A stretch of 64,000 nucleotides of DNA from Candidatus Elulimicrobium sp. (GTDB taxonomy: Bacteria; Patescibacteriota; Minisyncoccia; Phycocordibacterales; UBA918), in NCBI GenBank assembly GCA_020720815.1, contig DYNY01000004.1, positions 1,783-65,782 of the forward strand. The letters run 5' to 3'. Each line of letters opens with the position of its first letter. Positions within the stretch are counted from its first letter, which is position 1. Under the pieces are notes generated by a model. The model was not told where the DNA came from, searched no databases, and saw only the letters and a list, made by a program, of their open reading frames with translations. Of this stretch, positions 1 through 64,000 are shown piece after piece. Made by a program: the position numbers and the translations under genes.

Positions 1-37
1 TATTGTGTTGCGTAACAATAGTGTTGTATATTACAAT

Positions 38-160
38 AATAGCGGCGAAGCAAACCAAAAAATCCTTTCCTTCATTTCTTTCGCCTTGCGGCGGGGGGGT
101 CTGGGGGGAGCCGCAAAAAATGATAAGGATTTTTTGGGTTTGCTTCGCCGTTTCAGTCTC
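38..160. repeat. Structured ~120-nt repeat, copy 1. A long imperfect hairpin (about 44-149) has a 24-bp outer stem, an inner 7-bp stem and a G-rich apical loop (ggcgggggggtctggggggag).
   Basis: 5' arm ggcgaagcaaaccaaaaaatcctt pairs with 3' arm aaggattttttgggtttgcttcgcc. About 80% identical to a second copy at 2622-2742. Confidence 0.6.
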
Positions 161-494
161 CGAAAAGAGCAATCTTATTTTAACATTTTTGTTTGCTCTT
201 TTCTCCACCCTCACGGCGACCGAGGCGCTCTCGTATCCGCACTTAGTGGTAACGCTAACGTCCGCGAACCACACACAATCGCCTCCGCATAGCCCGCTCG
301 CATTCGCTCGCGCTGGCTGCTTCAGCGTTCTGTGTGTTCACTCGGTAACTTCGAGAGAGTGTGATGGTGACTCAAAGAATAATGGATTGTGCTAAAGCAC
401 AAACAAATCTGTATGTGCTTGACCCGCCCTCCCGTTCGCGCACAACAATCCCCATCGTTTTTAGAAGATATTATAAAAGGATGGGGATTGCTCC

Positions 495-1535
495 CTATTT
501 CTTTAGGGTCATCTCCATCTCTCTGAACCAAAACAAAATTTCTTCTTTTTTCAAAATTATGCCAATTGCAAGTGTCAGTCTTTTCTGCAAAAACCTATGT
601 AATGCTTTAGGAAATTTTTGTTTTTTTAGTTCGGCATTTTTGTAAAGAAGAAATAAGAAAAGATCGATATAGTATATTGGCAACAACTTTTCTGCCTCTC
701 GTCTTAACTTGACAGTACTAGCAGTTTTACCAAAGTAAGTCTTCAAAATTAAAACCTTCTCGTCTTCTGTTAGTTTTCTTCCCAAAGTAAACTGATAGAT
801 AAAATCCATTAGTAAGTAGGCAACATCATGCATTGGGTTTCCTATTACTGATGTTTGCCAATCTACCAAATACCAGTGGTTTTTATGCAAAAAATTCTCT
901 GGAAATGGATCGTGATGAATAACCGATTTCCCAGACAGTAAATCTGTAACTGTTGCCAAGTATTTTCTGTATATGTCTTTTTTTTCAAAAAATATTTTTT
1001 CTATATCACCACCTTTGTTTGACGAAATACTTTTTAGTCGCTGATTATAAAGTTTTGACTTCCTACTCTCATCTGCATCAATGCTAAAAATTTTTTGGGC
1101 ATCTTTTGTTACTTTGACCTTGTGTAGTTTCTTTACAGTTTCTACAACCCCTGAAAAGTCAGAATCGACCTTTGAGCTATCGTGAGCAATGTATTCCTCA
1201 ATGAGAAACTCAAAAGGAAAAAACTTTTTACTTGTATCAACAAAGTATACTTTTGGGGTTATTTCGTAGCTCTCCAAGAATTTCAGTACTTGGTATTCGT
1301 TCTTTATACTTATTACATTTCCTGTATACCAATCTTTATCTTTCCAAAAATTGAAACGCATTATCAATTTTTGACCATCTTTAAAAGTAAGAAGATAGTT
1401 TGCATTTGCTAGTCCTTTGCCAATTTCTTTTACTACTTTGAGTTTCGGCAACCCTATCAAAAAAGTATTTTTTGGATGGGGTTGTTTGGCAAAGAAATGT
1501 TTTATCTGTTTAATCGGAATCATGTTTGAAATCAC
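495..1535 (-). CDS. Aminoglycoside/choline-kinase-like phosphotransferase (APH fold kinase)
   Basis: 346 aa. Catalytic loop HHDPFPENFL (HxDxxxxN) and metal-binding LVDWQ (DWE-like) motifs typical of the APH/ChoK kinase family. Last gene of a 3-gene minus-strand operon. Confidence 0.55.
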   Translation of the reverse strand: MISNMIPIKQIKHFFAKQPHPKNTFLIGLPKLKVVKEIGKGLANANYLLTFKDGQKLIMRFNFWKDKDWYTGNVISIKNEYQVLKFLESYEITPKVYFVDTSKKFFPFEFLIEEYIAHDSSKVDSDFSGVVETVKKLHKVKVTKDAQKIFSIDADESRKSKLYNQRLKSISSNKGGDIEKIFFEKKDIYRKYLATVTDLLSGKSVIHHDPFPENFLHKNHWYLVDWQTSVIGNPMHDVAYLLMDFIYQFTLGRKLTEDEKVLILKTYFGKTASTVKLRREAEKLLPIYYIDLFLFLLYKNAELKKQKFPKALHRFLQKRLTLAIGIILKKEEILFWFREMEMTLKK

Positions 1536-2337
1536 GCTTTAGGTAATCAAAATGTACTGGTTTTGCTTGAATATCACGATTTAAGGATTTTATATTGATT
1601 TCATCACCAACAACTGGTATCTCAAGCTCAAAAACCTCACCAGTTTTTGGTCCACTTCCTCCTTGAATGCTTGTGACTCCGTCAGTTGCGTGGCTCACAA
1701 CATCGTCGAGTGTTTCCTCGTGTTCAAGCTCGACAACCACAATATGTTTGTCTACTTTTGGTTGAATTGTGTGAGCGACACGCATGAGAAATGCTAGCTG
1801 ATCTTTTGACCGTTTGTCAACACTTTCGGGTGTTTCTAAAACATCAACACCACCCTGCTTCCAATGCTGAGTAGCTGTGCTTCCATGCGGAACTGATTGT
1901 TTTAGACTTGATAGTAATTCCCTAAAAGCCGGTGCGTAAGCGGGCTCATTGTGGGAGATTGGTTGAGATTCTGAATTGAGTATATCCGTACTCCTAACTC
2001 GATACTGATCCTCTCGTTCTTTTGGGTCGTCCCAAACAGTAAATCCGCGGTCTATTAAATAATTTTTGACGATTTGCGCAGAGTCTCGTGTACGTTTTCT
2101 TGGGCTGTAAACGACACAAACAACGTCCTCATCTTTGTTGAGTCTTTGAGAAATATTTTCAGCCGATGCCTCAATCTCCTTGATACCTTGTTCAGTTAGA
2201 TCAATGGTGTCATCATCAGGTATGCCTTTTAATTGTTCATTATACGGAGTGTGCCCATGACGAACACGAAATACTTTTATATTTTGCCAAGACGGCTTTT
2301 CGTTTGATTCTATCCTGCTATTGGGAAGTTGTTCCAT
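1510..2337 (-). CDS. Histidine phosphatase superfamily protein (phosphoglycerate-mutase-like N-terminal domain plus an uncharacterised C-terminal domain)
   Basis: 275 aa. RHG motif (VFRVRHGHTPYN) near the N-terminus and an SPRKRTRDSAQ segment typical of the PGAM family. Overlaps the downstream kinase gene by 26 nt. Confidence 0.55.
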   Translation of the reverse strand: MEQLPNSRIESNEKPSWQNIKVFRVRHGHTPYNEQLKGIPDDDTIDLTEQGIKEIEASAENISQRLNKDEDVVCVVYSPRKRTRDSAQIVKNYLIDRGFTVWDDPKEREDQYRVRSTDILNSESQPISHNEPAYAPAFRELLSSLKQSVPHGSTATQHWKQGGVDVLETPESVDKRSKDQLAFLMRVAHTIQPKVDKHIVVVELEHEETLDDVVSHATDGVTSIQGGSGPKTGEVFELEIPVVGDEINIKSLNRDIQAKPVHFDYLKRDFKHDSD

Positions 2338-2338
2338 A

Positions 2339-2536
2339 TTATTTTAATAATTCCTCCATTGGAACGCCTAACGATTTTGCGATTTTTTGAATTGTCTGAA
2401 CGCTTGGTTTTGTAACTACACCACCCTCAATTTTTGTAAGGGTAGAGTATTTGATATTGGCTTTTTTCGCCAAGTCGTCTTGCGTTAAACCCTGTTTTGT
2501 TCGCACTCGTTTTATGTTCTGTGATATAGTTGCCAT
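2339..2536 (-). CDS. XRE-family helix-turn-helix transcriptional regulator
   Basis: 65 aa. The segment QGLTQDDLAKKANIKYSTLTKIEGG is a classic Cro/C1 HTH. The stop lies 1 nt from the phosphatase start. Confidence 0.75.
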   Translation of the reverse strand: MATISQNIKRVRTKQGLTQDDLAKKANIKYSTLTKIEGGVVTKPSVQTIQKIAKSLGVPMEELLK

Positions 2537-2621
2537 AGTATGCTACTTTTGATAGTATAGAAATATGAGTCATCACTTTCTTTGCTCACAAAACAAGCAT
2601 AGCAAAAATAGTGATATTTTT

Positions 2622-2742
2622 CAAATAACGGCGAAGCAAGACCAAAAATTTCCTTTCCATTTCTTTTTCCGCTTCGCGGTGGAGGGGTGGGGGGAGGAGA
2701 CGCGAGAAAAATGCAAGGAAATTTTTTGGTTTTTGCACACGC
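2622..2742. repeat. Structured ~120-nt repeat, copy 2. It is degenerate: the outer stem is eroded while the inner stem and G-rich loop are retained.
   Basis: Aligns with copy 1 (ggcgaagcaa.accaaaaa..cctttcc...catttcttt..cgc.t.gcgg..ggggt.ggggggag). The inner stem carries compensatory substitutions relative to copy 1. Confidence 0.6.
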
Positions 2743-2867
2743 GAGTCCGCGAGCGTGTCCGAGGCGCATTGGTTCGCATCACCACGCAATCGGAGCGTAC
2801 GAGGCAGTTTCAAGCCACCACGCGCTCCGCGCGTGCGAAGTGGGTTCGAGCAAAGGTTAATACATCA

Positions 2868-2983
2868 CCGCAGAAAGAAACTTCCGAATCCGAAAGGTGG
2901 GAAGAAGCCCGCGCCGAAGGCGCGGGAGTGGGCAAAAGAGCCCGTCGCTTCGCGACGAATTGGGACGGGACGGGTGTGGCGAA
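2868..2983. repeat. 116-bp inverted repeat, left copy (IR-L), GC-rich
   Basis: Exact reverse complement of 4430-4545. Imperfect similarity continues for about 16 more bp (2984-3000 vs 4413-4429). Confidence 0.9.
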
Positions 2984-3022
2984 ATGCGCGAATTTGTCTC
3001 TTGTTTCGTATCTAAAAGCAAT

Positions 3023-4675
3023 ATGAATATCAAACCAAAATATTTTCTATACGCGCGAAAATCGTCGGAAGATGACGACCGACAAGTGATGTCTATTGAG
3101 GCACAGCTTTTTGAACTGCGAGAATTGGCGCGTAAAGAAAGTCTTGAAATTCTTGAGGAATTTCAAGAGTCGAAAAGCGCAAAGACACCGGGGCGCGAGG
3201 TGTTCGGTGAAATGTTCGCGAAAATTGAGAAGTTAGATGGTGTTGGCATATTGGCGTGGCATCCCGACCGCCTCGCACGTAACAGTATTGACGGTGGACG
3301 AGTAATTTACGCCGTAGACACTCGCAAGGTTGTGTCTTTGCGCTTTCCGACATTTTGGTTTGAACCAACCCCGCAAGGGCTCTTTATGTTGCAAGTGGCG
3401 TTCGGGCAATCTAAATATTACTCGGATAATCTATCTGACAATATCAAGCGCGGCATCCGCCAAAAATTGCGACGAGGCGAATGGTTGAATTTAGCTCCCT
3501 TTGGCTACACCAATAATCCGAAGGTGAGAAATATTGAGCCTCATCCGACAAATGCTCGCGTGGTGAAGTTAGCTTTTCAAGAATACGCCAAAGGGTCGTA
3601 TACTTTTGTTTCGCTCGCGCAATTTTTAGCGGACTTGGGCGTGGTGACTCGCAACAAAACGCCACTTGCCAAAGTTTCCATCAAACGGCTTTTGACACAT
3701 CGGGCGTATCTTGGTTTCGTCAAACATGGTGACGAATGGTTTGATGGAAACTTTGAGCCAATTATTTCTCCGCAATTGTTTGAAGCCGTGCAGAAAGTAT
3801 TGCAAACGAAAGACAGGCCGCGCAAAAGGAAAATCAAGCATGATTTTCCTTTCACTGGACTTTTTCGATGTGGCGAGTGTGGCAGTATGATTTCCGCGCA
3901 GTGGGCGACTGGAAAATCTGGTGGTCGCTATCGGTATTATCGGTGCTCGAAAAAGCGCGGCCACTGTTCGCAAGCGTATGTGCAGGAAAGTGAACTTACG
4001 CGGCAAATCTGTGCACGGCTTCAAACAATCTCGCTTTGCGATCGCTATACCGACTGGATGTTGGACAAAGTGAAAATGTGGGAGCGCGAGGAAATTGGAG
4101 CGTCGCAAAGCGAGGTTCAAAATCTTTCTGATGGAATCAAAGCGAACGAGGAGCGCATGGAAAAACTGCTCTCGGCGTATCTTGATGGCGATGTACCGAA
4201 AGAGGTTTATCTCAAACGAAAAGATGTTCTCATGCGCTCTCTCGCCGCTTTGAAGGAAAAAATGAAAGATTTTGAACGCGGAAGAAATAATTGGGTCGAA
4301 CCCTTGCGGAAATGGATTTTAGATACGAAACAAGCCAATTTTTTGTCCTCCTCCTCTGATTTGTACCAAATCAAGTCGTTCGTCCAAAAAATCGGAACGA
4401 ACCCTCTGGTTCGTGACAAATCCGCCCAGTTCGCCACACCCGTCCCGTCCCAATTCGTCGCGAAGCGACGGGCTCTTTTGCCCACTCCCGCGCCTTCGGC
4501 GCGGGCTTCTTCCCACCTTTCGGATTCGGAAGTTTCTTTCTGCGGAGAGAGGGGGATTCGAACCCCCGATTGGGTTTCCCCAATACTACCTTTCCAAGGT
4601 AGCGCGTTCAACCACTCTGCCATCTCTCCATTATTATTTTACTTCAATAAATGTTACTTTAAATTAAATATTTAA
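3023..4675 (+). CDS. Large serine recombinase (resolvase/invertase catalytic domain, recombinase domain, zinc ribbon, coiled coil)
   Basis: N-terminal YARKSSEDDDRQVMSIEAQ serine-recombinase catalytic motif; zinc ribbon CGECG...CSKKRGHC; recombinase domain. Start chosen at ATG 3023 (MNIKPKYF). There is no stop until 4675, so the reading frame runs through IR-R and tRNA-Ser. The C-terminal ~80 aa are probably not biologically meaningful. Confidence 0.8.
   Translation: MNIKPKYFLYARKSSEDDDRQVMSIEAQLFELRELARKESLEILEEFQESKSAKTPGREVFGEMFAKIEKLDGVGILAWHPDRLARNSIDGGRVIYAVDTRKVVSLRFPTFWFEPTPQGLFMLQVAFGQSKYYSDNLSDNIKRGIRQKLRRGEWLNLAPFGYTNNPKVRNIEPHPTNARVVKLAFQEYAKGSYTFVSLAQFLADLGVVTRNKTPLAKVSIKRLLTHRAYLGFVKHGDEWFDGNFEPIISPQLFEAVQKVLQTKDRPRKRKIKHDFPFTGLFRCGECGSMISAQWATGKSGGRYRYYRCSKKRGHCSQAYVQESELTRQICARLQTISLCDRYTDWMLDKVKMWEREEIGASQSEVQNLSDGIKANEERMEKLLSAYLDGDVPKEVYLKRKDVLMRSLAALKEKMKDFERGRNNWVEPLRKWILDTKQANFLSSSSDLYQIKSFVQKIGTNPLVRDKSAQFATPVPSQFVAKRRALLPTPAPSARASSHLSDSEVSFCGERGIRTPDWVSPILPFQGSAFNHSAISPLLFYFNKCYFKLNI
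4430..4545. repeat. 116-bp inverted repeat, right copy (IR-R)
   Basis: Exact reverse complement of 2868-2983. Its right end overlaps the 3' end of tRNA-Ser by 3 nt. Confidence 0.9.
4543..4629 (-). tRNA. tRNA-Ser (anticodon GGA), type II with a long variable arm
   Basis: Reverse complement reads GGAGAGA..CTACCTTGGAAAGGTAG..GGGGGTTCGAATCCCCC..TCTCTCC-G. Acceptor 7 bp, anticodon loop TTGGAAA, T-arm GGGGG/CCCCC, discriminator G. CCA is not encoded. Confidence 0.85.
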
Positions 4676-4715
4676 GAGGCAACACCGATATTTATACCAT
4701 AGACCCAGAAAACAT

Positions 4716-5780
4716 CTATAATCGGACATCGTCTATCAATTTAATAATATTTTGTAGAGGCCAAGCAATAGAAAACATGTAGTCTGAAATATTTTCATCA
4801 CTTATATGTTCAATTGTCTGATTCATTTTTATATTGTCATCAGGATAAAGAATATATAAGCGATTTTTTATGAATGACAAGCGAATATTAGTATTCTTTC
4901 CTTTCCACCACTCATACAGATCTCGCATAAAATCTGGAGTCAAAATATAGCGTGTTTCCAACTCATTATCGGTAGTTACATGCAATAGATTTTCAAAATC
5001 ATTCCACTCCAGCACAGTTTCTCTAACCTCTGATTTTTCTTTATTATTAAAAAGTCCTATATCTATATCCATATTTTTCTTCTTTTCAGTCGTAATAAAA
5101 GTTTTGCTATGTAAATCATTCTTTAAATCAAAAATAACAAAATAACCATGAAATATATTATTTGTTTGCAGATTCTTTCCATTACCAGTCACATGTTTCG
5201 TATAAAGCTCGACTATTTTGATAAAAGAATTGTTGTAGTTAATTTTAAGGACATTATCTACCTGATTAGTGTTATGTGGTTCTCTAATTAATTCTGAACT
5301 TTCAAGATCTGCCAAAGCCGAAACAAGCTCTGGGGTTTCGTTTATTTTCGCATACAAGAAAAGCTCTTGCCAGACTGTTAATTCTTTATTGCTAGATTGT
5401 ACCTCTTCTTTTACTACACTACCATTTAACGTAAGGAGTGCTAGTACGCGTTTAAAAATAATTTCATTTACTCCTGCATTATACTGCCTTATTATTTTTA
5501 GTTTTCCAGAAAAATATCTAAAGCCAAACTTCAATCCAAAGAAAAATAACCCGGCCCAAATAATTACTAAAACTGTATTTTCGTTGATAACAACCAGTAG
5601 ATAGGACGACATGAAAGACAGCACTAACAATAATATGCCCTGTTTCTGCTCATTCCTTGCTCGCAAATATTCCGTCTCTAATTCCCCGATTGCCGATCTA
5701 ATTTCAGCCATAATTCTAGCCGAATCATTTGAAATTTTTTCTTTTAGTCCTATTGACTCGCTTATTTCACTTGTTTTCAT
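4716..5780 (-). CDS. Hypothetical membrane protein (two N-proximal TM helices followed by a soluble domain)
   Basis: 354 aa ORF with a hydrophobic stretch LLLVLSFMSSYLLVVINENTVLVIIWAGLFFFGL. Sits next to the lemA/htpX cluster. Confidence 0.4.
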   Translation of the reverse strand: MKTSEISESIGLKEKISNDSARIMAEIRSAIGELETEYLRARNEQKQGILLLVLSFMSSYLLVVINENTVLVIIWAGLFFFGLKFGFRYFSGKLKIIRQYNAGVNEIIFKRVLALLTLNGSVVKEEVQSSNKELTVWQELFLYAKINETPELVSALADLESSELIREPHNTNQVDNVLKINYNNSFIKIVELYTKHVTGNGKNLQTNNIFHGYFVIFDLKNDLHSKTFITTEKKKNMDIDIGLFNNKEKSEVRETVLEWNDFENLLHVTTDNELETRYILTPDFMRDLYEWWKGKNTNIRLSFIKNRLYILYPDDNIKMNQTIEHISDENISDYMFSIAWPLQNIIKLIDDVRL

Positions 5781-5783
5781 ATC

Positions 5784-6683
5784 TTATCGCCCCATCTCCC
5801 GTAAAATACGGATTCTGTCTTCGGCTGGTGGGTGAGTAGCAAAAAGTCCATTGATTTTTTGTCCAATTGATCTCTTTCCGCCTACACTATATGGGTCAGC
5901 AATAAACAAGTGGGCGGTAGCGTGTGAGACACGGCGTAGAGGTTGATGATTTTGGGAAATTTTTTCTAACGCTGAAGCTAGACCTTCTGGGTAGCGAGTT
6001 AAAAGAGCAGCTGAGGCATCAGCTAAGTATTCGCGCTTACGTGAAATAGCGAGTTGAATCATCTGAGCAGCAATCGGAGCGAGAATAATTCCAGCGATAC
6101 CAAGAATGAGAAATAAAGGATTGCGCTCTCTATCACTATCACCACCAAACATCAAGGCGCGAGAAAGAAAGTCTGCCAAAATAGCTACAAAACCAGCCAG
6201 CACCACTGCCACAGTCATAACCAACATGTCGCGATTACCAATATGTGACAGTTCATGAGCCATCACACCTTCCAGTTCATTTTTATTAAGCAAGGCCACT
6301 AAGCCGGTGGTGGCTGCTACTACCGCATGCTCAGGATCCCTGCCAGTCGCAAAAGCATTTGGTGATGGGTCATTTACTAGATAAATCTTCGGCGTTGGTA
6401 AGCCAGCGGTAATCGAAAGATTTTCAACAATATTATAGAGCTCTGGCGCCTCTTGTCTTTCTACCGGCTTAGCACCAGTCATACTAAGTACTAATTTATC
6501 AGAAAACCAATAGCTACCAATATTCGTCATTATAGCGAAAATCACCGCTAGATAAAGAATACTTGAGTCATTTAAATACCAACTAACCACATAACCAATA
6601 GCTATCACGGCTATCAAAAAAGAACCCATCAGGAACCAAGTCTTCCTGATATTACTATCTTGTTGTGTGTAAAGTGTGGCCAT
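5784..6683 (-). CDS. htpX: Zinc metalloprotease HtpX (peptidase M48B)
   Basis: HELSHIGNRD HExxH motif, N-terminal TM helices, 299 aa. Confidence 0.85.
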   Translation of the reverse strand: MATLYTQQDSNIRKTWFLMGSFLIAVIAIGYVVSWYLNDSSILYLAVIFAIMTNIGSYWFSDKLVLSMTGAKPVERQEAPELYNIVENLSITAGLPTPKIYLVNDPSPNAFATGRDPEHAVVAATTGLVALLNKNELEGVMAHELSHIGNRDMLVMTVAVVLAGFVAILADFLSRALMFGGDSDRERNPLFLILGIAGIILAPIAAQMIQLAISRKREYLADASAALLTRYPEGLASALEKISQNHQPLRRVSHATAHLFIADPYSVGGKRSIGQKINGLFATHPPAEDRIRILREMGR

Positions 6684-6696
6684 GATTTACCTAACT

Positions 6697-7080
6697 CTAT
6701 AGTGGAATACCTTGTGGTGTCTCATTAGATTTGTAGCCAATATCTTCCGACCAAAGTAAAAAATTCTGATACTTATAACGACCTTTACGCAGTAAGTTCT
6801 CTGACCGTACAGCCATTACTTCTTCATGGGTAATATCAAGTTGTTGAATTATTGTTTCAAGCACGACCATTAAATCAGAATATTCTTCAAGAAAATCTTC
6901 TTTGGTACCCGTCATTGATAGTGACGTAGCCTCTTCTTTAATCTTTTTGAAAAGCTCCTGCTGAAACTCTTGCATGTCAGTAATGCGACGTACCTCACAC
7001 TTTTCATGTTTAGCATGGATAATATCTGGGACATTATCGCGAATCAGCTTGTTGTAATACACTCTGGTGGTAACAGACAT
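6697..7080 (-). CDS. MazG-like nucleotide pyrophosphohydrolase family protein
   Basis: YNKLIRDNVPDII N-terminus and EE-rich helices typical of the small MazG-like NTP-PPase family. Confidence 0.55.
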   Translation of the reverse strand: MSVTTRVYYNKLIRDNVPDIIHAKHEKCEVRRITDMQEFQQELFKKIKEEATSLSMTGTKEDFLEEYSDLMVVLETIIQQLDITHEEVMAVRSENLLRKGRYKYQNFLLWSEDIGYKSNETPQGIPL

Positions 7081-7088
7081 AGTTAAAA

Positions 7089-7670
7089 TTAAAAACTTAC
7101 CTTAACTGGCTGTCGAGCTACTTCCTCTCCTTCTCCTAATTCAAAGAAAGCCTCTTCCTTGAAGTTAAAGATATTACCGACTATGTTAGACGGAAAAGAT
7201 TGAAGTGCAATCTTAAGATCACGAACATTGCTATTGTAAAAACGACGAGCCGCTTGGATTTTATTTTCAGTATCAGTTAGTTCCAACTGCAAACTTGAGA
7301 AATTCTGATTGGCCTTTAAATCTGGATAAGCTTCCGCTACAGCCAAAAGTTTTCCTAGTGAGGCACCGAGTACTGACTCGGCCCCGGCCATAGCAGTAAT
7401 CTGCTCTGGTGTGACATTGGTCGGGTCAACGTGAACCTGAGTTGCTTTAGCTCTAGCATTAGTAACTTCTTCAAAAACTCCACGTTCATGGGCTGCATAG
7501 CCTTTAACAGTTTCGATTAAATTTGGAATAAGATTATAACGACGCTTTAGCTGAACATCAATGTCAGCCCAGGCTTCTTTAGTTCGTTGGACCAGCTTAA
7601 CAAAAGTGTTGTACGCACCAATACCATAGACTGCAACCAGTGCCAAAATAGCGATAATAACCCAAGTCAT
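7089..7670 (-). CDS. lemA: LemA family protein
   Basis: N-terminal TM segment, then AWADIDVQLKRRYNLIPNLIETVKGYAAHE, a typical LemA core. Confidence 0.8.
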   Translation of the reverse strand: MTWVIIAILALVAVYGIGAYNTFVKLVQRTKEAWADIDVQLKRRYNLIPNLIETVKGYAAHERGVFEEVTNARAKATQVHVDPTNVTPEQITAMAGAESVLGASLGKLLAVAEAYPDLKANQNFSSLQLELTDTENKIQAARRFYNSNVRDLKIALQSFPSNIVGNIFNFKEEAFFELGEGEEVARQPVKVSF

Positions 7671-7758
7671 AAAATGAAATTAATTTAAAATTTTAACAAA
7701 CCTACATTCATTCACCCTTTAATATAACATGATTAGTTCCGAATGTTTATATATTTAA

Positions 7759-7790
7759 CCACAAAATCGCACTTTCGCGCGATTTTGTGG
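7759..7790 (-). terminator. Hairpin (12-bp stem ccacaaaatcgc/gcgattttgtgg) downstream of groEL
   Basis: Perfect stem directly after the groEL stop, followed by an A/T-rich tract. Confidence 0.45.
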
Positions 7791-7813
7791 TTGCTAAAAC
7801 TAACGATTTTGGA

Positions 7814-9475
7814 CTAGTACATTCCACCACCCATTCCACCCATACCACCCATTCCGGCCATGTCAGACACTGCTTTTTCACGCTCTGGTTCATCAGCTAC
7901 CGCACATTCAGTGGTCAGTAGGATGCCCGCGGCTGAAACAGCATGTTGTACACAAGCTCTTTCAACTTTTACAGGATCAATAATTCCCGCCTTAATCATA
8001 TCATCCACCATTATTCCTTTAGATGCATCAAAGCCAGCATTGCCACCAGCTTCTTTTACTTTTTGTACAATCACTGCCCCATCAATCTTGCCAGTATTAT
8101 CAGCGATCTGACGTAGTGGCATTTCAAGTGCTTTAAGCACAATACTATAGCCAACCAATTCCTCCTTATCCATTTGCTTCTTAGAGAGGATGTCCTTTTC
8201 AACAATCGCAGCAGCCCGAGTCAATGAAGTACCACCCCCTGGCACGATTCCCTCTTCAATCGCGGCCTTAGTGGCATTGACCGCATCTTCAATCTTAAGT
8301 TTAAGATATTTCATCTCGGCCTCAGTCGCGGCTCCGACTCGGATAACCGCCACCCCGCCAGACAACTTAGCAATTCTTTCTTCAATTTTTTCCTTATCGA
8401 ATTTAGAGGTAGTTGCCTCTAGCTGAGCTTTTAGTGACTTTACACGATTTGTAATAACTGATTTATCACCACCGCCACCAACAATTACCGTATTGTCTTT
8501 GGTAGCAATTACTCGATCGGCTTTACCGAGTTGAGCAATTTCTGTCGTCTCAAGTTTTAAACCAACTTCTTCCGAAATAACTTGACCACCAGTAGTAGCG
8601 GCCAAATCGGCCAAGAGTTCTTTTTTACGATCACCATAACCAGGCGCTTTTACCGCCAAAACTGAAAAGCCACCCTTAATGCGGTTTACCACAAAAGTAG
8701 CTAAGGCTTCTCCCTCAACATCATCAGCAATAATCACCAATTCTTTCTTGCCGGTCTGTGCTATTTTTTCTAGTAGTGGCAAAATTTCTTGTACTGAGGC
8801 AATTTTTTTATCAGTAATCAAAATTATGGCACTTTTTTGTTCGGCCTCCATTCGCTCTGGATTTGTCACCATATATGGTGAGACATAGCCTTTATCAAAT
8901 TGCATACCTTCAGTCAATTCAGTCTCGATACCAAAAGACTGTGATTCTTCAACTGTAACTACTCCATCTTTTCCTACCTTGTCAATAGTTTCAGCAATTT
9001 TTTCTCCTAGCTCAGCACTTTCAGCTGAAATCGTCGCGACTTGCTTTATTTCATCAAGCGAGGTAATTGGTGTAGCCATCTTGCGTAAAGCCTCTACCAC
9101 ATCCGCCGACGCATGCTCCATCCCATTTCGTACCGCCATGGCATTAAGTCCCATAGTGGTTTGCCTAAGACCTTCAGTAAATAGAGCCTGAGTTAAAACA
9201 GTTGCCGTAGTGGTTCCATCGCCAGCTAGTTCATTAGTTTTATTGGCCACTTCCTTAATAATTTCAGCACCCATGTTCTCAAACTTATCCTTAAGAGTTA
9301 TTTCACGCGCAATTGAAACACCATCATTGGTGATGGTTGGTCCACCATAGCCTTTATCTAAAATGACATTTCTCCCGCGCGGTCCAAGCGTTACCTTAAC
9401 AGCGTTGGCAACAGTATCGACTCCTTTCTGTAATTTCTTCTTAACTTCTTCGCCGTACATTACTTGTTTAGCCAT
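7814..9475 (-). CDS. groL: Chaperonin GroEL (60 kDa)
   Basis: [10 protein letters not shown] start, [10 protein letters not shown] segment, C-terminal GGM repeats. 553 aa. Confidence 0.97.
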
Positions 9476-9488
9476 AATTTATCAGTTT

Positions 9489-9821
9489 TTAACTTGTAAA
9501 GACTCCTAAAATACTATTCTCTGGCACGATAAAATACTCCATGTTATCTAATTTCACTTCATCATAGCCATATTTAGAAAATATAACTCTGTCTCCGACT
9601 TTTACTTCCATAGGAATTCTTTTTTCACCGTCTTCATCCCATTTACCTAATCCAACAGCGATTACTATTCCTTGCTCTGGTTTTTCTTTCTTAGCAGTAT
9701 CAGGAATAATAATGCCTGACAGTGAAACTGCACCATTCTCAATATCAGTTAATGGTCGCACGATTACTCTATCGCCTAGTGGTTTAATTGGACTTACGCC
9801 CGTGATTGAATGTTCTGACAT
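9489..9821 (-). CDS. groS: Co-chaperonin GroES
   Basis: [12 protein letters not shown] motif. The true start may be internal to the listed ORF (possibly a non-ATG start near [12 protein letters not shown]). Confidence 0.85.
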
Positions 9822-9909
9822 AATTATTTACGTGTATTAGTTAAACAATATTTGAACCTAATAACTCATACATACCACGCATAAAATACGCTCCACAACC
9901 CGCGTGGTC

Positions 9910-9940
9910 TTAGCATTATACGGCACAAAAAAATGCTGTC
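9910..9940. promoter_or_regulatory. Degenerate CIRCE-like inverted repeat (TTAGCATT-N15-AATGCTGT) upstream of groES
   Basis: Partial match to the HrcA operator TTAGCACTC-N9-GAGTGCTAA. The spacer is longer and the arms are imperfect. Confidence 0.25.
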
Positions 9941-10099
9941 AAAAAATGTTAACTTAGAAACAAATATTTAGTATGGACTAAATATTGATCACTTTTTCTA
10001 AGAGAGATAATATCTCCTCCCCTATTAACACATTATTAAATTTTATGACCAATCACATATCTTGCCACCGTGCTCTATTTCTGATATTATCTCGCTTAC

Positions 10100-10339
10100 A
10101 TGGAATTCATACACACAGTGCTACCAGCACTGCCTTACGTCCAAATCGTCCTCTCCATTCTGCTAATAACGGCTATTTTGCTGCAACAGCGGGGTTCGAG
10201 TCTCGGCGGTGCGTTTGGTGGTGACAATTTCAGCTCAGCCTTTCACAAACGCCGTGGAGCAGAATTATTTCTATTCCAATTCTCAATCGGTACTTCTATC
10301 TTGTTTGTATTGGCGACTTTCTTGAATATTCTGGTCTAA
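10100..10339 (+). CDS. secG: Preprotein translocase subunit SecG
   Basis: LLQQRGSSLGGAFGG signature and two TM helices. Confidence 0.8.
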   Translation: MEFIHTVLPALPYVQIVLSILLITAILLQQRGSSLGGAFGGDNFSSAFHKRRGAELFLFQFSIGTSILFVLATFLNILV

Positions 10340-10448
10340 ATTAATATTTCCACGTAATTTACTAGTGCTAGCTCAAAACGTTTACTAATTTGCTTCAGAA
10401 TACCGAGCCTTAAATAACGCAGCTAAAACTGCTACTACTTCTTTCTCT

Positions 10449-12173
10449 ATGCCGAATAAACTATCCATTACGGATCATCTCCTAGGAATTATAGAAAACA
10501 AAAAGCCCAGTGATCGCTTTATTTTGCGTGGACTATTAATTTTTACTATTGCGACTTTTATTTACTTTACCCTATCAGTTAATAATAGCTTCCTAATAAA
10601 CACACCGGCTCGTGGTGGCGTTTTAATCGAAGGAATTGTTGGTATACCAAGATTCGTAAATCCAGCCCTAGCTATCACCCGAGCTGATCAAGATACTGTA
10701 GCGCTTATATATAGTGGACTCATGAAAATAGACGAAAAAGGTACCCTAATTCCTGATCTGGCTGAAAATATAAGTGTTAGCGAAGACGGTCTAATTTATA
10801 CTATAATTCTTAAAAAGAATCGCTTTTTCCATGACGACACTTCGATTACCGCAAAAGATGTCATCTTTACCATCAATTTAATGCGTGACCCGGATCTAAA
10901 AAGTCCTTTACGAGGTAATTGGAATGACATCACTATAACTGAAGTAGGTAAATACGAATTGACCGTTACCTTAGCTGAGGCCTACTCTCCGTTTATTGAA
11001 AACTTTATTTTCGGTGTAATGCCAGAACATATTTGGAATAATTTACCGATTGAGCAATTACCCTTTAGTCAATACAATACTGAACCAATCGGTTCTGGAC
11101 CCTTCATGATTGCTAAAGTAAATCGAGATAGTTCCGGTTTAATTAGCGGTTATATTTTACGACCAGCCCCAAAAAATGAGATCCAACCAAATTTAGACTC
11201 TCTTGAGCTCAAATTTTTCCAAAACGAAACACTTTTAGCTACCGCTTTAGAAAAAGGTGAAATCACTAGTACGATTTTCTTACCCGCTGAGACTATTAGT
11301 CAACTAAACCAAGATAAGGTTGAAATTATCACTCATCCTTTACCCCGTATTTTTGGTATATTTTTTAATCAAAATCGGTCTGTTGTACTAAGAGATAAAG
11401 CAGCGCGAGAAGCTCTCAATGTTGCCATTGACAGAGAACTACTTGTCAAAGAAGTTCTAAGTGGTTTTGGTGTCCCCACCACAAAACCTATCGTTACCGA
11501 GCATCGTGCGTTACTATTGGGGGACACAGTTGAAGAAGACAATTCTACGAGTACATTTCGATCCCCAGAAGAAATTTTACAAACCGGAGGATGGAAAAAG
11601 AACGAAGCCGGTTTCTGGGAAAAAAAGCTTGATGATTCAATCCAGATTTTGTCTGTCACCATTAGGACAGGAAATTCACCTTTGTTCCAAAAAACAGCTG
11701 ACGGAGTAGCTCTGAGTTGGCGCAAAATTGGTATCGATGTTCATATCGAACAATACGAGCAGACCGGTCTGGTACAGTCAGTTATACGCTCTCGTGATTT
11801 TGAAGCTTTACTGTTTGGTCTTGATATGAACAGACTACAAGACCTGTATCCATTTTGGCATTCATCACAGAAAGATGATCCTGGACTAAATATTGCCCAG
11901 TATACCAATGTGCATGTAGATCGTTTACTGGAAGAAGCCCGCACCACCCAAGATAATGACGAACAATTAAGATTACTAGAAGAGACAAGTCAAATTATCG
12001 CTAGCGAAATACCAGCCATCTTCCTCTTTGCGCCAAGCATTAGTTACGTGGTAAATAAAAATATAAATGCAAGCGAGATGAATATGCTTGGAAGACCAGC
12101 CGACAGATTTATGAATATTAGCAATTGGCACGCCAGAACAACCGTAGTGTGGCCGATCTTTGAACAGAATTAA
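10449..12173 (+). CDS. Family-5 solute-binding protein (peptide/nickel ABC-transporter-like), membrane-anchored
   Basis: 574 aa with an N-terminal TM anchor. Overall similarity to the SBP_bac_5 architecture, judged by eye. Confidence 0.5.
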   Translation: MPNKLSITDHLLGIIENKKPSDRFILRGLLIFTIATFIYFTLSVNNSFLINTPARGGVLIEGIVGIPRFVNPALAITRADQDTVALIYSGLMKIDEKGTLIPDLAENISVSEDGLIYTIILKKNRFFHDDTSITAKDVIFTINLMRDPDLKSPLRGNWNDITITEVGKYELTVTLAEAYSPFIENFIFGVMPEHIWNNLPIEQLPFSQYNTEPIGSGPFMIAKVNRDSSGLISGYILRPAPKNEIQPNLDSLELKFFQNETLLATALEKGEITSTIFLPAETISQLNQDKVEIITHPLPRIFGIFFNQNRSVVLRDKAAREALNVAIDRELLVKEVLSGFGVPTTKPIVTEHRALLLGDTVEEDNSTSTFRSPEEILQTGGWKKNEAGFWEKKLDDSIQILSVTIRTGNSPLFQKTADGVALSWRKIGIDVHIEQYEQTGLVQSVIRSRDFEALLFGLDMNRLQDLYPFWHSSQKDDPGLNIAQYTNVHVDRLLEEARTTQDNDEQLRLLEETSQIIASEIPAIFLFAPSISYVVNKNINASEMNMLGRPADRFMNISNWHARTTVVWPIFEQN

Positions 12174-12191
12174 TAACTACTGAAAAATACT

Positions 12192-14126
12192 ATGAACTCT
12201 AACCCAATAAACAACAACCGATCACAGAGTGACCGACTAAACCAGAGGCCACCACATGGGCGCACCAACTACGTTCCCGGCAACAGACCAGTCGGGGCTA
12301 CTTCATCACCTAATAGAAAAACTTCAGCTGGCAGTAATGGACGAAGCAGACGTAACCACCCACAAAAAAGACGTAGTACCACTGCCCCGGCTTTGACCCA
12401 CCGCATGACTACTACTAATGAAAAAAATCCTGTTATTCCTGAAGTTATGGATGATGATACCGTACGTGTAATTCCAGTTTCGGGAGTAGAAGAAATTGGC
12501 CGCAATATGATTATTGTTGAAACCAAAGATGATATTGTTGTAATTGATGCTGGTTTTCAATTCGTTACTGAAGAAAGTAATGCTCCGGGAATAAACTATA
12601 TTCTACCAAACACCCAGTATCTAGAAGAACGAAAACATAAAATTCGTGCTCTCATTGTCACCCACGGCCACCTAGACCACATTGGTGGTATTCCTTTCAT
12701 TATTGAACGTATTGGTAATCCAGCGATTTATACCCAATATCTAACCTCTTTAATGATTCTCAAAAGACAAGAGGAATTTCCTCACATTGAACCAGTGAAC
12801 ATGAACGTTATAAAAGAGGGAGAAAGTTTTACGGTTGGAAAAATGCGTATTAAAACCTTCCCTGTCACTCACTCTATTCCTGATGCTATGGGTGTTTGCG
12901 TAGAAACAAAACATGGCGATGTTGTCATCACTGGTGATATTAAACTGGTTCACGAAGATGGGAAGGTAGTGGTAGAGGAAAGAGCTTCTTGGGAAAAAGT
13001 TGGTCTTAACAAAAACCTGGTCTTACTATGTGATTCAACTAACGCTGACCGGGAAGGTTTTTCTGCTTCTGAGGAACGCGTGTATGAGACTCTAGACAAT
13101 ATTATTGCCTCTGCCACCGGACGTCTGATTATAGGTACTTTTGCCTCTCAATTTGATCGACTCATCAATATTATTAAAACCTGTGAAAAACTGGGTAAGA
13201 AAGTAGTGCTTGAGGGTCGTAGTATTAAAACCAATATTGACATTGCCATTCAAGCAAAATTAATTGAAGTACAACCACATACTTTCATTTCCCCAAGTGA
13301 TATCGGGGATTACCCAAGCGACAAAATTGTTATCTTATCGACCGGTGCTCAAGGAGAGGAGTTTGCTGCTCTAATGCGAATGGCAACCGATAAGCACAAG
13401 TTCGTCACCTTAAACGAACGAGACACAGTGGTTCTATCGTCTTCCATCATTCCAGGTAACGAAATCGCTGTACAAAAGCTGAAAGATAATATTTATCGTA
13501 AGAACGTCCGCGTAGTAAATTACAAAGGCTCACACGTCCACTCCTCTGGACACGGTAACGCCGGCGAACTGGTTTGGATACACCAAGCGGTTAAGCCTAG
13601 GTTTTTAATTCCTGTGCATGGACATCACTACCATCTCAAGAGCCATATGTACGCCGCTATTGAAAATGGTTTTCCTAAAGAAAACATAGTGGTGCCAGAC
13701 AACGGAACTATCATCGATATAAAAAATGGTACTGAGATGATTCGTCATTCCATAAAGATCCCAACCGAGATGGTTTTGGTTGACGGCTTTACTGTCGGAA
13801 CTCGACAAGAAGTTGTCTTGCGCGACCGTCTCAGTCTTGCCCAAGATGGTATGTTTGTAATTATTGCCACTGTCAATAATAAGACCGGCAAGCTACGCAA
13901 ATCACCAGACATTATCTCACGTGGGTTTGTTTATCTAAGAGAAAATCAGCAACTACTATCTGAAGCCCGAGTACTGATTAAGAGAACTGTAGAAAAACAT
14001 ACCGAAAAAATGAATCCGCTTGATCTTGATTACGTAAAAGATCAACTATCTGATGTAGTCAGTGGCTTCTTGATGCAGAAGACACAAAAGACACCTATGG
14101 TTATCCCAGTCTTAATTGGTATATAA
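12192..14126 (+). CDS. rnj: Ribonuclease J (metallo-beta-lactamase / beta-CASP) with a basic N-terminal extension of about 90 aa
   Basis: ALIVTHGHLDHIGG HxHxDH motif and beta-CASP and C-terminal domains. The N-terminus is R/N/P-rich. Alternative starts exist at 12408 and 12447. Confidence 0.85.
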   Translation: MNSNPINNNRSQSDRLNQRPPHGRTNYVPGNRPVGATSSPNRKTSAGSNGRSRRNHPQKRRSTTAPALTHRMTTTNEKNPVIPEVMDDDTVRVIPVSGVEEIGRNMIIVETKDDIVVIDAGFQFVTEESNAPGINYILPNTQYLEERKHKIRALIVTHGHLDHIGGIPFIIERIGNPAIYTQYLTSLMILKRQEEFPHIEPVNMNVIKEGESFTVGKMRIKTFPVTHSIPDAMGVCVETKHGDVVITGDIKLVHEDGKVVVEERASWEKVGLNKNLVLLCDSTNADREGFSASEERVYETLDNIIASATGRLIIGTFASQFDRLINIIKTCEKLGKKVVLEGRSIKTNIDIAIQAKLIEVQPHTFISPSDIGDYPSDKIVILSTGAQGEEFAALMRMATDKHKFVTLNERDTVVLSSSIIPGNEIAVQKLKDNIYRKNVRVVNYKGSHVHSSGHGNAGELVWIHQAVKPRFLIPVHGHHYHLKSHMYAAIENGFPKENIVVPDNGTIIDIKNGTEMIRHSIKIPTEMVLVDGFTVGTRQEVVLRDRLSLAQDGMFVIIATVNNKTGKLRKSPDIISRGFVYLRENQQLLSEARVLIKRTVEKHTEKMNPLDLDYVKDQLSDVVSGFLMQKTQKTPMVIPVLIGI

Positions 14127-14152
14127 ATAGTTACCCACGTTAAATAAAAATT

Positions 14153-15400
14153 TTGTTAAAAATCCATAGTACACTTAAGTGTACTATGGATTTTTATCGT
14201 CACCTTTTTACCCGTTCACCTGAAGGCTCACCAGTAACCTTCACGCTAATTTATTTAGTATCGATTATCTTCACCTTCCAAACTCTACTTACAGCTTACA
14301 GTAGCTCTACTTACCTAGAACAATTCATCGCTCCTAAGTTGATTGGTTTATTATTTGCCGGCGGTGCAACAGGAGCAATGGTCTTATCTTTACTACTACC
14401 AAGAATATTAAAGTCTTTAGGTAATTTTAAAACCATTATCCTCTTAGTTTTAATGATAAATTTGTCTCTAATTTTTGTTGGTACAGCGGTTACACCCTCC
14501 ATTACCATTGTTGCTTTCGTTTTTTACCTCATCATAAATCCGCAAGTCTATCTTAATATAGATATTTTCTTAGAAACACTAATCGGTGAAAATGAGGGTG
14601 ATACCGGTACTAAGCGTGGTCTTATTCTCTCTATTACAAGTGTTGCCGCCTTCTTTTCTCCACTAGTGATGGGACTAATTATCGGAGATAATAATAATTT
14701 TGCTAATATCTATTATGTCGGAGCTTCTGTTGGACTACTACTAATTGGCATTTTAATTAATCACTTCCGACATTTTTATGATCCTATTTATCGCACCATA
14801 AAAATCAAAGATATGATCCGTGATTCGGCTAGTAACATTAATCTCCGAACCGTCATGTCAACCCAATTTCTCTTACAGTTCTTTTATGCTTGGGCTGTAA
14901 TTTATTTTCCTTTATTTTTGGCGACTGAAGTAGGACTGGATTGGACATACATTAGCTATATAATTGCCTCTGGGTTGTCTGCTTTTGTCATCTTTGAATA
15001 TCCAATTGGAGTCATGGCCGACCGTCACTGGGGTGAAAAAGAAATGATGGCTATTGGCTTTGTTATCCTGGCTATCGCCTCAGCTAGTATCACTTACATG
15101 TCTGCTGTCGGTTTAGTCGGCTGGATGCTTCTCATGTTCTTTAGTCGTATTGGCGCCAGCTTGGTTGAAGTAACTACTGAGAGTTATTTCTTTAAACAAG
15201 TCAAAGGCGACCAACCAAACGTCATCAGCCTATTTCGCCTCATGCGACCATTAGCCAACCTCGCCGGGGCACTTGTCGGTAGTGTCACGCTTTATTACCT
15301 AGACAAACACGGTGCGCCATTTAGCTTTATGTTTTTCGTCCTTGCCCTCGTCATGGCCTCCGGCGTTTTCATCACCTCATTTTTGACTGATACTAAATAA
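14153..15400 (+). CDS. MFS-type membrane transporter
   Basis: 415 aa with about 12 predicted TM helices. Confidence 0.5.
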   Translation: MLKIHSTLKCTMDFYRHLFTRSPEGSPVTFTLIYLVSIIFTFQTLLTAYSSSTYLEQFIAPKLIGLLFAGGATGAMVLSLLLPRILKSLGNFKTIILLVLMINLSLIFVGTAVTPSITIVAFVFYLIINPQVYLNIDIFLETLIGENEGDTGTKRGLILSITSVAAFFSPLVMGLIIGDNNNFANIYYVGASVGLLLIGILINHFRHFYDPIYRTIKIKDMIRDSASNINLRTVMSTQFLLQFFYAWAVIYFPLFLATEVGLDWTYISYIIASGLSAFVIFEYPIGVMADRHWGEKEMMAIGFVILAIASASITYMSAVGLVGWMLLMFFSRIGASLVEVTTESYFFKQVKGDQPNVISLFRLMRPLANLAGALVGSVTLYYLDKHGAPFSFMFFVLALVMASGVFITSFLTDTK

Positions 15401-15413
15401 ATACCAACCTGAC

Positions 15414-16100
15414 CTACAAATAATAAATAACGTCTTTGCGTTCTACTACCACTTCCCACTTCATGCGCTTGGCGTGATTCTGTAACTTTTGGTTGGGGTT
15501 AAAGCAAATTGGATGTTCAACCGATTCTAGTAGCGATATATCACTCTCCGTATCTCCGACAGCAATTGAATCTTTACTAGTTAAGATTGGGTTATTTTCA
15601 AATACACGCTTTACAATATTGGCTTTGTTATTTATTAGATGTTCGTCGACTATCACCCCGGTAAATCTATCTTGAGGACCAAGCTCATATATGCGACCAT
15701 ACACCTTATCGAAACCGTACTGCAAACAGAAATCATCTAAAAGTGTTTTGGGTGACTGTGAGATAGCTACTATATAGTAATCTTCACTCTTTAGTTTCTT
15801 AATCAGGTCTCTAGTATAGCGATAAACACGTCGACGCTGTACCGCTACCACCCGACGACCAATGTCGGCCAAGTCACCATAATAGACACCCTTAATATAT
15901 TTTAAATAAACCACAATGACTGCTACGATATAGTCTTCATAAGCACCCTCGCGATTTTGCCAAGCTTCATAAACTTCACGAATTTCCTCTTTAGCTTCCG
16001 CCGGAAAAACACTTTGCGTAATTAACGCATCTACAATTTCTACTAAAAGGCTTGAGCGAAAAACAGTGCCATCAATATCAAAAAAGGCGACTCTTTGCAT
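15414..16100 (-). CDS. HAD-superfamily hydrolase
   Basis: N-terminal FFDIDGTV (DxDGT) motif. 228 aa. Confidence 0.65.
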   Translation of the reverse strand: MQRVAFFDIDGTVFRSSLLVEIVDALITQSVFPAEAKEEIREVYEAWQNREGAYEDYIVAVIVVYLKYIKGVYYGDLADIGRRVVAVQRRRVYRYTRDLIKKLKSEDYYIVAISQSPKTLLDDFCLQYGFDKVYGRIYELGPQDRFTGVIVDEHLINNKANIVKRVFENNPILTSKDSIAVGDTESDISLLESVEHPICFNPNQKLQNHAKRMKWEVVVERKDVIYYL

Positions 16101-16117
16101 ATCTAGCTAGTGTAACA

Positions 16118-16162
16118 AATAATCTGGCCGTCTGCCTTATGGCAGACGGCCAGATTATTTCG
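16118..16162 (-). terminator. Strong hairpin (19-bp perfect stem aataatctggccgtctgcc / ggcagacggccagattatt)
   Basis: Lies between the convergent ends of the 16205..17074 gene and the HAD gene. The U-tract is weak. Confidence 0.45.
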
Positions 16163-16204
16163 TGCCAAACAACGTAAAAGTGTGCCTTTCGCGTAGGTCC
16201 TTAA

Positions 16205-17074
16205 TTAGGAAACCTGGATAAAAACAGCTTGCAGAGCCTGCCACTCTTCCTTACTCAGTTTTTCCTCTAAGTATTTACCTTCTACTTCCTTACCAATTGA
16301 TTGTAAGCTAATACCCTCATCCGGGTAAACGGCAATTACATACCCCACAAACCCTATCCCATCTACAAGCTTACCTTCTAAGACTGAGCCGGTCTTTGGG
16401 AAAACACCAATCTTAACCCCTAAATGACCCTTAAGTAGTTCATGCCATTGTCCCGGAAGGCGTGGGCGTTCTTTACCCCAAGGAATATTAATATTCTGTT
16501 CCTTGAGCTTATAGGCCACAAATTCAACTGACTGGAGAGGTAGATATAACTCTGTTGTAAAAAATTCATCACTAATTGCTTGACGTAACTTTCTTGTCTC
16601 ACCATCAGAAGCCAAATAGACGTTATCGGGAGTAAAAGTTGGAAAAACATCAGCTCGATTTGTAGTTAGGGCATCTTTTAAAACCCAAGCTGATTCAGTC
16701 AAATACAGAATACGTACAAACCTTCCTTCATAGCCCAGTATACTAACCTTTTCACCATAACCATACTCATTAAGCTTAGTGTCAAAGGCCCATAGTGACT
16801 GGGTCATTATACCGGTTTTTGCTACAACAATATAACCAACCGGCAAAGCCGATATCATGCTGGGAGAAATAGATTCGGCTGATTTTACGTAACTTTTCTG
16901 AGTAGGAGTTTTTAATTCCTCATTCTCTAATGCTAATTGTTCATGGTGCGGAATCAATAATAGCGGAGCTACAAAAGATTGCGGTGATAGTTTCTTATTA
17001 GATACTATAAGTTCCATAATAAACTCCCACAAATCAATTAAGACGGCCAGAAATACCTTCATACACTTTACCAA
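16205..17074 (-). CDS. Hypothetical protein
   Basis: 289 aa ORF with no recognisable catalytic motif. The start may be at the internal Met (MELIVS..). Confidence 0.35.
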   Translation of the reverse strand: MVKCMKVFLAVLIDLWEFIMELIVSNKKLSPQSFVAPLLLIPHHEQLALENEELKTPTQKSYVKSAESISPSMISALPVGYIVVAKTGIMTQSLWAFDTKLNEYGYGEKVSILGYEGRFVRILYLTESAWVLKDALTTNRADVFPTFTPDNVYLASDGETRKLRQAISDEFFTTELYLPLQSVEFVAYKLKEQNINIPWGKERPRLPGQWHELLKGHLGVKIGVFPKTGSVLEGKLVDGIGFVGYVIAVYPDEGISLQSIGKEVEGKYLEEKLSKEEWQALQAVFIQVS

Positions 17075-17123
17075 GAATTAAGACTTACTATCTACCCTGA
17101 GTGCGCGCTTATAAACAAACCTC

Positions 17124-18236
17124 TTAAAATGAGCGAAGCGATAAATAGCAACGCTCAGCTACTGAACCAAAGGTTGCAAGAAATAGGGTCATTAGAATAA
17201 CTAGCCCAATAATTGGAATATAGATTAATGCATGGATAGCTAACACGCCAAGGACAATCTGTACTACTGACTGCTCACGTGTTTTTGGTAAAAAAGAACC
17301 TAGATATGAGCCAGTTACAATTCCAATTAAACCAATACTTGATAAGATACCAGCAATGTATAGGAACACAATAGTAATACCAAAAATACTACCAAGGGTA
17401 CTGACTATTAAAATAAAGGCGGAGATCGGTATTAAAAAGAATAAACCAAAACCAATAGTTAAACTACGAACAAAATGTAGACGAGCGCCGTCTTTTACCC
17501 TGGCAGTAAAAGGTTTAAATAGTAAGTACCAAACCAAACTAGCAAACATTGTCACCAAAAGCGGAATCAAAAATAATTTGACAGGCTGTGCTACTGGCAA
17601 CATAGCCGAGCTACGAGTAATATCACCACCAATGTCAGTATTTTGTGATCTGATTAACTCAGTATTACTGGTATAAGAAACATTATTTGCTATCTTTGCT
17701 CGCTCACCCAACACCAAGGCCGTAGTGGTTACGTCAACTCCCCCTTTAACTTCAGCATCAATTCTCAATTTACTGCTGTTACCAATTATATTTTTACCAA
17801 TCGTACCGCTTATATCTGCCACACTACCAAAGAAAAGAATATCCCCGCCAATAACTGCTGTAGAGAGAACATTTAACTCACTTGCCACAACCACCAGGTC
17901 GCCAGCAATATCACCATCAATCGTTACTGTACCACCGACAATCCTCACGTCATCTCCTGCTGTGCCATGAAAATTAACAGTACCACCAATCACACCAACA
18001 TCTTTTTTAATTTCCCCGTTTAAAGTCAGAGTACGACCAGCCAACATTAAATCTTCCGAAATTTTACCGGAAATAGCAATCGAATCACCCAAACCATAAA
18101 AATCACCCTCTACTTCTTGATCAGACGCAATGGACACCAAATCACCACTTCGTACTACCGAGGAAGCGTTGGTCACAAACGGCATAACCGTCATAATTAT
18201 AGGCATAGCCAAGGTGAAAATTTTTAGGTAAGACAT
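17124..18236 (-). CDS. Membrane protein with an N-terminal signal, a repetitive beta-helix-like region and a C-terminal multi-TM domain
   Basis: Repeats of the form GDxxIxG (GDLVSIASD, GDSIAISG, GGTVNFHG, GGTVTIDGDIAGD). The C-terminus has 4-5 hydrophobic helices. Confidence 0.4.
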   Translation of the reverse strand: MSYLKIFTLAMPIIMTVMPFVTNASSVVRSGDLVSIASDQEVEGDFYGLGDSIAISGKISEDLMLAGRTLTLNGEIKKDVGVIGGTVNFHGTAGDDVRIVGGTVTIDGDIAGDLVVVASELNVLSTAVIGGDILFFGSVADISGTIGKNIIGNSSKLRIDAEVKGGVDVTTTALVLGERAKIANNVSYTSNTELIRSQNTDIGGDITRSSAMLPVAQPVKLFLIPLLVTMFASLVWYLLFKPFTARVKDGARLHFVRSLTIGFGLFFLIPISAFILIVSTLGSIFGITIVFLYIAGILSSIGLIGIVTGSYLGSFLPKTREQSVVQIVLGVLAIHALIYIPIIGLVILMTLFLATFGSVAERCYLSLRSF

Positions 18237-18469
18237 AAAGACTACAAATTAAATTACAAGAATTATCGCTAAAATATCCTCCACCCTAGACTATTTTAAA
18301 TAGCTAGTAGGTTTTATGCCGTGCATTGTAGCACAGTTTGACCCTACTTCATAACCACTAAACTTGATTAATACTAGAAAATAGTTCTTTGTAAATACCA
18401 ATAAATAGCAATGCTTAATAGTATTGAAATAATTAGAATTAGTGTCGTAGCGTATAAAAAATTTTTCAT

Positions 18470-18639
18470 TTAGACTGGTATTCTATCGGGATTTGCAAGA
18501 AAGCAATCATCATCATAGCGACTGTAATCAAAAACAATAAGGCGCCAAATACCATCAGGCGCGGACGCGATAATTCCATCTGACCAGTGTGCCAGTTACG
18601 GGTATAGAGAAAAGAAAAGACAAAGCGAAAAAAAGACAT
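18470..18639 (-). CDS. Small hypothetical membrane protein (56 aa)
   Basis: ATG..TGA ORF MSFFRFVFSFLYTRNW...LFLITVAMMMIAFLQ in an otherwise empty intergenic region. Below the ORF-track length cutoff. Confidence 0.2.
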
Positions 18640-18722
18640 ATTTTATTTATTAAAGTTTAACATATTTTAATATATTAAAGAACCAAAACCCTACTGGGTT
18701 ATCGATCTTTCATTACTTAATA

Positions 18723-19733
18723 CTATTTATTGTCTTTCAAATATAAAGTTTTACCGAAGTCCCAAAATTCATCATGGCCATTTTTCTTCAACCAATACCA
18801 CCACTCAGCCCCCCATAGATATTGGTTGGCTAAACGAGTATCTTCAGCGTAATTCAGAATTTCTTTAAACTTATCTAAATCCATGCGTGAAAATTGCACT
18901 GACAATGGCACTTTGGTAATCGATTCCACTAGCCATGGTTCGGCTGATAGTTCTATCAAAAAAACCGGACGTCTACCATAAATCAGTGCCATCAAATTTT
19001 CTTTAGCGCGATAAAACCAAGCGGGCAAAAATGTCTTGAACTGACCGAGTTCAGGATTCCAAAAATGGACATACACACTAGTACCAAAAATATCACCCCT
19101 ACTATAAGCACCAGCCCAAGTACCTAAATTGCCACTATCTGTAATCAAAATCGGTTTATTTGGATCTAGAGAGCGAACCAAGGCTATTTCCTTTTCCAAA
19201 AACTCAACATCCAAATCTCCACACCGCTCAAAAGCAAAGGCCTGCAAAAAAGGCTCGTTCTCTACCTGCCAATATTTCACAGCCTGGTTATCTTTATATC
19301 TTTCTATAACCTTAGTCATATACGACAATTGGGCTTCATTACGTTCTACAAGTTCTAGTTTAGTTGCCCATTGTGGGGCATGACATTCTGGCCAACGGGG
19401 TAATCTTCGACCGACTGCCAATATCACTTCAGCTCCCACCGCTTTGGCTTTCTCCAGTTGATAATCAAGCTCACTAAAATTATATTCTCCTTCAGCTGGC
19501 TCAACCATATTCCAATGGGCCGCCAGTCGTAGGCGTCGCACTCCTAAGTCATCTAATATGGCATCATAAGTTTCTTGCCAATCTAACCCGAGTTCACGTG
19601 CATACATAACATTAAACGACATACCGTAGTTAAACTGAGTAGGTTGTTCTTTCTGAGCTAAGAAGAATAACGTAACAAAAGGTAAAACCAAAAATATTAG
19701 AGACACCAAAGCTATAATTTTAAAATAACGCAT
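18723..19733 (-). CDS. Glycoside hydrolase-like protein (clan GH-A TIM-barrel-like), membrane-anchored
   Basis: VENEP catalytic-acid-like motif, N-terminal TM segment. Lies next to a GH1 gene. Confidence 0.4.
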   Translation of the reverse strand: MRYFKIIALVSLIFLVLPFVTLFFLAQKEQPTQFNYGMSFNVMYARELGLDWQETYDAILDDLGVRRLRLAAHWNMVEPAEGEYNFSELDYQLEKAKAVGAEVILAVGRRLPRWPECHAPQWATKLELVERNEAQLSYMTKVIERYKDNQAVKYWQVENEPFLQAFAFERCGDLDVEFLEKEIALVRSLDPNKPILITDSGNLGTWAGAYSRGDIFGTSVYVHFWNPELGQFKTFLPAWFYRAKENLMALIYGRRPVFLIELSAEPWLVESITKVPLSVQFSRMDLDKFKEILNYAEDTRLANQYLWGAEWWYWLKKNGHDEFWDFGKTLYLKDNK

Positions 19734-19735
19734 AT

Positions 19736-20668
19736 TTATAAAAATAAGATAAAGAAGCCGACCACCACCAGAATGACATAAAGTACTTGTTGCATCACTT
19801 CTTTAGGTCTAGTTTCAGTCTTAGCTACATTATCTGGCAGTAAACTGCTAAAGATAACAGTGATAAACAGAATAAAAACAAACTTAAGACCATCGAGCGC
19901 TTGAACGACCGTCACATCTCCTTTGTCAGTCGCCAAGAGAAGCAGAAAGGCAGAAATACCAGCCAGAATTTTGGCAAACAACACCAAAACACCAGTCCTC
20001 TTAGTTGCTTCTTTGGTTCGCTCAGTAATTTTTTTGTAGTAGGTAGGAACCATCAGAAGCGATAGCGCAAACAACACCAAACCAATTCTTGACCAAAAGA
20101 AACCCTCGACGAAACTGGTTTCCATAAATAATCCTTTCATTGTTATGTAGTGAAAACCAAAGAAAAATCCGCTATGCACCACCACCATCATGGTGTATTT
20201 CTCCGGCATAGCTTGTGAGACCAGTAAAGTACCAATAATGAGGATAGCTATACCCCAAATAAAATTAGGCGAAAGAGTTGTCTCAAGAAAGAAGTAGCTC
20301 ATAGCCATAGTCGTCAAGGCTGAGACCGCACCAACTACCGGCATGACATTAACCGCTTCAGCCCGCTTTAAGGCGTCATAAAATGACACAATGGCCATAA
20401 AAAATGTATATCCCGCCAAAAAAGACATACCTAAAACTTGAATTGTAGGTTTTTCTATACCGGCAAAAGTTGGCACCCCGAGACTAGCAAAACCAGGAAT
20501 ATAACCAAATAAATAAATAACTACCCAAAAGCCAGTCAATAAGCAAGAATAAAAAGCATAAACAAAAGGCCTAGGTAATACCTTTCCGTCAGAAACAATA
20601 TATTTATCAAGAAATACTACTACCGCCCCAATAAATTGGCCGATCGTAGCTAAAAAGAGCCAAGACAT
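19736..20668 (-). CDS. Polytopic membrane protein (about 9 TM helices)
   Basis: Hydrophobic throughout. Sits in a cluster with glycosidases. Confidence 0.4.
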   Translation of the reverse strand: MSWLFLATIGQFIGAVVVFLDKYIVSDGKVLPRPFVYAFYSCLLTGFWVVIYLFGYIPGFASLGVPTFAGIEKPTIQVLGMSFLAGYTFFMAIVSFYDALKRAEAVNVMPVVGAVSALTTMAMSYFFLETTLSPNFIWGIAILIIGTLLVSQAMPEKYTMMVVVHSGFFFGFHYITMKGLFMETSFVEGFFWSRIGLVLFALSLLMVPTYYKKITERTKEATKRTGVLVLFAKILAGISAFLLLLATDKGDVTVVQALDGLKFVFILFITVIFSSLLPDNVAKTETRPKEVMQQVLYVILVVVGFFILFL

Positions 20669-20672
20669 GATT

Positions 20673-21920
20673 TTATTCTACTATACCGTTATCCTCACAA
20701 ATTTTTTTATACACGTAAGCTGAAGGACGGATGGTTCTTTCTTGTGTCTCATAATTTACCTCAATCAAACCGAACCTTTTTGCAAAACCAAGCGCCCACT
20801 CATAATTATCCAAAAGCGACCAATACAAGTGCCCACGGACATCTACCCCAGCCTGTATAGCCAGCCACACACCTTCAATCTGCCTAGTAATATATTCGGA
20901 CCGGCCAGTGTCTAAAGTGTCAGCCAAGCCACCTTCAGACACGAAAAGTGGTTTTTTGTAACGAGACAACATCATCAAGGCGTCATAAATATGATCGGGA
21001 GCAAAATTCCAATCCATATCAGTCTTACGCCAGACCCGTCTGTCACCAAACTGAGTATAAAAATAATAATTGAGACCAATCGAATCGCAGTGCTTATAGA
21101 CCCGTCTCATGAATTTATGTGTCCAAAAATAATTAGCCGCCCACGCTTTAATTATATAAAAAGGATTATAAGTCGAAGCGAACACTATGACGTGCTTAAC
21201 CACACTTACTTCAGTTTGTGGTGATATTTTTTTAATGGCTTTATAGGCAGCGTTGTGAGCCCGAGCTAAATTTTTCATTACCCTAAAATAGATAAATACT
21301 GATGATAAATATTTGGTGGCTTTGGCTTCGTATTGTCGACCTGAGTTCGTGATGGAGATCATATCTGTCAGAGCAAATCGCTTAAATGGGGGCCAAGTGC
21401 CACGCAACCAACCATTACTACCAAAAACATTTGGTTCATTCATGGTCGAAAAATGACCACATAAATCTCCCAACTCTTTAACGACATTAGTACAGTAACG
21501 GGCAAATATTTCTGGTGAGTCTGCTCTCTCAAAGCCACCGCTCTGCGAAAACCATAACGGCAAGGTAAAGTGCCAAATAGTCACGAAGGGTTTTAGCTTC
21601 TGCTGGTGAAGAGATTGCAATACTTGGCGATAATGCATAATTGCTTCCTGGTCATATTTACCCTCTTCCGGCTCGATTCGCGCCCACTCAACTGACAGTC
21701 GGTGGGCATTATGTCCTAGTGTTTTGGCAGTAGCAAAATCTTCTTCGTAACGTCGATAATGATCGCACGCGAGGCCACAGACCGGCACCCGACCATCACG
21801 ATACGCCTTAGACCAATCATTATTTTCTATACCACCCTCAACTTGATAAGCAGAGGTACCAGATCCCCAATAAAAGTCTTTGGGGAAAATTTTTGTTTTG
21901 CGGTAATTATTTCCTAACAC
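20673..21920 (-). CDS. Glycoside hydrolase family 1 beta-glucosidase
   Basis: FPKDFYWGSGTSAYQVEGG N-terminal GH1 signature, TMNEPNVF acid/base region, 415 aa. Confidence 0.8.
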   Translation of the reverse strand: MLGNNYRKTKIFPKDFYWGSGTSAYQVEGGIENNDWSKAYRDGRVPVCGLACDHYRRYEEDFATAKTLGHNAHRLSVEWARIEPEEGKYDQEAIMHYRQVLQSLHQQKLKPFVTIWHFTLPLWFSQSGGFERADSPEIFARYCTNVVKELGDLCGHFSTMNEPNVFGSNGWLRGTWPPFKRFALTDMISITNSGRQYEAKATKYLSSVFIYFRVMKNLARAHNAAYKAIKKISPQTEVSVVKHVIVFASTYNPFYIIKAWAANYFWTHKFMRRVYKHCDSIGLNYYFYTQFGDRRVWRKTDMDWNFAPDHIYDALMMLSRYKKPLFVSEGGLADTLDTGRSEYITRQIEGVWLAIQAGVDVRGHLYWSLLDNYEWALGFAKRFGLIEVNYETQERTIRPSAYVYKKICEDNGIVE

Positions 21921-21970
21921 GATATAATTATAGCAAAGAACATAGCCTATGTCAGAAGCAATGATGGTCT

Positions 21971-22741
21971 TTAGTATTCAATTTCTTTATCTAGAACTTG
22001 TTTAGGTGCTAAGTATTCTTGCCATTTTTTGTATAAAAGTGTGGTAGCAGTGACGTCTCTAGCGTTGTAGCTAGCAATGTCGCGGAATTTTTTCTTCTCA
22101 AAAAATTCCGCGACATTATCTCCACCCATCTCGCCCTTCGGACTCTCTATACCATAAGCCCGCGCAAATAAATGTAGACTTGGTCGCTTACTCATTGCCC
22201 CAAAGAAAGTCAATTCGTCCTGCAAGTCGACATGGCGAACAAACTTTTGCTGATACGGATATTTCCCTTCCATTAAGTTCTTAGTCGGCCTTATATTATT
22301 GGCTAACGAGCGATGAATTAAAAACGGTACGTCAAAAGCTCGGCCATTAAAAGTTACGAAAGTATCGTAGTATTTAGCTCCTTCCCAGAATTCCCGCAAC
22401 ATTAAATCTTCACTCTTTTCTCTATAGGTATAATCACCAATTGTTTCTTCTATCTCATTACCATCTCCTTGGTAATACACTACTCCGCGCATTCTTTCTA
22501 AATCATAAACCCCAATCGCTACCACAAAACCAGTCATTGGTGAAAAGCCTAAACTATTCTCAATGTCATTCTGCATAACCTTCCTCTCTTCTTCGCTACG
22601 AGCCGTTTTATCAGCCCAACGCGTTAAAATATGCTGTGTTACTTCATCTAACTCTGACCATTTCTCTCCAACTGTTTCAATATCAAAAATAAGCGTGGCC
22701 ATAGACACTTTTAGATTTCTACCGGTATTCCAGAGTAGCAA
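21971..22741 (-). CDS. RNase H-fold 3'-5' exonuclease-like protein (PolB-exonuclease-like)
   Basis: LIFDIETVG (DxE) exonuclease motif I near the N-terminus and a FNGRAFDVPFL motif. Confidence 0.45.
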   Translation of the reverse strand: MLLWNTGRNLKVSMATLIFDIETVGEKWSELDEVTQHILTRWADKTARSEEERKVMQNDIENSLGFSPMTGFVVAIGVYDLERMRGVVYYQGDGNEIEETIGDYTYREKSEDLMLREFWEGAKYYDTFVTFNGRAFDVPFLIHRSLANNIRPTKNLMEGKYPYQQKFVRHVDLQDELTFFGAMSKRPSLHLFARAYGIESPKGEMGGDNVAEFFEKKKFRDIASYNARDVTATTLLYKKWQEYLAPKQVLDKEIEY

Positions 22742-23583
22742 TACAAAACAGCCTTACGTTTCGAAGAAATATAATAGCTATATTGACCATCTACAAAAAC
22801 TCCACCACATTCATCAGTACCTTCCTCTAATTGGCCATGAATCGGAAAACCATCTAAAGCGTATCCTACTAGAGTTTCCGAGTCAAAAATTGAATACAAA
22901 CTATACTCGTTATTTTTAATGAGTGAACCATCTAGTGCGACGCCTACAACATCATTTGGTATACAACTCTTTTTGGTTGAAGCGTATGTCTGTACTGGTA
23001 ATTGTAACAGAACCTCTTTGGTTAGCTCAACAGATGAAGTCGCACTACTTGATGAAGTGTTAATTTCTACTTCACGATATAGTAAACGTGCCCCTTCAAC
23101 CACGGAAAAATTTAGTCCTTTAGGTGACCAATCCTTATCAAGGTTTTGATAAAGCGGACACTTCAGTTCTGTCAAAAATATATCGGTCGGTTCTATATCA
23201 TTAGTTTCGACCGAAATTTCTTCAACTGGTTCAGGCAAAGTATTCGGGTTTATTACTGATTCCTTAAAATCGGCAATTTTGCTACGCAAAGTAGCTAAAT
23301 TGCCGGACCTATCCATACCTGGCTTTTCTTCGAAAGTGGCCGTGTAAATGACCTCTCCGTAATTTGCATCAGCATTTATAACACTGGCCATATTACTATT
23401 CTCTGTGTATGTATCTCTAACTATAGTTACACAAATAGCGATTACTAAAAAAGCGAAAGAAAGTAAATACAACAAAAAATCTCGAGTGCGAAGTGGCATA
23501 AACTTACCCTCTATCATAACAAACAGAAAACTAATAGCCACCGCTTTAACCCACCGTTTTACTGGATTGTATTTTGATCTCAA
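22711..23583 (-). CDS. Hypothetical secreted or membrane-anchored protein
   Basis: 290 aa with an N-terminal TM segment. Overlaps both neighbouring genes (31 and 38 nt). Confidence 0.35.
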   Translation of the reverse strand: MRSKYNPVKRWVKAVAISFLFVMIEGKFMPLRTRDFLLYLLSFAFLVIAICVTIVRDTYTENSNMASVINADANYGEVIYTATFEEKPGMDRSGNLATLRSKIADFKESVINPNTLPEPVEEISVETNDIEPTDIFLTELKCPLYQNLDKDWSPKGLNFSVVEGARLLYREVEINTSSSSATSSVELTKEVLLQLPVQTYASTKKSCIPNDVVGVALDGSLIKNNEYSLYSIFDSETLVGYALDGFPIHGQLEEGTDECGGVFVDGQYSYYISSKRKAVLYCYSGIPVEI

Positions 23584-24847
23584 CCAATTGCTCTACTCTG
23601 CGAATATCTGCCAGTAGCTTAGACCGGTCAGGGTTATGTAAAAATAAGTTAAATATTGAGCGACCACCATTACGGGCAAAGACAGCTCGATCACCAATCT
23701 TTTTGTTCACATTTATGCGATAAAAAGATTCCAGTTGTTCAATTTTCTTAATCCCTTTCATTTCAAGAATTTTTCCTTCTTTAGTTGCAAACCATTTCAT
23801 AGTACAAGCATAGCTATTACACTTGCGAGGCAAAACTGTCTTTTGCGGTATGCGAATTAATATATCATTTAGACCATGCTCTATACCACAAGTAATTTTA
23901 TGCATAATCTCTCTAAAACCACCCATACGAGCACCTATCTCTATCACTTTCCATTCATCATCAATCTTCATTAATTCGGTATGGGCCATCGTACTACGAA
24001 GACCTAAAGCATGGATGGCTTTTTCCGCTGCTACTTCAGCCTTAGTAATAGTCTCTTTCTTGAAAACTGGTGGTGTTATCTGTAGGTAACCAAAAAAATC
24101 ATCATGTCCGACTTTCTTGCCAGTTACAACTTTTACTAGTGGACAATGTTCCACCTTACCGCGTGCACCAACGTAAGAATCAACTGAATACATATCCCCA
24201 TCCATAAACTCTTCCGCGATCAACTTTGGCTCTTCTAAACGATGGTCCAGATCGTAAGATTTTTTTAATTTACGTAATGTTGTTCGGAGAGTTTTTTCCA
24301 GCTCGGCTTCGTGGTAACAAATTGATACCAACAAACTACCAGATAAGTTAGTTGGCTTAATGATCATCGGGAAGCCAATCTTCTCAGTGATTCTAGCCCT
24401 CTCTTTCTTAGAATTTTCCTTAACTAAAGTAAATCTTGGCGTAATCGAAGGATCATAAAGCTTCATTCTTTTGCGCATCTCGTACTTATCACTAGCCCAC
24501 ATAAGTGATTCAGTAGTAGGTGTCCTTAAATAAGGCACGTGTGGAATAACCGCTGCGAAACGCGACATACTCTGTTCAGACCGACAGGTGATAGCCAATA
24601 GCTCTTCCTGATAGGGTAAAAGGGCAATAGCAATTTTCTCCGGTTTGGAAAAATCGCAGTCTACCACAAAATCAATTCCAGGGTTGTCTTTCTTATTATC
24701 TACGTCTTTTATTTTAGAATCCCACAGCAAAAGTATCCGGTATTTAGCACCGGTAGTTTTTTCATAAGCACGGATACTTTCAACCGTTTCCTGCGGTACA
24801 CTCATCACATAAACCAAGATGTTTGGCTCTTTAGTTTCTTTTACCAT
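23546..24847 (-). CDS. ATP-grasp domain enzyme (carboxylate-amine ligase-like) with an N-terminal accessory domain
   Basis: PMIIKPTNLSGSLLVS, EEFMDGDMYSVDSYV and EIGARMGG motifs typical of the ATP-grasp fold. Confidence 0.55.
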   Translation of the reverse strand: MVKETKEPNILVYVMSVPQETVESIRAYEKTTGAKYRILLLWDSKIKDVDNKKDNPGIDFVVDCDFSKPEKIAIALLPYQEELLAITCRSEQSMSRFAAVIPHVPYLRTPTTESLMWASDKYEMRKRMKLYDPSITPRFTLVKENSKKERARITEKIGFPMIIKPTNLSGSLLVSICYHEAELEKTLRTTLRKLKKSYDLDHRLEEPKLIAEEFMDGDMYSVDSYVGARGKVEHCPLVKVVTGKKVGHDDFFGYLQITPPVFKKETITKAEVAAEKAIHALGLRSTMAHTELMKIDDEWKVIEIGARMGGFREIMHKITCGIEHGLNDILIRIPQKTVLPRKCNSYACTMKWFATKEGKILEMKGIKKIEQLESFYRINVNKKIGDRAVFARNGGRSIFNLFLHNPDRSKLLADIRRVEQLVEIKIQSSKTVG

Positions 24848-25024
24848 TAGTTATAGTTCTATTTTATAAGCAAAACTTCAGCCAAGCGGATATTTATTCC
24901 AAATAAGTCTCTGATGTGTATAAAGCATACTATATAAAGTCTTATTTTTATATTATAGCATAATATACTAAAAAATCAAGTGACAAGCCCTGAATTTTGA
25001 GTTTTAATTAATTTTGCATCGAAC

Positions 25025-25699
25025 TTAAATACCAAATTGTACCGATGAATTTGTTGTAGTTTCTCCTTCAATGGTAAAATCTACTTCTGGATTAACTACA
25101 GTAGCAATTAGATCTTTGAACTCCTCATATGTTTTATAATTCATTCTTTCACCGTTTAAAAAGAAAGTTGGTGTACCTGTAATTCCCATTTCTCGCGCCT
25201 CTCTTCCGCTATCTCTGACTTTATCTCTAATCAAGGAAGAGTTCATTTGACGTTTGAATTTTTCTGTATCTAGACCAAGCTCGGTGGCGTACTGAATAAA
25301 CAAAACGCTTGGATTTTTGCTACGTGACCAGGTATCTTGATTTTCAAACAACTTATCATGGTAAGCAAAGAAGGCATCTTGTTGAGCAGCCGCTTCAGCC
25401 GCTTTGGCAGACGATTCGGCTTGAGGATGAATTGGTAATGGGTAATGTTTATATTCCAAACTTAGAGAATCACCATATTCAGCCATTATTTCTTGCAAAG
25501 CTAATTGGAATGAAGTACAAGCTGGGCATTGGAAATCGCTGTATTCTACTAACTTAACTGCTGCCTCTGAGTTACCCTTTACATGTGAAGAAAAAGTTAT
25601 ATTTTCATTATTTTTAGCACCGACAATACTAGAGTACCAAATCGATCCACCAATTAATACCAGAGCTAAGATTCCTACAACTGTCCATGGATTTTTCAT
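25025..25699 (-). CDS. DsbA-like thioredoxin-fold thiol:disulfide oxidoreductase, membrane-anchored
   Basis: CPAC active site (DFQCPACTSF), N-terminal TM, 224 aa. Confidence 0.75.
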   Translation of the reverse strand: MKNPWTVVGILALVLIGGSIWYSSIVGAKNNENITFSSHVKGNSEAAVKLVEYSDFQCPACTSFQLALQEIMAEYGDSLSLEYKHYPLPIHPQAESSAKAAEAAAQQDAFFAYHDKLFENQDTWSRSKNPSVLFIQYATELGLDTEKFKRQMNSSLIRDKVRDSGREAREMGITGTPTFFLNGERMNYKTYEEFKDLIATVVNPEVDFTIEGETTTNSSVQFGI

Positions 25700-25752
25700 A
25701 TAAGCTATAGTGTAACATAATCACTTTTTATGACCAATTCATCTACTTTATC

Positions 25753-25820
25753 ACTCCGAGAAGATAAAGTCTTTTGCGGAATACAAATATTCGGGCAGTG
25801 AGTGACACAAAAGGCATTAT
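25753..25820. promoter_or_regulatory. 15-bp perfect inverted repeat (actccgagaagataa ... ttatcttctcggagt) in a divergent intergenic region
   Basis: The arms are separated by 38 nt. Located between the dsbA-like gene (minus) and the methyltransferase gene (plus). Confidence 0.35.
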
Positions 25821-25897
25821 CTTCTCGGAGTAACTAGCTACTAAAATTTGTCTTGTTATTTTTTTGCAAATGTGTTCTAATTTGCTAACTTTTCACT

Positions 25898-26635
25898 ATG
25901 ACTTTTAAACCTAATTTTACACGTAAAAAAAAGCGCAAGGCACATGGGGCCACCTTTTGGGATAATGAATACAAAAACCCGGAACACTTAAAGCTTTCAA
26001 CCGAACAAAGTGAGGACTTGGAGAAATTTACTCGTTTTGTTATCCGTCAAAAAAAAGAGTATGCCTTATCACCCGGTGCAGAAGTACTCGACGTTGGTTG
26101 TGGTAACGGTCGTAATCTTGTTTACCTAGCTAATAATTTTGGTGTTTCCGGCACTGGGTATGATATTTCTAAGGCCGCTATCGCTCAAGCAATAGTCGCT
26201 TCAAAGGGTCTCTCCCTTTCCTACTCTGCCCGCAGTATCGCTGGTGCACTAACGATACCAGATAATTCTCAGTTCCTCGTTCTCGATATGATGACTTCAC
26301 ATTTTTTAACCAAAGAGGAACGTTTAGGATTGCGCGAAGAAATCTACCGAACCCTTAAACCTGGCGGATTACTTTTTATGAAGACTTTTCTGAAAGATGA
26401 AGATTTGCACACTAGACGTCTACTTGTCGAATTCCCCGGCAAAGAAGACGGTAGCTATATACACCCGGTCATGGGTGTAGCTGAATATGTCTACAGCGAG
26501 GAAGAACTAATTAATTTTCTAAGTGAGCGTTTTATTATCCACAAAATTTATCGCTCACACAAACACGCCTTTCGTGGCCAAGCTAGAAAACGTCGTACTA
26601 TCACGATTTATGCCGAAAAGGATCCCTATCTGTAG
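25898..26635 (+). CDS. SAM-dependent methyltransferase (class I)
   Basis: VLDVGCGNGRN motif I and LKPGGLLF motif. Confidence 0.7.
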   Translation: MTFKPNFTRKKKRKAHGATFWDNEYKNPEHLKLSTEQSEDLEKFTRFVIRQKKEYALSPGAEVLDVGCGNGRNLVYLANNFGVSGTGYDISKAAIAQAIVASKGLSLSYSARSIAGALTIPDNSQFLVLDMMTSHFLTKEERLGLREEIYRTLKPGGLLFMKTFLKDEDLHTRRLLVEFPGKEDGSYIHPVMGVAEYVYSEEELINFLSERFIIHKIYRSHKHAFRGQARKRRTITIYAEKDPYL

Positions 26636-26640
26636 TTAGT

Positions 26641-27375
26641 CTACGGGCACTTAAAGGTAGCCCTACACTCATCTTGACCAGATCCAGGAGCAACTTTCTC
26701 GCACAATTCACATTGAGACGAAAGTCCAGTTTCTTCATAGGTCGTACCATATTCCATATTTACATTCATAATGTCAGCAACATCCCGAAATAAGATATCA
26801 GTTGGTGGTTCAAAAATACTACCATCAACATTCTCCCACGGGTTACATTCATAAGTTACTGGTTGATCTACCGGCACCGGTCCCTCAGCTTCAGGTGCTT
26901 GGCCGGAAGCTTGGGCGGAGATCATACTAGTCATATCGTACTTCATTCCATACTTCTCTCCTTCAATCACTGACCAGTTGTACATCATATTATCCCGCAG
27001 AATTATAGATGAGACACTACCAGCTCCAGCTTCCGGTAGGATAAAATCACCGCGCATCATACCACCACTGGTAAAATAGGTGCCTATTACCGGTTCTTCT
27101 TCTATTGCAGATTCGTCTTTTTTTATTCCTGTCAATGGTCTATAGCTTATAGAACACTCTAGATCTTCGGCCTTGGCTAATATTTCTTGAAGTGAACCTG
27201 TCCCAGAACTTGGTTCCGCTAAAACTTTTTTGTTTGGTGTTGTTATATCAGAATTAACTTCAAAATTATCAGCTGATGATTTAATAGGGGCTTTGCTGTC
27301 ATTCATAAATAGATATACTAAAGCGATTACTACTACCCCCATTCCTACTAGACTAACTACAACGGTTTTTTTCAT
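26641..27375 (-). CDS. Hypothetical secreted protein with a Cys-rich C-terminus
   Basis: N-terminal TM/signal segment, 244 aa. C-terminal CELCEK...CRATFKCP. Confidence 0.35.
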   Translation of the reverse strand: MKKTVVVSLVGMGVVVIALVYLFMNDSKAPIKSSADNFEVNSDITTPNKKVLAEPSSGTGSLQEILAKAEDLECSISYRPLTGIKKDESAIEEEPVIGTYFTSGGMMRGDFILPEAGAGSVSSIILRDNMMYNWSVIEGEKYGMKYDMTSMISAQASGQAPEAEGPVPVDQPVTYECNPWENVDGSIFEPPTDILFRDVADIMNVNMEYGTTYEETGLSSQCELCEKVAPGSGQDECRATFKCP

Positions 27376-27482
27376 AAAAATTAATAATTAACTTTTATCA
27401 CATATAGCATAATAAATATAACTCAAAATCAAACGATTACTTGTTACTACCACAATTTTTCCATTTTAAACACACAACCTCA

Positions 27483-27905
27483 CTAGAGACAACTCCTACC
27501 TGTCAAAACTTCCATAGCAGTCGGAATTGCCCCGGCTTTTATTTCATCCACTCTAGCCTGGCCAAATTTATCAACAAAACATTTCTCTTGCTCGGGAGTT
27601 AATTTACTTGGTAAAATATTAGGATTAATTCCAACTAGTTCTAAGGCATTCTTTTGCCCTTCAGTTAGACCACCGCCAGCACTGGCGGTAGCCCCAATTC
27701 CTGTATCGGCACTAGTTGCGGTTGAAATTGGTGTTAAGTTAGTATCCCCATTTGCCTCTTTTTTTTCTGTATCACTGCTTGGCGACTGAAAAATAAATGG
27801 CTTAATGTTATACGGGTCAGCTATCCAAAAATAAACTAAGGCTAGAAGTATACAGAAGAAAATAACTCCTAATGAAACAAAAAATATAGTAAAAAAAATT
27901 TTCAT
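27483..27905 (-). CDS. Hypothetical membrane-anchored protein
   Basis: N-terminal TM segment, 140 aa. Confidence 0.3.
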   Translation of the reverse strand: MKIFFTIFFVSLGVIFFCILLALVYFWIADPYNIKPFIFQSPSSDTEKKEANGDTNLTPISTATSADTGIGATASAGGGLTEGQKNALELVGINPNILPSKLTPEQEKCFVDKFGQARVDEIKAGAIPTAMEVLTGRSCL

Positions 27906-27968
27906 GGCCAGTACTAAATTACGGCTATTAATGATGAGTACTTTCTGTCATTTTACCACAGTCCATAC

Positions 27969-29885
27969 TTAACTTTTCTGCCACAACATTCTTAAACCAT
28001 TTGATACCACCAAAAGCGTTCCACCTTCATGCCCAATAACACCTAAAGGTAGCGGCAATTTCCAAAGTATAGTTACCACCACCATCAATGCCAAAATACC
28101 GATAGCAAAAACTAGGTTTTGCTTAATAATACTATTAGCTTGCATTGAGAGCTTGCGGGCTCGTAGTAAAGCTCCTAAATCATCTGAAAGCAGAGCCACG
28201 TCAGCCGCCTCAAGGGCCACGTCACTACCAGCCGTCCCCATTGCCACCCCCACGTGCGAGGTAGCCAAAGCCGCCGCATCATTTACTCCATCACCGACAA
28301 ATGATACCTTGCCTTCACTACGTAGTTTATTAATTATCGTCACCTTATCAGTAGGCATTAGGTCAGCAAAAATATCCCCCGGCGCAATTCCTATTTCTTT
28401 TCCCATCTCCTCAGCTACAGTTTTATGATCACCAGTCAACATAACGATTCTTTTGATACCTCGCTGTCTAAGCTCGGCAATGGTAGCTTTGGCTGAGGCT
28501 CTAACCGTATCGGATATACCAATCACGCCATACACCACCTCACTACCGACCACAATCGCTGTCTTTCCTTCAGCTTCTAAGTCTTGCAAAGCTTGCTCCG
28601 TTTTATCATCTACATGGACACCGGTCTCGTCTAACATTTTACGATTACCAGCAAAATACCGTCGCCCCTCTTGGGTCACGTAAACTCCTTTACCGGGAAC
28701 CGCTTCTGCTCTTTCTACCGTCGCTGGTGATATACCCATCTCAGCGGCATGATTAAGAATACTCTTAGCAAGTGGGTGCTCTGAATTTGCTTCCAGGGTG
28801 GCAGCGACCTGCATCAGCTGGTGCTCACTCATACTGATAGCCACCACCCTACTTACTTTCATTTTACCTTCAGTCAAGGTACCAGTTTTATCAAAGGCCA
28901 CTATATCTATATTGGCAAAGGTTTCGAGCGCTGCCCCACCCTTAAAGAGCATTCCCCGTTTGGCTGAAGCCGCTAAAGCAGAAAGTATCGCCGCGGGCAC
29001 ACTAATCACAATTGCACATGGACTGGCTACCACCAAAAGGGTGGCTGCCTTATAGAAAGCTTCAGCATACGGTAGACCAAGCAGAATAAAACCACCCAAG
29101 ACAATTAAAGTCCCAAGTAAAACTAGAATCGTATATCTCTCACCAAACCAATCACTAAAACTTTCACTCGGAGAACGTTTAGCCTGGGCCTCGGTTACCA
29201 AACGAATCATTTGGGCCAAAGTAGAATGACTGGACGTTTTAGTTACCTCAACCCGAAGGACACCGTGCCCATTTACTGTTCCCGCAAAAACATTATCCCC
29301 CGGATCTTTATCCACCGGCACTGATTCCCCTGTCATGGATGACTGATCCACCGCACTAATACCACTCAAAATAATCCCATCCACAGGTACTTTTTCTCCT
29401 GGTTTTATCACAACAACCTGCCCAATCTGAAGTGACTCGACTGATACGCGCTCGATTCCCCCGGCTCCGTTCTCCAGATTAGCCTCATCTGGTCTAAGCT
29501 TCATCAAGGCTACCACCGCTCGCTTGGTATTACCCATCGCATACTCTTCCAAAGTCCCAGCCAAACTGAAGAGGAAAAGCAGAATCGCTCCATCCCGTGC
29601 TTCTCCCACCCCCGCCGCCGCGAGCGCGGCCAAGACCATTAGTAAGTCTATATCAAGCTTTTTTTGTAATAGATTTCCTAGTGCCCCCTTGGCTGCCGGT
29701 ATTCCCCCGGCCAGATAGGCTATAACAAAGGCCATTGCTATATACAAAGCCGAACCTTGAGTAAACTGAAAATATACTCCGATTAACAACCCAATCAAAG
29801 TGATAGCGGTTAAAATACCATTTATGTGCAAAGATTTTCGCTCCCCTTCAAGTTCCTCCATCAAAACTTCAGCTGGATTTTTCAT
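27969..29885 (-). CDS. Heavy-metal-translocating P1B-type ATPase
   Basis: DKTGTLT phosphorylation motif, SPC motif in a TM helix (VASPCAIVIS), GDGVNDAAAL hinge, 638 aa. No N-terminal metal-binding domain. Confidence 0.85.
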   Translation of the reverse strand: MKNPAEVLMEELEGERKSLHINGILTAITLIGLLIGVYFQFTQGSALYIAMAFVIAYLAGGIPAAKGALGNLLQKKLDIDLLMVLAALAAAGVGEARDGAILLFLFSLAGTLEEYAMGNTKRAVVALMKLRPDEANLENGAGGIERVSVESLQIGQVVVIKPGEKVPVDGIILSGISAVDQSSMTGESVPVDKDPGDNVFAGTVNGHGVLRVEVTKTSSHSTLAQMIRLVTEAQAKRSPSESFSDWFGERYTILVLLGTLIVLGGFILLGLPYAEAFYKAATLLVVASPCAIVISVPAAILSALAASAKRGMLFKGGAALETFANIDIVAFDKTGTLTEGKMKVSRVVAISMSEHQLMQVAATLEANSEHPLAKSILNHAAEMGISPATVERAEAVPGKGVYVTQEGRRYFAGNRKMLDETGVHVDDKTEQALQDLEAEGKTAIVVGSEVVYGVIGISDTVRASAKATIAELRQRGIKRIVMLTGDHKTVAEEMGKEIGIAPGDIFADLMPTDKVTIINKLRSEGKVSFVGDGVNDAAALATSHVGVAMGTAGSDVALEAADVALLSDDLGALLRARKLSMQANSIIKQNLVFAIGILALMVVVTILWKLPLPLGVIGHEGGTLLVVSNGLRMLWQKS

Positions 29886-29975
29886 TTCCTTATAATACCT
29901 CCCAAACGGCTTATTTTCAACGTATTATTACCTGAAATTAACAGACAATTATCTCATTATGCTATAATTTTCTAT

Positions 29976-30257
29976 ATGTCAGCCGAACAAGCAAAATTTT
30001 TCAGTGATAAAGGTGCAATATCGTTTGATGCCTGGTCTTTGGATGAACTTAGAGCTGAAGTAAGGGGTCTTTATAAAGGTTACCCAGACACATCAGTAGC
30101 TACTCGACAAGAATTAATTGAAGTACTAGAAGGAAATAGACATGTATCAGATTTAACGGTGAAAAAAGCAGACGAGACTGTAAAACTAGAATACAAAATT
30201 AAAGAGACCGAAAGACCTACCAAAAAACCCTGGTGGCAAACCGGCCAATATGAATAA
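29976..30257 (+). CDS. Hypothetical protein
   Basis: ORF from the internal ATG (MSAEQAKFF..). The upstream part of the tracked ORF overlaps the ATPase gene. Confidence 0.3.
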   Translation: MSAEQAKFFSDKGAISFDAWSLDELRAEVRGLYKGYPDTSVATRQELIEVLEGNRHVSDLTVKKADETVKLEYKIKETERPTKKPWWQTGQYE

Positions 30258-31263
30258 TTACATGATTAACCCCGAAGCTCCTTCCTCACCTCAAGAAGTA
30301 GGTCTACCAGAAAATATTGAAGCTTCAAACGCTGATGGGTCTTTGACAGAAGAACCAATGCCTGATTATAGAATTGACAAAACGGAACCAATGCCTGTCG
30401 AAACTATTTTTAATCCGGAGAAAGAAAGAATTCCCTCACCTAGGACTGAAGCGGCCAGAGCCTTAACTGCTGTAGTAAATCTATTAGTTAAAGGTCAGTT
30501 TGAAAGTAATTCGATAAATAAACAGTATCACACTGACCACATCGACATTGAGTATATGAAGGCTGTAAAACCACAAGACCAAGTGGAACGTGATTTATTT
30601 TTCGCCTCAATAAACCCAACCTTAGTTAAATTTGAAAAACTTGGCCTGGGTAGTTACCAGAATATTTTGAATGCTGCCAATCCACATGCCTGGAAAACAA
30701 ATGAGGGAGAGACTGAGCCAACATTTACTGCCCTTTTAGTACCTTGGGAATATAGTGCTGGCGAAAATTATAAACCAAGAATAGATATTCGAGCACTAAC
30801 GGAATATGTCGAAAGCATGTCAGAAGATACAGAACCAGCCCAAAACAAGAAAGCGCAAGCAAGATTACAGCTAGATACGCTTAAAGCTTACATGGAAAAT
30901 GAAGTGCTGAATCCTACCCCTAGAGAGAAAAGATTTGAAAAAGTCAGTGAGGAAAATCTAGCAACACTAAAAGAAGATCTGGACTTGATTAGTGAAAATA
31001 TGATTGAGAACATTAGTGCCATAACAACTAAAGACGAGGCAGACGGTGACATGATCCGGCTATTTGTAATTAACACTTCGGCTAGAATCTCAATCTTAAT
31101 TAAATCAATCATTAAAAACACTGACGTAGCAATCGATACAGACAGGACTCTTTATCCAGAATTCTGGGAAATGTGTAAGAAACATGAAAGGATTTACCCA
31201 GCCATAGGAACTTGCAATCGAATTACCGGAATTGTCCGCCATGACATAGAGATGAAATACTAA
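30250..31263 (+). CDS. Hypothetical protein
   Basis: 337 aa ORF with native-like composition, followed by a terminator hairpin. Confidence 0.4.
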   Translation: MNNYMINPEAPSSPQEVGLPENIEASNADGSLTEEPMPDYRIDKTEPMPVETIFNPEKERIPSPRTEAARALTAVVNLLVKGQFESNSINKQYHTDHIDIEYMKAVKPQDQVERDLFFASINPTLVKFEKLGLGSYQNILNAANPHAWKTNEGETEPTFTALLVPWEYSAGENYKPRIDIRALTEYVESMSEDTEPAQNKKAQARLQLDTLKAYMENEVLNPTPREKRFEKVSEENLATLKEDLDLISENMIENISAITTKDEADGDMIRLFVINTSARISILIKSIIKNTDVAIDTDRTLYPEFWEMCKKHERIYPAIGTCNRITGIVRHDIEMKY

Positions 31264-31296
31264 GAAAAACCTGTCTTTAAAAGACAGGTTTTTCTT
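31264..31296 (+). terminator. Rho-independent terminator (aaacctgtctt/aagacaggttt plus a T-run), bidirectional
   Basis: Hairpin followed by tttttctt. Lies between convergent genes. Confidence 0.7.
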
Positions 31297-31311
31297 AGTA
31301 GGACCTATTTT

Positions 31312-32556
31312 CTACCACTCACCGAGTGCGTCATCAATAAGGTCTAGGGCTTCGTCTATTAAATCTTCCGCTTCATTATCATCCCTATCATCAATTGCAT
31401 CCCGTGCATCATCTAATAATCCTTCTGCTTCGTCTAGCATATCTTCCGCATCGCCAACATCATCTCCATCATCAATTGCATTATCGACATCATCCCAAGC
31501 ATCATCTAGGTCATTGAATGCCTGATCCAAGTCGTCCTCAACCCCACTACTACTTGCCCCAATAGCATCCTCGGCTTCGTCTAGTAAGTCTAGGGCTTCA
31601 TTTGCTAAATCCCCAGCTTCACTATAGTCACCATCATCATAAGCTACTTCAACTTCATCTAACAAATCCAGAGCTTCATCTAGCAAATTTTGAGCTTCAT
31701 CTGTTTCCTCACCATCTTCATTTGCTAAATCAATTTCATCTTCTACTTCAGTTACTCTGTCTTCTACCTCATTAAGTGAATCTTTGGCATCGGACTTGGC
31801 CGAATTAACTCCTACTTCATCTAGCGACTTTTCTGTCCATTTATATGAACTACTTAATCGTTTATTAGCCTTATCATAATCCTCATTTAGGTAAGCTCTC
31901 AAACCATCAAACAAATCTTCTTTAGCTGACTCCAAAAGATCCTCCGCATCACTCTTGGCCGTGGCATCTTCAGAATCATCTATAGCACTCTCTATCTCTT
32001 TAAAAGCATCAAGGATATCTGACATCAAATCGCGCATATCAGACGCTTCACTATTACTCTCTACTGTATCATTCACTTCTTCTTCGATATCATCAACGGT
32101 AGTAGGATTATCTTCAGCATTAGCTTTAACTTGCAAAGCTTTCACTTGGGCTAATAACTGATCCACCAAAGCGTCACCATTAGTGGAAGAAACCGGGACA
32201 CTTGTGCCATTAACCAGAGATTGGAAAACTGCTCGTGAACGAGTGCCAAAATACCCCACGGCTGGTGAAATATTATTGGCTTTTTGCCAAGCTATGACCG
32301 CCGCTTCAGTTAATGATTTGTATTCACCAGTCTCTTTACCTGGTGCACCGGCTCCACTTTTTGCAATTACAAAACCGTTACCATTAAGATATTTTTGTAA
32401 GCATAATACGTCCTCACCTGTTACTCCCATCTCTAAATTTCTTGTAATTTCGCAACTGGCCGCCTGTGTACTGCCCGGTATCATTAATGCCAATACCCCA
32501 CAAACTCCCATCACAAGCATGAACGATATGTTATTCTTATTTTTTTCAATTTTCAT
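31312..32556 (-). CDS. Secreted protein with a putative peptidoglycan-binding domain and a long, highly acidic D/E-rich repetitive C-terminal region
   Basis: Signal peptide. LCLQKYLNGNGFV...AAVIAWQKANNI resembles a PG_binding_1 domain. The C-terminal region of about 250 aa is dominated by D/E/L/A repeats (LLDEA.., DDxDD). Confidence 0.5.
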   Translation of the reverse strand: MKIEKNKNNISFMLVMGVCGVLALMIPGSTQAASCEITRNLEMGVTGEDVLCLQKYLNGNGFVIAKSGAGAPGKETGEYKSLTEAAVIAWQKANNISPAVGYFGTRSRAVFQSLVNGTSVPVSSTNGDALVDQLLAQVKALQVKANAEDNPTTVDDIEEEVNDTVESNSEASDMRDLMSDILDAFKEIESAIDDSEDATAKSDAEDLLESAKEDLFDGLRAYLNEDYDKANKRLSSSYKWTEKSLDEVGVNSAKSDAKDSLNEVEDRVTEVEDEIDLANEDGEETDEAQNLLDEALDLLDEVEVAYDDGDYSEAGDLANEALDLLDEAEDAIGASSSGVEDDLDQAFNDLDDAWDDVDNAIDDGDDVGDAEDMLDEAEGLLDDARDAIDDRDDNEAEDLIDEALDLIDDALGEW

Positions 32557-32637
32557 ATGTTATTAGTATACCTTAGTAATAACAGGTTATAGACCTCAAC
32601 CTTTCGAATAGATATTAAATATTTGTTTAATTAAGTC

Positions 32638-33903
32638 TCAAGAAAGATACGGTAAACGCACCCTAAAGCTTGTGCCAATATTTTCTTGTGATGTAACAAC
32701 TATAGTACCGCCCAGTTTCTGAACTGACTGCTTAACGATATATAATCCCAAACCAGTACCAACCGCTTGATGCGAATAAGCATTTCTGGCTCGGAAAAAC
32801 TTGGTAAATAATTTACCAAGTTCATCAGCCGGAATACCTATACCACTGTCGGATACCGTAATAATTATCTCATTATCAATAAGTTCATACTGATATTTGA
32901 TTTTTCCTTCCGGCGGTACATATTTAACAGCGTTAGAAAGTAAGTTACTTATGATTATGTGTAACAGACGGGGATCACTAACAAAATTAAGGTTGGGTGG
33001 ATTTTCGGTACGCTCAAAAAAAATTTTATTCTCAACCAATTTCTGATCATATTCATCTACGATGGCATCTAAAAATACAGTTAGATCTATTACTTCAGCA
33101 GTTGTCGCAAAAGTGCCCATCTCTAGTTTTGAAACATTGAGAAAGTCGTTTATCAGAGCCAGCATACGCATCACGTTTCGGTCAATTTTAGTTAAGTATT
33201 TAGCTTGTGCTTCAGTTTTTGTTGCCTCTAAACTACGCACTAACAATTCTACATTCCAGCGAATAGCTGCTATAGGAGTACGCAACTGATGAGTTGCCAA
33301 AGCCACGAAATCTGTCTTAGCTGCATCAACCGCTTTTTGATGGGTGATATCAATCATTGATACCAATCTTTGTTCTCCTAATTCGTAAACATAGACTGAT
33401 AATAACAGCCAACGTAATGATCCCTTTTCGGTATGAAGCTGTATTTCTTGATCAACAATCGTATGGTCTGAAAAAAGCTTACCTAGGATAATAGATAAGT
33501 CATTCTCGTCTTCTAATGACAAATAATCACTAAAACGCAAACCTAAAATTTTGTCATTAGTAGTTTCAAACAGTCTGACAGCGGCTGGATTGTACATCAC
33601 TACACGACCACCAGCATCCAAAGATATATAAGGTATCGGGCTTCTTTCATACAAAGAAACAAACTGTTCACTGGAGACTAGAGATATTTGGGTCTGCTTA
33701 TTTCTTAATTGTTCATTAGTTTTAGCAAATAATGACTGAATAACAACTACGGCTATGACCTGAAGTAAAAAAGCACCAAACAAAATTGGCGAGACTTGTT
33801 GTGGCGATTCAGTAAAAAACCAAATGAACACCGGAATAACCAAGACCAGAAACGAAAACAAATAAAAAATAAAACGCAACGATGTTCGCACTACTTTAAT
33901 CAT
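32638..33903 (-). CDS. Sensor histidine kinase (TM, PAS-like, HisKA, HATPase_c)
   Basis: H-box ATHQLRTPIAAI, N/G-box region LSNAVKY..SDSGIGI..GTGLGL, two N-terminal TM helices. Confidence 0.85.
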   Translation of the reverse strand: MIKVVRTSLRFIFYLFSFLVLVIPVFIWFFTESPQQVSPILFGAFLLQVIAVVVIQSLFAKTNEQLRNKQTQISLVSSEQFVSLYERSPIPYISLDAGGRVVMYNPAAVRLFETTNDKILGLRFSDYLSLEDENDLSIILGKLFSDHTIVDQEIQLHTEKGSLRWLLLSVYVYELGEQRLVSMIDITHQKAVDAAKTDFVALATHQLRTPIAAIRWNVELLVRSLEATKTEAQAKYLTKIDRNVMRMLALINDFLNVSKLEMGTFATTAEVIDLTVFLDAIVDEYDQKLVENKIFFERTENPPNLNFVSDPRLLHIIISNLLSNAVKYVPPEGKIKYQYELIDNEIIITVSDSGIGIPADELGKLFTKFFRARNAYSHQAVGTGLGLYIVKQSVQKLGGTIVVTSQENIGTSFRVRLPYLS

Positions 33904-33977
33904 ACCATCTGCCAGAACAGAAAATCTAAGATTATTGGGTTTTTTCGAGCTTATCTAGATATGATATTATTTGGTTA

Positions 33978-34349
33978 ATGGAAACAAAAAAAATCTTAAT
34001 TGTGGAAGACGAAACCGATATTCGAGAAGCCATGGCTGAAGCCATTATTGACGCAGGCTTCATTACTTTAACTGCCAAAAATGGTCAAGTTGGTTTACAA
34101 ATTGCACTTAAAGAACGCCCGGACTTAATTTTACTCGATTTAATGATGCCGGTTTTAAATGGACACGAAACACTCAAAAAACTTCGGGAAGATGCCTGGG
34201 GTAAAAACGCAAAAGTAATTGTTCTAACTGCTATGGATGATGTGACTAACATAGCCACTGCCCATCAAAATCCAATCGAGGACTACATAATAAAAGCCCA
34301 CACTAGTCTTGAAGAACTAATTAAAAAAATTCGACTAGCTTTAATTTAA
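33978..34349 (+). CDS. Single-domain response regulator (CheY-like receiver)
   Basis: ILIVEDE..LILLDLMMP (phospho-acceptor Asp) ..KVIVLTA. 123 aa with no output domain. Confidence 0.85.
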   Translation: METKKILIVEDETDIREAMAEAIIDAGFITLTAKNGQVGLQIALKERPDLILLDLMMPVLNGHETLKKLREDAWGKNAKVIVLTAMDDVTNIATAHQNPIEDYIIKAHTSLEELIKKIRLALI

Positions 34350-34392
34350 CAAAACGACCACTTTCATAAATGAAAGTGGTCGTTTTGTTTTA
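34350..34392. terminator. Bidirectional terminator hairpin (aaacgaccactttcat/atgaaagtggtcgttt) flanked by T-runs
   Basis: Perfect 16-bp stem between convergent genes. Confidence 0.75.
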
Positions 34393-34402
34393 ATACTTCA
34401 AA

Positions 34403-35008
34403 TTATTTAACTTTTTTGACAGCCTTCTTAGCTACTTTTTTGACTTTCTCAATTTTTAGCTTTCGCTCTTTTTTAAGCAAAACTTCAGCTTCGACTGTTT
34501 CGGCTTTAGACTCAGCTATTTCTTTAGCCACCTTCGCTATTGGTGGATTCACAAAACCAAGAATCCGGTTTAGTTGCAGTTCAATCTTTGCTAAGTGTTG
34601 CTTAACTACCTCAAGCTCTCGCTCAACATTTACACCTGAAGCAGAAACCTGGTACTGTCGTTCGGGTTTTTGATAAGTCGAAGTATCAGTGCGGTTATTA
34701 TTTCTAAAACCATCATTTCTATTGCCTCCACGTTCCTCTCGGGCATTATCATCGCGACCCTTACCAAAACAGGTTGAACAATAAACTGGCCTTTCACCGT
34801 TTGGTCTAAAAGGTACCTCACAACTATTCCCACAAGTACTACAGACAGCGGAAAAAAGTTCTTGCCCACTTGATCGTCCGCCAAACTTAGGACCCCGATC
34901 AAAACCTACACCGCCATTACCAACCCGTCCCTGACCAAACTTTGGTCTTCCACCAAAATCGTTACTTTTCTTTTTATAATCACTAAACCCGTCTTTGAAG
35001 TTTTTCAT
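34403..35008 (-). CDS. Zinc-ribbon protein with G/R-rich and K-rich low-complexity regions
   Basis: CSTCGNSC..x16..CSTCF (CxxC-CxxC), RGG/GR-rich N-terminal half, C-terminal KKVAKKAVKKVK tail. Confidence 0.4.
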   Translation of the reverse strand: MKNFKDGFSDYKKKSNDFGGRPKFGQGRVGNGGVGFDRGPKFGGRSSGQELFSAVCSTCGNSCEVPFRPNGERPVYCSTCFGKGRDDNAREERGGNRNDGFRNNNRTDTSTYQKPERQYQVSASGVNVERELEVVKQHLAKIELQLNRILGFVNPPIAKVAKEIAESKAETVEAEVLLKKERKLKIEKVKKVAKKAVKKVK

Positions 35009-35067
35009 AATTTAATTATAACACAATTTAATTATTTTGGCAAAACACTACACAAATTTTTCTTTTC

Positions 35068-35583
35068 CTAACCCAACCCTACGTCTAACATCATCATCAC
35101 CACAAAACCCGCTAGCGCCCCCATGGTAGCCAAGTCGGTATGCCCACCCCGCTGAGATTCCGGTATCAACTCCTCAATCACCACAAACATCATCGCTCCC
35201 GCCGCAAAGTTGAGCGCATAAGGTAATACCGGCGCCGCTACCATTATCAAAGCTGCTCCCGCAACCGCTGCAACAGGCTCTACTATGCCGGAAAATTGCC
35301 CATACATAAAACTTTTCATACGACTAAAGCCTTCTCTTCGTAGTGGTACCGCAATAGCTGTCCCTTCCGGAAAATTTTGGATTCCAATACCAATAGCGAG
35401 AGCTATTGCACCAGCTAAAGTAGCATTTTCAAGATTTAAATAAGCCGCGCCAAAAGCCACTCCAATCGCTAAACCTTCTGGAATATTATGTAAAGTAATG
35501 GCAGAAACCAAAAGCACACTGTGAACCGTAATCCGCAGGACTCTGGTGGGTTTCTCAAAAGAGAAAGAGTTCGGCGACGGCAA
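35068..35583 (-). pseudogene. ZIP-family metal transporter, apparently N-terminally truncated (C-terminal ~170 aa only)
   Basis: [11 protein letters not shown] and [14 protein letters not shown] signature motifs are present, but the roughly 80-90 aa holding the first three TM helices are missing. The upstream sequence is a GC-rich foreign fragment. Confidence 0.5.
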
Positions 35584-36053
35584 TCCGTGAACGGCCGTGC
35601 ATGAGCCTAGACTCAGGAGTAAGTATAGTAAAAAGTTGTCTGATTTTCATATAAAAAGAAATCAGGGTTACCCACGCTGTGGATAACCCTGAAATTTTTT
35701 ACCGCGAATTCAATAATCAAAAGAAAGGATTCAAAAGACTCAAGAATTCAAGGCACGAGGATCACTTCTGCGGAACGAAAGCCGAGGCAGACCAGCAGTG
35801 GGCACAGGCATCGTCGACCCAGTAGCCACCGAACCTGACCTGACCGTCGTTGAAGCAGAAGAACGGGGCGAGCGAGAAGACGCCATCAGCGTCCGGAGCA
35901 TATTCGTCGCCAGCGCAGTCGATCCAGAGATCGTCATAGTGCTGGAGCCGTTCCGGATGCGTCAGGAGCATGATCCCGATGGCGAATGCCCCGAGGTCGA
36001 ACTCGTTCCCGGCGATACATGCAAATTACAACAGAAAATATCAGAAAACCCAA

Positions 36054-36095
36054 CTAGGACTTGAACCGACTAAATGGCTTTAAATAAAGATATTT
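36054..36095. repeat. Degenerate third copy of the tRNA-Gln-T-arm-like repeat (ctaggacttgaacc...)
   Basis: About 65% identical to the repeats at 39001-39056 and 43240-43295, in the same orientation. Confidence 0.35.
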
Positions 36096-36142
36096 TATTT
36101 TTGAAAAAAATCACAAAAGTTCATGCCCATGACGGGTCTTAC

Positions 36143-37150
36143 TTAAAATTGAGCAAAGATCCTTTTATTCAAGCCATCAATTCGAACTTTATTGCCATAT
36201 GGCATTGGTATTTGGGGGTCGGTGTGTCCAAAATTCATATTTTGGATCACCGGAATCTCGACATTGTATTGTCGAACTGCTCGAAGTACTGTTTCTTGTT
36301 GTTGTTTTTGATATTCCACTTTCTGCTCTAGCGAATGTGATTTATCAAATTCCCAAGCTTTTGCTCTACCCACTAATACCCCTTGCACTCGTTCTAAAAC
36401 ACCTCGCTCGCCAAGTGAGCGAAAGACTCTAAACACGTAGTCTGCGGATGGTATTTCTTCGGACGTTTCAAGCATAAGTACAATATTCTCAAACTGCTCG
36501 AGTGCTGGAATCTGTACCCCATGCCGAAGCATTTCATCAACTGACTCCACACATCCACCCCAAAGTACTCCCTCAGTATTTTTGTTACCGTCCCAAATAA
36601 ATCCTTCGTTTTGCCAATGCTGTCTTTTGGTCTTTAATAATGGCACATCATCCCAATCAAGACCTTGATCGTTGTATGTATCTGATGCAATTAATTCAAA
36701 CTCCCTTTCTTCGAACAGGGCGTGTTTAATATACCTAACTGTATATTCATCCATCTCCCCTTGCATTGCAAATTGAGTAAACAGTGAACCACTGTAGCAT
36801 GACGGAATGCCGTTCAAGAAAAGAAAGTTACAAAAAATGGGAATTGTCACTATAGCCAAAAAATGGCTTTGGATTATTCACGAAAGGTTCAGATGGAAGA
36901 TTCATTATATACGTCACTTGGTCATCACCACCAATGGTAGCAATCACTGCTTTGATATCTGAATCTTCAAATGCAGCAACGAGATCTGCTGAACGCTCCT
37001 CGGCAGAAGCACCCAGTTTGGATGTAGTAGGATATTCAACTGGCACTAGACCAAAGACTGTTTCGAGCCGTTCAAGTCCAAGTTTGTATACATCGGGGAA
37101 ACGCCCAAAGCAGCAAAACTTGGTGAGAGAACAGTTACCTTATTTCCTTT
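36143..37150 (-). pseudogene. LD-carboxypeptidase (peptidase S66, LdcA/MccF-like) disrupted by two frameshifts
   Basis: Three consecutive reading frames carry MKFSKLVKGNKVTVLSPSFAA, then FPDVYKLGLERLETVFGLVPVEY...GYSDNSHFL (GYSD nucleophile motif), then the C-terminal 238 aa. The shifts fall in homopolymer runs (ttcccc, aaaaaa). Confidence 0.55.
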
Positions 37151-37184
37151 GACTAACTTAGAAAATTTCATATTCATAAAATAT

Positions 37185-37724
37185 TTAATTACTGGACTTC
37201 AAGTACTCCTCCAAAAAACTAATCTCTCTTTTCAAAATAAAATGTCCTTCAAATTTAGCCGGTATATCTGTCTTCATTTTCGCCAACACTTCTGTCGGTG
37301 GGAGCCAGAGAGTTTCATGACCCTCTTCTATTTCACCTTCTTCTAATGCAGGTTCGCCAATTTCACCAACCACTTCTGCTACATAACAATATGAGATATG
37401 AAGTAGCTTGTATTTATTTCGATATTCAATTGTTATACCAATGGGGCGGATGATACTACAACCACAACCAACCTCTTCTTTTACCTCTCGTTTAAGTGCT
37501 TCTTCAATAGATTCACCAACATCAACACCACCACCTGGTAGTTTGTGATATGTATAGGTCTTTAGATACTGGGTAGCCATTTGACCTTGCTGATTAAGCA
37601 ATATCACTCGAGCACTTTTGCGTAACTGATACTCTGATCCAAGAAGTTCAAACTGATCACTGAATCCAAGTGTACCTTCGCTGATTTCGGCAAGTAATTT
37701 CATGACAATCATTATAGCAAACAC
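37185..37724 (-). CDS. NUDIX hydrolase
   Basis: Nudix box GGVDVGESIEEALKREVKEEVG. Confidence 0.8.
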   Translation of the reverse strand: MFAIMIVMKLLAEISEGTLGFSDQFELLGSEYQLRKSARVILLNQQGQMATQYLKTYTYHKLPGGGVDVGESIEEALKREVKEEVGCGCSIIRPIGITIEYRNKYKLLHISYCYVAEVVGEIGEPALEEGEIEEGHETLWLPPTEVLAKMKTDIPAKFEGHFILKREISFLEEYLKSSN

Positions 37725-37889
37725 AATCCTTTAACACACTTGATGGTCTAGAACACGAAACTATTTTATGGCTCAAAATAAAATTATTTGATTTTAAGCA
37801 GATTTAGCAAAAGCTCGAGTCCATGACTCGTTCTGAATAAACGTTGTAAAATATAGCGATTTTAGGAGACACGGTCTATCTTAGATGAC

Positions 37890-37930
37890 TGCTGGCTGTA
37901 TGGAACGATGTTAGAACTTTTTTGGTAGTG
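37890..37930. repeat. Direct repeat (copy a) flanking the NYN pseudogene
   Basis: tgctggctgtatggaacgatgttagaacttttttg matches 38551-38592 at about 90%. Confidence 0.5.
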
Positions 37931-37973
37931 GGCACTTGATTGTTTATTATAACTAAGGTAAATTATATACATT

Positions 37974-38016
37974 ACGACGAAAAGGGGCCCAAACGGTTAA
38001 TTACCTAAGGCCCCCT
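37974..38016 (-). terminator. Hairpin (aaaaggggcc...ggccccctttt) plus a T-run downstream of the NYN gene
   Basis: GC stem with an 18-nt loop. On the minus strand it is followed by tttttcg. Confidence 0.45.
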
Positions 38017-38018
38017 TT

Positions 38019-38522
38019 TCATTTCCCAATTTTCTTTTGTATGTCCACCTTACTCAGATCGTCAAAATACTGCCTCGTAATTTGTTTATACAAAGAAGAA
38101 GCTCGTTTACCGTCCGGAAAAAGAACTTTCCTAAACTTTTGTTCTTCGATTAAAAAATCGACAAGCATTTTGTAGTCACCATCACCAGACACTAAAACAA
38201 TCTGATCGAATTTCTCTTGCTTATAGAGTCGCTTCATGACTGAAAAGATAATATCTGAATCGACATTCCCTTTCTTAGTTCCTAGCATCGCTGAATTATG
38301 TTCACGAAACACTAGAATGAAACCGGATGCTTGTATTTCTTCATATAGCTATTGATAGGTTTCACCATTTTGAACATACCCAAGATAGTAATAAGCTCTG
38401 TCAACTTGATATAAATCACGTAAGTAAATACGAAAACGCGACAAATCAACCTTCCAAGGATTCGCTGATTTTGTAGTACCCATGAACAAATTTTGTCCAT
38501 CAATGTACGCAATATTACTCAT
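38019..38522 (-). pseudogene. NYN/LabA-like domain protein interrupted by an in-frame TAG
   Basis: MSNIAYIDGQNLF...GYVQNGETYQ-TAG-LYEEIQASGFILVF...VSGDGDY. The two ORFs are in the same frame and the conserved NYN motifs run straight across the stop. Confidence 0.55.
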
Positions 38523-38550
38523 TGCGCTATTATAGCAGATAGCATTTTGT

Positions 38551-38592
38551 TGCTGGCTGTCTGGTACGATATTAGAACTTTTTTGACTAATG
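38551..38592. repeat. Direct repeat (copy b) flanking the NYN pseudogene
   Basis: See 37890-37930. Confidence 0.5.
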
Positions 38593-39000
38593 TATAAATT
38601 CATTGTATTGAAACAATGTTTTAGATGTACTAAAACCGTTCCTTCCAATGAAGCGGACGCCATTTCCCAAAAGAGAGTCGTAATGTCGAAAGTAAGAATC
38701 TCTTCCCTTCATGTCGAGCTTTGCATAGTGCTTGGCGATATCATTCGTCAGAAGCTTCGCTACCCTGTTCTAAAAACCGAATGTTGGACCTTTGAGTCAC
38801 ATGAGGTATTACACAAACCAACCGTCTGGTTCAAGTATCCGAATGGCAAAGTGGAAGACCTCCACTTTATTAGAAAACCCGGAGTGAACCAGCTTGAACC
38901 AATGCCCTGTTACAACACTTTGCCTCCGGAGAAAATAAGATTCCGGTGACACTCTCGACCCACCAACACCTTGCTTCGGCAAGGTGTTTGCTTTTTATAT

Positions 39001-39056
39001 CAAGGACTCGAACCAAATTTATGTTGCTAAATATAGCTGAAATTACTTTGCTGACT
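39001..39056. repeat. Direct repeat, left copy: 45-bp identical core plus imperfect flanks. Contains caaggactcgaacc, identical to the T-arm/3' region of tRNA-Gln.
   Basis: Core ggactcgaaccaaatttatgttgctaaatatagctgaaattactt is identical to 43243-43287. Confidence 0.8.
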
Positions 39057-39290
39057 GTCGTGGTCTTAAAACCTACGTGATGAGACACCGTAAGGCTTTC
39101 TTATGACCCCCTCTACTCCTTATGTGAGGCGTCTCGATCTCTAGCATCCTGTGCTTATATCGCTAAACTAGATTTTGTAGTTATAACAGAGGGCAGTATG
39201 TCACTCTAATGTCTTTACTTGGTCGTGAGGAAAAAGACGATTCCAATGCCAACTACTATAGCAACGCGCTAATAATTAACTTCGTACAAG

Positions 39291-40883
39291 CTATTCGGTT
39301 ACAGTGAACTCAAACATCATGCCCGCTTCAAGGTGTTCAGCGATATGACAATGCGCCATCCATTCCCCTGGATTGGTAGTATCAAGGAGAATATCAACGT
39401 ACTGTCCCGCTGGCACCATCACCGTATCTTTCCAAACTAAATTGTCGTTCATCGAGCCGTTTTCATTTACCACAAGGAATCGTTGACCGTGGAAGTGAAT
39501 TGGGTGTTGCATTGGATGGGCAGATTTTTCGTCATTCGTAATACGCACTTTTACTTTATCTCCTGCCTTGAAGTTCCACGCAATATCCGTATTTACTTTT
39601 CCAGTTTCGGTATCAACAATTTTCCACTTCGTCATGTCTTTAGTCGCCATCTGGTTCATCATGGCCATATCAGTGTCTTCCCATTCAATACCGTCAGGAC
39701 TAGGTGACCCCATCATCATACCTCCCATCATTGAACCATCCGGCATCATGTGCCCGCCCATGCCAGAAGACATACTACCCATCATGTCGATAGTGAGTCT
39801 AAGCTCTTTGTCGACTGGCTTATTGAGGTACTCACTATACGAGTCAAAACTTGCCTTCGCTATATCATTCGTCCGAAGTGTGCCGAAGATGTCACCATGA
39901 TATGGGGAAACAATATCGTTTGAGACAACAACGTTACCGAGGGCATAGGTTTTGTCGGGAGTCTTATGTTCGATAGCATATATGCCTTCATCAGCAAAAA
40001 GTACCTCTACCACCACTCGTTCAGATGGACCGAGGATAACCGAATCTTTCCACTCCTCACGTTCAGTTGCTCCAGCATCCCCACCGACTAACTTGAGCTT
40101 CGTACCTTTGATGCCAAAGTTAAACGGTCGCGCATTCGCCGCATTCGTGAGATAGAAACGAATGACTTCGCCCTTGGTGGCGTTGAGCTGGTAGTTTGTC
40201 TCGCCATTGACGAGCATAACGTTACCATAGCGACCCATGAGGGTGTGATCTGCCTCCTCTTTGCTCAAGTTGATCTTTCCATTCTCGATAAGGACATCGT
40301 CGAGAATAAGCGGCACTTCACGATTCACCTCGTTCCAGTATTTTTCGTCAGTAGCAACAACGAGGTAGTTACCGTACATGCCAAGTTCTTGTTGATAGTC
40401 CTCACGAACGTGCGGATGGTACCAATACATACCAGCATCAGGGAATTTCAATTTGTATGAGAATGTCTCTCCTGGCTTCATTTCCTCCTGTGTGGACTGT
40501 GAACCATCAAACTCATTGTCCATACGCACACCATGCGAATGCAGGAGTGTGTTCATATCAGTGCCATTTTTGAAGTTGATGGTCACCTCTGCACCCTGTG
40601 GCACTTTAATTAAAGGTCCCGGTATCGAACCGTTATATGCGAGCATCTTGTACTTCACGCCGTTAATATCTTTTTCAACGTAACTAGCAGTGAGATCGTA
40701 CGAGTCACCGTTTGTAAGGACGATAACTTCAGAAGTTTTTGCTGGTTCAATTTTGGTTGATGCAGTAGTAGTGTCTTGCGCACTTTCATTACGATAAAGC
40801 ACAATCCCAGCAATGACGATGATGATACCGAGTGCAACTGCAAGAGTTGTTTTATTCATAGTGTAATTCAATTTTATCTCCAT
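39291..40883 (-). CDS. Multicopper oxidase (CopA/CueO/laccase-like) with a Met-rich segment
   Basis: HSHGV, WYHPH, HPIHFHGQRF and HCHIAEHLEAGMM copper-ligand motifs. The Met-rich region MMGSMSSGMGGHMMPDGSMMGGMMMG is also present. N-terminal TM/signal. Confidence 0.85.
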   Translation of the reverse strand: MEIKLNYTMNKTTLAVALGIIIVIAGIVLYRNESAQDTTTASTKIEPAKTSEVIVLTNGDSYDLTASYVEKDINGVKYKMLAYNGSIPGPLIKVPQGAEVTINFKNGTDMNTLLHSHGVRMDNEFDGSQSTQEEMKPGETFSYKLKFPDAGMYWYHPHVREDYQQELGMYGNYLVVATDEKYWNEVNREVPLILDDVLIENGKINLSKEEADHTLMGRYGNVMLVNGETNYQLNATKGEVIRFYLTNAANARPFNFGIKGTKLKLVGGDAGATEREEWKDSVILGPSERVVVEVLFADEGIYAIEHKTPDKTYALGNVVVSNDIVSPYHGDIFGTLRTNDIAKASFDSYSEYLNKPVDKELRLTIDMMGSMSSGMGGHMMPDGSMMGGMMMGSPSPDGIEWEDTDMAMMNQMATKDMTKWKIVDTETGKVNTDIAWNFKAGDKVKVRITNDEKSAHPMQHPIHFHGQRFLVVNENGSMNDNLVWKDTVMVPAGQYVDILLDTTNPGEWMAHCHIAEHLEAGMMFEFTVTE

Positions 40884-41292
40884 CTTTCATTTGATAATTC
40901 TCAAGCTCGTTGTTCGGTTCTCCGTTGACCGTCATAGTCACACTCTGTCCGAACTCTCGGAAATCTTTTCCCCACACGGTGAAGAATTTACCAAGACGTG
41001 TGTCATCTTTAGTGACCCTCGCCGGATACTCGAGGTGAACAATCGGTACGTCATCGTGTGTATGCATCGGCTGGTGTACCGCACCTGAGAGGCCGATATT
41101 TTGAGGGATAGTAACTTTTTCACCCTTCACATATATCTCGAGTTGCGGGTGTGTGTGCATACCCTTCAGTGAGAGTACCTCTCCGTCAGCCGATGTGGGG
41201 GATGCTGATTGATTTGCTTTTCCCCACCAGATCATACTGATGGCAAAAACCACTGTCACCGCAATGACGATGGTCATTGTATGCTTTTTCAT
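40852..41292 (-). CDS. Small secreted His-rich protein (putative metal-binding)
   Basis: Signal/TM segment, HTHPQ and HQPMHTHDD motifs. Overlaps the MCO gene by 32 nt. Confidence 0.35.
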   Translation of the reverse strand: MKKHTMTIVIAVTVVFAISMIWWGKANQSASPTSADGEVLSLKGMHTHPQLEIYVKGEKVTIPQNIGLSGAVHQPMHTHDDVPIVHLEYPARVTKDDTRLGKFFTVWGKDFREFGQSVTMTVNGEPNNELENYQMKDGDKIELHYE

Positions 41293-41816
41293 ATATCACA
41301 AGTTATGGGCTGAATAATGCGTCGTAATAGAAAGTATGTTGCGTACAAAAGTGCCAGAACTCCCACAATGCCAAGTTCCTGTCCTTGAAACGGCAATATG
41401 CTCAAGATCCCAATACCACCAACCGTTGATAGAAGTGCGGTAAGTACAAGTGAACCACAGGCGGCACAGCCGACCCCGAACATTCCCAAGAACACGCCAA
41501 TACCGCTTATAGCAATCCCGCCCCCGCTCAACATCGCTTTTTGTCTCCGATAGAGATAAACGATGAGAGCCACATTCACACCAATCAAAAAAGACGTGGC
41601 TGTTGTCGTTATGGCAGAGAGTGCCGTGAAGTTGGTAGTGATTGAGGTAAGGAGAGTTAGTGGCAAAGTAAATTTATCTCCGAGTGAAGCAGTGTCGCTA
41701 AGCCAAACTAATCGGATGAGTGTAAGGTTGGGAAGCAAAACTGCAAACGCGAATATGACAAATACGACGACAAGTGCGAGGAGAATGTATGGGTACTTTT
41801 GTAGAATAACAGACAT
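41289..41816 (-). CDS. Polytopic membrane protein with an intramembrane CxxC (candidate redox partner or metal-handling protein)
   Basis: About 5 TM helices with GVGCAACGS inside a TM helix. Start overlaps the upstream gene by 4 nt. Confidence 0.35.
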   Translation of the reverse strand: MSVILQKYPYILLALVVVFVIFAFAVLLPNLTLIRLVWLSDTASLGDKFTLPLTLLTSITTNFTALSAITTTATSFLIGVNVALIVYLYRRQKAMLSGGGIAISGIGVFLGMFGVGCAACGSLVLTALLSTVGGIGILSILPFQGQELGIVGVLALLYATYFLLRRIIQPITCDI

Positions 41817-41819
41817 GGT

Positions 41820-42584
41820 TTACGAATCTTTTAACGCTGTTTCTATAAGTTGCTTCACTGCTTCATATGGCTGTGCGCCATTTATAGGGAACTTGGTTCC
41901 ATCGGGTGCGACAAAGATACTCCATGGCGTTCCTCGTCCTCCGGTAGCCACTGCGTTAGCGAGATCATCTGCCACATGTTCTGCATACGTACCACTGCTT
42001 AGACATTCGTTGAATGTTTTGACATTGATGCCAACGAATTCGGCAATTTTTGGTAATTCAGCAAGATCAAGTCGGTCATTAGAGGGTGTGATCTCGTAGA
42101 GTCGGTCTGCATATTTCCAAAATGCATCGTTGCCACCTTGTGCACCAGCACACTCAAGCGCTTCTGCTTCTTTCCGAGCTTTAGAATGCAGTTGGTCGAG
42201 TGGAAAGTGGCGGTACACCCATGCAACTTTCCCGGTATCTCCATACTCATCCATTACTTGCTTCATAGTTTCATGGAGACGTTTGCAGAATGGGCATTCG
42301 GTATCAGAGTACTCGACGACCTTTATTGGAGCGTCAGAATTTCCTCGGACATGGTCATCGCCAGACACTACTTTTATATTTGCGAGTGCTTTGTTTGAAT
42401 CTTCAGCAATCTGTGCGGTCGGCACTACTGCAGTTGGTGCACTGGGAATGGTGTTGTTTTTAAGACCAAACAAAACTGCTCCGGCAATAAGTGTTCCAGC
42501 GATGACTATTGCTATAGGTATAGAGAATGCCTGGACGGTCGATTTTTGAACCGATTGAATAGGTTCACTATGTTCTTTATTCAT
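41820..42584 (-). CDS. DsbA-family thioredoxin-fold oxidoreductase, membrane-anchored
   Basis: CPFC active site (DTECPFCKRLHE), N-terminal TM, 254 aa. Confidence 0.75.
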   Translation of the reverse strand: MNKEHSEPIQSVQKSTVQAFSIPIAIVIAGTLIAGAVLFGLKNNTIPSAPTAVVPTAQIAEDSNKALANIKVVSGDDHVRGNSDAPIKVVEYSDTECPFCKRLHETMKQVMDEYGDTGKVAWVYRHFPLDQLHSKARKEAEALECAGAQGGNDAFWKYADRLYEITPSNDRLDLAELPKIAEFVGINVKTFNECLSSGTYAEHVADDLANAVATGGRGTPWSIFVAPDGTKFPINGAQPYEAVKQLIETALKDS

Positions 42585-42656
42585 GTATTTAGAGGGTTAG
42601 ACAAATAACGTCGATACAGCAAAAATTGGTGTTACAACAACACCCTAGTGGCGACG

Positions 42657-43097
42657 TTAGTATGTCTTAGAATGGAGAATGCCTCGAGCGAATGCTAATC
42701 GAAGCGGATTGTATATGCTGACGTTTGGATGTTCTCGTGCATATTGTTTATAGCGGAGTGCAAAAACGTTTAAGTTGAGCTTTGGTATAGCAAAGAAATC
42801 TGAGAAGACAAAAGCCACAGCTACCCCAATAAAGAGAAGTGCGAGAAAGTCTTGGAAGCTTTGTGGAATACCGACGAGCGTACTTTTCCAAAGTTCCATG
42901 TGATCGTTTACTCCAACATCGCAACATGAGTTTAAGATTGCTGAAGAAGCTTTATGGCTCGAATGAGTACCCATATCCGCATGAGCTGGTGTTGCGTGAA
43001 TAAAGCTGATACAAAGGAAACCAACAATAAGCGAAGACAAGATTGTCCCACTCACAATAGTTAGTATCTGAGATGTAAATACTGACAGGAACTTCAT
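42657..43097 (-). CDS. Hypothetical membrane protein
   Basis: 146 aa with 2-3 TM helices and a CC pair (NSCCDVG). Confidence 0.3.
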   Translation of the reverse strand: MKFLSVFTSQILTIVSGTILSSLIVGFLCISFIHATPAHADMGTHSSHKASSAILNSCCDVGVNDHMELWKSTLVGIPQSFQDFLALLFIGVAVAFVFSDFFAIPKLNLNVFALRYKQYAREHPNVSIYNPLRLAFARGILHSKTY

Positions 43098-43159
43098 AGG
43101 TTGATTAATTTTAACAGAAAAAACTCGCAGTGTGTAGTCTCTTCATACAAACAAAAATC

Positions 43160-43190
43160 ACCCTTTCGGGTGATTTTCGTTCTGGATACT
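43160..43190. terminator. Hairpin aaaatcaccc-tttc-gggtgatttt with flanking T-tracts
   Basis: Perfect 10-bp stem with a T-run on both sides. It could terminate in either direction. Confidence 0.5.
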
Positions 43191-43239
43191 GCTCTCAGCA
43201 GGTATGCAATAGCGGAATAGATCCTATGTGATTTTAGAC

Positions 43240-43295
43240 CTAGGACTCGAACCAAATTTATGTTGCTAAATATAGCTGAAATTACTTGGCTGGCC
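43240..43295. repeat. Direct repeat, right copy
   Basis: See 39001-39056. Confidence 0.8.
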
Positions 43296-43385
43296 GACTC
43301 GGGCTAGAACCGCACAATGCCAAACCATGCTTGACGATTTTAGTATATTTTCAAATTCAATTTCGACGCGTCTCGTGCACTAAAA

Positions 43386-43865
43386 TTATGTAATGATTAT
43401 ATGCCCTGGATTATTGGGGTCTACGTCAATATTTATGTCACGATCAAGATTATTTATTTCAATTGTGTGACTAATATTTAAAGTTAAATATCCTTGAAAA
43501 ATGACTCGGTTGGGTATTTGTATATCTATATGAAACTTCCTTGGGTCTCTACTAACTACTGATGTATGGTGACCGACATATCCATCCTTTTTTAACTTAA
43601 ATTCAATAACTGTTTTGTCATCTTCATACATATCTATATCTACGACTTCAGGATTCTGATCCCATCGACAGACAAACTCTAAGTTCTCACTAGGAGAGGT
43701 TAGAGTAAGTACCGGCAGAAGACCATTCGGTTTTCTGTCACTCTCAGGAAAAGCATTAATTTCAAAAAGGTCGTCACGGTACTCCACTTCAAGATTAATA
43801 TCAAAAATCTTATCCGTAAAAATTCTATCTTTTCTGTTATTAAAAGTTAAATACATCATAAACAC
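43386..43865 (-). CDS. Hypothetical protein
   Basis: 159 aa, AT-rich (native-like composition). Confidence 0.35.
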   Translation of the reverse strand: MFMMYLTFNNRKDRIFTDKIFDINLEVEYRDDLFEINAFPESDRKPNGLLPVLTLTSPSENLEFVCRWDQNPEVVDIDMYEDDKTVIEFKLKKDGYVGHHTSVVSRDPRKFHIDIQIPNRVIFQGYLTLNISHTIEINNLDRDINIDVDPNNPGHIIIT

Positions 43866-43882
43866 CTAATGCGAGTAAATTA

Positions 43883-44293
43883 CTATTCTGACTTCTTAAC
43901 AGGGTCAGCACCGTCTCCACCCTTACCGTAGTCCCACAAATAAGTCCCGTCAGGGAGTCGAGTATTTGGAACACCTAAAATTTCAAGAGGACTCCTTCCT
44001 CCCCGTCCTCCTCTATCAGCCTGCCCCGCTTCACCACCTTCTCCTCCCATCGCAAAAGCATTATCACCAACAACCTCAGCACTACCGCCATCTCCTCCTT
44101 TACCTCCAGGACCAGCCCCGCCGCCAATCCCGCCGACAGCAACTGAATTATTACCGTTCACTTTTGCATCACCACCCTTACCTCCATTATGAGTAGGTTT
44201 AATAGTCTTACCTATGCCAAATACATGATAAAGGATTAGACCACCACCTATTGTTATCACTAATCCGAGTAAAATTTCTACTAGATATTCCAT
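43883..44293 (-). CDS. Gly-rich low-complexity membrane-anchored protein
   Basis: N-terminal TM segment, then GGKGGDGG / GGEGGEAG repeats. Confidence 0.35.
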   Translation of the reverse strand: MEYLVEILLGLVITIGGGLILYHVFGIGKTIKPTHNGGKGGDAKVNGNNSVAVGGIGGGAGPGGKGGDGGSAEVVGDNAFAMGGEGGEAGQADRGGRGGRSPLEILGVPNTRLPDGTYLWDYGKGGDGADPVKKSE

Positions 44294-44385
44294 AAGTTTA
44301 TTATATCTCTTTCTGTACTTTTGCTAAGTCTATGCGAAATTAGATAAGCATTACATTAACGCTCTTCGTGCTACGTACGAGTTTG

Positions 44386-44456
44386 CTGGGGTACAAGGAC
44401 TCGAACCTCGATAGGCGGTACCAGAAACCGCAGTCCTACCATTAGACGATACCCCA
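44386..44456 (-). tRNA. tRNA-Gln (anticodon CUG)
   Basis: Reverse complement reads TGGGGTA-TC-GTCT-AATGGTA-GGAC-T-GCGGT-TTCTGGT-ACCGC-CTAT-CGAGG-TTCGAGT-CCTTG-TACCCCA-G. All stems pair. Confidence 0.85.
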
Positions 44457-44562
44457 AATGTTTAAATTGTTCTTTGTTTCTTCTTGCTACAACCTTATGT
44501 AATAAGGCGAAGCGTCCCATATAGTGCCATAGCCACAGAAAGATTCAAGCCAGTGGCTCTAA

Positions 44563-45171
44563 TTAGCGCTCGATAATGCTCCAACCACACTGACTAGTAT
44601 TTATATTTGGTTCATAATGTAGATGGACAATTCCAGTATTACGCAAAGAGAAAATATTAAGAAAACTCTTTACCGCTCCCCAAACACTTAATCTTCCCTT
44701 CACACAAATATGAGCTAAGAAAATGTTTACAAATACAGCGTGAGAAACCACCACCACCCGAGCGTCAGCTGGTAAAGATTCTAAGTGGGCCTGAGCGCCT
44801 TTAATACGCCTTACAAAAGCTTCATATGATTCACCCGAGTCTACTGGCAGACCAAAAAACCAACGTATCACATACCAAGTGGTAGTCAGACCAATGTAGT
44901 GTCGCCCCACCAGCCAAAGTGGTCTATCCAATTCCTCAAAGGCCGGATGAGTATCGGGAATAATGTTACAAACCTGAGCTACTATCCGCGTGGTTTCAAT
45001 CGCCCGCAGATGTGTACTACTAATAAAATGGGTCGGGACCAAAGTGGCAATTTTGGGTGCTACTTCTCTAGCTTGCCTTTCACCCATCTCATTTAGAGGA
45101 GTATTGCTATGTTGATGCCGCCGAGCAATATTGCCATTGGTCTGGCCGTGTCGAAGAAAAAATACCTCCAT
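44563..45171 (-). CDS. Histidine phosphatase family protein (phosphoglycerate-mutase-like)
   Basis: FFLRHGQTNGN RHG motif. 202 aa. Confidence 0.7.
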   Translation of the reverse strand: MEVFFLRHGQTNGNIARRHQHSNTPLNEMGERQAREVAPKIATLVPTHFISSTHLRAIETTRIVAQVCNIIPDTHPAFEELDRPLWLVGRHYIGLTTTWYVIRWFFGLPVDSGESYEAFVRRIKGAQAHLESLPADARVVVVSHAVFVNIFLAHICVKGRLSVWGAVKSFLNIFSLRNTGIVHLHYEPNINTSQCGWSIIER

Positions 45172-45173
45172 AA

Positions 45174-45821
45174 TTATTCAGCAAAATGTGCATGGTCATT
45201 AAAGGTTAAAAGCGACCATACCTTAGTATCTTCTTCGTAGGTCAACACAGTAATGCCCGTGTTGATTGTCTGCATATAGCGTCCAGCATAAAATATTTCC
45301 GACGGAGAACGATTTGGTTCGTGTTGGCTTAAAACCAGCCCGACCAAAGTGCGCATAATAGTACCATGAGTCACTACTAAAATAGTCTCGCCATCTGCTT
45401 CAGTTAATGCTTCTAAAGCCTTCCTGGCACGAGCTATTAATTCAGTAAAAGTTTCTTCATCCTCATAACGAAAATTATCCTTATCGACTGCTGAATCTCT
45501 TTTTTGCATATATTCATATACAGCATTGCCTGGAATTTTTTCTTGTCTAACTCCAACTGTACAAGATGGGTTTTGGACTTCAATAAATAAATCAGATGGT
45601 AAAAAATTTAGCCCTAACCGTTTACTAATTACTTCGGCTGTCTGCTGGGCCCTTGTAAACGAACTGCAAAAAGCTAATCCGAAAGTGTTCTTTTTCAATC
45701 TTTCAGCTAACTTTTCTGCCTGAATGAAGCCTCGAGGAGACAATCCATCTGTTGAATCTTGCCAAATTTTACTTATATTAGCGATAGTTTCTCCATGTCT
45801 AACTAAAAATATTTTTTTCAT
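45174..45821 (-). CDS. Histidine phosphatase family protein (phosphoglycerate-mutase-like)
   Basis: FLVRHGETIAN RHG motif. 215 aa. Sits in tandem with the previous gene. Confidence 0.7.
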   Translation of the reverse strand: MKKIFLVRHGETIANISKIWQDSTDGLSPRGFIQAEKLAERLKKNTFGLAFCSSFTRAQQTAEVISKRLGLNFLPSDLFIEVQNPSCTVGVRQEKIPGNAVYEYMQKRDSAVDKDNFRYEDEETFTELIARARKALEALTEADGETILVVTHGTIMRTLVGLVLSQHEPNRSPSEIFYAGRYMQTINTGITVLTYEEDTKVWSLLTFNDHAHFAE

Positions 45822-46852
45822 ACAGCAGTCAATTCAATCACGGCGATTTCAAGTGGTAATTGCGAGAGTGGTGAGTGATTGACTGCTTCAGTGGCCGAGA
45901 GTAGGCGCAAGAGTAATTGAGAGTTAATCGAAGAAGTCTTTTCTCCAGCGAGTGATTTAATTAAAATTTGCGCTCCTTCACCAAAGGCGGCCAGGATTTC
46001 TTCGGATTGGCTTGGCTGGTGACGAAGTAACATCACCGCTCTAATATGCTCCAGTAGTAGTCTAGCAAAAAGTTTCATTTCGACATGAGCCGAAACAGCC
46101 TCTTTAATAGCTATGAGTCCGGCTTCAGTATTTTTTTCTTGAAGCGCTTTTAATAAGTTGATAATAATTTCACTTTTTGGCGCACCGATAATCTCCGCTA
46201 CTTCGTCTGCTTTGCCAATAATATCTCCTGAAGCCAGCATTACTTTCTGGGTCACTCCCAAGGCATCACGGAAAGATCCATCGGCGGCAATAGCGATTAG
46301 ATCAGCTGCGGCTGGTGAAATTGTAAAACCTTCTTGCTTGGCGATGTCAGTTACTGTTTCTGCCAATACAGCTCGTGATGGACTACGAAAACGGAAAACC
46401 TGGCACCGTGATAAAATAGTATCTAAAAGCTTTTCTTCTTCAGTCGTAGCCAAGATAAATACCACATGAGCTGGTGGCTCCTCCAATGTTTTTAGAAGAG
46501 CGTTAAAGGCTTCTTTAGTAAGCATGTGCACCTCATCAACAATATAAACTTTATATTTTGATTCGTAAGGTACGGTATGGACAGCTTCTTTTAGTTCGCG
46601 AATATCATCAATCCCTCGGTTACTAGCCGCGTCGATTTCATAGAGGTCTACGCTACTAGTACCAATTTCTTTAGCAAAAATACGCGCTAGGGTCGTCTTT
46701 CCTGTACCGCGTGACCCAGAAAAAAGTAGGGCGTGCGGAATCGCACCTTTTTTAATAGCTCCTTTGAGAACTTTAATAATATGTTCCTGGTCTCTCACTT
46801 CCGCAAAAGTTTGCGGTCGATATTTTCGATATAATGCTCCGTGTTCACTCAT
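45818..46852 (-). CDS. dnaX: DNA polymerase III gamma/tau subunit (short form, domains I-III)
   Basis: YRKYRPQTFAEV N-terminus, Walker A GSRGTGKTT, SRC motif (ILSRCQVF). Confidence 0.9.
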   Translation of the reverse strand: MSEHGALYRKYRPQTFAEVRDQEHIIKVLKGAIKKGAIPHALLFSGSRGTGKTTLARIFAKEIGTSSVDLYEIDAASNRGIDDIRELKEAVHTVPYESKYKVYIVDEVHMLTKEAFNALLKTLEEPPAHVVFILATTEEEKLLDTILSRCQVFRFRSPSRAVLAETVTDIAKQEGFTISPAAADLIAIAADGSFRDALGVTQKVMLASGDIIGKADEVAEIIGAPKSEIIINLLKALQEKNTEAGLIAIKEAVSAHVEMKLFARLLLEHIRAVMLLRHQPSQSEEILAAFGEGAQILIKSLAGEKTSSINSQLLLRLLSATEAVNHSPLSQLPLEIAVIELTAV

Positions 46853-46870
46853 AGGCGTTAGTATAGCAAA

Positions 46871-47719
46871 TTATTCTAAGGACACCGATTCTGTTACAAA
46901 AAGACGTAATTTTTCCATATCAGAGCGTAGGTCTTCACTCCCCAAAACCACGTAACCGAGGGTTCTTTTGCCAGCGGGAAAAGTCTCCTCATAGAGCGCC
47001 ACCAAGGTCCGCTTAGCCGCCTCAGTATAGCCGTGCTTGCCGCCGCGGTAATTGGTTTCTAGGACCGGGCTGTTATTTGTCCAGCCGACATAAGGGCCAG
47101 CTCTCTTGCTGAGTTGAGTTATATCAAAAATATGTGGCTCGATCTTGTATAAGTAACTTGAAACAGTAGCTAGGTCGCGCGCGGAAGCGACATTTCTGGC
47201 TGATAGTCCAGAGGTATCATTAAGGACCATGTTTTTGGCGCCCGCCTTCGCGACTAACTCATTCATATCTTCTACCAGCTCTCCCTCCGATAGACGCGCC
47301 AAAGCCGTGGCCGCATCATTGGAAGATTCCAAAAGCAGCGGGAAGAGTAGCTCGTGCGAGGTGTAGTGTTGGCCCACGCTTAGTCGCCCAGACCGTCCAT
47401 CCTCGGCAATGTCTGAATAAATTATAGTTGCCTCTTTATCCTTAGGTAATTTTTCGACAGACGCAACCGCGGTAATAAGTTTTGTCACGGAGGCAATCGG
47501 CAGGACCATCTCGTCGTTATAAGCAGAGATTATCTCTCCGGTCTCAACATCAAAAATGGCGTAAGCGGAAACATTTAGTGACAGTGGCTCGGTCGTAGCC
47601 ACTAATTTGGTCGGCTGGTATGGCACTACTACCAACTTCGGACTAGCGGCGGCTTGGTAGGTAACCGAAACAATCAAAACTGTTAAAGAAAAAACTATGT
47701 AACCAATGGCTCGCTTCAT
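46871..47719 (-). CDS. D-alanyl-D-alanine carboxypeptidase (peptidase S11)
   Basis: SVTKL (SxxK) active-site motif and an N-terminal signal. Confidence 0.75.
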   Translation of the reverse strand: MKRAIGYIVFSLTVLIVSVTYQAAASPKLVVVPYQPTKLVATTEPLSLNVSAYAIFDVETGEIISAYNDEMVLPIASVTKLITAVASVEKLPKDKEATIIYSDIAEDGRSGRLSVGQHYTSHELLFPLLLESSNDAATALARLSEGELVEDMNELVAKAGAKNMVLNDTSGLSARNVASARDLATVSSYLYKIEPHIFDITQLSKRAGPYVGWTNNSPVLETNYRGGKHGYTEAAKRTLVALYEETFPAGKRTLGYVVLGSEDLRSDMEKLRLFVTESVSLE

Positions 47720-47767
47720 ATGGCTATATTTTAGCTTATTTTGGACATGAAATGGTTAGGACGACAC

Positions 47768-47806
47768 AAAAGCCGGGGACAAGCTTTGCTTGTCCCCGGC
47801 TTTTGT
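47768..47806. terminator. Bidirectional Rho-independent terminator (agccggggacaagc/gcttgtccccggct) with T/A runs
   Basis: 14-bp GC-rich stem with a 3-nt loop, flanked by aaa and tttt. Confidence 0.8.
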
Positions 47807-47818
47807 TGTTTAAACAAC

Positions 47819-48241
47819 TTACTTCTTTACTACCTTCTTAGTCACTTTCTTAGCGTCCACTACAGCCTTCTTCACGGGCTTCTTTGGGTTAGCGGTCTTT
47901 AATAGTCCTTGCCAATGCTCTTTCATCTCCTTTTTGAAATCTGAAAGCTCATTCTTTGATGCACTTTTTGCTGTGAGATAAGTCGCTGCTACCGTATTAA
48001 TTAATTGCTCATATTCCTCCTGTGACATATCCTTAGCTTTCTCAATTCCCTCGAGCACTTCAGCCTTAGCCTTTAGTGCCCAGCTCTTTACTGCCTTACG
48101 GTTACTAGCAGCATTCTTGCTACCGTAAAGGAAAAATCCCCCAGCCGCAGCAGCTACAGCGGCAGTAATACCTAGTCCTAGACCAATTGCTTGCTTATTC
48201 GTTATCCCCGCTTTCTTCGTTGCTATCTTCTTTGTTGCCAT
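47819..48241 (-). CDS. YtxH-like small membrane-associated protein
   Basis: Gly/Ala-rich TM helix (GLGLGITAAVAAAAGGFFLYGSK) followed by a charged helical region. Confidence 0.4.
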   Translation of the reverse strand: MATKKIATKKAGITNKQAIGLGLGITAAVAAAAGGFFLYGSKNAASNRKAVKSWALKAKAEVLEGIEKAKDMSQEEYEQLINTVAATYLTAKSASKNELSDFKKEMKEHWQGLLKTANPKKPVKKAVVDAKKVTKKVVKK

Positions 48242-48539
48242 ATGATTTATTATTATTTATAATTCTTCGCTTCCGTTTTGGAGCAGTAGGGCTATTAGCT
48301 CCACCAAAGAACATACCAATGAGACGAGAAACGATACCGCCTTCAACAATTACTGCTCGTATTTGGGCTAAATCCTCTGCCAATATTTCACTTCCCTCTT
48401 CTACTTTCGTCAAAATCGCTCGAATAGACTGCATGATTTTAATCAGTTGGTAGAGCACAAAGCATACCAAAATACAAAAACAAACCGTCGCTAAACTGGC
48501 AATGAAGAAAAATATATTGGCTTGTAAAATCTCGTTCAT
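48195..48539 (-). CDS. DUF948-like small membrane protein
   Basis: N-terminal TM plus coiled coil. Overlaps the downstream YtxH-like gene by 47 nt. Confidence 0.35.
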   Translation of the reverse strand: MNEILQANIFFFIASLATVCFCILVCFVLYQLIKIMQSIRAILTKVEEGSEILAEDLAQIRAVIVEGGIVSRLIGMFFGGANSPTAPKRKRRIINNNKSYGNKEDSNEESGDNE

Positions 48540-48594
48540 CTTATATTAGTTTAACAAGTATTTAAGCGATACCTAAAAACATTGGTGGACAACT

Positions 48595-49665
48595 CTAACT
48601 CGACGACCGATTTAGACCAGCATTTTGTAGTTCAGACAAAAATTCTTGCACCACTTTCTCTACTCCATTTGCTGTTTCCTGATTCATCAGTTTCAACCGT
48701 AACTCATTAGCCCCATGAAAGTCTTTGACGTAAGCTTTGTAATGCTTTTTCATAATGGCAAAGTTTTTAAATGACAGCAATTCTTCAAAAAGTTTAGTAT
48801 GCTCAACCATTACTCGTAGACGCTCTACTAATGGCAAAGTATCAACCGTAAGAGTAGGATGAAAGAGCCAAGGATTACCAAAAATTGCTCGTCCGAGCAT
48901 AACCCCATCAGCCCCAGATTGCTCGCTTTTTAATTTAGCATCACCCAAAGAGAGAGCATCCCCGTTACCAATAATTCTGGTTCGATTTATGTCATTACCT
49001 TGTAGTTCGTTACGAATTAGAACCGCGTGCTTTACTTTCTCCCAATTAGCTGGCACCTTACTCATTTCCTTGCGTGTCCGAGCATGCACAGTGATAGCGG
49101 CTGGATTTGTTGCTAATAATTTCGGTAGCCATTCTTCGAGTTGGTCTCGGTTGTAGCCAATGCGAGTTTTGACCGAGACAGGAATACCACCCTCCTCATC
49201 AGACTTAGCTCCTCTTTTCGCCGCTAAAATAATTTTTTGTGCCAACTCCGGGGTTTTTATCATTGCTGAGCCACAACCCTGTTTTTCTATCGACTTATCT
49301 GGACAACCCATATTTATATCCACTCCATCAAAGCCCATTTCTAAACACAGCTGAGAGGCTCGCTCCATATGATCTTCATTACTAGAAAAAAGTTGCGCCA
49401 CAATCGGTCTTTCCTCCTCTGCATACATCAAGTCGGCCAATAATTTCTTCTTCCCTTCCGGTGTTGCACGGATTAGACCATCGGCCGAAACAAACTCCGT
49501 CCACATCACATCCGGACCGCCGACCGTCTCATCACTTCGTACATGTGAGCTATACTTAGCAATCATCCGCCGAAATGGCGCATCCGTCACATCCGCCATG
49601 GGAGCAAGGACGAAAAAAGGCATTGGTAGTTTTTGCCAAAATGACATAGTTTGAATTTGTATCAC
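48595..49665 (-). CDS. dus: tRNA-dihydrouridine synthase
   Basis: VLAPMADVTDAPFRRM N-terminal signature and an FMN-binding TIM-barrel pattern. Confidence 0.85.
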   Translation of the reverse strand: MIQIQTMSFWQKLPMPFFVLAPMADVTDAPFRRMIAKYSSHVRSDETVGGPDVMWTEFVSADGLIRATPEGKKKLLADLMYAEEERPIVAQLFSSNEDHMERASQLCLEMGFDGVDINMGCPDKSIEKQGCGSAMIKTPELAQKIILAAKRGAKSDEEGGIPVSVKTRIGYNRDQLEEWLPKLLATNPAAITVHARTRKEMSKVPANWEKVKHAVLIRNELQGNDINRTRIIGNGDALSLGDAKLKSEQSGADGVMLGRAIFGNPWLFHPTLTVDTLPLVERLRVMVEHTKLFEELLSFKNFAIMKKHYKAYVKDFHGANELRLKLMNQETANGVEKVVQEFLSELQNAGLNRSSS

Positions 49666-49686
49666 ACTTTTAAGAAAGACTAAAGC

Positions 49687-50583
49687 CTACTCCACAGTGG
49701 TGGTAGAAATAGCTTCAGAAGAAGTCCCTTTAAACGAGGGCTCAATTAGTTCTTCCTCATTTACAAAAACTTTTGTCCCAAAACGCAGATCAATGTATTG
49801 AAAATTTCCCGGTTTAAGATGAGAAAACTCCTTTGACTGCCGGATAGTCTCTAAATACGAAAAGGTTTTGTTAGTGTCCCTTGTCAAAGTAGCTTTAATT
49901 TCACCACCAGAGGCTAAAGTATAAAAAACATCACGTACCGCATCAATCTCAACCTTATCTATATACCACCCCGTTTCGGCTAGTGAATTCAAAAAAAATC
50001 TAGTTGCTTTGTAATCGTCTTCTGTAAATGGTCTAGTTTCCTTTTTTGGATTTAATCCTAAATAGTAGTAACGCACGAAACTCCCTCCCGCCAAATTTGG
50101 TGCCGAGCCAAAGGCATAACCGGTTTCATCTAAAAACAAGCAATCTGCATCCTCATACTCAGCATCACACCAAAGAGCTTCAGGTACGTATTCATCATAG
50201 GCTATCTTAAGAGTCTTATTATCCACCAAGGTAACCGATACATCTTTTATTCTATCAATGTTTTCTAATGCCAGAAGCGCATTTGCCTCTGGATAAGAAT
50301 ACGCAAAACGTCGTGGAATCAAACCAAGATAAGTACCCTCCAAAACTGATTCAATTGTCTTAGTTATAATCGCTGAATCAATCGTCTTTCCACCTGATAC
50401 CTCAACTGTCGCAATCGTAAAAGTATTAAGGCGAGATAAGTACCAAACTGAGGTTAAAACCAAACCAATCACAGTAAACAAAGCTAGACCAAACAAAAAT
50501 TGCTTGACCAATAAAATGGCGGCTGGATTTAGGGGTTTGCGTCGTTTACTGGGACGAGACTTCATGTGCCAGTATGGTAACAC
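49687..50583 (-). CDS. Cell-division protein FtsQ/DivIB-like (TM plus POTRA)
   Basis: Basic N-terminus, single TM, POTRA-like ATVEVSGGKTID...VSVTLVDNKTLKIAYDEYVPEALW. Confidence 0.55.
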   Translation of the reverse strand: MLPYWHMKSRPSKRRKPLNPAAILLVKQFLFGLALFTVIGLVLTSVWYLSRLNTFTIATVEVSGGKTIDSAIITKTIESVLEGTYLGLIPRRFAYSYPEANALLALENIDRIKDVSVTLVDNKTLKIAYDEYVPEALWCDAEYEDADCLFLDETGYAFGSAPNLAGGSFVRYYYLGLNPKKETRPFTEDDYKATRFFLNSLAETGWYIDKVEIDAVRDVFYTLASGGEIKATLTRDTNKTFSYLETIRQSKEFSHLKPGNFQYIDLRFGTKVFVNEEELIEPSFKGTSSEAISTTTVE

Positions 50584-50618
50584 GCACTACTTTAGTACAA
50601 CAACTGACTAAAAGACAA

Positions 50619-51884
50619 TTAGGAAATAACCTCCTTACCCATAAATGGTCGCAGTACTTCCGGAATCACGATTGAACCATCAGCTTGTTGGAAGTTTTCT
50701 AGCAAAGACACCAAAATACGAGGAGTTGGGATGGCCGTACAGTTTAATGAATGGGCGTAACGCATCTTTCCTTCATCATCGCGGTAGCGAATATTGAAGC
50801 GGCGAGTTTGGAAGTCGTGGAAATATGAAGCTGAACTAATCTCACGATAGGTCTTTTCCCCCGGTACCCACAGCTCAATATCATATTTCTTTACTTGACC
50901 CTGACCCAAATCACCACCACAATTTAACACCGTGCGGTATGGGATACCGAGTGATTCGATAAACTCTTCCGTATTACTATTTATCCATTCATGCCAGCGG
51001 ACACTTTCTTCGTGTGAAGCTTCACACAGTAACACTTGCTCTAGCTTGAAAAATTCATGGACTCGAATCAAACCTTTGGTATCCTTACCATGACTACCTG
51101 CTTCCCTTCGATAGCAAGGTGAAAAAGCCAAAAACTTCATCGGTAGCTCTGCTTTATCTATCACCTCATCACTGTATAGTCCCATTATGGAAACTTCACT
51201 GGTACCGATTAGGTAATCCTCATCTTGAGTTTTATAAACATCTTCTGCATCATTTGGCAGGTGGCCAGTACCATATAAATTACTCTTACGAACTATGGCC
51301 GGGACCAAAAGCGGTTCAAAACCCTTAGCTAAGAAAAATTGATTAGCGTAGTTCCAAATCGCCCAAGAGAGGCGGGCACCGTCACCACGCAAATAATAGC
51401 CACGAAAACCATGCACTTTCACTCCACGTTCGAAGTCAGCCATCTTGTGCTTAGTCATAAGGGCGACGTGATCCTGAGACGGAAAAGAGAACTGGGTTTG
51501 TTCACCCCAGAGTTTGACCTCCATGTTATCTGCGTCACTGGTTCCGTCTGGTACCGACATGTCTGGCACGTTAGGGACCTGCAACATCAACTTCTGCCAC
51601 TCTTCCATGATTGTCCGAAGTGCTTCCTCATCTTTTTGTATCTCAACTTTAAGGGCCTGCATTTCAATTATTAACTGCTCGCGCATAGCGCCATCACTAC
51701 CAGCACTGGCAATATTGACCGATACTCGGTTTTGCTCGGCCTTCTTAGTTTCAAGCAAGGTCATGCGTTCTCGCCTCTGGTCGTCAACAACCAGAAGTCT
51801 ATCGATATCGACCAGGATCTTTTTCTTCACGGCCGCCAGCTTCACAATTTCGGCATTTTCTCTAATGAATTTAATATCTAACAT
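50619..51884 (-). CDS. serS: Seryl-tRNA synthetase
   Basis: MLDIKFIRENAEIV start, class II motifs, 421 aa. Confidence 0.92.
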   Translation of the reverse strand: MLDIKFIRENAEIVKLAAVKKKILVDIDRLLVVDDQRRERMTLLETKKAEQNRVSVNIASAGSDGAMREQLIIEMQALKVEIQKDEEALRTIMEEWQKLMLQVPNVPDMSVPDGTSDADNMEVKLWGEQTQFSFPSQDHVALMTKHKMADFERGVKVHGFRGYYLRGDGARLSWAIWNYANQFFLAKGFEPLLVPAIVRKSNLYGTGHLPNDAEDVYKTQDEDYLIGTSEVSIMGLYSDEVIDKAELPMKFLAFSPCYRREAGSHGKDTKGLIRVHEFFKLEQVLLCEASHEESVRWHEWINSNTEEFIESLGIPYRTVLNCGGDLGQGQVKKYDIELWVPGEKTYREISSASYFHDFQTRRFNIRYRDDEGKMRYAHSLNCTAIPTPRILVSLLENFQQADGSIVIPEVLRPFMGKEVIS

Positions 51885-51946
51885 ACAAAAACAATTCCAT
51901 TAATTACGTAAAATTGATTATAGCGTACTTACCCAAAAAAGTAGAC

Positions 51947-51975
51947 ATAAAAAACCCGCCATGGTGGTGGCGGGT
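51947..51975 (-). terminator. Rho-independent terminator for the GNAT gene (cccgcc-accaccat-ggcggg, then TTTTTT on the minus strand)
   Basis: Perfect GC stem plus a 6-nt T-run on the coding strand of the upstream gene. Confidence 0.8.
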
Positions 51976-52035
51976 CTTGGTGGTGGCCATGTTGGCCGAA
52001 AGGATAGCTGACAGCTACCAGCGAATATCGGCTTT

Positions 52036-52614
52036 TCATGCCGCCACCATGTTCTGGTCGGTGTTCTCCAGAAATTCAGCCCTACGGCGCATGATTTCAC
52101 TCGACATCTTATAGTCAAGTACCATGAGAACGGCGGGTGCCTTATCGAGACCTTTCGTTCCTTCAGTCCGAGCCAGTTCAACCGCACCATAACGCCGGTA
52201 CAACCCGACGTGGTTAGGATTGACCATCATCACTGCGACGCTGACGTCGTTGGTGAGCGACCACTCAGTTACCGCGGAGGCCAGCAATTGCTTGCCGACC
52301 AGCTTGCCTTGCAAATTGGGAATGACGGCAAACTTGCCGAAATAACCAATTCGTCCACCATACTTCTCACGAAGGACTCGCATCTCCTTCGGAAATACCA
52401 GATCAGTAGGCAAGGCCTCGTTGTCCCTGGAACACATGAGCGTTCCGGTGGGCACACCGGAACGTGTCACCATAAGTACATCACTTTGAAGTTTCCGCTT
52501 CTCAGCGAAGTAAGCACGGAGTGCGCCTACTATTCCAAGTGGATGATAATACCCCAACTTGGCGTACGCAACGAAAACAATCGTCGCGCAAACTATATGT
52601 TGTAGAACAATCAT
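52036..52614 (-). CDS. GNAT-family N-acyltransferase (acyl-amino-acid-synthase-like), encoded on a high-GC islet
   Basis: The FAVIPNLQGKLVGKQLL acyl-CoA-binding motif-A-like region. About 55% GC against about 38% for the surroundings. Start chosen at ATG 52614, which has a GGAGAG Shine-Dalgarno site. The tracked ORF extends to 52662. Confidence 0.55.
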   Translation of the reverse strand: MIVLQHIVCATIVFVAYAKLGYYHPLGIVGALRAYFAEKRKLQSDVLMVTRSGVPTGTLMCSRDNEALPTDLVFPKEMRVLREKYGGRIGYFGKFAVIPNLQGKLVGKQLLASAVTEWSLTNDVSVAVMMVNPNHVGLYRRYGAVELARTEGTKGLDKAPAVLMVLDYKMSSEIMRRRAEFLENTDQNMVAA

Positions 52615-52746
52615 GGTTCTCTCCAGTGGACCTACTAAATGTGGGGGATAACCTCCCCGCACGGTCCGATAAATGCTTGGAGGTCCCGGAGGAGCAAACT
52701 AGAGGTAGTCTATCATATATTTGACAAAAAGTCAATGTAGTGCCGA

Positions 52747-53634
52747 GTGGTGTATAATAATCTACATATGGACAGCAAATATCCAATCGAATCTATCCCT
52801 CTCTTAGAATTTCCTCCCCTTCTGCACGAAATCCCCGACCCACCAAAAAATCTTTGGTACCAAGGTAATCTTCCCCCGGAAGAATTAAAGTTACTGGCTG
52901 TGGTCGGCTCAAGGAAATACACCAGCTACGCCAAACAAGTAATTGATTATTTATTTACCGGCCTCCGCGGTTACCCAATAGCTATCATTTCGGGTCTGGC
53001 ACTTGGGGTAGATGGTCTTGCTCATGAAGCGGCTATAAAAAATAACTTGTATACCTTGGCTATACCAGGTAGTGGACTAGACCCAAGCGTGCTTTATCCT
53101 AGCTGTCACCGCCAATTAGCCGAAGATATTTTAAAACATGGTGGTGGCTTGTTATCAGAATATTCACCCGAAACCACGGCTGCCCCATGGACCTTTCCAC
53201 AACGCAACCGCATAATGGCCGGACTAACCCACGCCACCTTACTCATTGAAGCCGGGGCAAAATCCGGTACCCTTATCACAGCTCGCCTAGCTGTAGACTA
53301 CAACCGCGAACTTTTGGCTGTCCCAGGCAACATCTTTTCTAGTAATTCATACGGTACACACCAATTCATAAAACTCGGTGCTACCGTAATAACCGAGCCG
53401 GAAGACATAATCATAGCCCTTGGTTTAGAGCCAGAAAGTTCGGCCGTAAAAACTCGCTCCGTACTTTCATTAACTGAAGAAAAGGTTATCAATCTACTCA
53501 ACGAACCAAGAGATAAAGATGACCTTATCCGTGCCCTCTCTCTACCACCCGGAGAAGCAAATATTTTGCTTATGCAGATGGAAATGAAAGGTTATATTGC
53601 TTATAACTCTCCCCTCTATTATAACCTCATATAA
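52747..53634 (+). CDS. dprA: DNA-processing protein DprA (Smf)
   Basis: LLAVVGSRKYTSYAKQV...ISGLALGVDGLAHEAAI Rossmann signature. Confidence 0.88.
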   Translation: MVYNNLHMDSKYPIESIPLLEFPPLLHEIPDPPKNLWYQGNLPPEELKLLAVVGSRKYTSYAKQVIDYLFTGLRGYPIAIISGLALGVDGLAHEAAIKNNLYTLAIPGSGLDPSVLYPSCHRQLAEDILKHGGGLLSEYSPETTAAPWTFPQRNRIMAGLTHATLLIEAGAKSGTLITARLAVDYNRELLAVPGNIFSSNSYGTHQFIKLGATVITEPEDIIIALGLEPESSAVKTRSVLSLTEEKVINLLNEPRDKDDLIRALSLPPGEANILLMQMEMKGYIAYNSPLYYNLI

Positions 53635-53682
53635 TAAGGTTATACTGCAAAACTATTTGACAGATGACCTCAATCCTAGTAT

Positions 53683-56064
53683 TTGTTACAGGACTTCATT
53701 CTTATGAGCGCATACACTTTAGTTATAGTTGAGTCCCCAGCCAAAGCTAAGACCATCGAAAAATACCTCGGTAGTGATTACCGTGTCCTGTCCTCAATTG
53801 GCCACGTCCGTGACTTACCAAAGAGTAATAATGACGCGGTTGATATTGAGGCTGGCTTTGTTCCACGCTATATTATTTCACCCGGGAAAGACAAAGTTAT
53901 TGCTGGACTAAAAAGTGCCGCCAGGAAAGCTAAAGAAGTATTGTTGGCTTCCGACCCCGACCGCGAGGGTGAAGCGATTGCTTGGCATATTGCCGAGCTA
54001 GTAAAAGATGATAACCCCAACCTCAAACGAGTGGCTTTCAATGAAATTACCGAAGCGGCGGTAAAAGACGCCATAGCTCACCCACGTGATCTGGATATTA
54101 ACCTCAAAGAAGCCCAAGAGGCTAGACGCGTGCTTGATCGTTTGGTGGGTTACGACCTATCTGGTTTGATTTGGAAAAAAGTCCGCTACGGTCTTTCGGC
54201 CGGTCGTGTACAATCACCAGCTTTGCGTATCTTGATGGAACGCGAACGCGAAATTCGAGCTTTTATACCGGAAGATTTTTATACACTGACGGCCAACACC
54301 AAGGCTGGCAAAATGCAGATACCATTTATCTGTACCACGGAGCCGACCGAAAAAGCGGAAGCGGAAAGAATTAAGAAAGTTGGGGAAGCTAATGATTGGC
54401 AGATTACTGATCTTAAAGAAAACGAAGCCAAACGTTCACCCCGTCCACCATTCACCACTTCCACTCTCCAGCAAGTAGCCTCAACTAGGCTTGGTTTTTC
54501 TCCTTCTCGCACTATGGGTGCCGCCCAGAAATTATACGAAGCCGGCTTCATCACCTATATGCGTACAGACAGTACGACTATTAGTGCTATAGCACAGAAG
54601 CAAATCATCGCTCTAGTAAATAATGACTTCGGAAAAGATTACGTCGCTCCCCGACAATACAAAACAAAGAGTAAATCCGCTCAGGAAGCGCACGAAGCGA
54701 TTAGACCAACCAACTTTGTCAAGCGTGGTGCCGGTGGTACCGCCGACCAAAAAGCCCTCTATGAACTAATTTGGCGACGAGCAGTAGCTTCGCAAATGGC
54801 TGATGCGGTAATGAAGCGAGCCAAGCTAATTGCTAACATTACTAACTCCAATGAAACTATCCCGGACTTTGCCATTAATGGTTCACGTGTCCTTTTCCCT
54901 GGTTGGCTAGCGGTGGATATCATGGCTCGTGGTGAAGATACTGAAGTACCAAAGTTAGCTATTGGTGACACCCTTGCACTTTCTAGTGTAGATATCGAGG
55001 CTAAACAAACACAACCACCTAATCGATATAGTGAAGCTGGCTTGATTAAAGAACTAGAAAAACGCGGTATCGGCCGACCATCTACTTACGCCTCAATCAT
55101 GAAGACTATTATTGATCGTGGCTACGTGATTAAAGAAGGACGTACGCTTATCCCAACCGATACTGGAGATGTTGTTTCTTCATTTTTAGAACAACATTTT
55201 AATAATTATATTAGTGATACTTTTACCAGTGAAATGGAAGACGAACTGGATGAAATTGCTGACGGTAAAAGGACTTACGTAAAGACTTTGACTGACTTTT
55301 ACTTCCCTTTCCATAAAGCTATCGAGGCCAAAGCTGACATTGAAAAACTAACAAATCTTGGTGCTGGACCAAAACAATTTCCTTGTCCACTATGTCAAGC
55401 CGGAATGATTATTAAGCTTGGGCGGTCTGGTACTTTTCTGTCCTGCGAAAGATTCCCTGATTGTAATGGATCGCGCCTCATAGACGGTAGTGAGCTTAAG
55501 CCTGAAGCCCCACTTGGTCTGCATCCTGATAAAAATGAACCAATTTACTTGCTTAACGGCAAGTTTGGCCCCTACGTGCAACTAGGAGAAACGCCTGAGA
55601 AAAAGAAGGGTAAGAAACAACCTTCACCCAAGCGAGCTGGTCTACCAGCCGGCGTAAAACCAGAAGATGTTACCTTGACTGATGCAATTAAGTATTTAAC
55701 TTTGCCACGTGAACTTGGGCTTCACGAAACTACCAATGAACCAATTATGGCAAATACCGGACAATACGGTCCTTACCTGGCTCACGCTGGTGATTTTCGT
55801 TCACTAAAAGGAAGTGACGACCCATACACTATCACTTACGAAAGAGCCCTTGAAATTTACAAAGAAGCTAAACAAACACGTAAAGGTGAAAAACTTCTAA
55901 AGGAACTCGGGGTAAATCCAACCACCAAAAAACTAATAAATGTTTTTGAATCAAAATCCGGGCGTTATCTCAAAAAAGGCTTCAAACGTATTAGTATTCC
56001 TGATGAAGTTGCGACCCCAGATATCACTCTTGAAGTGGCGATAGAATTACTAAAACGCGGTTAG
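53683..56064 (+). CDS. topA: DNA topoisomerase I
   Basis: LVIVESPAKAKTIEKYLG TOPRIM start, Zn ribbons (CPLCQ..CERFPDC). An alternative start exists at 53704. Confidence 0.95.
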   Translation: MLQDFILMSAYTLVIVESPAKAKTIEKYLGSDYRVLSSIGHVRDLPKSNNDAVDIEAGFVPRYIISPGKDKVIAGLKSAARKAKEVLLASDPDREGEAIAWHIAELVKDDNPNLKRVAFNEITEAAVKDAIAHPRDLDINLKEAQEARRVLDRLVGYDLSGLIWKKVRYGLSAGRVQSPALRILMEREREIRAFIPEDFYTLTANTKAGKMQIPFICTTEPTEKAEAERIKKVGEANDWQITDLKENEAKRSPRPPFTTSTLQQVASTRLGFSPSRTMGAAQKLYEAGFITYMRTDSTTISAIAQKQIIALVNNDFGKDYVAPRQYKTKSKSAQEAHEAIRPTNFVKRGAGGTADQKALYELIWRRAVASQMADAVMKRAKLIANITNSNETIPDFAINGSRVLFPGWLAVDIMARGEDTEVPKLAIGDTLALSSVDIEAKQTQPPNRYSEAGLIKELEKRGIGRPSTYASIMKTIIDRGYVIKEGRTLIPTDTGDVVSSFLEQHFNNYISDTFTSEMEDELDEIADGKRTYVKTLTDFYFPFHKAIEAKADIEKLTNLGAGPKQFPCPLCQAGMIIKLGRSGTFLSCERFPDCNGSRLIDGSELKPEAPLGLHPDKNEPIYLLNGKFGPYVQLGETPEKKKGKKQPSPKRAGLPAGVKPEDVTLTDAIKYLTLPRELGLHETTNEPIMANTGQYGPYLAHAGDFRSLKGSDDPYTITYERALEIYKEAKQTRKGEKLLKELGVNPTTKKLINVFESKSGRYLKKGFKRISIPDEVATPDITLEVAIELLKRG

Positions 56065-56104
56065 TGTACTTGTCTTTAGTCTCGGTTGTGCCTACAATTA
56101 AGAA

Positions 56105-57649
56105 ATGGAAGTAAATGACATAATTGTCCAACTCAACAGTCCAACTGAGACTGACAAAGCGCTTGTTAAAGAGGCCTATGATTTTGCTGCGAAGGCTCAT
56201 GCTAACCACACTCGTTACTCTGGAGAACCCTATCTTAATCACCTAACCGCTGTTGGTAAAAAATTAGCCGAGATGGGTATGGGAGCCCGTACCATCGCAG
56301 CCGGACTACTTCACGATACTATTGAAGACACCGAAGCAACCCCTGAAGATATAAAGGAAAAATTTGGTGAAGAAATTTTGTTTTTAGTTGAGGGTGTAAC
56401 AAAGTTAAGTTCTGTCCGGTATTACGGAAGCGATCGGCATAATGAGAGTTTGCGTAAACTCTTCGTTGCGACTAGCCAAGACATACGAGTCTTAATCATC
56501 AAACTAGCCGATCGTCTACACAACATGCAGACACTACAATTTGTACCCGCCGAAAAACAACTACGCATCGCACGCGAAACTTTAGAAGTATATGTACCAG
56601 TGGCCCACCGCCTGGGGATGGGTAAAATTCGCAAGGAACTGGAAGATCTAGCCTTTCCTTACGTCTACCCCAAAGAATATAATCACGTATTTAAACTACT
56701 ACAAAGTCGGGCCGGTAAATCAAACGAACTATTGGAAAGAGAACGCAAAGTTCTTCAAAAGAGATTAGCTGAAATTGGCCTACTTGACTTTAATACATCT
56801 TACCGAGTCAAAGGATTGTACAGTCTTTACCATAAATTAAAACGCAAGGAATGGGATATAAATGCTGTCTACGACCTCTTGGCGATGCGTGTAATAGTAC
56901 CAACAGTTGAGGACTGTTACCGAGCTCTAGGCATCATCCACAAACTCTGGCGACCTCTGCCTGGTCGAGTAAAAGACTATATTGCCTTCCCAAAACCTAA
57001 TGGCTATCAATCACTCCATACCACCGTCGCCACCCCAAACGGAGTAATTTTAGAGATTCAAATCCGCACCAGAAAAATGCACCATGAATCTGAGTTTGGT
57101 ATTGCTTCCCATATCACTTACAAAGAGCCAATAGTATCCGGTGAAGAAGTTGACAGGCCGTCACGTTTTGCCAGTCTGATACCAGCTTTATTTAAACCAT
57201 TTACTAGGAGAAATAACAGCAGTAATGATTTAAAGAAAGTAACCAAGAGCCCACATCGAGATAAAATACCTCGCTGGATATCACAAATTGCCAATGTACA
57301 TAATGAAGAAAAAACTTCCACGGCAGAATTTGTTGAAGACATGCAGAAAGATTTTTTCAGTAACCGAATCTTTGTTTTTACTCCGGTTGGTGATGTGGTG
57401 GATTTACCGGTTGGTGCCACTCCTATAGATTTTGCCTACGCCATTCATTCTGAAGTTGGCGATCACACTTCTGGTGCAATGGTAAACCGTAAGCTAGTAC
57501 AACTAGACACCGAACTATGTAATGGCGACATCGTAGAAATCGAAACTCGAAAATCTTCTCACCCTACCAAAAAATGGTTACCCATCGCAAAAACATCTCT
57601 CGCTCGTCGGAAAATAAGGTCTTCGGTAGAAAAAGAAACTCACCCTTAG
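56105..57649 (+). CDS. rel: Bifunctional (p)ppGpp synthetase/hydrolase, short Rel/SpoT homolog (HD, synthetase, TGS)
   Basis: HD motif LLHDTIEDT, synthetase-domain motifs (LAMRVIVPT, GYQSLHTTV), TGS (IFVFTPVGDVVDLPVGATPIDFAY). Confidence 0.9.
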   Translation: MEVNDIIVQLNSPTETDKALVKEAYDFAAKAHANHTRYSGEPYLNHLTAVGKKLAEMGMGARTIAAGLLHDTIEDTEATPEDIKEKFGEEILFLVEGVTKLSSVRYYGSDRHNESLRKLFVATSQDIRVLIIKLADRLHNMQTLQFVPAEKQLRIARETLEVYVPVAHRLGMGKIRKELEDLAFPYVYPKEYNHVFKLLQSRAGKSNELLERERKVLQKRLAEIGLLDFNTSYRVKGLYSLYHKLKRKEWDINAVYDLLAMRVIVPTVEDCYRALGIIHKLWRPLPGRVKDYIAFPKPNGYQSLHTTVATPNGVILEIQIRTRKMHHESEFGIASHITYKEPIVSGEEVDRPSRFASLIPALFKPFTRRNNSSNDLKKVTKSPHRDKIPRWISQIANVHNEEKTSTAEFVEDMQKDFFSNRIFVFTPVGDVVDLPVGATPIDFAYAIHSEVGDHTSGAMVNRKLVQLDTELCNGDIVEIETRKSSHPTKKWLPIAKTSLARRKIRSSVEKETHP

Positions 57650-58998
57650 ACAGAAAAGTGTCGGATGGTATAGATGTCACTATCATCTTCATCATTAGTA
57701 GAAGTAGCAGGAGTTGATTGCTCTATTTCTTCTGCAGACTCGATAGCTACTAACTCCGACACTAATTCATTGTTTTCTAAACTACTTCGATCTAATTCTT
57801 CCGGTAGAGTAATTGACTCCCCCACTCCTTCACTTAAAATAGCTGGCTCTACCGCTGAGGCAACTTCCTCACTAATATCCACCACCAGTTGTGGTTCTGT
57901 CACCAAATAATTCGGGTTAATTTCTGACAGGTTCTCTGGTCTAGTTTCTTCAAAATATGGTGAAACTTGATTGACTGTCTCGGGAGCAAGCAAAGCTTCA
58001 TCGGTAGCACTCATGATAGTGTCATATTTCTCTTCCTCGGTGTGACTATCTTCTTCATTTGTAACAACTTCATCAGTTGTGAGTGTTTCATTGGGCAGAG
58101 AACTATATTGTAGTGGGGTATTAGTAACCAAAGCTTCTAGCTGAACATTTTGCTCTATTTTTGATGTAGGTGTCTCAGTTTCCATTCTCAGGAGCATTGA
58201 CTCAAGATCTTCCACGGTGAAATAATCTATAGTAAGCCGACCACCATAATCAGTTTTTTGAATTTGCACTCTGGTTCCAAGTGTCTCCATAAACTTCTTC
58301 TCCATCTCGATTAAATCAGCGCCGATATCATAAGGATTAGTTTTCCTTACTTTTTCGGTAGCAATTTTGCGCACAATTCTCTCCACTTCACGCACCGATA
58401 TTTTCTTTAACAAAATCTCCCGAAAGACCACATCTTGTTCTTCTGGTCTATCATTTAGCATCAAAAGTGTCCTGGCATGCCCTTCGGATATTTCTGCCAG
58501 TCGCAGAGATTTAAGCATATAATCAGGTAGACCTAGTAGACGGATAGAGTTAGAAACATATTCACGACTACGTCCGACTTTTTTAGCGACTTGACTATGG
58601 GATAACCCAAACACATCAGACAACTGTCGAAAGGCTAAGGCTCGATCGACTGAATTTAAATCTTCCCGCTGTAGGTTTTCAATAATCGCCAACTCAAGCT
58701 TCTCTTGTTCGCTGTCTTCACCCTCACGAATGATAACCGGAACCTGACTAAGACCAGCTAGCTTACTGGCTCGCAAGCGTCTTTCACCCGCAATCAACTC
58801 ATACTCAGTATAGAAAGTTCCATCCTCACGCTGTATCTCATTGCGTGTGACAGTAAGTGGTTGCAAGATGCCATACATCCTGACTGAGTCGGCTAGTTCA
58901 CGCAATTTTTGTTCATCAAACTCACGCCGTGGTTGAAACGGATTAGGTACTATTTTTTCTACCTCCACCCAGTAAATTGAATCTCCTTGAAAAGCCAT
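57646..58998 (-). CDS. parB: ParB/Spo0J partition protein with a long acidic C-terminal tail
   Basis: ParB box VPNPFQPRREF and GERRLRA, plus an HTH. Start chosen at ATG 58998 because the tracked ORF N-terminus runs through tRNA-Leu. The C-terminal ~170 aa are D/E/T-rich. Confidence 0.8.
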   Translation of the reverse strand: MAFQGDSIYWVEVEKIVPNPFQPRREFDEQKLRELADSVRMYGILQPLTVTRNEIQREDGTFYTEYELIAGERRLRASKLAGLSQVPVIIREGEDSEQEKLELAIIENLQREDLNSVDRALAFRQLSDVFGLSHSQVAKKVGRSREYVSNSIRLLGLPDYMLKSLRLAEISEGHARTLLMLNDRPEEQDVVFREILLKKISVREVERIVRKIATEKVRKTNPYDIGADLIEMEKKFMETLGTRVQIQKTDYGGRLTIDYFTVEDLESMLLRMETETPTSKIEQNVQLEALVTNTPLQYSSLPNETLTTDEVVTNEEDSHTEEEKYDTIMSATDEALLAPETVNQVSPYFEETRPENLSEINPNYLVTEPQLVVDISEEVASAVEPAILSEGVGESITLPEELDRSSLENNELVSELVAIESAEEIEQSTPATSTNDEDDSDIYTIRHFSV

Positions 58999-59116
58999 AA
59001 AATAAATATGAATTACCCAAAAACAGGTCTTTAACCTGTTCAATCTTAATATTCTAACACAACTCAAAACTTGCCTGTTTATAACTTGGTGGTTTTCTGC
59101 TAGACTGATGCACATT

Positions 59117-59201
59117 GCCTCGGTGGCGGAATTGGTATACGCGCACGACTCAAAATCGTGTATCGCAAGGTGTGAGGGTTCGACCCCCTCCCGAGGCACC
59201 A
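59117..59201 (+). tRNA. tRNA-Leu (anticodon CAA), type II, CCA encoded
   Basis: GCCTCGG..CACGA-CTCAAAA-TCGTG..long variable arm..GAGGG-TTCGACC-CCCTC-CCGAGGC-A-CCA. Confidence 0.85.
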
Positions 59202-59294
59202 TTACATAAGAACTCAGCTTTTAGCTGGGTTTTTGTGTAATGGTCTATGTTATATAAATTTCAGAGTTTTCTCAGCATTTGCTAGAATGGCCAC

Positions 59295-61187
59295 ATGTTT
59301 GTTATTGAGATAATTCCCCTTATCCGCGGGACAAAAATTAATACCCTCTCCTACTACAGCAGTACTGATTATGCGGTAGGCACTTTTCTTGATATCATGA
59401 TACGAAATAAACGCCAAAGAGCTGTCGTGACAGCAACCTTTGCCGTTTCTGAATCAAAAACCGAACTAAAGAACGCTGCCTTTACCTTACAAAAACTTTT
59501 ACCCCAAAGTCAGATTTCATCAGTCCCGGAACATATACACGAGACAGCAAAAAAACTGACCAGGATATACCCTTGCGGTGTGGGTGCTATTCTTTTCCAG
59601 CTACTACCGCCAGAAGTACGCGATGGGCGATACCAGTACCCAAAAATATCGACATTGATTCAAAATGAAGAGTCTATACCTAAAATCTTAACTGCTCCAA
59701 AAAGTGACCGTTTTGTCGTTTACCGTAGTCATATTCGCAGTGTCCTAGCCAGACGTGGTTCAGTAATGTTTATTGCCCCAACCAGCGCTGATGTAGCCAT
59801 GGCAGTCAAACAATTATCCCAAGGGATTGAAGATAGAATTGTTACTTTTTCTCCCAACCAAACACCTAAAGAGAGGATGAGAGCCTTCGTTGCTTTTGAA
59901 GATACTAGTTTGGCTAAAATAATTATCACTACACCTAGTCACGCCTATCTAGATAGAGTAGATCTTCTTTCTGTCATCATAGAAAACGAGGCTAGTGACT
60001 TTTATCGTAGCCGTGTCCGTCCTTATTTAGATCACCGTACCGCTCTAATTATCCATGCCAAAACTACTGGCCGTAGTATTTTACTTGGCGATGTCCTGCC
60101 TAGACCAGAAACGGAACACAAAAGACGAGCCGAGTACTATAGTACCGAAGGCGAGGAAACCAAGCGAATCGCTTTTTCCTCACCACTAACAATTGTCGAA
60201 CAAAAAGATAAACCCACCCCCGAAAATCCTTTCACTTTATTTTCCAAGGAATTGAAACAAAGAATTACGGCTATCTTAAGTAGTCGCGGTAGAGTTTTTC
60301 TCTATGGCGCTAGACGCGGTATTTCTCCAGTAGTAACTTGTATTGATTGTGGACATATTTTTCGTTGCCCAGACTCAGGCACACCTTATTCTTTGATTCG
60401 CACTATAAAGGGCGGTAAAGAGGAGCGGTGGTTTGTTTCTGGTACTTCCGGCAAACGTTTACGGGCCGTTGATACCTGCCCTGATTGTGGTTCCTGGCGA
60501 CTACGTGAACGAGGGATTGGAATTCAATCAGTTTATGATGACTGCCTAAAATGTTTCCCTAAACAAAAAGTCCTACTCTTTGATCATCTTACCGCCAGCA
60601 CTAACAAACGAGCTACGGATATAATTTCTGACTTTTACGCTGACCGTAGCACTATTCTCATTGGCACGGGAATAGCTTTACCCTACCTAGCCCACCAAGG
60701 AGTAGACCTTAGCGCTGTAATATCACTTGATGCTACCAGGGCGAACCCTACCTGGCGAGCCGATGAAAACGTACTCCGACTACTTCTGCAACTGCGAGAA
60801 TTTTCCCACAAAGAAGTGTTAGTCCAAACTAGGACTTCGACCGATAGTCTGCTTGAATGCGCTAGTACTGGCTTGATAGAAAGTTTTTATACGGAAGAAT
60901 TATCACTCCGAGAAACCTTAAAATACCCTCCTTTTGCTACTTTTATTTTACTTAGCTGGCAAGGTGACATTGCCACCGTAGGAAAAATCGAGGTGGAAAT
61001 AAAAAAACGTATCGGTGAGTTTGTTGCTAGTTTCTATAATAATCCCATGTCTAATGACAAAAAAACTCTACGTCATGCCCTATTTAGAATACCCCCCAAA
61101 GACACTACTTACACGACCTTAATAGAAATAATTAGGACTTTCCCGCCGTACATAAAAATAGAAGTCGACCCAAACCGAATTGTATAA
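59295..61187 (+). CDS. priA: Primosomal protein N' (PriA)-like protein with degenerate ATPase motifs
   Basis: N-terminal 3'-DNA-binding-like region, TTPS motif III, Cys4 zinc-binding region (CIDCG..CPDSG..CPDCG..). No GxGKT Walker A was found. DEEH is replaced by ENEA. Confidence 0.7.
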   Translation: MFVIEIIPLIRGTKINTLSYYSSTDYAVGTFLDIMIRNKRQRAVVTATFAVSESKTELKNAAFTLQKLLPQSQISSVPEHIHETAKKLTRIYPCGVGAILFQLLPPEVRDGRYQYPKISTLIQNEESIPKILTAPKSDRFVVYRSHIRSVLARRGSVMFIAPTSADVAMAVKQLSQGIEDRIVTFSPNQTPKERMRAFVAFEDTSLAKIIITTPSHAYLDRVDLLSVIIENEASDFYRSRVRPYLDHRTALIIHAKTTGRSILLGDVLPRPETEHKRRAEYYSTEGEETKRIAFSSPLTIVEQKDKPTPENPFTLFSKELKQRITAILSSRGRVFLYGARRGISPVVTCIDCGHIFRCPDSGTPYSLIRTIKGGKEERWFVSGTSGKRLRAVDTCPDCGSWRLRERGIGIQSVYDDCLKCFPKQKVLLFDHLTASTNKRATDIISDFYADRSTILIGTGIALPYLAHQGVDLSAVISLDATRANPTWRADENVLRLLLQLREFSHKEVLVQTRTSTDSLLECASTGLIESFYTEELSLRETLKYPPFATFILLSWQGDIATVGKIEVEIKKRIGEFVASFYNNPMSNDKKTLRHALFRIPPKDTTYTTLIEIIRTFPPYIKIEVDPNRIV

Positions 61188-61231
61188 TTAGTTCATTTGT
61201 GTTAATTTTCACTTAATAATCAAACCCTCAT

Positions 61232-61765
61232 ATGCCAAAATTAGTACCAGAAAACCACCCCGTCCTACATACCATGGCCGATGAAATTACTTCGGAAGAA
61301 TTAAAGGACGGCACGGCTAAGAAAATTATTAAAGATTTACGCGAGGCGATTAAGACCTACAAAGTCGATGGTTTTACAGCCGTAGCTATTGCCGCTCCAC
61401 AAATTGGTGTCAGTAAGAGAATTTTTATTATTGAAGACCAAAGTAACGATGAAGATAGATTGCCAACTATTATCGCTATCAACCCCCACTTTACCAAAGT
61501 TTCAAAAAAAACCCGAGTAGCCGGTGAAGGTTGTTTGTCTATACCTGACCGCTACGGACTAGTCCGTCGTTCAACTAATGTGACCATAGAAGCCACCGAT
61601 GAAAACGGCAAACATTATACTCGTGGTGCTGGCGGTCTATTGGCTCAAATTATGCAACATGAGCTCGACCACCTTGATGGCATACTGTTTACTGATCGTG
61701 CTGAGAAGATTTGGACCAAAGACGAACTAGCTGAACAAAAAGATAACCACCCTTCACTCGCATGA
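61232..61765 (+). CDS. def: Peptide deformylase
   Basis: GEGCLSIPD and HELDHLDG motifs. Confidence 0.92.
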   Translation: MPKLVPENHPVLHTMADEITSEELKDGTAKKIIKDLREAIKTYKVDGFTAVAIAAPQIGVSKRIFIIEDQSNDEDRLPTIIAINPHFTKVSKKTRVAGEGCLSIPDRYGLVRRSTNVTIEATDENGKHYTRGAGGLLAQIMQHELDHLDGILFTDRAEKIWTKDELAEQKDNHPSLA

Positions 61766-62619
61766 AGTTTGCCTTCTTCGGGACTCCAGACCTAGCTGTT
61801 AATGCGCTGTTGGAATTAGAAACTTTTGGTTTAGTACCGAGCCTAGTAGTCACAACACCCGATGCACCCGTCGGGCGTAAGCAAATCGTCACTACCCCGC
61901 CAACTAAAGTTTGGGCTACGAAGCGAAGCATCCCCGTCTTTCAGCCTAATAGCCTCAAAAATCAAGACGACCTGACTCCACTCACTAATGAGAAATGGGA
62001 TTTTTTTGTAGTGTTTGCCTACGGCAAGATAATGCCGGAGTGGCTTCTAAATATTCCTAAATACGGCACTTTAAATGCTCATCCGTCTCTACTACCCAAG
62101 TTACGTGGTGCCAGTCCAATTCGTAGCACTCTCCTTCACGACTTAACTGCTTGTGGCGTTACGATTATTCAAATGGATTCAGAGATGGATCATGGGGCCA
62201 TCCTCTATCAGCAACCAGTCACCCTAGCTGAACCAATCCCTGGCGAAGAGCTAGATAAGACATTGAGTCTTATCTGTGGTAACCTACTCGCCCACGTCAT
62301 GCAAGAATTACCTAAGGGCAATATAACGGTGGTCCCTCAAGACCATACCCAAGCGACCTACTGTTCCAAAATTACTAAGGAAATGAGCGAACTTAAACTT
62401 GACCCGAAGAATCTCCCGATTGGAATCGAAGCCCGAGAAGCAATGCAAAAAATTATGGCTTTTTCTGGCTGGCCCGAAACATTTTTCATCCACGAAGGTA
62501 AACGCATCAAAATAAAATCCACTCATATTGATAAAGACACAAACCAACTCCATCTAGACCGCATCGTCCCCGAAGGAAAAAACGAAATGGATTTTTCTAC
62601 CTACTTTGGGAAATTATAG
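61762..62619 (+). CDS. fmt: Methionyl-tRNA formyltransferase
   Basis: FFGTPDLAV N-terminus and SLLPKLRGASPI motif. Overlaps def by 4 nt. Confidence 0.9.
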   Translation: MKFAFFGTPDLAVNALLELETFGLVPSLVVTTPDAPVGRKQIVTTPPTKVWATKRSIPVFQPNSLKNQDDLTPLTNEKWDFFVVFAYGKIMPEWLLNIPKYGTLNAHPSLLPKLRGASPIRSTLLHDLTACGVTIIQMDSEMDHGAILYQQPVTLAEPIPGEELDKTLSLICGNLLAHVMQELPKGNITVVPQDHTQATYCSKITKEMSELKLDPKNLPIGIEAREAMQKIMAFSGWPETFFIHEGKRIKIKSTHIDKDTNQLHLDRIVPEGKNEMDFSTYFGKL

Positions 62620-62640
62620 GTCAACAAAAAATAAATTAAT

Positions 62641-62692
62641 CAAACACCGCCATTCTAAGGTGGCGGTGTTTGTGTTATTTTTCTATTACCTA
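62641..62692 (+). terminator. Rho-independent terminator (aaacaccgccat/atggcggtgttt plus a T-run), bidirectional
   Basis: 12-bp stem followed by tgtgttattttt. Confidence 0.8.
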
Positions 62693-62701
62693 CTCTAGTC
62701 C

Positions 62702-63631
62702 CTAGTTAAAGTTTAAATCTACTGTTGGAGCAACAATCGGAGTATAAACTCCTTCCGGAAAACTAATGTTTCCATCCGGTGCTAATAGCAATACGGCCGG
62801 ATCTGCTGGTGGATTAAAGCCAGGTATGGCATTCCAACTAAGATCATACATTCCAGTTGGTAGATTGTTATAGGTTTGAGCGACACCAGAATCACCCAAC
62901 ACAACAGGACCACTAAGTGTCCAAGAAGCGGCTGGATTATTTGAAGTGATGTTAATTGTACCAAAGGTTGGATTTACCCAGGAAATTTCTAGAAAACCTT
63001 CCCCTCCCTCCCCCGGTTCATATGAATATCCTCTTCCGTCATAGTAAACACCTCCTCCACCTCCTCCACCTCCTCCATATGAGCCCATTGTTCCTGCATA
63101 ACAGTCGTACTCATAATATGCATTAGGACCTATACAATAGCCAACATCACCAGGAACTTGTAACCCAGGACTAAACCCTCCGATTCCACCTCCACCAGAA
63201 AAAGTACCCATCGGATCCGGACTACCATTTTCTCCAGCAATTCCAACAGGAATACCCCCTAGACCACCATTTGGAATGGTACCATCTTGTCCAGGCGCTA
63301 ATGATACAAATGTGCCCATTATTGTATTGTTCGCATAACCCCCAATAGTAATTGGAATAACCGAACCAGGAACTACTATAAAAGATTGATTTTTTATAAA
63401 AGCGCCAGAACCACCGCCACCTCCTCCGTTATATTGACCTCCAACATGACCATAACCACCAGGGCCAGATCCAGTAACAAATATTTGTGTCACCCCATAT
63501 GGTACCGTGAAGGAATAACTACCAGATGTAGGAAATTCTTGATAACCAGCTAAAGCAAATGGAGCCAGTACCAATAGCGCTAGAGCCGGGGTAAGATTAA
63601 ATAAAAATTGAGGTAGTTTTTTTTCTTTCAT
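62702..63631 (-). CDS. Secreted Gly-rich low-complexity protein
   Basis: Signal peptide, poly-G stretches (GGGGGGSG, GGGGGGGGVYY), 309 aa. Confidence 0.4.
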   Translation of the reverse strand: MKEKKLPQFLFNLTPALALLVLAPFALAGYQEFPTSGSYSFTVPYGVTQIFVTGSGPGGYGHVGGQYNGGGGGGSGAFIKNQSFIVVPGSVIPITIGGYANNTIMGTFVSLAPGQDGTIPNGGLGGIPVGIAGENGSPDPMGTFSGGGGIGGFSPGLQVPGDVGYCIGPNAYYEYDCYAGTMGSYGGGGGGGGGVYYDGRGYSYEPGEGGEGFLEISWVNPTFGTINITSNNPAASWTLSGPVVLGDSGVAQTYNNLPTGMYDLSWNAIPGFNPPADPAVLLLAPDGNISFPEGVYTPIVAPTVDLNFN

Positions 63632-63639
63632 ATATAAAT

Positions 63640-64000
63640 TTAATTCTTAAGTAGACTAATACTAACTCTAGATGTATCATCAGTTTTTTCAATCACCAAA
63701 TTAATTTCTTCACCCCGTCGCATTGCGTATATTGCACTTAATGATTTAGTTTGATTCTTGTTTAGAATAATCCACAGTTTATCGTTTAGAAATTTTTCAT
63801 ATGTTTCGTAGTTTTCAGTCAATGTCTTAGTGGAATCAAAGCTTGCTGTAAGCTGAGTTAAGTCTCCATAGTTAATACTATACCCATTGGTTATCTTGGC
63901 ATTAGTCTCCAAGAGTAATTCTTCCGGAAAACCCTCTGGCAGAGCTTCACCGGCACTGATTTTTTCTGGGCCAGTCTCAATAACTGAAGTCACTAGCTCT
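63640..64000 (-). CDS. Hypothetical protein, probably 5'-truncated by the window end
   Basis: ORF continues to the edge of the window. Confidence 0.3.
   Translation of the reverse strand, partial: ELVTSVIETGPEKISAGEALPEGFPEELLLETNAKITNGYSINYGDLTQLTASFDSTKTLTENYETYEKFLNDKLWIILNKNQTKSLSAIYAMRRGEEINLVIEKTDDTSRVSISLLKN

Follow-up and report, generated by a model that had tools for sequence, protein, structure and literature searches.

The window, i.e., the whole 64-kb stretch of DNA that was analysed, comes from a tiny, uncultured, Paceibacteria-like CPR bacterium, and its variable region is anchored by the tRNA-Gln(CUG) gene at 44385..44456 on the minus strand (ARAGORN; Rfam tRNA, 54 bits). Directly after the 3' end of this tRNA, a left-end motif (AAACTCGTACG-TA-GCACGAAGAGCGTTAATG...) occupies 44340..44384 on the same strand, followed by two minus-strand ORFs (43386..44293), which encode a Gly-rich membrane protein (43883-44293) and a hypothetical protein of 159 aa (43386-43865) and had no Pfam match. 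The next block, recognised by Pfam and DNA homology, is a truncated copper/disulfide cluster (39147..43210, minus strand) with genes for a 146-aa membrane protein, a DsbA-like protein, a 175-aa membrane protein, a 146-aa protein and a multicopper oxidase. Beyond it lie Pfam-assigned, decayed minus-strand genes (36143..38663), i.e., NYN in two pieces (38349-38663 and 38019-38312), Nudix (37185-37724) and LdcA in two pieces (36828-37046 and 36143-36859), and then, also on the minus strand (35068..36040), an orphan fragment rich in GC (35740-36040, 57%) and a ZIP transporter gene of which the C-terminal half is left (35068-35583, Pfam). This gene content confirms that given in the initial annotation of the locus.

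Two copies of a repeat, A (39003..39053) and B (43242..43292), lie on the minus strand in intergenic DNA, after minus-strand genes, near hairpins and no more than 5.5 kb downstream of tRNA-Gln. The identical 45-nt core reported previously does occur exactly twice in the window (39004-39048 and 43243-43287, plus strand as written), and none of 100 shuffled controls held a match like this pair. BLAST widens the match to 51 nt at 98% (39003-53 and 43242-92), and a repeat search widens it further, to 74 nt at 86%. In copy A, as had been noted, 14 nt (CAAGGACTCGAACC, 39001-39014) are identical to the T-arm of tRNA-Gln (44394-44407), and these are followed by GATATAAAA, which is common to the related locus L100, while copy B carries the T-arm motif GGTTCGAGTCC at the end of its core. 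The motif GGTTCRANTCC was observed five times in the window, against an expectation of 0.22, and always on the minus strand (in tRNA-Ser, tRNA-Gln, A and B, and at 36057), which bears out the claim that the repeats are oriented as tRNA-Gln.

The identity of A and B to tRNA-Gln is confined to these 14 nt, and the remaining 34 nt form a spacer that is perfectly conserved between the copies, with the acceptor 3' strand unrecognisable in both, a combination that is odd for the simple decay of a displaced tRNA end and counts against a history of tRNA-directed insertion. The sequences 3' of the T-arm are unrelated in A and B (p = 0.375), which fits the expectation for junctions. The one known homologue of the spacer (L100) sits directly behind a tRNA-Gln plus a unit of the R1 type described below. 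A 24-mer of the core had no exact match in the viral, metagenome and genome collections and, with two copies in the window, the core does not behave as a widely dispersed repeat. The fold of the repeats is not significant (z -0.8 to -1.9), and the core had neither an Rfam match nor a promoter-like site.

The third copy proposed at 36054-36095 could not be upheld as such. What lies there is a 14-mer (CTAGGACTTGAACC at 36054) that matches at 13 of its 14 positions, where 0.03 such matches are expected per window, and on either side of it the resemblance to A or B does not rise above that of shuffled sequence (p 0.4-0.8); an ungapped comparison of 36054-36095 with the core gives 29/49 identity, a value inside the null distribution of best chance hits (mean 27.8). 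Given its membership of the motif excess, this site, C (GGTTCAAGTCCTAG, 36054..36067, minus strand, 76 nt past the LdcA stop), may be regarded as a weakly significant T-arm-like relic, and its weakness counts against insertion. Weak similarities are inflated in this AT-rich region, and the candidates at 36053 and 37820 proved to be within the null.

Each repeat is preceded by a box of ~95-97 nt, which is canonical before B (43287..43384, minus strand; nhmmer E 5e-25; GCACGAGACGC...GGTCAAGCA...GGTTCTAGCCCGAG.CGGCCAGC) and badly diverged before A (39049..39145, minus strand), where 47 of 97 positions are identical in register with the canonical box. The box HMM did not detect the diverged box, and the similarity of the two is significant in a global alignment (p<2e-4) as well as over the first 72 nt alone (p=0.002). 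The initial annotation had missed this ~97-nt box before each repeat. Homologues were found in L008 and L014, in 22 metagenome contigs and at 32 places among the fetched loci. No fewer than 24 other CPR contigs have the box, where it closes variable gene modules, and several loci (L092, L096, L089 and L103) have two boxes each, which point the same way and bracket one or a few genes. LdcA is module cargo beside a box in L095 and L096, and a 72-nt LdcA 3' fragment lies behind tRNA-Gln in L007. On the strand that was tested, the box showed no conserved RNA fold. It is a widespread module-end marker.

In the relatives, the box is usually followed by R1, a covarying three-way-junction element that is absent from Rfam and ends in a copy of the 3' end of the neighbouring tRNA, and the order in the better-preserved cases is box, terminator hairpin, R1 and a copy of the target tRNA from the T-loop to the 3' end. 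A CM search found no intact R1 in the window, where the 45-nt core may be the shortened, lineage-specific tail of an R1 unit of which the T-arm part alone was kept; homology between the core and the R1 tail is statistically undemonstrable (no CM match; nhmmer E=13), which also counts against insertion. The left-end motif, which is near-palindromic, conserved and located exactly at junctions, is also present behind the 3' ends of tRNAs, boxes or R1 units in L008, L087, L092, L096, L097 and L100, and has a tRNA-Ser version in L108, L110 and L115. A and B are probably the terminal parts of larger "box + core" module-end units rather than independent repeats and, as their tRNA identity is limited to 14 nt of the T-arm, they are probably vestigial module-end junctions rather than clean duplications of the tRNA 3' end. 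The alternative suggestion of diverged attP arms comes closest to the data, although an att function is putative.

The copper block between A and B is compositionally foreign, given that, of 300 chunks drawn at random from elsewhere in the window, none deviated as much in its tetranucleotides. Its left end is formed by a conserved hairpin and a terminator hairpin (43153..43210, minus strand), which are 86% identical to L017 11977-12035, just 3' of the tRNA-Gln of that locus, and the first 37 nt of which recur unchanged where contig L109 begins, upstream of the copper genes there. The block shares 67-79% DNA identity with the longer clusters of L108, L109, L113 and L114, and this homology stops at 39147, inside the next gene (DUF7282); the block is a fragment with internal deletions and an incomplete element. 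A large serine recombinase adjoins the cluster in L108, L109 and L113, and the whole element of L108 lies between tRNA-Ser and a box plus R1-type unit that ends in a tRNA-Ser 3' copy. The copper block is thus the truncated remnant of an element whose relatives include a large serine recombinase. The earlier statement that no integrase remains in 35-44.5 kb holds, as no recombinase was found there (a further point against insertion); the window itself, however, encodes a large serine recombinase at 2897-4675, beside tRNA-Ser. The 25 families listed, each of which matched at least two of the 112 ORFs close to boxes, R1 units or tRNA-Gln at other loci, likewise include no recombinase, families that hit a single ORF being outside this list.

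Comparison with ~10 related genomes shows a gene order that is conserved up to tRNA-Gln and then broken; in L006-L013, for example, the order hyp140-PBP5-DnaX-HisPhos-tRNA-Gln is kept and almost nothing downstream is common with the window. The first module does have a counterpart, in that window 44403-43894 and L008 12644-13155, a stretch that also adjoins tRNA-Gln, share 80% DNA identity. Partial tRNA-Gln copies lie just downstream of tRNA-Gln in L012 (12725-12778, anticodon arm to 3' end), L008 (12648-12665, 18 nt) and L010 (12604-12632, 21 nt), and L100 has two such copies in succession. Beside tRNA-Lys in L090, the tail of the R1-type unit is of the tRNA-Lys type, and the terminal copy of the L108 element is of the tRNA-Ser type. 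These data support the 3' flank of tRNA-Gln as an insertion hotspot. The comparison with relatives called for earlier revealed broken synteny, and neither an empty-site nor a circular-junction sequence was found, which again counts against insertion. The two metagenomes in which this strain occurs agree with the window in structure, and their assemblies break at the repeats.

The reading that seems probable, on balance, is that the 8.4 kb behind tRNA-Gln are a fossil array of inserted gene modules, which arose by site-specific insertion with the recombinase supplied by full-length elements, and arrays of this type are common in Paceibacteria-like CPR bacteria. Outward from the tRNA, the array would comprise (1) a small, intact-looking module made up of the left-end motif, two genes and the canonical box, (2) repeat B, (3) the truncated copper-resistance module, which closes in the diverged box, (4) repeat A, (5) the NYN/Nudix/LdcA pseudogene block, which closes at relic C, and (6) orphan fragments. 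The modules would enter as circles, which recombine site-specifically with the tRNA, at its T-loop/3' end or next to it, or with the tRNA-like end of the previous module, and each insertion would shift the older modules outward and leave a tRNA-3'-like repeat at its own far end. The recombinase was most likely a large serine recombinase from full-length elements, of which the copper element of the relatives is an example, and the modules here, which lack it, would by now be unable to move, or could be mobilised only in cis or in trans. Serine recombinases exchange strands at a 2-bp core and create no 45-bp direct repeats alone, which tells against this reading. What was directly observed is the anatomy, together with the homologies and the break in synteny; in what order the events took place, which recombinase acted and whether any activity persists today are matters that we infer. 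Tandem accretion at tRNA-Gln, as first proposed, is thus supported in outline, by the hotspot and the partial tRNAs of the relatives, but with repeats that are vestigial module-end junctions, and of the three copies said to delimit islands, A and B do bound the foreign copper block, whereas the third is a T-arm-like relic.

An unlikely alternative is a homology-driven exchange of cassettes, in which tRNA-Gln, box and core serve as portable homology and no site-specific recombinase is needed, the DNA being taken up by natural transformation, or excised as a circle between two repeats, and then inserted by RecA-type recombination. A and B would have originated when a copper fragment with its own box and core recombined into a resident box and core, and the fragmentary, internally deleted state of the copper block is in keeping with this, as are the region without a recombinase, the lack of one among the 25 families listed for the 112 neighbouring ORFs elsewhere, and the look of two related units, identical over 45-51 nt yet diverged, if homologous, on the box side. 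CPR bacteria are thought to depend on DNA uptake, and DprA is encoded nearby in the genome (L001 gene list). However, 45-51 bp are short for efficient RecA recombination, the full-length relatives carry a serine recombinase, and the tails of R1-type units match in type whichever tRNA is their neighbour (Gln, Lys or Ser), which, together with the near-palindromic left-end motif exactly at the junctions, indicates a sequence-specific mechanism.

It is more doubtful still that the core is a functional cis-acting RNA or DNA signal after operons, such as a tRNA-like handle for RNase P/Z or an insulator/terminator module, with a secondary association with island borders. Its 45 nt are perfectly conserved next to a box that has diverged to 48%, both copies are intergenic after minus-strand genes and near hairpins, and the corresponding position in relatives holds a strongly covarying structured element; the repeats themselves, however, have no significant fold, Rfam match or promoter-like site, the window lacks an intact R1, and one homologue was found outside this strain. 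Chance T-arm similarity, or a generic dispersed repeat unrelated to islands, is largely refuted and very improbable, for even if the inspected part of the genome is 64 kb and AT-rich sequence inflates weak candidates such as 36053 and 37820, two exact copies stand against 0/100 shuffles, both close behind tRNA-Gln in its orientation and each attached to a box, the tested 24-mer is without an exact match in three public collections, and the sole homologue sits behind tRNA-Gln.

Among known systems, integron cassette arrays resemble the stacked modules in their small, mostly promoter-less gene modules, anchored at one site and closing in a conserved, partly structured ~100-nt element, and in the pairs of boxes that bracket one or a few genes in L092, L096, L089 and L103; unlike integrons, the array has a tRNA gene rather than attI as its anchor, a box without a conserved fold on the strand tested, no IntI-type tyrosine integrase and no attC consensus (R''/R' boxes). 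Cis-mobilisable elements (CIMEs) and accretion at the att sites of streptococcal ICEs, as the concept is cited in PMC3146451 and PMC5704250, share gene blocks between att-like direct repeats, without their own integration or transfer genes, in tandem at one site, whereas the flanking sites here are putative, the copper block is visibly truncated and no partner ICE or IME was identified for the array. The tycheposons of Prochlorococcus offer a precedent for tRNA-adjacent islands with flanking partial tRNAs, in which successive integrations push older elements inward and degenerate remnants and extra partial tRNAs are dispersed (Hackl et al., 10.1101/2020.12.28.424599). The likeness extends to the streamlined genome, the islands beside tRNA genes, the partial tRNAs, the successive integrations and the remnants, but the sequence ends are unrelated and the tyrosine recombinases and replication modules of tycheposons were not found here.

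The ssrA-GIs of Dehalococcoides (McMurdie et al. [quoted passage not shown] Their integrase is a large (CcrB-like) serine recombinase, and many of them lack an integration module and were proposed to be cis-mobilisable (PMC3146451). The tandem stacking, the short repeats and the extra motif beside the repeat recur here, as probably do the insertion point in the T-loop, the large serine recombinase and the cis-mobilisable islands without an integration module; however, no recombinase lies inside the array, the target is tRNA-Gln (Ser and Lys in relatives) rather than ssrA, the window repeats keep the T-arm only rather than a full 20-nt 3' end, and neither the ~95-nt box nor the three-way-junction element of the relatives has been described for ssrA-GIs. 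The kind of island is thus familiar, while its conserved end-structures are previously undescribed.

The region behind tRNA-Gln(CUG) (44385-44456, minus strand) is best read as a fossil array of gene modules accreted at this tRNA gene, in which the two 45-nt repeats, copy A (39004-39048) and copy B (43243-43287), would be what is left of the junctions at the far ends of the first two modules. The repeats are real and mark junctions, but they are remnants of a larger unit, in an island that has decayed. The tandem island accretion proposed in the initial annotation thus holds in outline, with this amendment and with a third copy that is doubtful.

The window's DnaX has 70-78% identity to proteins of Paceibacteria/Kaiserbacteria-type CPR MAGs, and the gene order hyp140-PBP5-DnaX-HisPhos-tRNA-Gln is kept in the contigs of the relatives L006-L013, which share with the window three short pieces 3' of the tRNA gene and nothing else. 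Given that the order is kept upstream and the content is unshared downstream, the 3' flank of tRNA-Gln is a hypervariable site in this lineage, and the segment lies where a tRNA island is expected, immediately 3' of the gene and with its synteny broken in comparison with the relatives. The exact-protein look-ups found no empty site, returning only window-identical contigs broken at the repeats. The assemblies with this strain (Logan SRR1560848 and JGI 3300000234) do not differ from the window, have breaks at the tRNA and the repeats, as expected from k-mer assembly, and showed no circular junction.

The core of the repeat, GGACTCGAACCAAATTTATGTTGCTAAATATAGCTGAAATTACTT, occurs exactly twice in the 64-kb window, a result matched in 0 of 100 shuffles, and the pair can be extended to 51 nt at 98% identity by BLAST or to 74 nt at 86% by repeat search. 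On the strand of tRNA-Gln the core ends in GGTTCGAGTCC, and copy A has 14 contiguous nt in common with the T-arm of this tRNA. The T-arm motif GGTTCRANTCC is found five times in the window, against 0.22 expected, always on the minus strand: in tRNA-Ser, in tRNA-Gln, in A, in B, and at position 36057. Of the footprint of a tRNA 3' end, the window repeats show only these 14 nt of the T-arm; the acceptor strand is not recognisable in them, and beyond the T-arm, on its 3' side, the sequences of A and B are unrelated (p=0.375). A fourth copy proposed by the repeat search at 37820-37857 was rejected, as its 28/49 identity lies within the null for the best chance match.

The degenerate third copy claimed at 36054-36095 does not survive either, given that only the 14-mer at 36054-36067 matches (13/14; 0.03 such matches expected), that shuffled sequence resembles A or B as much as the flanks do (p 0.4-0.8), and that the identity to the core, 29/49, falls in the range expected of the best match by chance. 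It is doubtful that this site is a relic of a third module's junction.

Outside this strain, a single homologue of the core was found, in a relative's contig (L100 3891-3851, 83%, E 5.5e-5), directly behind tRNA-Gln and a structured unit, and the GATATAAAA which follows it is also present in copy A. Exact-match scans of the viral, metagenome, and genome collections with a 24-mer of the core were all negative; the small JGI contig known to hold the repeat is evidently missing from the metagenome collection. With two copies in the 64 kb inspected and no exact match of the 24-mer, the repeat does not have the profile of a dispersed family of the REP or MITE type, which would have spoken against an island boundary. 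That the repeats serve instead as a functional RNA or DNA signal is quite improbable: no significant structure resulted when the three repeats were folded as RNA, no promoter-like site was detected in the core, and Rfam 15 had no match at A, B, the 36054 site, or the adjoining box (E<=5).

This box, a non-coding element of about 95 nt, lies at 43287-43384, immediately 5' of copy B in the minus-strand sense (nhmmer/HMM E 5e-25), and is the only canonical one in the window. It has conserved counterparts in L008 and L014, a pattern built from its invariant ends matched 22 metagenome contigs, and the HMM recovered 32 instances among the fetched loci, for example at L095:2399-2496 and at L092:1997-2092 and 2821-2917. 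A coding role was excluded by the 1-nt length differences between the copies in the alignment, and no consensus fold or conserved hairpin was obtained on the strand tested. A diverged box of 97 nt (39049-39145) lies 5' of copy A, in register with the canonical box and identical at 47 of the 97 positions (global alignment p<2e-4; p=0.002 for the first 72 nt alone), which indicates that A and B both have the architecture of a box followed by the core. The two boxes have diverged to 48% identity and their cores are identical.

In many CPR contigs the box marks the ends of variable gene modules. Its 3' end resembles that of tRNA-Gln, its start repeats the GCACGAGACGC motif that is also present at the left ends of modules, and direct repeats of GTNACTTTTGTNACTTTTT precede it in most of the other contigs. 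Two boxes of the same orientation bracket genes in L092, L096, L089, and L103, an arrangement that indicates arrays of modules. In L014, the segment between HisPhos and tRNA-Gln (L014:9640-13420) is inverted, with the tRNA encoded on the other strand and the box, in reverse orientation, beside HisPhos; genes for an IS200-like Y1 transposase, a HIT protein, and an AAA_33 kinase lie in this segment.

The gene content of the region is as described in the initial annotation: a copper/disulfide block at 39.3-43.1 kb, NYN and LdcA genes that are both in two pieces, a Nudix gene that is intact, a ZIP gene reduced to its C-terminal half, and an orphan stretch of 57% GC. The copper block is a tetranucleotide outlier relative to the rest of the window (0 of 300 random chunks were equally deviant), while fractions of 0.11-0.26 of the random chunks were as deviant as the other three segments. 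Copies A and B flank five copper/disulfide genes as two putative att-type direct repeats, with no recombination or transfer genes, which is the arrangement of a CIME. The oxidase of the block has homologues at 77-87% identity in CPR contigs, and in L108, L109, and L113 the homologous cluster is longer, comprising among others DUF7282, CopA, HMA-DsbD, a cupredoxin, and a gene for a beta-propeller protein, and adjoins a large serine recombinase (1056-2414 in L113). The DNA homology of the window's block runs from 43210 to 39147 and stops inside the DUF7282 gene, and the beta-propeller gene is missing, which shows that this block is a truncated fragment. A homologue of a CopA-type P-type ATPase is encoded elsewhere in the window at 27975-29585 (minus strand), with 36% identity to the CopA of the L113 element, and its presence indicates that copper export has not been lost with the truncation of the island.

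At the left end of the copper block (43153-43210), a conserved hairpin, ATACCnGC...GCnGTAT, with a compensatory change, is followed by a terminator hairpin. This stretch is 86% identical to L017:11977-12035, which lies just 3' of tRNA-Gln in a distant Taylorbacteria MAG, and the same pair of hairpins is found at L109:1-60, upstream of the copper genes. A perfect 20-bp inverted repeat with a 2-nt loop, situated elsewhere in the window (34348-34389) between the response-regulator and zinc-finger genes, is probably a bidirectional terminator; its weak Rfam matches are spurious.

No tyrosine or serine recombinase was found in 35-44.5 kb, which confirms the earlier observation that no integrase remains there. 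The protein with Resolvase, Recombinase, and Zn_ribbon_recom domains that is present beside the homologous block in L108, L109, and L113 is absent from the copper block of the window, and no remnant of it was found near copy B. A recombinase that the window does encode, 35 kb away, is a large serine recombinase of 592 aa with the same three domains (2897-4675, plus strand), about 35% identical to those of the relatives' copper elements. The 3' end of its ORF overlaps tRNA-Ser(GGA) (4542-4629, minus strand) on the opposite strand, and its neighbours are APH-type kinase and His_Phos genes; the recombinase and tRNA-Ser region may represent a further integrated element. In other loci, the 112 ORFs close to boxes or tRNA-Gln matched 25 listed families, each with at least 2 of these ORFs, and none of these families is a tyrosine or serine recombinase. 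Singletons in other loci are the IS200-like gene of L014 and a gene of L095 that is, from its sequence, probably of the IS30 type.

A direct repeat of the tRNA 3' part, from the crossover to the acceptor end, is absent from the distal boundary in the window and present in the relatives L012, L010, L008, and L100. In L012, the partial copy of tRNA-Gln extends from the anticodon arm to the 3' end and lies 60 nt after the gene; L008 has an 18-nt copy of the 3' end 180 nt after the gene, followed by the window's Gly-rich gene (80% DNA identity); L010 has a 21-nt copy of the 3' end, and L100 has two partial copies in succession. A conserved left-end motif, CAACTCGTGC-TA-GCACGAAGAGCGTTAATG, which holds the near-perfect palindrome CTCGTGC-TA-GCACGAG, comes directly after the 3' ends of tRNAs, boxes, or the R1 element in many loci. 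It occurs in the window at 44340-44384, read from 44384 to 44345 directly after the 3' end of tRNA-Gln, and also at L092:~2093-2140, L096:~3216, and L108:16100-16144. The palindrome is a candidate recombinase or operator site.

In most of the other contigs, a terminator-like hairpin comes after the box, and beyond it are a strand with complementarity to a tRNA 3' end, a small hairpin, a three-way junction, and a copy of a tRNA from the T-loop to the 3' end. Instances of this three-way-junction element of about 100 nt, R1, include L010:12536-12634, L088:10238-10341, L101:554-658, L086:388-476, L094:1067-1170, L090:1365-1471, and L108:16262-16364, among others. In the seed alignment 86.9% of the cells are paired, against 33-50% with the partners slid, and 18 of 30 pairs show compensatory changes, a number reached by 0 of 500 shuffles; on 25 matches, in an alignment that had been fitted to the model, the paired cells amount to 87.8% and compensatory changes occur in 29 of 30 pairs. 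This covariation is very strong, and R1 may be either a structured RNA of a new kind or a site in single-stranded DNA. It has no Rfam match, and in ten related contigs nothing was matched at the box or at R1 (E<=1).

The identity of the R1 tail follows that of the neighbouring tRNA, being Gln in L010, L008, L086, L088, L101, and L100, of the Lys type beside the tRNA-Lys of L090, and of the Ser type where the tRNA-Ser element of L108 ends. In the latter contig, the whole copper element of about 16 kb is bounded by tRNA-Ser on one side and on the other by a box with an R1-type unit behind it, whose end is a copy of the tRNA-Ser 3' end, an arrangement that links box-type ends, tRNA targets, and the serine recombinase in one element. 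Upstream of the same tRNA-Ser (L108:16240-16760) two or three units are arranged in tandem, and in each of them a copy of the 5' portion of tRNA-Ser, reaching as far as the anticodon loop, is joined to an R1-type structure, a mirror image of the 3'-end copies found in other loci. An intact R1 is absent from the window, where a covariance-model search with the filters off returned chance hairpins only. The core may be a shortened R1 tail, a reading that rests on its position and the common T-arm; homology between the two could not be demonstrated statistically.

A tentative and bolder proposal, which may well prove wrong, is that the Paceibacteria box, R1, and left-end near-palindrome form a previously undescribed cassette system at the tRNA genes for Gln, Ser, and Lys. 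Small modules would be stacked one behind another, each regenerating a target that resembles a tRNA 3' end. The 5' arm of R1 would pair with the copy of the 3' end of the target tRNA, R1, instead of being debris, would function as RNA or as single-stranded DNA within a recombination or insulation machinery, and the A and B repeats of the window would be a minimal variant of its recombination site. The array does not match that of an integron, defined by IntI and attC with R''/R' core sites: no tyrosine recombinase was found in it or among the 25 families listed for neighbouring ORFs of other loci, and the box has no conserved hairpin on the strand tested.

The accretion of modules at tRNA-Gln has its weak points: no recombinase is present locally, the repeats lack the acceptor part of the tRNA, a 45-nt core is identical beside a much-diverged box, and neither an empty site nor a circular junction was found. 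Recombination through shared homology following the uptake of DNA would account for the segments in another way, although this is rather unlikely, and the fossil array remains the best reading.

The CPR/Patescibacteria have tiny genomes, and their gene exchange is poorly understood. In this locus and its relatives, small adaptive modules use the flank of tRNA-Gln as a landing pad; they carry, among other cargo, copper resistance, antibiotic-phosphotransferase-type kinases, cell-wall peptidases, and defence-like genes, and their ends are conserved in sequence and structure across distantly related CPR lineages. The box, R1, and the left-end motif are thus concrete probes for such islands in metagenomes, and the module ends offer a testable candidate recombination system; the window itself has only degraded versions of these elements, and the family found through it deserves a dedicated survey.

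What is apparently new here is the conserved box, the covarying R1 with its tRNA-specific tail, and the left-end palindrome, common to CPR lineages, none of which was found described in Rfam or in the literature searched. Tandem islands anchored at tRNA genes, on the other hand, are already well known, and the closest precedents to the array of the window are the tycheposon islands (10.1101/2020.12.28.424599) and the ssrA islands of Dehalococcoides, which combine insertion at the T-loop, a serine recombinase, and a tandem organization, and of which those without an integrase have been proposed to be cis-mobilisable (PMC3146451).

Follow-up and report, generated by a model that had tools for sequence, protein, structure and literature searches.

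A tRNA-Gln-flanked gene cassette carrying a multicopper oxidase, a DsbA-like protein and a membrane CxxC protein in Patescibacteria

The cassette and its products

Five co-oriented minus-strand open reading frames (ORFs) make up positions 39291 to 43097 of the window, the whole 64-kb stretch of DNA that was analysed. In the direction of transcription they encode a small membrane protein (P5), a DsbA-like protein, a polytopic membrane protein with a CAAC motif (CAAC), a His-rich protein (HIS) and a multicopper oxidase (MCO) (Table 1). The linkage, described in the first-pass annotation as overlaps of 4 to 32 nt, is of that kind at two junctions only: CAAC and HIS overlap by 4 nt, and HIS and MCO by 8 nt, or by 32 nt if the longest MCO ORF is taken instead of the start placed by gene callers. 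The other two are gapped, by 3 nt between DsbA and CAAC and by 72 nt between P5 and DsbA. All five products are predicted to be membrane embedded or membrane anchored, and to face outward. P5, CAAC and HIS belong to families without an entry in Pfam or NCBIfam, and HIS also has no relative in the PDB.

Table 1. Cassette genes and neighboring features, in positions of the window
Feature	Positions	Strand	Description and basis
MCO	39291..40859 (longest ORF 39291-40883)	-	Three-domain, CueO-like multicopper oxidase; Pfam, motifs
HIS	40852..41292	-	Membrane-anchored, 146 aa; alignment A2, AF2
CAAC protein	41289..41816	-	175-aa polytopic membrane protein; alignment A1
DsbA-like protein	41820..42584	-	Membrane-anchored thiol:disulfide oxidoreductase, CPFC; Pfam matches, motif
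P5	42657..43097	-	146 aa, first cassette gene; ORF, hydropathy, alignment A7
Promoter-like site	43108..43136	-	TACACA-17-TAAAAT with TG; consensus match only
EL	43134..43226	-	Conserved ~90-nt non-coding element; blastn, alignment A8, covariation, model R1, metagenome contexts
Direct repeat copy 1	43232..43305	.	74 nt, upstream of cassette; exact core 43242-43287
Direct repeat copy 2	38993..39066	.	74 nt, downstream of cassette; exact core 39003-39048
Intact tRNA-Gln(ctg)	44385..44456	-	1.3 kb from cassette; probable original integration target

The MCO has three cupredoxin domains (Pfam Cu-oxidase_3, 7.8e-28; Cu-oxidase, 9.8e-16; Cu-oxidase_2, 3.2e-37) and all four copper-ligand motifs (HxH, HxH, HxxHxH and HCHxxxHxxxxM), found as HSH107, HPH148, HPIHFH452 and HCHIAEHLEAGM503. 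A Met-rich insert, with 15 Met in residues 355-404, is of the type linked to cuprous oxidase activity, and most likely the enzyme would oxidize Cu(I) to Cu(II) at the cell surface. There is a hydrophobic N-terminal anchor and no twin-arginine (Tat) motif. The score against the NCBIfam CueO equivalog NF008205 is 144.6 bits, compared to a cutoff of 525, and so the protein is a member of the CueO/laccase group rather than a CueO orthologue. Its single Cys is the T1 copper ligand; it therefore needs no disulfide.

HIS contains 8 His and is anchored by a single hydrophobic segment at its N-terminus; H46, H48, H77, H79, H86 and E88 are invariant in its family (alignment A2). The ectodomain is a predicted beta-grasp (AF2 pLDDT 87.6) with weak fold matches of the ThiS/SUMO type (best E 0.026), and the protein probably serves as a metal-binding accessory outside the cell. 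Two hydrophobic segments are present in P5; conserved in its family are an exposed, invariant C59, the His after it, which is largely conserved, and a C-terminal tail, AFxxGILxxK (alignment A7).

The DsbA-like protein matches Thioredoxin_4 (1.4e-23, 84.4 bits against a cutoff of 23.2) and DSBA (1.9e-14, 54.3 bits against 25.6) and has a CPFC active site at residues 97-100, as expected of a DsbA-type thioredoxin fold with a CxxC. The nearest solved chains are 4pwp and 4pwo, both named DsbA, and 3eu3, named BdbD, which we take to be oxidases and not reductases.

The CAAC protein carries C117-A-A-C120 in a Gly-rich helix break inside a 41-residue hydrophobic region, the third of the protein, and one further Cys, C173. 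Across the family (alignment A1), GxGCAxCG is invariant at this break, as are P142, G145 and the C-terminal C173, with E147 nearly so; C117, C120 and C173 are the only conserved Cys. The AF2 model (pLDDT 69) shows a helix break at residues 113-120 but is least reliable right at the CxxC, where pLDDT drops under 50 (residues 117-119), so the mid-membrane position of the motif is read from hydropathy and charge. Positive charge lies in the loop after TM2 (RRQK) and in the C-terminal tail (RR), and the PFQGQE loop is acidic. At three loci a CAAC-family domain (5e-16 to 2e-18 with a clean family profile) continues into a tail with a CxxC, a single additional TM segment and an ectodomain rich in Cys, an arrangement that puts the CAAC tail on the cytoplasmic side. 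From these fusions and the charge, C173 is probably cytoplasmic. One further homologue has a SAM-methyltransferase domain at its C-terminus.

None of 43 CAAC family members matched the Pfam families DsbB (PF02600) or VKOR (PF07884) at E<=1, and the same 43 gave no Pfam match to CcdA, DsbD or DsbD_2, or to MerC or MerT. The hhalign probability was 0.2% against the DsbB proteins of the related islands described below and 0.6% against their HMA-DsbD_2 proteins; with MerC, 11 columns aligned at a probability of 15.6%, a match at the level of the motif. By these comparisons CAAC appears to be a new, previously undescribed family, and a large one, with 1903 cluster representatives at E<=1e-3 and 275 loci in species-representative genomes.

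As to gene content, the first-pass annotation has stood up well: the five co-oriented genes, the MCO with four copper-ligand motifs and a Met-rich loop, the His-rich secreted protein (here with an N-terminal anchor), the intramembrane CAAC motif, the CPFC oxidoreductase and the small membrane protein were all recovered. Its reading of the locus is supported in part.

Flanking repeats, composition and origin

The cassette is bracketed by two 74-nt direct repeats that share an exact 46-nt core, for which the chance expectation is 0. At the head of each copy stands what remains of a tRNA-Gln 3' end, at about 43287-43313 in copy 1 and, more degenerate, at about 39048-39075 in copy 2. Two unannotated ORFs lie between copy 1 and the intact tRNA-Gln. 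Cargo bracketed by repeats of a tRNA 3' end is the arrangement of a tRNA-targeting island, and these repeats support acquisition of the cassette by integration; the first-pass annotation had presumed a recent acquisition. No recombinase is encoded between the repeats (38993-43305), and neither CsoR nor CopA is inside this copy of the cassette; a CopA-like ATPase is encoded at a distance of 10 kb and a serine recombinase at one of 35 kb. Close relatives have the same genes at sites that are not syntenic, with a serine recombinase and tRNA genes as neighbors, and the large serine recombinase adjoins P5.

Between the P5 start and repeat copy 1 lies EL, which has no Rfam family and is built of CTATTCC-N6-GCATACCTGCTGAGAGCAGTA, followed by an A-tract, a hairpin (arms 43150-43181) and a T-tract terminator. 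The promoter-like site lies 11 nt upstream of the P5 ATG.

The compositional deviation of the cassette is genuine though modest. The GC content of 39291-43097 is 0.450 (0.410-0.458 for the genes), compared to a window mean of 0.412, and not the roughly 47-50% first estimated. Among same-size windows it ranks in the top 4.5% for GC and the top 0.8% for tetranucleotide distance. The GC3 z-scores (MCO, 1.9; HIS, 2.0; CAAC, 1.3; DsbA, 0.1; P5, 0.3) are equaled or exceeded by several other genes in the window.

The same annotation would have read a best hit in a distant phylum as support for horizontal transfer. The MCO has more than 120 clusters at >=59% identity, and the named ones are Parcubacteria, Paceibacterota, Liptonbacteria or Minisyncoccota, with one exception from Woesearchaeota. 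The nearest homologues are themselves Patescibacteria, so a donor in a distant phylum finds no support. Nor is the module unusual for this lifestyle, given its 275 loci: it is common in Patescibacteria, yet accessory and mobile.

The DsbA-CAAC pair in related loci

We compared the neighborhoods of the 80 best CAAC loci, all from Patescibacteria-type MAGs except three with proteobacterial labels. P5 was found in 50 (within 2.5 kb upstream of the CAAC gene in 48), HIS and a CopA-type ATPase in 38 each, CsoR in 25, an MCO within 6 kb in 15, a large serine recombinase in 14 and DUF305 in 11. The conserved core is P5, CPFC-DsbA and CAAC, usually with HIS next; in three loci the DsbA and HIS domains are fused. 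Homologous modules adjoin CopA-type ATPases, CsoR, DUF305, HMA-DsbD_2, cupredoxins and MCOs, although only about half of the related loci showed copper genes inside a distance of 6 kb. Copper and disulfide chemistry, whose connection had been suspected at this locus, are indeed linked, and the linkage recurs.

DsbA is present in 78 of the 80 loci; in at least 69 it is co-directional and directly upstream of CAAC, at a median gap of 2 nt, and 68 of these 69 have CPFC. Ten of the 80 loci also contain a real DsbB with its own CEAC-DsbA within the same island, and the DsbA adjoining the real DsbB has CEAC in seven of nine cases. With CPFC beside CAAC and CEAC beside DsbB, the islands hold two separate redox pairs, and CPFC-DsbA and the CAAC protein are a dedicated pair.

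Possible functions and comparison with known systems

We put at about even the chances that the cassette represents one non-autonomous copy of a mobile island for copper homeostasis in which a CAAC relay serves DsbA. Such an island would circulate among Patescibacteria and integrate at tRNA genes, here tRNA-Gln. At the cell surface the CueO-like MCO would convert Cu(I) into Cu(II), with the beta-grasp HIS protein as a probable metal-binding accessory outside the cell. CAAC would most likely connect the cytoplasm with the DsbA-like ectoprotein, passing on either reducing equivalents or a thiophilic metal ion, and while copper catalyzes wrong disulfides the pair would keep exposed cysteines reduced or correctly paired, a role likened, by analogy, to that of DsbC/DsbD and ScsC/ScsB of Proteobacteria. 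Among possible targets are P5, through its invariant Cys, and surface proteins generally. Gene content, motifs, synteny, the specificity of the pairing, the repeats and the absence of homology to known partner families are observed; that copper is the metal concerned in this organism, how the proteins lie in the membrane, and which way electrons or metal would flow are inferred. Several observations count against the relay island: this copy lacks CsoR, CopA and a recombinase, about half of the related loci showed no copper gene within 6 kb, the solved relatives of the DsbA bear the names DsbA and BdbD, the CAAC family has one cytoplasmic Cys and not a pair and shows no CcdA or DsbD_2 homology, and the AF2 model is weakest at the CxxC.

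A role for CAAC as the DsbB/VKOR-type reoxidant of the neighboring DsbA, suggested in the first-pass annotation, is not supported: Pfam (DsbB and VKOR) and hhalign (DsbB) give no match of note, the protein has no extracytoplasmic Cys pair, and real DsbB co-occurs. It might still replace DsbB/VKOR in function, reoxidizing CPFC-DsbA for disulfides in exported proteins, island products included, and passing electrons to a non-quinone acceptor, possibly copper, the MCO and finally O2. To our knowledge Patescibacteria generally lack quinone synthesis and would hence need another such route; the strict DsbA-CAAC adjacency, the solved chains closest to the DsbA, the exported proteins with paired cysteines encoded in the window and the failure to find DsbB in its 64 kb all point the same way. 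We nonetheless judge this replacement distinctly unlikely. DsbB has two periplasmic regions with a Cys pair in each (PMC10907172), and of the three conserved CAAC Cys none forms such an extracytoplasmic shuttle pair, C173 following a positively charged tail and being probably cytoplasmic; this architecture, with a predicted mid-membrane CxxC, argues against an oxidant of the DsbB/VKOR type, as do the islands that hold DsbB with CEAC-DsbA and the accessory, recombinase-linked rather than housekeeping setting of the pair. The wider proposal that CAAC proteins are a class of membrane thiol relays recycling DsbA in quinone-less Patescibacteria, with copper, the MCO and O2 as the final electron sink, seems quite improbable; if true, these bacteria would have their own DsbA-recycling route in place of one through the respiratory quinone pool.

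CAAC could also, by analogy only, be a permease like MerC/MerT for a thiophilic metal such as Cu(I), Hg(II) or Ag(I), an alternative close to the copper or mercury permease of the first-pass annotation, with CPFC-DsbA in the role of MerP and the ion passing to the membrane CxxC and on to the cytoplasmic Cys. MerC too has GCAAC where a Gly-rich membrane helix begins, and the same overall plan of a membrane CxxC with a cytoplasmic C-terminal Cys, which in the fused subfamily is a CxxC pair. Metal genes are plentiful nearby, and tight Cu(I) binding is known for ScsC-type thioredoxin-fold proteins (PMC8900818). A permease of this kind is unlikely in our view, since the similarity to MerC ends with the 11 aligned columns, Pfam MerC and MerT go unmatched, and among the recurrent neighbor families, the ones annotated at the 80 loci, MerA, MerR and MerP were not recognized and CsoR is the sole regulator; copper import is also implausible where the neighbors are an ATPase that exports copper and a cuprous oxidase outside the cell. 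A maturation module, in which the DsbA-like protein and HIS act as Sco- or PCuAC-like chaperones that load copper into the MCO and not in stress defence, would account for the overlapping, co-oriented HIS and MCO genes, the invariant His/Glu cluster and the DsbA-HIS fusions. It is highly improbable: the P5-DsbA-CAAC core is nearly constant while few loci have an MCO, two loci (L003 and L004) have the four-gene core with no MCO nearby, and the MCO itself requires no disulfide.

Compared with DsbA-DsbB, BdbD-BdbC and DsbA-VKOR, the cassette likewise has adjacent, co-transcribed genes for a DsbA-like protein (Thioredoxin_4/DSBA) and a polytopic membrane CxxC protein, but CAAC lacks both their homology and their extracytoplasmic Cys pairs, its third Cys is probably cytoplasmic, and an island that carries the CAAC pair can also hold a true DsbB together with another DsbA (CEAC). 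MerC/MerT with MerP have in common with it a GCAAC within a membrane helix, a cytoplasmic C-terminal Cys and a place on metal-resistance islands; in CAAC the motif is in the third hydrophobic region, in MerC/MerT in the first, and the recurrent neighbors provide no mer gene context. The CueO/CopA/CsoR-type defences and the mobile copper loci of Gram-positives, such as the horizontally transferred copper-resistance locus of S. aureus (PMC5947656), also bring together, on an island that moves horizontally, a Met-rich MCO, a P1B-type ATPase and a CsoR repressor. The cassette MCO differs in being far under the CueO cutoff, membrane anchored and free of a Tat motif, and the island core of P5, CPFC-DsbA, CAAC and HIS has no counterpart there.

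The Scs system (ScsC/ScsB), with DsbC/DsbD of Proteobacteria, offers a functional parallel. The scs locus is copper induced, ScsC and ScsB bind Cu(I), and DsbD receives electrons from cytoplasmic thioredoxin (PMC10907172; PMC8900818). Like the cassette, it is a copper-linked accessory locus, encoded with copper export and oxidation functions and horizontally acquired, in which an exported thioredoxin-fold CxxC protein has a dedicated membrane partner (PMC10907172). The membrane partner in the cassette is a protein of only 175 aa with one CxxC, one further Cys and no detectable homology to the DsbD/ScsB/CcdA core, and the soluble partner resembles monomeric, membrane-anchored DsbA/BdbD-type proteins, with a presumed direction of electron flow. 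By this analogy CAAC would fit a trans-membrane thiol or metal relay that is functionally like the Scs system.

The copper cassette and the second metal cluster

The window holds a mobile copper-defence island that carries an accessory thiol-redox pair, and its conserved core is made up of three protein families without a description in any library, one of them a new membrane partner of DsbA. The five co-oriented open reading frames (ORFs) of the cassette (39291-43097) are present as the first-pass annotation had described them, all on the minus strand. The tight overlaps claimed for them hold at two junctions (4 nt and 8 nt, the latter 32 nt with the longest ORF of the multicopper oxidase, MCO), but the other two leave 3 nt and 72 nt between the genes. 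A GC content higher than that of the surroundings is seen as well, 0.450 compared with a mean of 0.412 across the window, within the top 4.5% of same-size windows, but the 47-50% originally quoted is not borne out. By tetranucleotide distance the cassette lies within the top 0.8% of same-size windows, and the GC3 z-scores are 1.9 for MCO, 2.0 for the His-rich protein HIS, 1.3 for the membrane protein CAAC, and just 0.1 and 0.3 for DsbA and the small membrane protein P5. The compositional deviation is real but moderate.

Features of the window, with ectodomain genes at homologous loci (prefix L)
Feature	Position	Strand	Remarks
P5	42657-43097	minus	146 aa; first in transcription order
DsbA-like protein	41820-42584	minus	254 aa; Thioredoxin_4/DSBA domain (Pfam); second
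CAAC membrane protein	41289-41816	minus	175 aa; third
HIS	40852-41292	minus	146 aa; fourth
MCO	39291-40859 (40883 with longest ORF)	minus	three cupredoxin domains (Pfam); fifth
Direct repeat, copies 1 and 2	43232-43305; 38993-39066		74 nt
tRNA-Gln remnants	~43287-43313; ~39048-39075		
EL element	43134-43226	minus	~90 nt, between repeat 1 and P5; ends in intrinsic terminator (43150-43181)
Intact tRNA-Gln(ctg)	44385-44456		two unannotated ORFs between it and first repeat
Unannotated ORF pair	43386-44293	minus	one Gly-rich, 136 aa, N-terminal anchor; other 159 aa, low GC (0.33)
NYN-domain gene	38019-38663	minus	ORFs 38349-38663 and 38019-38312
Region of putative 119-aa ORF and following hairpin	38590-38998	plus	GC3 0.46 (ORF)
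Terminator-like hairpin	38965-38988	plus	
GC-rich stretch	35798-36067		57% GC
T-loop-like motif	36054-36067		GGTTCAAGTCCTAG
Second DsbA	25025-25699		CPAC
Secreted Cys-rich protein	26641-27375		244 aa; family recurs in islands
Secreted protein, second metal cluster			140 aa; two Cys
CopA-like P-type ATPase	27969-29885		without HMA domain
ZIP transporter ORF	35068-35583		matches C-terminal half of family model only
Large serine recombinase	2897-4675	plus	island-associated family
tRNA-Ser(gga)	4542-4629		
Stand-alone anchored ectodomains	L028:10291-11190; L048:4088-5107; L062:4317-5216; L082:2292-3251; L086:4495-5472		
Ectodomains fused behind CAAC-like membrane domain	L034:7074-8519; L049:4730-6055; L059:3626-5287		

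All copper-ligand motifs can be read in MCO (HSH107, HPH148, HPIHFH452, and HCHIAEHLEAGM503), as can the Met-rich loop, with 15 Met inside 50 residues. Its best NCBIfam match, CueO, scores 144.6 bits where the cutoff is 525, and we therefore regard it as a CueO-like oxidase and not as a CueO orthologue. The DsbA active site is CPFC (residues 97-100), and the solved chains nearest to this protein bear the names DsbA and BdbD. The 175-aa membrane protein carries C117-A-A-C120, as reported, and also C173. In MCO, HIS, and DsbA alike, one hydrophobic anchor is present, at the N terminus.

P5, CAAC, and HIS have no family match in Pfam or NCBIfam. The HIS alignment shows H46, H48, H77, H79, H86, and E88 to be invariant, and the AF2 model (pLDDT 87.6) has an anchor helix and a beta-grasp-like domain, whose fold matches, of the ThiS and SUMO types, are weak; a profile search of the PDB found no solved relative. 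Three loci encode the HIS domain as a fusion, with a DsbA domain in front of it. In the P5 alignment an exposed Cys is invariant and a His about 7 residues on is largely conserved; after these come the second transmembrane (TM) segment and a cytoplasmic tail that is likewise conserved.

A second cluster of metal and disulfide genes occupies 25025-29885 and 35068-35583. Neither DsbB nor CsoR was found in the window.

Distribution and gene neighbourhood in Patescibacteria

A word-indexed search with CAAC gave 69 homologous clusters, a profile search gave 1903 cluster representatives (50% identity) at E<=1e-3, and a scan of one genome per species yielded 275 loci. We took neighbourhood counts from the best 80 of these 275, calling and clustering ORFs and annotating recurrent families; HIS and P5 were counted with clean profiles. 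Nearly all 80 are labelled as Patescibacteria-type MAGs and three have proteobacterial labels; Nomurabacteria, Kaiserbacteria, Wolfebacteria, Paceibacterota, Minisyncoccia, and many "Saccharibacteria" are among the names. DsbA is present in 78 of the 80; at least 69 have it on the same strand immediately upstream of CAAC, with 2 nt as the median gap. P5 occurs in 50 loci, within 2.5 kb upstream of CAAC in 48, and HIS in 38, within 2.5 kb downstream in 35. Recurrent companions are a CopA-type P1B ATPase (38 loci), a CsoR-family repressor (25), MCO (15), a large serine recombinase (14, adjoining P5 directly in nine), DUF305 (11), DsbB (10), HMA-DsbD_2 (6), and a ferric-reductase/FNR pair (6 to 8).

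Two close relatives of the cassette, L090 and L091, have fuller gene sets, with MCOs 82-83% identical. The order in L090 is recombinase, P5, DsbA, CAAC, HIS, beta-propeller, MCO, DUF7282, CopA, HMA-DsbD_2, and cupredoxin, ending at a tRNA-Ser; L091 has a recombinase fragment, P5, DUF305, DsbA, CAAC, DsbA, DsbB, ATPase, rhodanese, MCO, DUF7282, CopA, and further genes. At L003/L004 the four-gene core stands alone at an unrelated site, without MCO. The locus is an accessory island with variable cargo rather than part of a fixed core. More than 120 MCO clusters share at least 59% identity with the cassette MCO, and their names, where given, are Parcubacteria, Paceibacterota, Liptonbacteria, and Minisyncoccota, with Woesearchaeota the lone exception. 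Given the locus counts, the gene content of the relatives, and these names, the module cannot be called unusual for an organism of this lifestyle, and its import from a distant phylum is not supported.

The exception, an MCO homologue of 64% identity (P0377) labelled Candidatus Woesearchaeota, a DPANN archaeon, reflects either Patescibacteria-DPANN sharing or a binning error. Literature searches on multicopper oxidases in Parcubacteria and on DsbA in the candidate phyla radiation gave nothing relevant. The distant CAAC-family member at L007/L008 (6001-6528; 31% identity) has no DsbA in its vicinity and is placed between two YcaO genes and nitroreductases, and so the family may also act outside the copper island.

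Three of the five cassette proteins thus represent sizeable families without a Pfam or NCBIfam model, CAAC alone having about 1900 representatives. Because P5, CAAC, and HIS keep a strict order with the gene of a DsbA-like enzyme, within a copper island, each can be assigned a role that is open to testing.

Repeats, tRNA-Gln, and the EL element

Exactly the five cassette genes are bracketed by two copies of a direct repeat, 86% identical, with an exact core of 46 nt (0 expected by chance). Both copies are headed by a degenerate tRNA-Gln 3' end (T-arm and acceptor 3' strand), and the pattern is the trace expected of successive site-specific integrations at a tRNA gene. No recombinase was found between the two repeats, so this copy of the cassette is non-autonomous. 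Exact searches of metagenome and viral contigs with the repeat core gave no match. The 4253-nt contig L001 is no evidence of an excised circle: it is as long as the unique segment with 30 nt of each repeat added, the length expected if a k=31 assembly (k assumed) breaks at the repeats.

Several other features of the window deserve mention. The ORF pair between the intact tRNA-Gln and its first remnant looks like a separate second insertion at the same tRNA-Gln. Just past the downstream repeat, the NYN-domain gene is apparently split, probably as a pseudogene or by a frameshift. The terminator-like hairpin follows the putative 119-aa ORF, and its T-run abuts repeat copy 2. Read on the minus strand, the GC-rich stretch looks like a piece of a foreign protein that lacks a start (...NEFDLGAFAIGIMLLTHPERLQHYDDLWIDCAGDEY...), and the GGTTCAAGTCCTAG site adjoining it may be a third att remnant, at the far edge of an inserted-element array. 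The serine recombinase gene overlaps tRNA-Ser(gga); by tetranucleotide composition no region of the window deviates more than its initial 2.5 kb, and positions 1-4675 are probably a further integrated element.

The conserved non-coding element EL has the layout CUAUUCC-N6-GCAUACCUGCUGAGAGCAGUA followed by the terminator. Its DNA is 76-89% identical to sequences at loci of distant Patescibacteria whose proteins share only about 20-45% identity, and 5 of the 16 predicted pairs covary. Rfam has no match at EL, three tRNAs being the sole Rfam matches. A covariance model matches 13 of 86 sources searched, the window counted in, and the element was seen besides the window in L012, L014, L022, L023, L036, L037, L049, L061, L068, L076, L083, L084, and L093-L150. 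The EL core is on 58 metagenome contigs; 49 of them could be tested for a same-strand tRNA-Gln (ttg or ctg) no more than 600 nt upstream, and 31 have one. EL is usually 100-200 nt downstream of the tRNA and upstream of variable cargo (an opposite-strand serine recombinase in 15 contigs, copper genes in 11), which makes the tRNA-Gln/EL unit a site of repeated integration in this lineage. EL itself could serve as part of an att site, as a small RNA, or as the island's leader or terminator. The island shows very small Patescibacteria genomes trading metal-defence modules through tRNA-linked integration sites; it is not exceptional for a reduced genome, and what merits further work is its protein families together with the tRNA-Gln/EL site.

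CAAC as membrane partner of DsbA

The CAAC alignment has GxGCAxCG, P142, G145, and the C-terminal C173 invariant, and E147, PN29-30, and TNFT61-64 nearly so. Judged by charge, the RRQK loop and the RR-bearing tail are predicted to be cytoplasmic and the acidic PFQGQE loop outside, which would put the CxxC inside a hydrophobic region of 41 residues, at a Gly-rich break; the AF2 model likewise unwinds residues 113-120, at low confidence (overall pLDDT 69). Three proteins (L034, L049, and L059) have an N-terminal domain that fits the clean CAAC profile at 5e-16 to 2e-18 and shows the motif as a CPxC variant; behind it come a tail with a CxxC, an additional TM segment, and a Cys-rich ectodomain. 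Where such ectodomains stand alone their anchor is N-in, and hence the CAAC-like tail is most probably cytoplasmic; one homologue with a C-terminal methyltransferase domain points the same way. An apparent CAAC-DsbA fusion in L028 and several long "CAAC" proteins were dismissed with the clean profile, which finds a true CAAC-like domain only in those three, the remainder forming a separate Cys-rich ectodomain family. This anchored family (~300 aa; conserved YRPCCGNS...DCNHG...GGCGV) shares islands with CAAC.

The DsbA adjoining CAAC has CPFC in 68 of 69 cases, and the DsbB genes of the islands each adjoin a DsbA of their own, with a CEAC site in 7 of 9; thus, the islands hold two separate redox pairs. 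Patescibacteria appear to have neither quinones nor respiratory chains. CAAC might be a DsbB substitute that works without quinones, a rather improbable role. A MerC-like metal permease is also unlikely, since homology to MerC was rejected (hhalign with verified MerC sequences gave a probability of 15.6% over 11 columns), and the idea that the cassette serves to metallate the oxidase is very doubtful. By sequence (CAAC profile against the PDB) or by fold, no solved structure resembles CAAC.

Copper catalysis produces wrong disulfides, the copper-induced Scs system, acquired by Salmonella, has a ScsC/ScsB pair that binds Cu(I), and DsbD draws its electrons from cytoplasmic thioredoxin (PMC10907172; PMC8900818; PMC3322552). 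By analogy, the CPFC-DsbA/CAAC pair would most likely form a reductive or isomerising thiol relay alongside the cuprous oxidase, possibly handling Cu(I) in addition, a tentative reading to which we give somewhat less than an even chance; that the nearest solved chains are named DsbA and BdbD speaks against it. CAAC, a dedicated membrane partner of DsbA distinct from DsbB, VKOR, and DsbD, is a concrete candidate for handling exported cysteines in Patescibacteria.

The earlier suggestion that CAAC is a DsbB/VKOR-type reoxidant is not supported. Hhalign probabilities are 0.2% for DsbB and 0.6% for DsbD_2, and the architectures differ: DsbB, which hands electrons on to quinones, has two Cys pairs in the periplasm (PMC10907172), and CAAC has a single CxxC in the membrane and one probably cytoplasmic Cys. 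The division into two pairs does have a counterpart in E. coli, where DsbA/DsbB and DsbC/DsbD coexist much as CEAC-DsbA/DsbB and CPFC-DsbA/CAAC do in the islands.

Follow-up and report, generated by a model that had tools for sequence, protein, structure and literature searches.

A small, self-contained cassette of about 0.78 kb occupies the intergenic slot between the divergent genes dprA and serS in the genome of a member of the Paceibacteria (Patescibacteria/CPR). We consider it fairly probable that the cassette encodes a translationally gated N-acyltransferase that makes lipids or signals of the N-acyl amino acid type, and that it is an old, clade-specific element that was gained once. CPR bacteria are ultra-small, mostly uncultured episymbionts whose communication with, or manipulation of, their hosts is largely unknown. 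A conserved, regulated acyltransferase in such an organism would be a concrete and clonable candidate for a lipid-derived effector or signal, and its leader RNA, being short and conserved, is directly testable for a ligand or trigger. In this study, we examine the layout of the cassette, its protein, its 5' leader and its history within the window, by which we mean the entire 64-kb stretch of DNA that was analysed, and in related loci (numbered L001, the window itself, onwards). The features of the cassette and its flanks are as follows, in the order in which they are met from dprA to serS.

52768-53634, plus strand: dprA (Pfam), upstream of the cassette and divergent from it
52721-52735: palindrome TTGAC-N5-GTCAA in the divergent promoter region, the left boundary of the cassette
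52707-52712, minus strand: -10 box TAGACT, preceded by TG (extended), separated from the -35 box by a 17-nt spacer (promoter scan)
52612-52683, minus strand: structured 5' leader of about 70 nt with three stacked helices, ten instances of which were aligned
52683-52679 with 52624-52621, minus strand: leader helix P1, the outer helix, CCUCC with GGAG of the Shine-Dalgarno sequence
52667-52663 with 52632-52628, minus strand: leader helix P2, the middle helix, GGACC with GGUCC
52658-52654 with 52648-52644, minus strand: leader helix P3, the inner helix, GGGGA with UCCCC
52619-52624, minus strand: Shine-Dalgarno sequence GGAGAG, 4 nt 5' of the ATG, predicted to be paired in P1
52036-52614, minus strand: acyltransferase ORF, ATG start, 192 aa, stop codon included, the only ORF between the flanking genes
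52029-52043, minus strand: stop-codon hairpin CGGC-AUGAAAA-GCCG, with UGA in the loop and the final Ala-Ala codons as the 5' arm
52002-52019, minus strand: second 3'-UTR hairpin, GGUAGCUG/CAGCUAUC; every orthologue has a hairpin here, each with its own sequence
51945-51978, minus strand: intrinsic terminator CCCGCC-N8-GGCGGG followed by U6, the right boundary of the cassette
51917-51922, minus strand: serS -10 box TATAAT (from the sequence), 3' of the cassette terminator
50619-51884, minus strand: serS (Pfam), downstream of the cassette on the same strand

The preliminary description of this DNA had reported a single GNAT gene with a GGAGAG ribosome-binding site between serS and dprA, and the ORF, the binding site and the two flanking genes were all located. 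Its terminator, given as cccgcc-N8-ggcggg-TTTTTT, was likewise found, on the minus strand at 51978-51951. It had placed the limits of a compositional islet at 51940 and 52720, and these are nearly the same as the limits obtained by alignment to L009, a related locus without the gene, which run from the palindrome at 52721-52735 to about 51945.

The cassette carries its own signals for starting and ending transcription. A promoter scan placed the -35 box, TTGACT, at 52735-52730, where it forms the minus-strand half of the palindrome. The palindrome is kept in L002, L007, L008, L089, L095 and L097, and the orthologues carry boxes of the form TGaTAnAnT equivalent to the extended -10 box. A sigma-70-type promoter probably drives the cassette, with a predicted transcription start near 52700 and a 5' UTR of about 86 nt. 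At the other end, the terminator lies 58 nt past the stop codon, and its CCCGCC/GGCGGG stem can be extended to 11 pairs. A scan for the terminator pattern found 2 where 1.4 were expected, so that the pattern is not enriched; a GC-rich hairpin with a T-run, different in sequence each time, is nevertheless found at the same position in L002, L005, L007, L008, L089, L095 and L097. In the stop-codon hairpin, one pair alternates between C-G and G-C (4 versus 3 sequences in an RNAalifold analysis of 8 orthologous 3' regions), and the change involves a synonymous third codon position. Two other candidate features of this region were set aside: a sub-threshold match to the Rfam isrK family over the terminator was judged to be chance, and a stretch of 12 nt over which the final codons could pair with the loop of the terminator was treated as chance too, not being conserved in L089.

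Because its own -10 box sits past the cassette terminator, serS is independent of the cassette promoter. A block at the serS promoter, CTACTTTTTT..GGTATAATC, is common to L007, L008 and the gene-less L009. We also considered a functional tie between the cassette and serS, such as an aminoacyl-tRNA-dependent chemistry, and rejected it, since the promoter of serS is its own and is conserved, and since two homologues that share the leader, L090 and L091, do not lie next to serS.

The 192-aa protein scored 64 bits (E=1.8e-17) with the Pfam model FeeM (PF21926), whose gathering threshold is 27, and the same model was matched by all 90 relatives sampled. Generic GNAT models reached 24 bits at most, Acetyltransf_1 lying just above its cutoff at that score and Acetyltransf_7 being weak. 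An AlphaFold2 model built from 23 sequences had a pLDDT of 92.6, and its best fold matches in the PDB were the FeeM chains of 2G0B, which aligned over the full length (TM 0.67-0.76, 172-183 columns), as against approximately 140-150 columns and a TM of about 0.5 for acetyltransferases. Direct phmmer and a narrow profile both missed FeeM in the PDB, and a profile of 90 family sequences was needed; this placed FeeM 2G0B at E=1.4e-30, with the next chain at 1.9e-5. Judged by sequence and predicted structure, the protein has the fold of FeeM, is a member of its family and represents an uncharacterised "Tyr-type" branch. FeeM is likewise a single small stand-alone enzyme of about 190 aa.

An alternative is that the protein is an ordinary acetyl-CoA-dependent GNAT, acting as a small-molecule, antibiotic or protein N-acetyltransferase and merely resembling FeeM, and in that case the finding would be routine. 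The weak matches to Acetyltransf_1 and Acetyltransf_7 are compatible with such an enzyme, as are the many acetyltransferases that Foldseek returned at an E-value of about 1e-7, the missing FeeM catalytic Glu and a Q-G-x-x-x-G loop that is partly P-loop-like. We nevertheless regard it as unlikely: the FeeM model scores 40 bits above the generic GNAT models, the family profile puts FeeM 25 orders of magnitude in E-value ahead of every other GNAT in the PDB, and FeeM alone aligns over the full length, including the N-terminal Y..GY helices. Nor did any NCBIfam acetylase equivalog match, the single NCBIfam match having 13 bits against a cutoff of 134. The preliminary description had named an ordinary ribosomal-protein acetylase as the alternative best match; besides that NCBIfam score, RimI-like proteins aligned with the model over about 140 columns at a TM of about 0.48, compared with 0.7 for FeeM, so that the protein is no ribosomal-protein acetylase.

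LuxI-type synthases of acyl-homoserine lactones (LasI, EsaI, BjaI) share the GNAT sub-fold of FeeM. They use acyl-thioesters, are typically encoded by solitary small genes, and have products that serve as signals. That the protein is itself such a synthase is conceivable, since FeeM and the LuxI type are variants of one fold (PMC9654057, PMC10404671), LuxI homologues have been reported beside sensor kinases in CPR genomes (PMC7567580), and kinase or regulator genes adjoin two distant family members (L092, L096). We hold this reading to be very improbable. The LuxI HMM (PF00765, Autoind_synth) gave no match at E<=1, no acyl-homoserine-lactone synthase stood among the top 50 fold matches, and neither the window nor any of the eight slot orthologues has a kinase or a LuxR-type gene next to the FeeM-like gene. 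The earlier likening of the protein to N-acyl-amino-acid and autoinducer synthases thus stands as regards FeeM (PF21926, 2G0B), the best match, and falls as regards LuxI. The family that had been suggested for it, PF13444 (Acetyltransf_5), also gave no match at E<=1. Members of PF13444, among them OlsB and the human-microbiome hm-NAS enzymes, carry out the same reaction that we propose here, the N-acylation of an amino acid by a fatty acyl thioester, but the window protein belongs to a different GNAT family.

Alignment with FeeM identified a set of shared motifs, namely Y17..G21-Y22 in the N-terminal helix, G57-T58, D64..L68-P69..D71..F74, R82, N132-P133-x-H135..Y139 and A159-P160-A161, the last of these in the APA strand. 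D64, D71, R82, K94, H135 and Y139 are conserved. H135, L138 and Y139 align with FeeM H145, F148 and Y149, residues of the phosphopantetheine tunnel and the ACP interface (PMC11685415, PMC9654057). The proposed catalytic residue of FeeM is Glu94/95, on strand beta4, and the equivalent mutant of the synthase Nas354, E103A, is inactive (PMC4897644). In contrast, two independent alignments (HMMER and hhalign) place Tyr91 of the window protein opposite the FeeM catalytic Glu, and Lys94 opposite FeeM Q97; neither Y91 nor K94 varies among the 23 closest relatives. Across the 90 sequences sampled, the position of Y91 is occupied by Y in 50 sequences, by E in 26 and by other residues in 14. A further difference from FeeM is the loop after beta4, which is shorter and partly P-loop-like; at the site of the CoA-binding P-loop it reads Q-G-K-L-V-G, neither canonical nor FeeM-like. 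By the criterion of the catalytic Glu, as read from these alignments, the protein is not a bona fide type I synthase. Because this Glu is not conserved, the chemistry that we propose is inferred and could differ.

FeeM works with an ACP partner, FeeL. Around the window gene there is, in contrast to FeeM, no adjacent ACP, no fee-type cluster and no PEP-CTERM or exosortase context. An ACP gene was adjacent in none of the eight loci, and neither an AcpP-like match nor an acyl-activating gene was found in the 64-kb window. Patescibacteria as a rule have no fatty acid synthesis and are believed to obtain lipids by scavenging (PMC12455944). The host here, a CPR bacterium, is presumed to lack this pathway and in this respect also differs from the setting of FeeM, as does the gene itself in having a dedicated leader that would sequester the Shine-Dalgarno sequence. 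In the mechanism that we favor, the enzyme would acylate an amino acid or similar amine at its amino group, probably with a fatty acyl drawn from host-scavenged acyl-ACP or acyl-CoA, and would so yield a lipid, surfactant or signal of the N-acyl amino acid type.

The leader that precedes the gene is the genuinely new element of the cassette, being an RNA that is previously undescribed. Ten instances are available, from the eight slot orthologues and from L090 and L091, which lie in other genomic contexts. They conform to the consensus CCUCC-N6-11-[GGACC]-N3-5-[GGGGA-loop-UCCCC]-N8-13-[GGUCC]-N3-7-GGAG-N5-9-start, and their internal loops contain semi-conserved nucleotides. In a register-fixed alignment of the ten, 98% of the cells of P2 and P3 are paired, with compensatory changes (G-C/A-U, A-U/G-C) in 3 of the 5 P2 pairs and 1 of the 5 P3 pairs. 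The covariation score of the leaders was 0.311, compared with 0.157 +/- 0.026 for shuffled alignments; none of 500 shuffles reached it, and slid controls were far lower. The minimum-energy folds contained the nested P2-P3 core, with the Shine-Dalgarno region inside the outer helix, in all nine leaders that were folded (z-scores -1.1 to -4.4), and the exact CCUCC:SD register of P1 was recovered in most of the nine. An RNAalifold run on the raw MAFFT alignment paired CCUCC with an internal GGAGG and UCCC with the Shine-Dalgarno sequence; its second helix was weak, and we retain it solely as a possible alternative conformer.

We interpret the leader, on the strength of conserved and predicted pairing, as a translational control element that sequesters the Shine-Dalgarno sequence. 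Translation would be off by default and would start once the leader is opened or remodelled, be it by a ligand, a protein, an sRNA or temperature. The upstream element could instead be a stabilizing 5' stem-loop or an operator acting at the level of DNA. P1 consists of invariant bases only and therefore covariation cannot bear on it, there is no known ligand or partner, and the promoter palindrome shows that DNA-level conservation exists nearby. This reading is possible, but we doubt it, as P2 and P3 have compensatory changes that reveal selection for pairing at the RNA level, and CCUCC is invariant, fixed in position and paired with the Shine-Dalgarno sequence in most minimum-energy folds. 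In addition, the element follows the gene to L090 and L091, where the upstream sequence that was inspected has no evident palindrome. Under the interpretation as a translational control element, the leader resembles the SAM-III/SMK riboswitches and RNA thermometers, which likewise have a short 5' UTR with the Shine-Dalgarno sequence paired in a conserved, covarying multi-helix hairpin. It differs from these described leaders in having no match in Rfam 15, either at E<=1 or at gathering thresholds, and in being seen so far only before the FeeM-like subfamily on Patescibacteria-type contigs. A covariance model and a pattern scan, run on 0.81-0.86 Mb of related sequence that included the rest of the window, found the leader only upstream of FeeM-like genes.

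The gene family is rare. A word-indexed search returned 8 homologues of the ORF and a profile query 23; among 1.84 billion representative proteins, 14 clusters matched at E<=1e-30 and 231 at E<=1e-3, and a scan of metagenome contigs with the family alignment found 2 loci only. Where the source could be judged, the nearest homologues were on Patescibacteria-type MAG contigs, and no high-GC donor lineage was found among them. The serS-anchored loci, taken from species-representative genomes, all come from Patescibacteria/CPR MAGs (Paceibacteria, Kaiserbacteria and similar). The homologues of 48-66% identity whose context could be fetched (L002/3/4, L005/6, L007, L008, L089, L095, L097) all lie between dprA and serS. 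The order dprA|FeeM-like|serS is therefore found in eight species-level Paceibacteria lineages, represented by the window (L001), L002, L005, L007, L008, L089, L095 and L097; in L002 an EAL-domain gene is added behind the FeeM-like gene. Between the window and the other carrier loci, identity is 80-87% for serS, 80-85% for topA, 62-74% for dprA and 40-54% for the FtsQ-like protein. In unbootstrapped neighbor-joining trees (serS; serS+dprA; serS+topA+dprA), the six carriers with enough sequence to be placed all fall into one clade; L095 and L097 are too short for these trees.

The same slot is without the FeeM-like gene in about 80 other relatives that were examined. In many outgroup relatives the slot is taken by unrelated genes, among them ones for beta-barrel-like and hydroxylase-like proteins, a pilin, a PP2C phosphatase and a LexA-like protein. 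Within the carrier clade, the locus L009 (JAWKSQ010000002) has an intergenic region of 176 bp and no gene. It is nested beside L007 and L008, with serS 95% identical to that of both and 85% identical to that of the window. A four-way alignment showed that L009 is missing exactly the segment from the TTGAC palindrome to the T-run of the terminator, with homology resuming right after the T-run. Because L009 is nested inside the carrier clade, its state indicates a loss of the cassette, and the identity of only 48-66% among the proteins in the shared slot indicates that the cassette has been resident for a long time. The dprA|serS slot is variable across the class, and the cassette is old within the clade, with at least one loss (L009).

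These data bear directly on the proposal, made in the preliminary description, of a recent single-gene acquisition, the source of which would be a foreign donor of high GC. Its composition does stand out. The ORF has 51.5% GC, against 44.7% for serS, 45.0% for dprA and 41.2% for the window; the GC of the ORF region peaks at 54% (300-nt window), and only 0.5% of 579-nt windows reach the GC of the ORF. The excess is mainly at third codon positions, where the GC3 of 0.565 is the highest of 50 ORFs (mean 0.354, sd 0.066, z = 3.6). The contrast first reported, an islet of about 55% GC between neighbors of about 38%, is thus real and above chance but was overstated, the neighbors being at 44-45%. 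Alongside these highest values in the window, the clean absence of the cassette from the close relative L009 and the different cargo of the outgroups would fit a recent import. We consider such an import extremely unlikely, however. Eight lineages, diverged to 80-87% identity in serS and 62-75% in dprA, share the slot, the palindrome, the leader and the terminator position; their proteins are diverged, and the nested position of L009 indicates loss. Mobility signs were equally lacking: flanking repeats were short and at chance level with no convincing target-site duplication, no integrase was found at the site and no tRNA within 7 kb, and a plasmid collection gave one partial match, of 34% identity over 57% of the protein, and no plasmid homologue. 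PADLOC defence models gave no match. A shared gene, locus and composition in all relatives had been put forward as the observation that would speak against recent import; it is seen in the eight lineages, but not in all relatives, the nested L009 having no gene.

Composition itself does not distinguish the two histories. The GC excess is +3 to +13 points in the orthologues, similar in most of them, and in the homologues elsewhere (L090, L091), in hosts of 40-51% GC. Because the same excess is present in orthologues and in other contexts, a foreign-looking composition is not diagnostic of recency, and the raised GC3 is probably a trait of the gene family and not a scar of recent transfer. As this case shows, a compositional "islet" between housekeeping genes need not be a recent import and can have resided in a variable slot for a long time.

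Divergence of the FeeM-like gene is decoupled from the species tree. L007 and L008 are 95% identical in SerS and 66% in the FtsQ-like protein but only 54% in the FeeM-like protein, and L001 and L002 are 66% identical in the FeeM-like protein despite 81% in serS and 47% in the FtsQ-like protein. The FeeM-like gene tree is star-like, a group of L001, L002, L005 and L097 (77% bootstrap) cuts across the species tree, and the two homologues from other contexts, L090 and L091, fall among the slot alleles. One gain with purely vertical inheritance thereafter does not fully account for this star-like and partly incongruent gene tree. There is modest support for a fixed locus whose alleles have been exchanged or have undergone diversifying evolution, and in the history that we propose the cassette would have been gained once in the ancestor of the clade, with its alleles exchanged or diversified later.

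A bolder reading, which we put forward as speculative and quite improbable, is that the leader represents a riboswitch or riboregulator of a new class, one that controls translation of a Tyr-type FeeM-like synthase, that this synthase makes a product of the N-acyl amino acid type from host-derived acyl chains, that the symbiotic CPR bacteria use the product to signal to or act on their hosts, and that the alleles diversify in a pherotype-like manner. If the pherotype-like part were true, the allelic diversity at a fixed locus (54% against 95% in serS), together with presence and absence of the gene, would represent diversification of a signal. With respect to signalling more broadly, the context of the family, comprising two-component neighbors reminiscent of the LuxI-kinase pairs reported in CPR genomes (PMC7567580), the EAL gene in L002 and the characterised synthase Nas354, which is fused to a PilZ domain (PMC4897644), hints indirectly at such a role.

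The more distant FeeM-like genes L092, L093 and L096 are without the leader. In two of these distant family members, L092 and L096, the FeeM-like gene adjoins genes of two-component systems, coding for a histidine kinase or a response regulator.

The divergent intergenic region between dprA and serS, in which the FeeM-like gene of the window lies (52036-52614, minus strand), is a variable cargo slot across the Paceibacteria (loci L009-L088 from related genomes). In many of these genomes the slot is empty (72-176 bp), and elsewhere it carries genes of unrelated kinds: beta-barrel/porin-like, type IV pilin-like, PP2C-like phosphatase, LexA-like repressor, and hydroxylase-like membrane proteins. 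Examples of this dprA-serS region are:

L010:3192-3869, dprA-serS region
L011:3432-3920, dprA-serS region
L015:3103-3903, dprA-serS region
L025:3156-3890, dprA-serS region
L057:3184-3921, dprA-serS region
L058:2474-3085, dprA-serS region

Three close relatives differ at the slot. Although serS is 95% identical among L007, L008, and L009, the first two share just 54% identity in their FeeM-like alleles, and L009 carries no such allele. The adjoining dprA is also unusually divergent in these loci (72-86%). Together, the low allele identity, the absence from L009, and the divergent dprA suggest recombination or allelic replacement around the slot.

The FeeM-like gene is preceded by a conserved leader RNA of three helices, in which the Shine-Dalgarno sequence is predicted to pair with an upstream CCUCC. 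Compensatory changes are present in its inner helices among ten instances (the window plus nine loci):

Window 52612-52683, minus strand, leader
L002:7933-8003, leader
L005:7717-7792, leader
L007:734-804, leader
L008:1299-1369, leader
L089:5929-6001, leader
L090:119-183, leader
L091:5933-6002, leader
L095:1156-1224, leader
L097:105-172, leader

The leader has no match in Rfam, and in scans of 0.81-0.86 Mb of related sequence the FeeM-like subfamily were the sole genes found with it upstream.

A further conserved element occupies part of the interval separating dprA from the divergently oriented acyltransferase gene:

Window 52721-52735, palindrome TTGAC-N5-GTCAA

This palindrome is kept upstream of the slot orthologues in L002, L007, L008, L089, L095, and L097, and could be either two -35 boxes placed back to back or the operator of a putative regulator. 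The dprA TATAAT box is only ~9 nt 5' of the ATG at 52768 (window 52747-52770), a spacing from which the dprA mRNA may be leaderless or nearly so.

The 3' end of the FeeM-like gene also appears structured:

Window 52029-52043, minus strand, stop-codon hairpin, also in the aligned orthologous 3' ends

The UGA stop codon sits in the loop of this small hairpin, and the conserved C-terminal Ala-Ala codons form the 5' arm. One pair covaries through a synonymous site (C-G in four sequences, G-C in three); RNA constraint may therefore account in part for the conserved '-VAA' end of the protein, which may alternatively be a ClpXP-type degron. A 12-nt complementarity (92%) between the terminator loop and 5' arm (51960-51971) and the last codons of the ORF (52040-52051) would permit anti-terminator pairing, but is probably due to chance because it is not conserved in L089. 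The deposited L089 call (6001-6705, 234 aa) passes through an in-frame TGA and is probably an annotation artefact; table 11 ends the ORF at 6597 (198 aa, '...GLAA*'), as in the orthologues.

Signalling-type genes adjoin several FeeM-like genes:

L002:8834-9604, EAL-domain (c-di-GMP phosphodiesterase) gene, also in L003 and L004
L092:733-5661, distant FeeM-like genes with two-component genes
L096:2-1478, distant FeeM-like gene with histidine kinase gene

In the L002, L003, and L004 lineage, the EAL-domain gene is inserted between serS and the FeeM-like gene. [quoted passage not shown] In L092, tandem FeeM-like paralogues (72% identical) and a third divergent copy adjoin a histidine kinase and an OmpR-type response regulator, and in L096 a histidine kinase gene is followed directly by the FeeM-like gene. 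This synthase-plus-sensor layout is reminiscent of quorum-sensing loci; the leader motif is absent from the distant copies of both loci. A pair resembling these two-component neighbours (window 32650-34334) lies ~18 kb from the FeeM-like cassette:

Window 32638-33903, minus strand, histidine kinase ORF
Window 33990-34334, plus-strand frame, adjacent receiver-domain-like stretch
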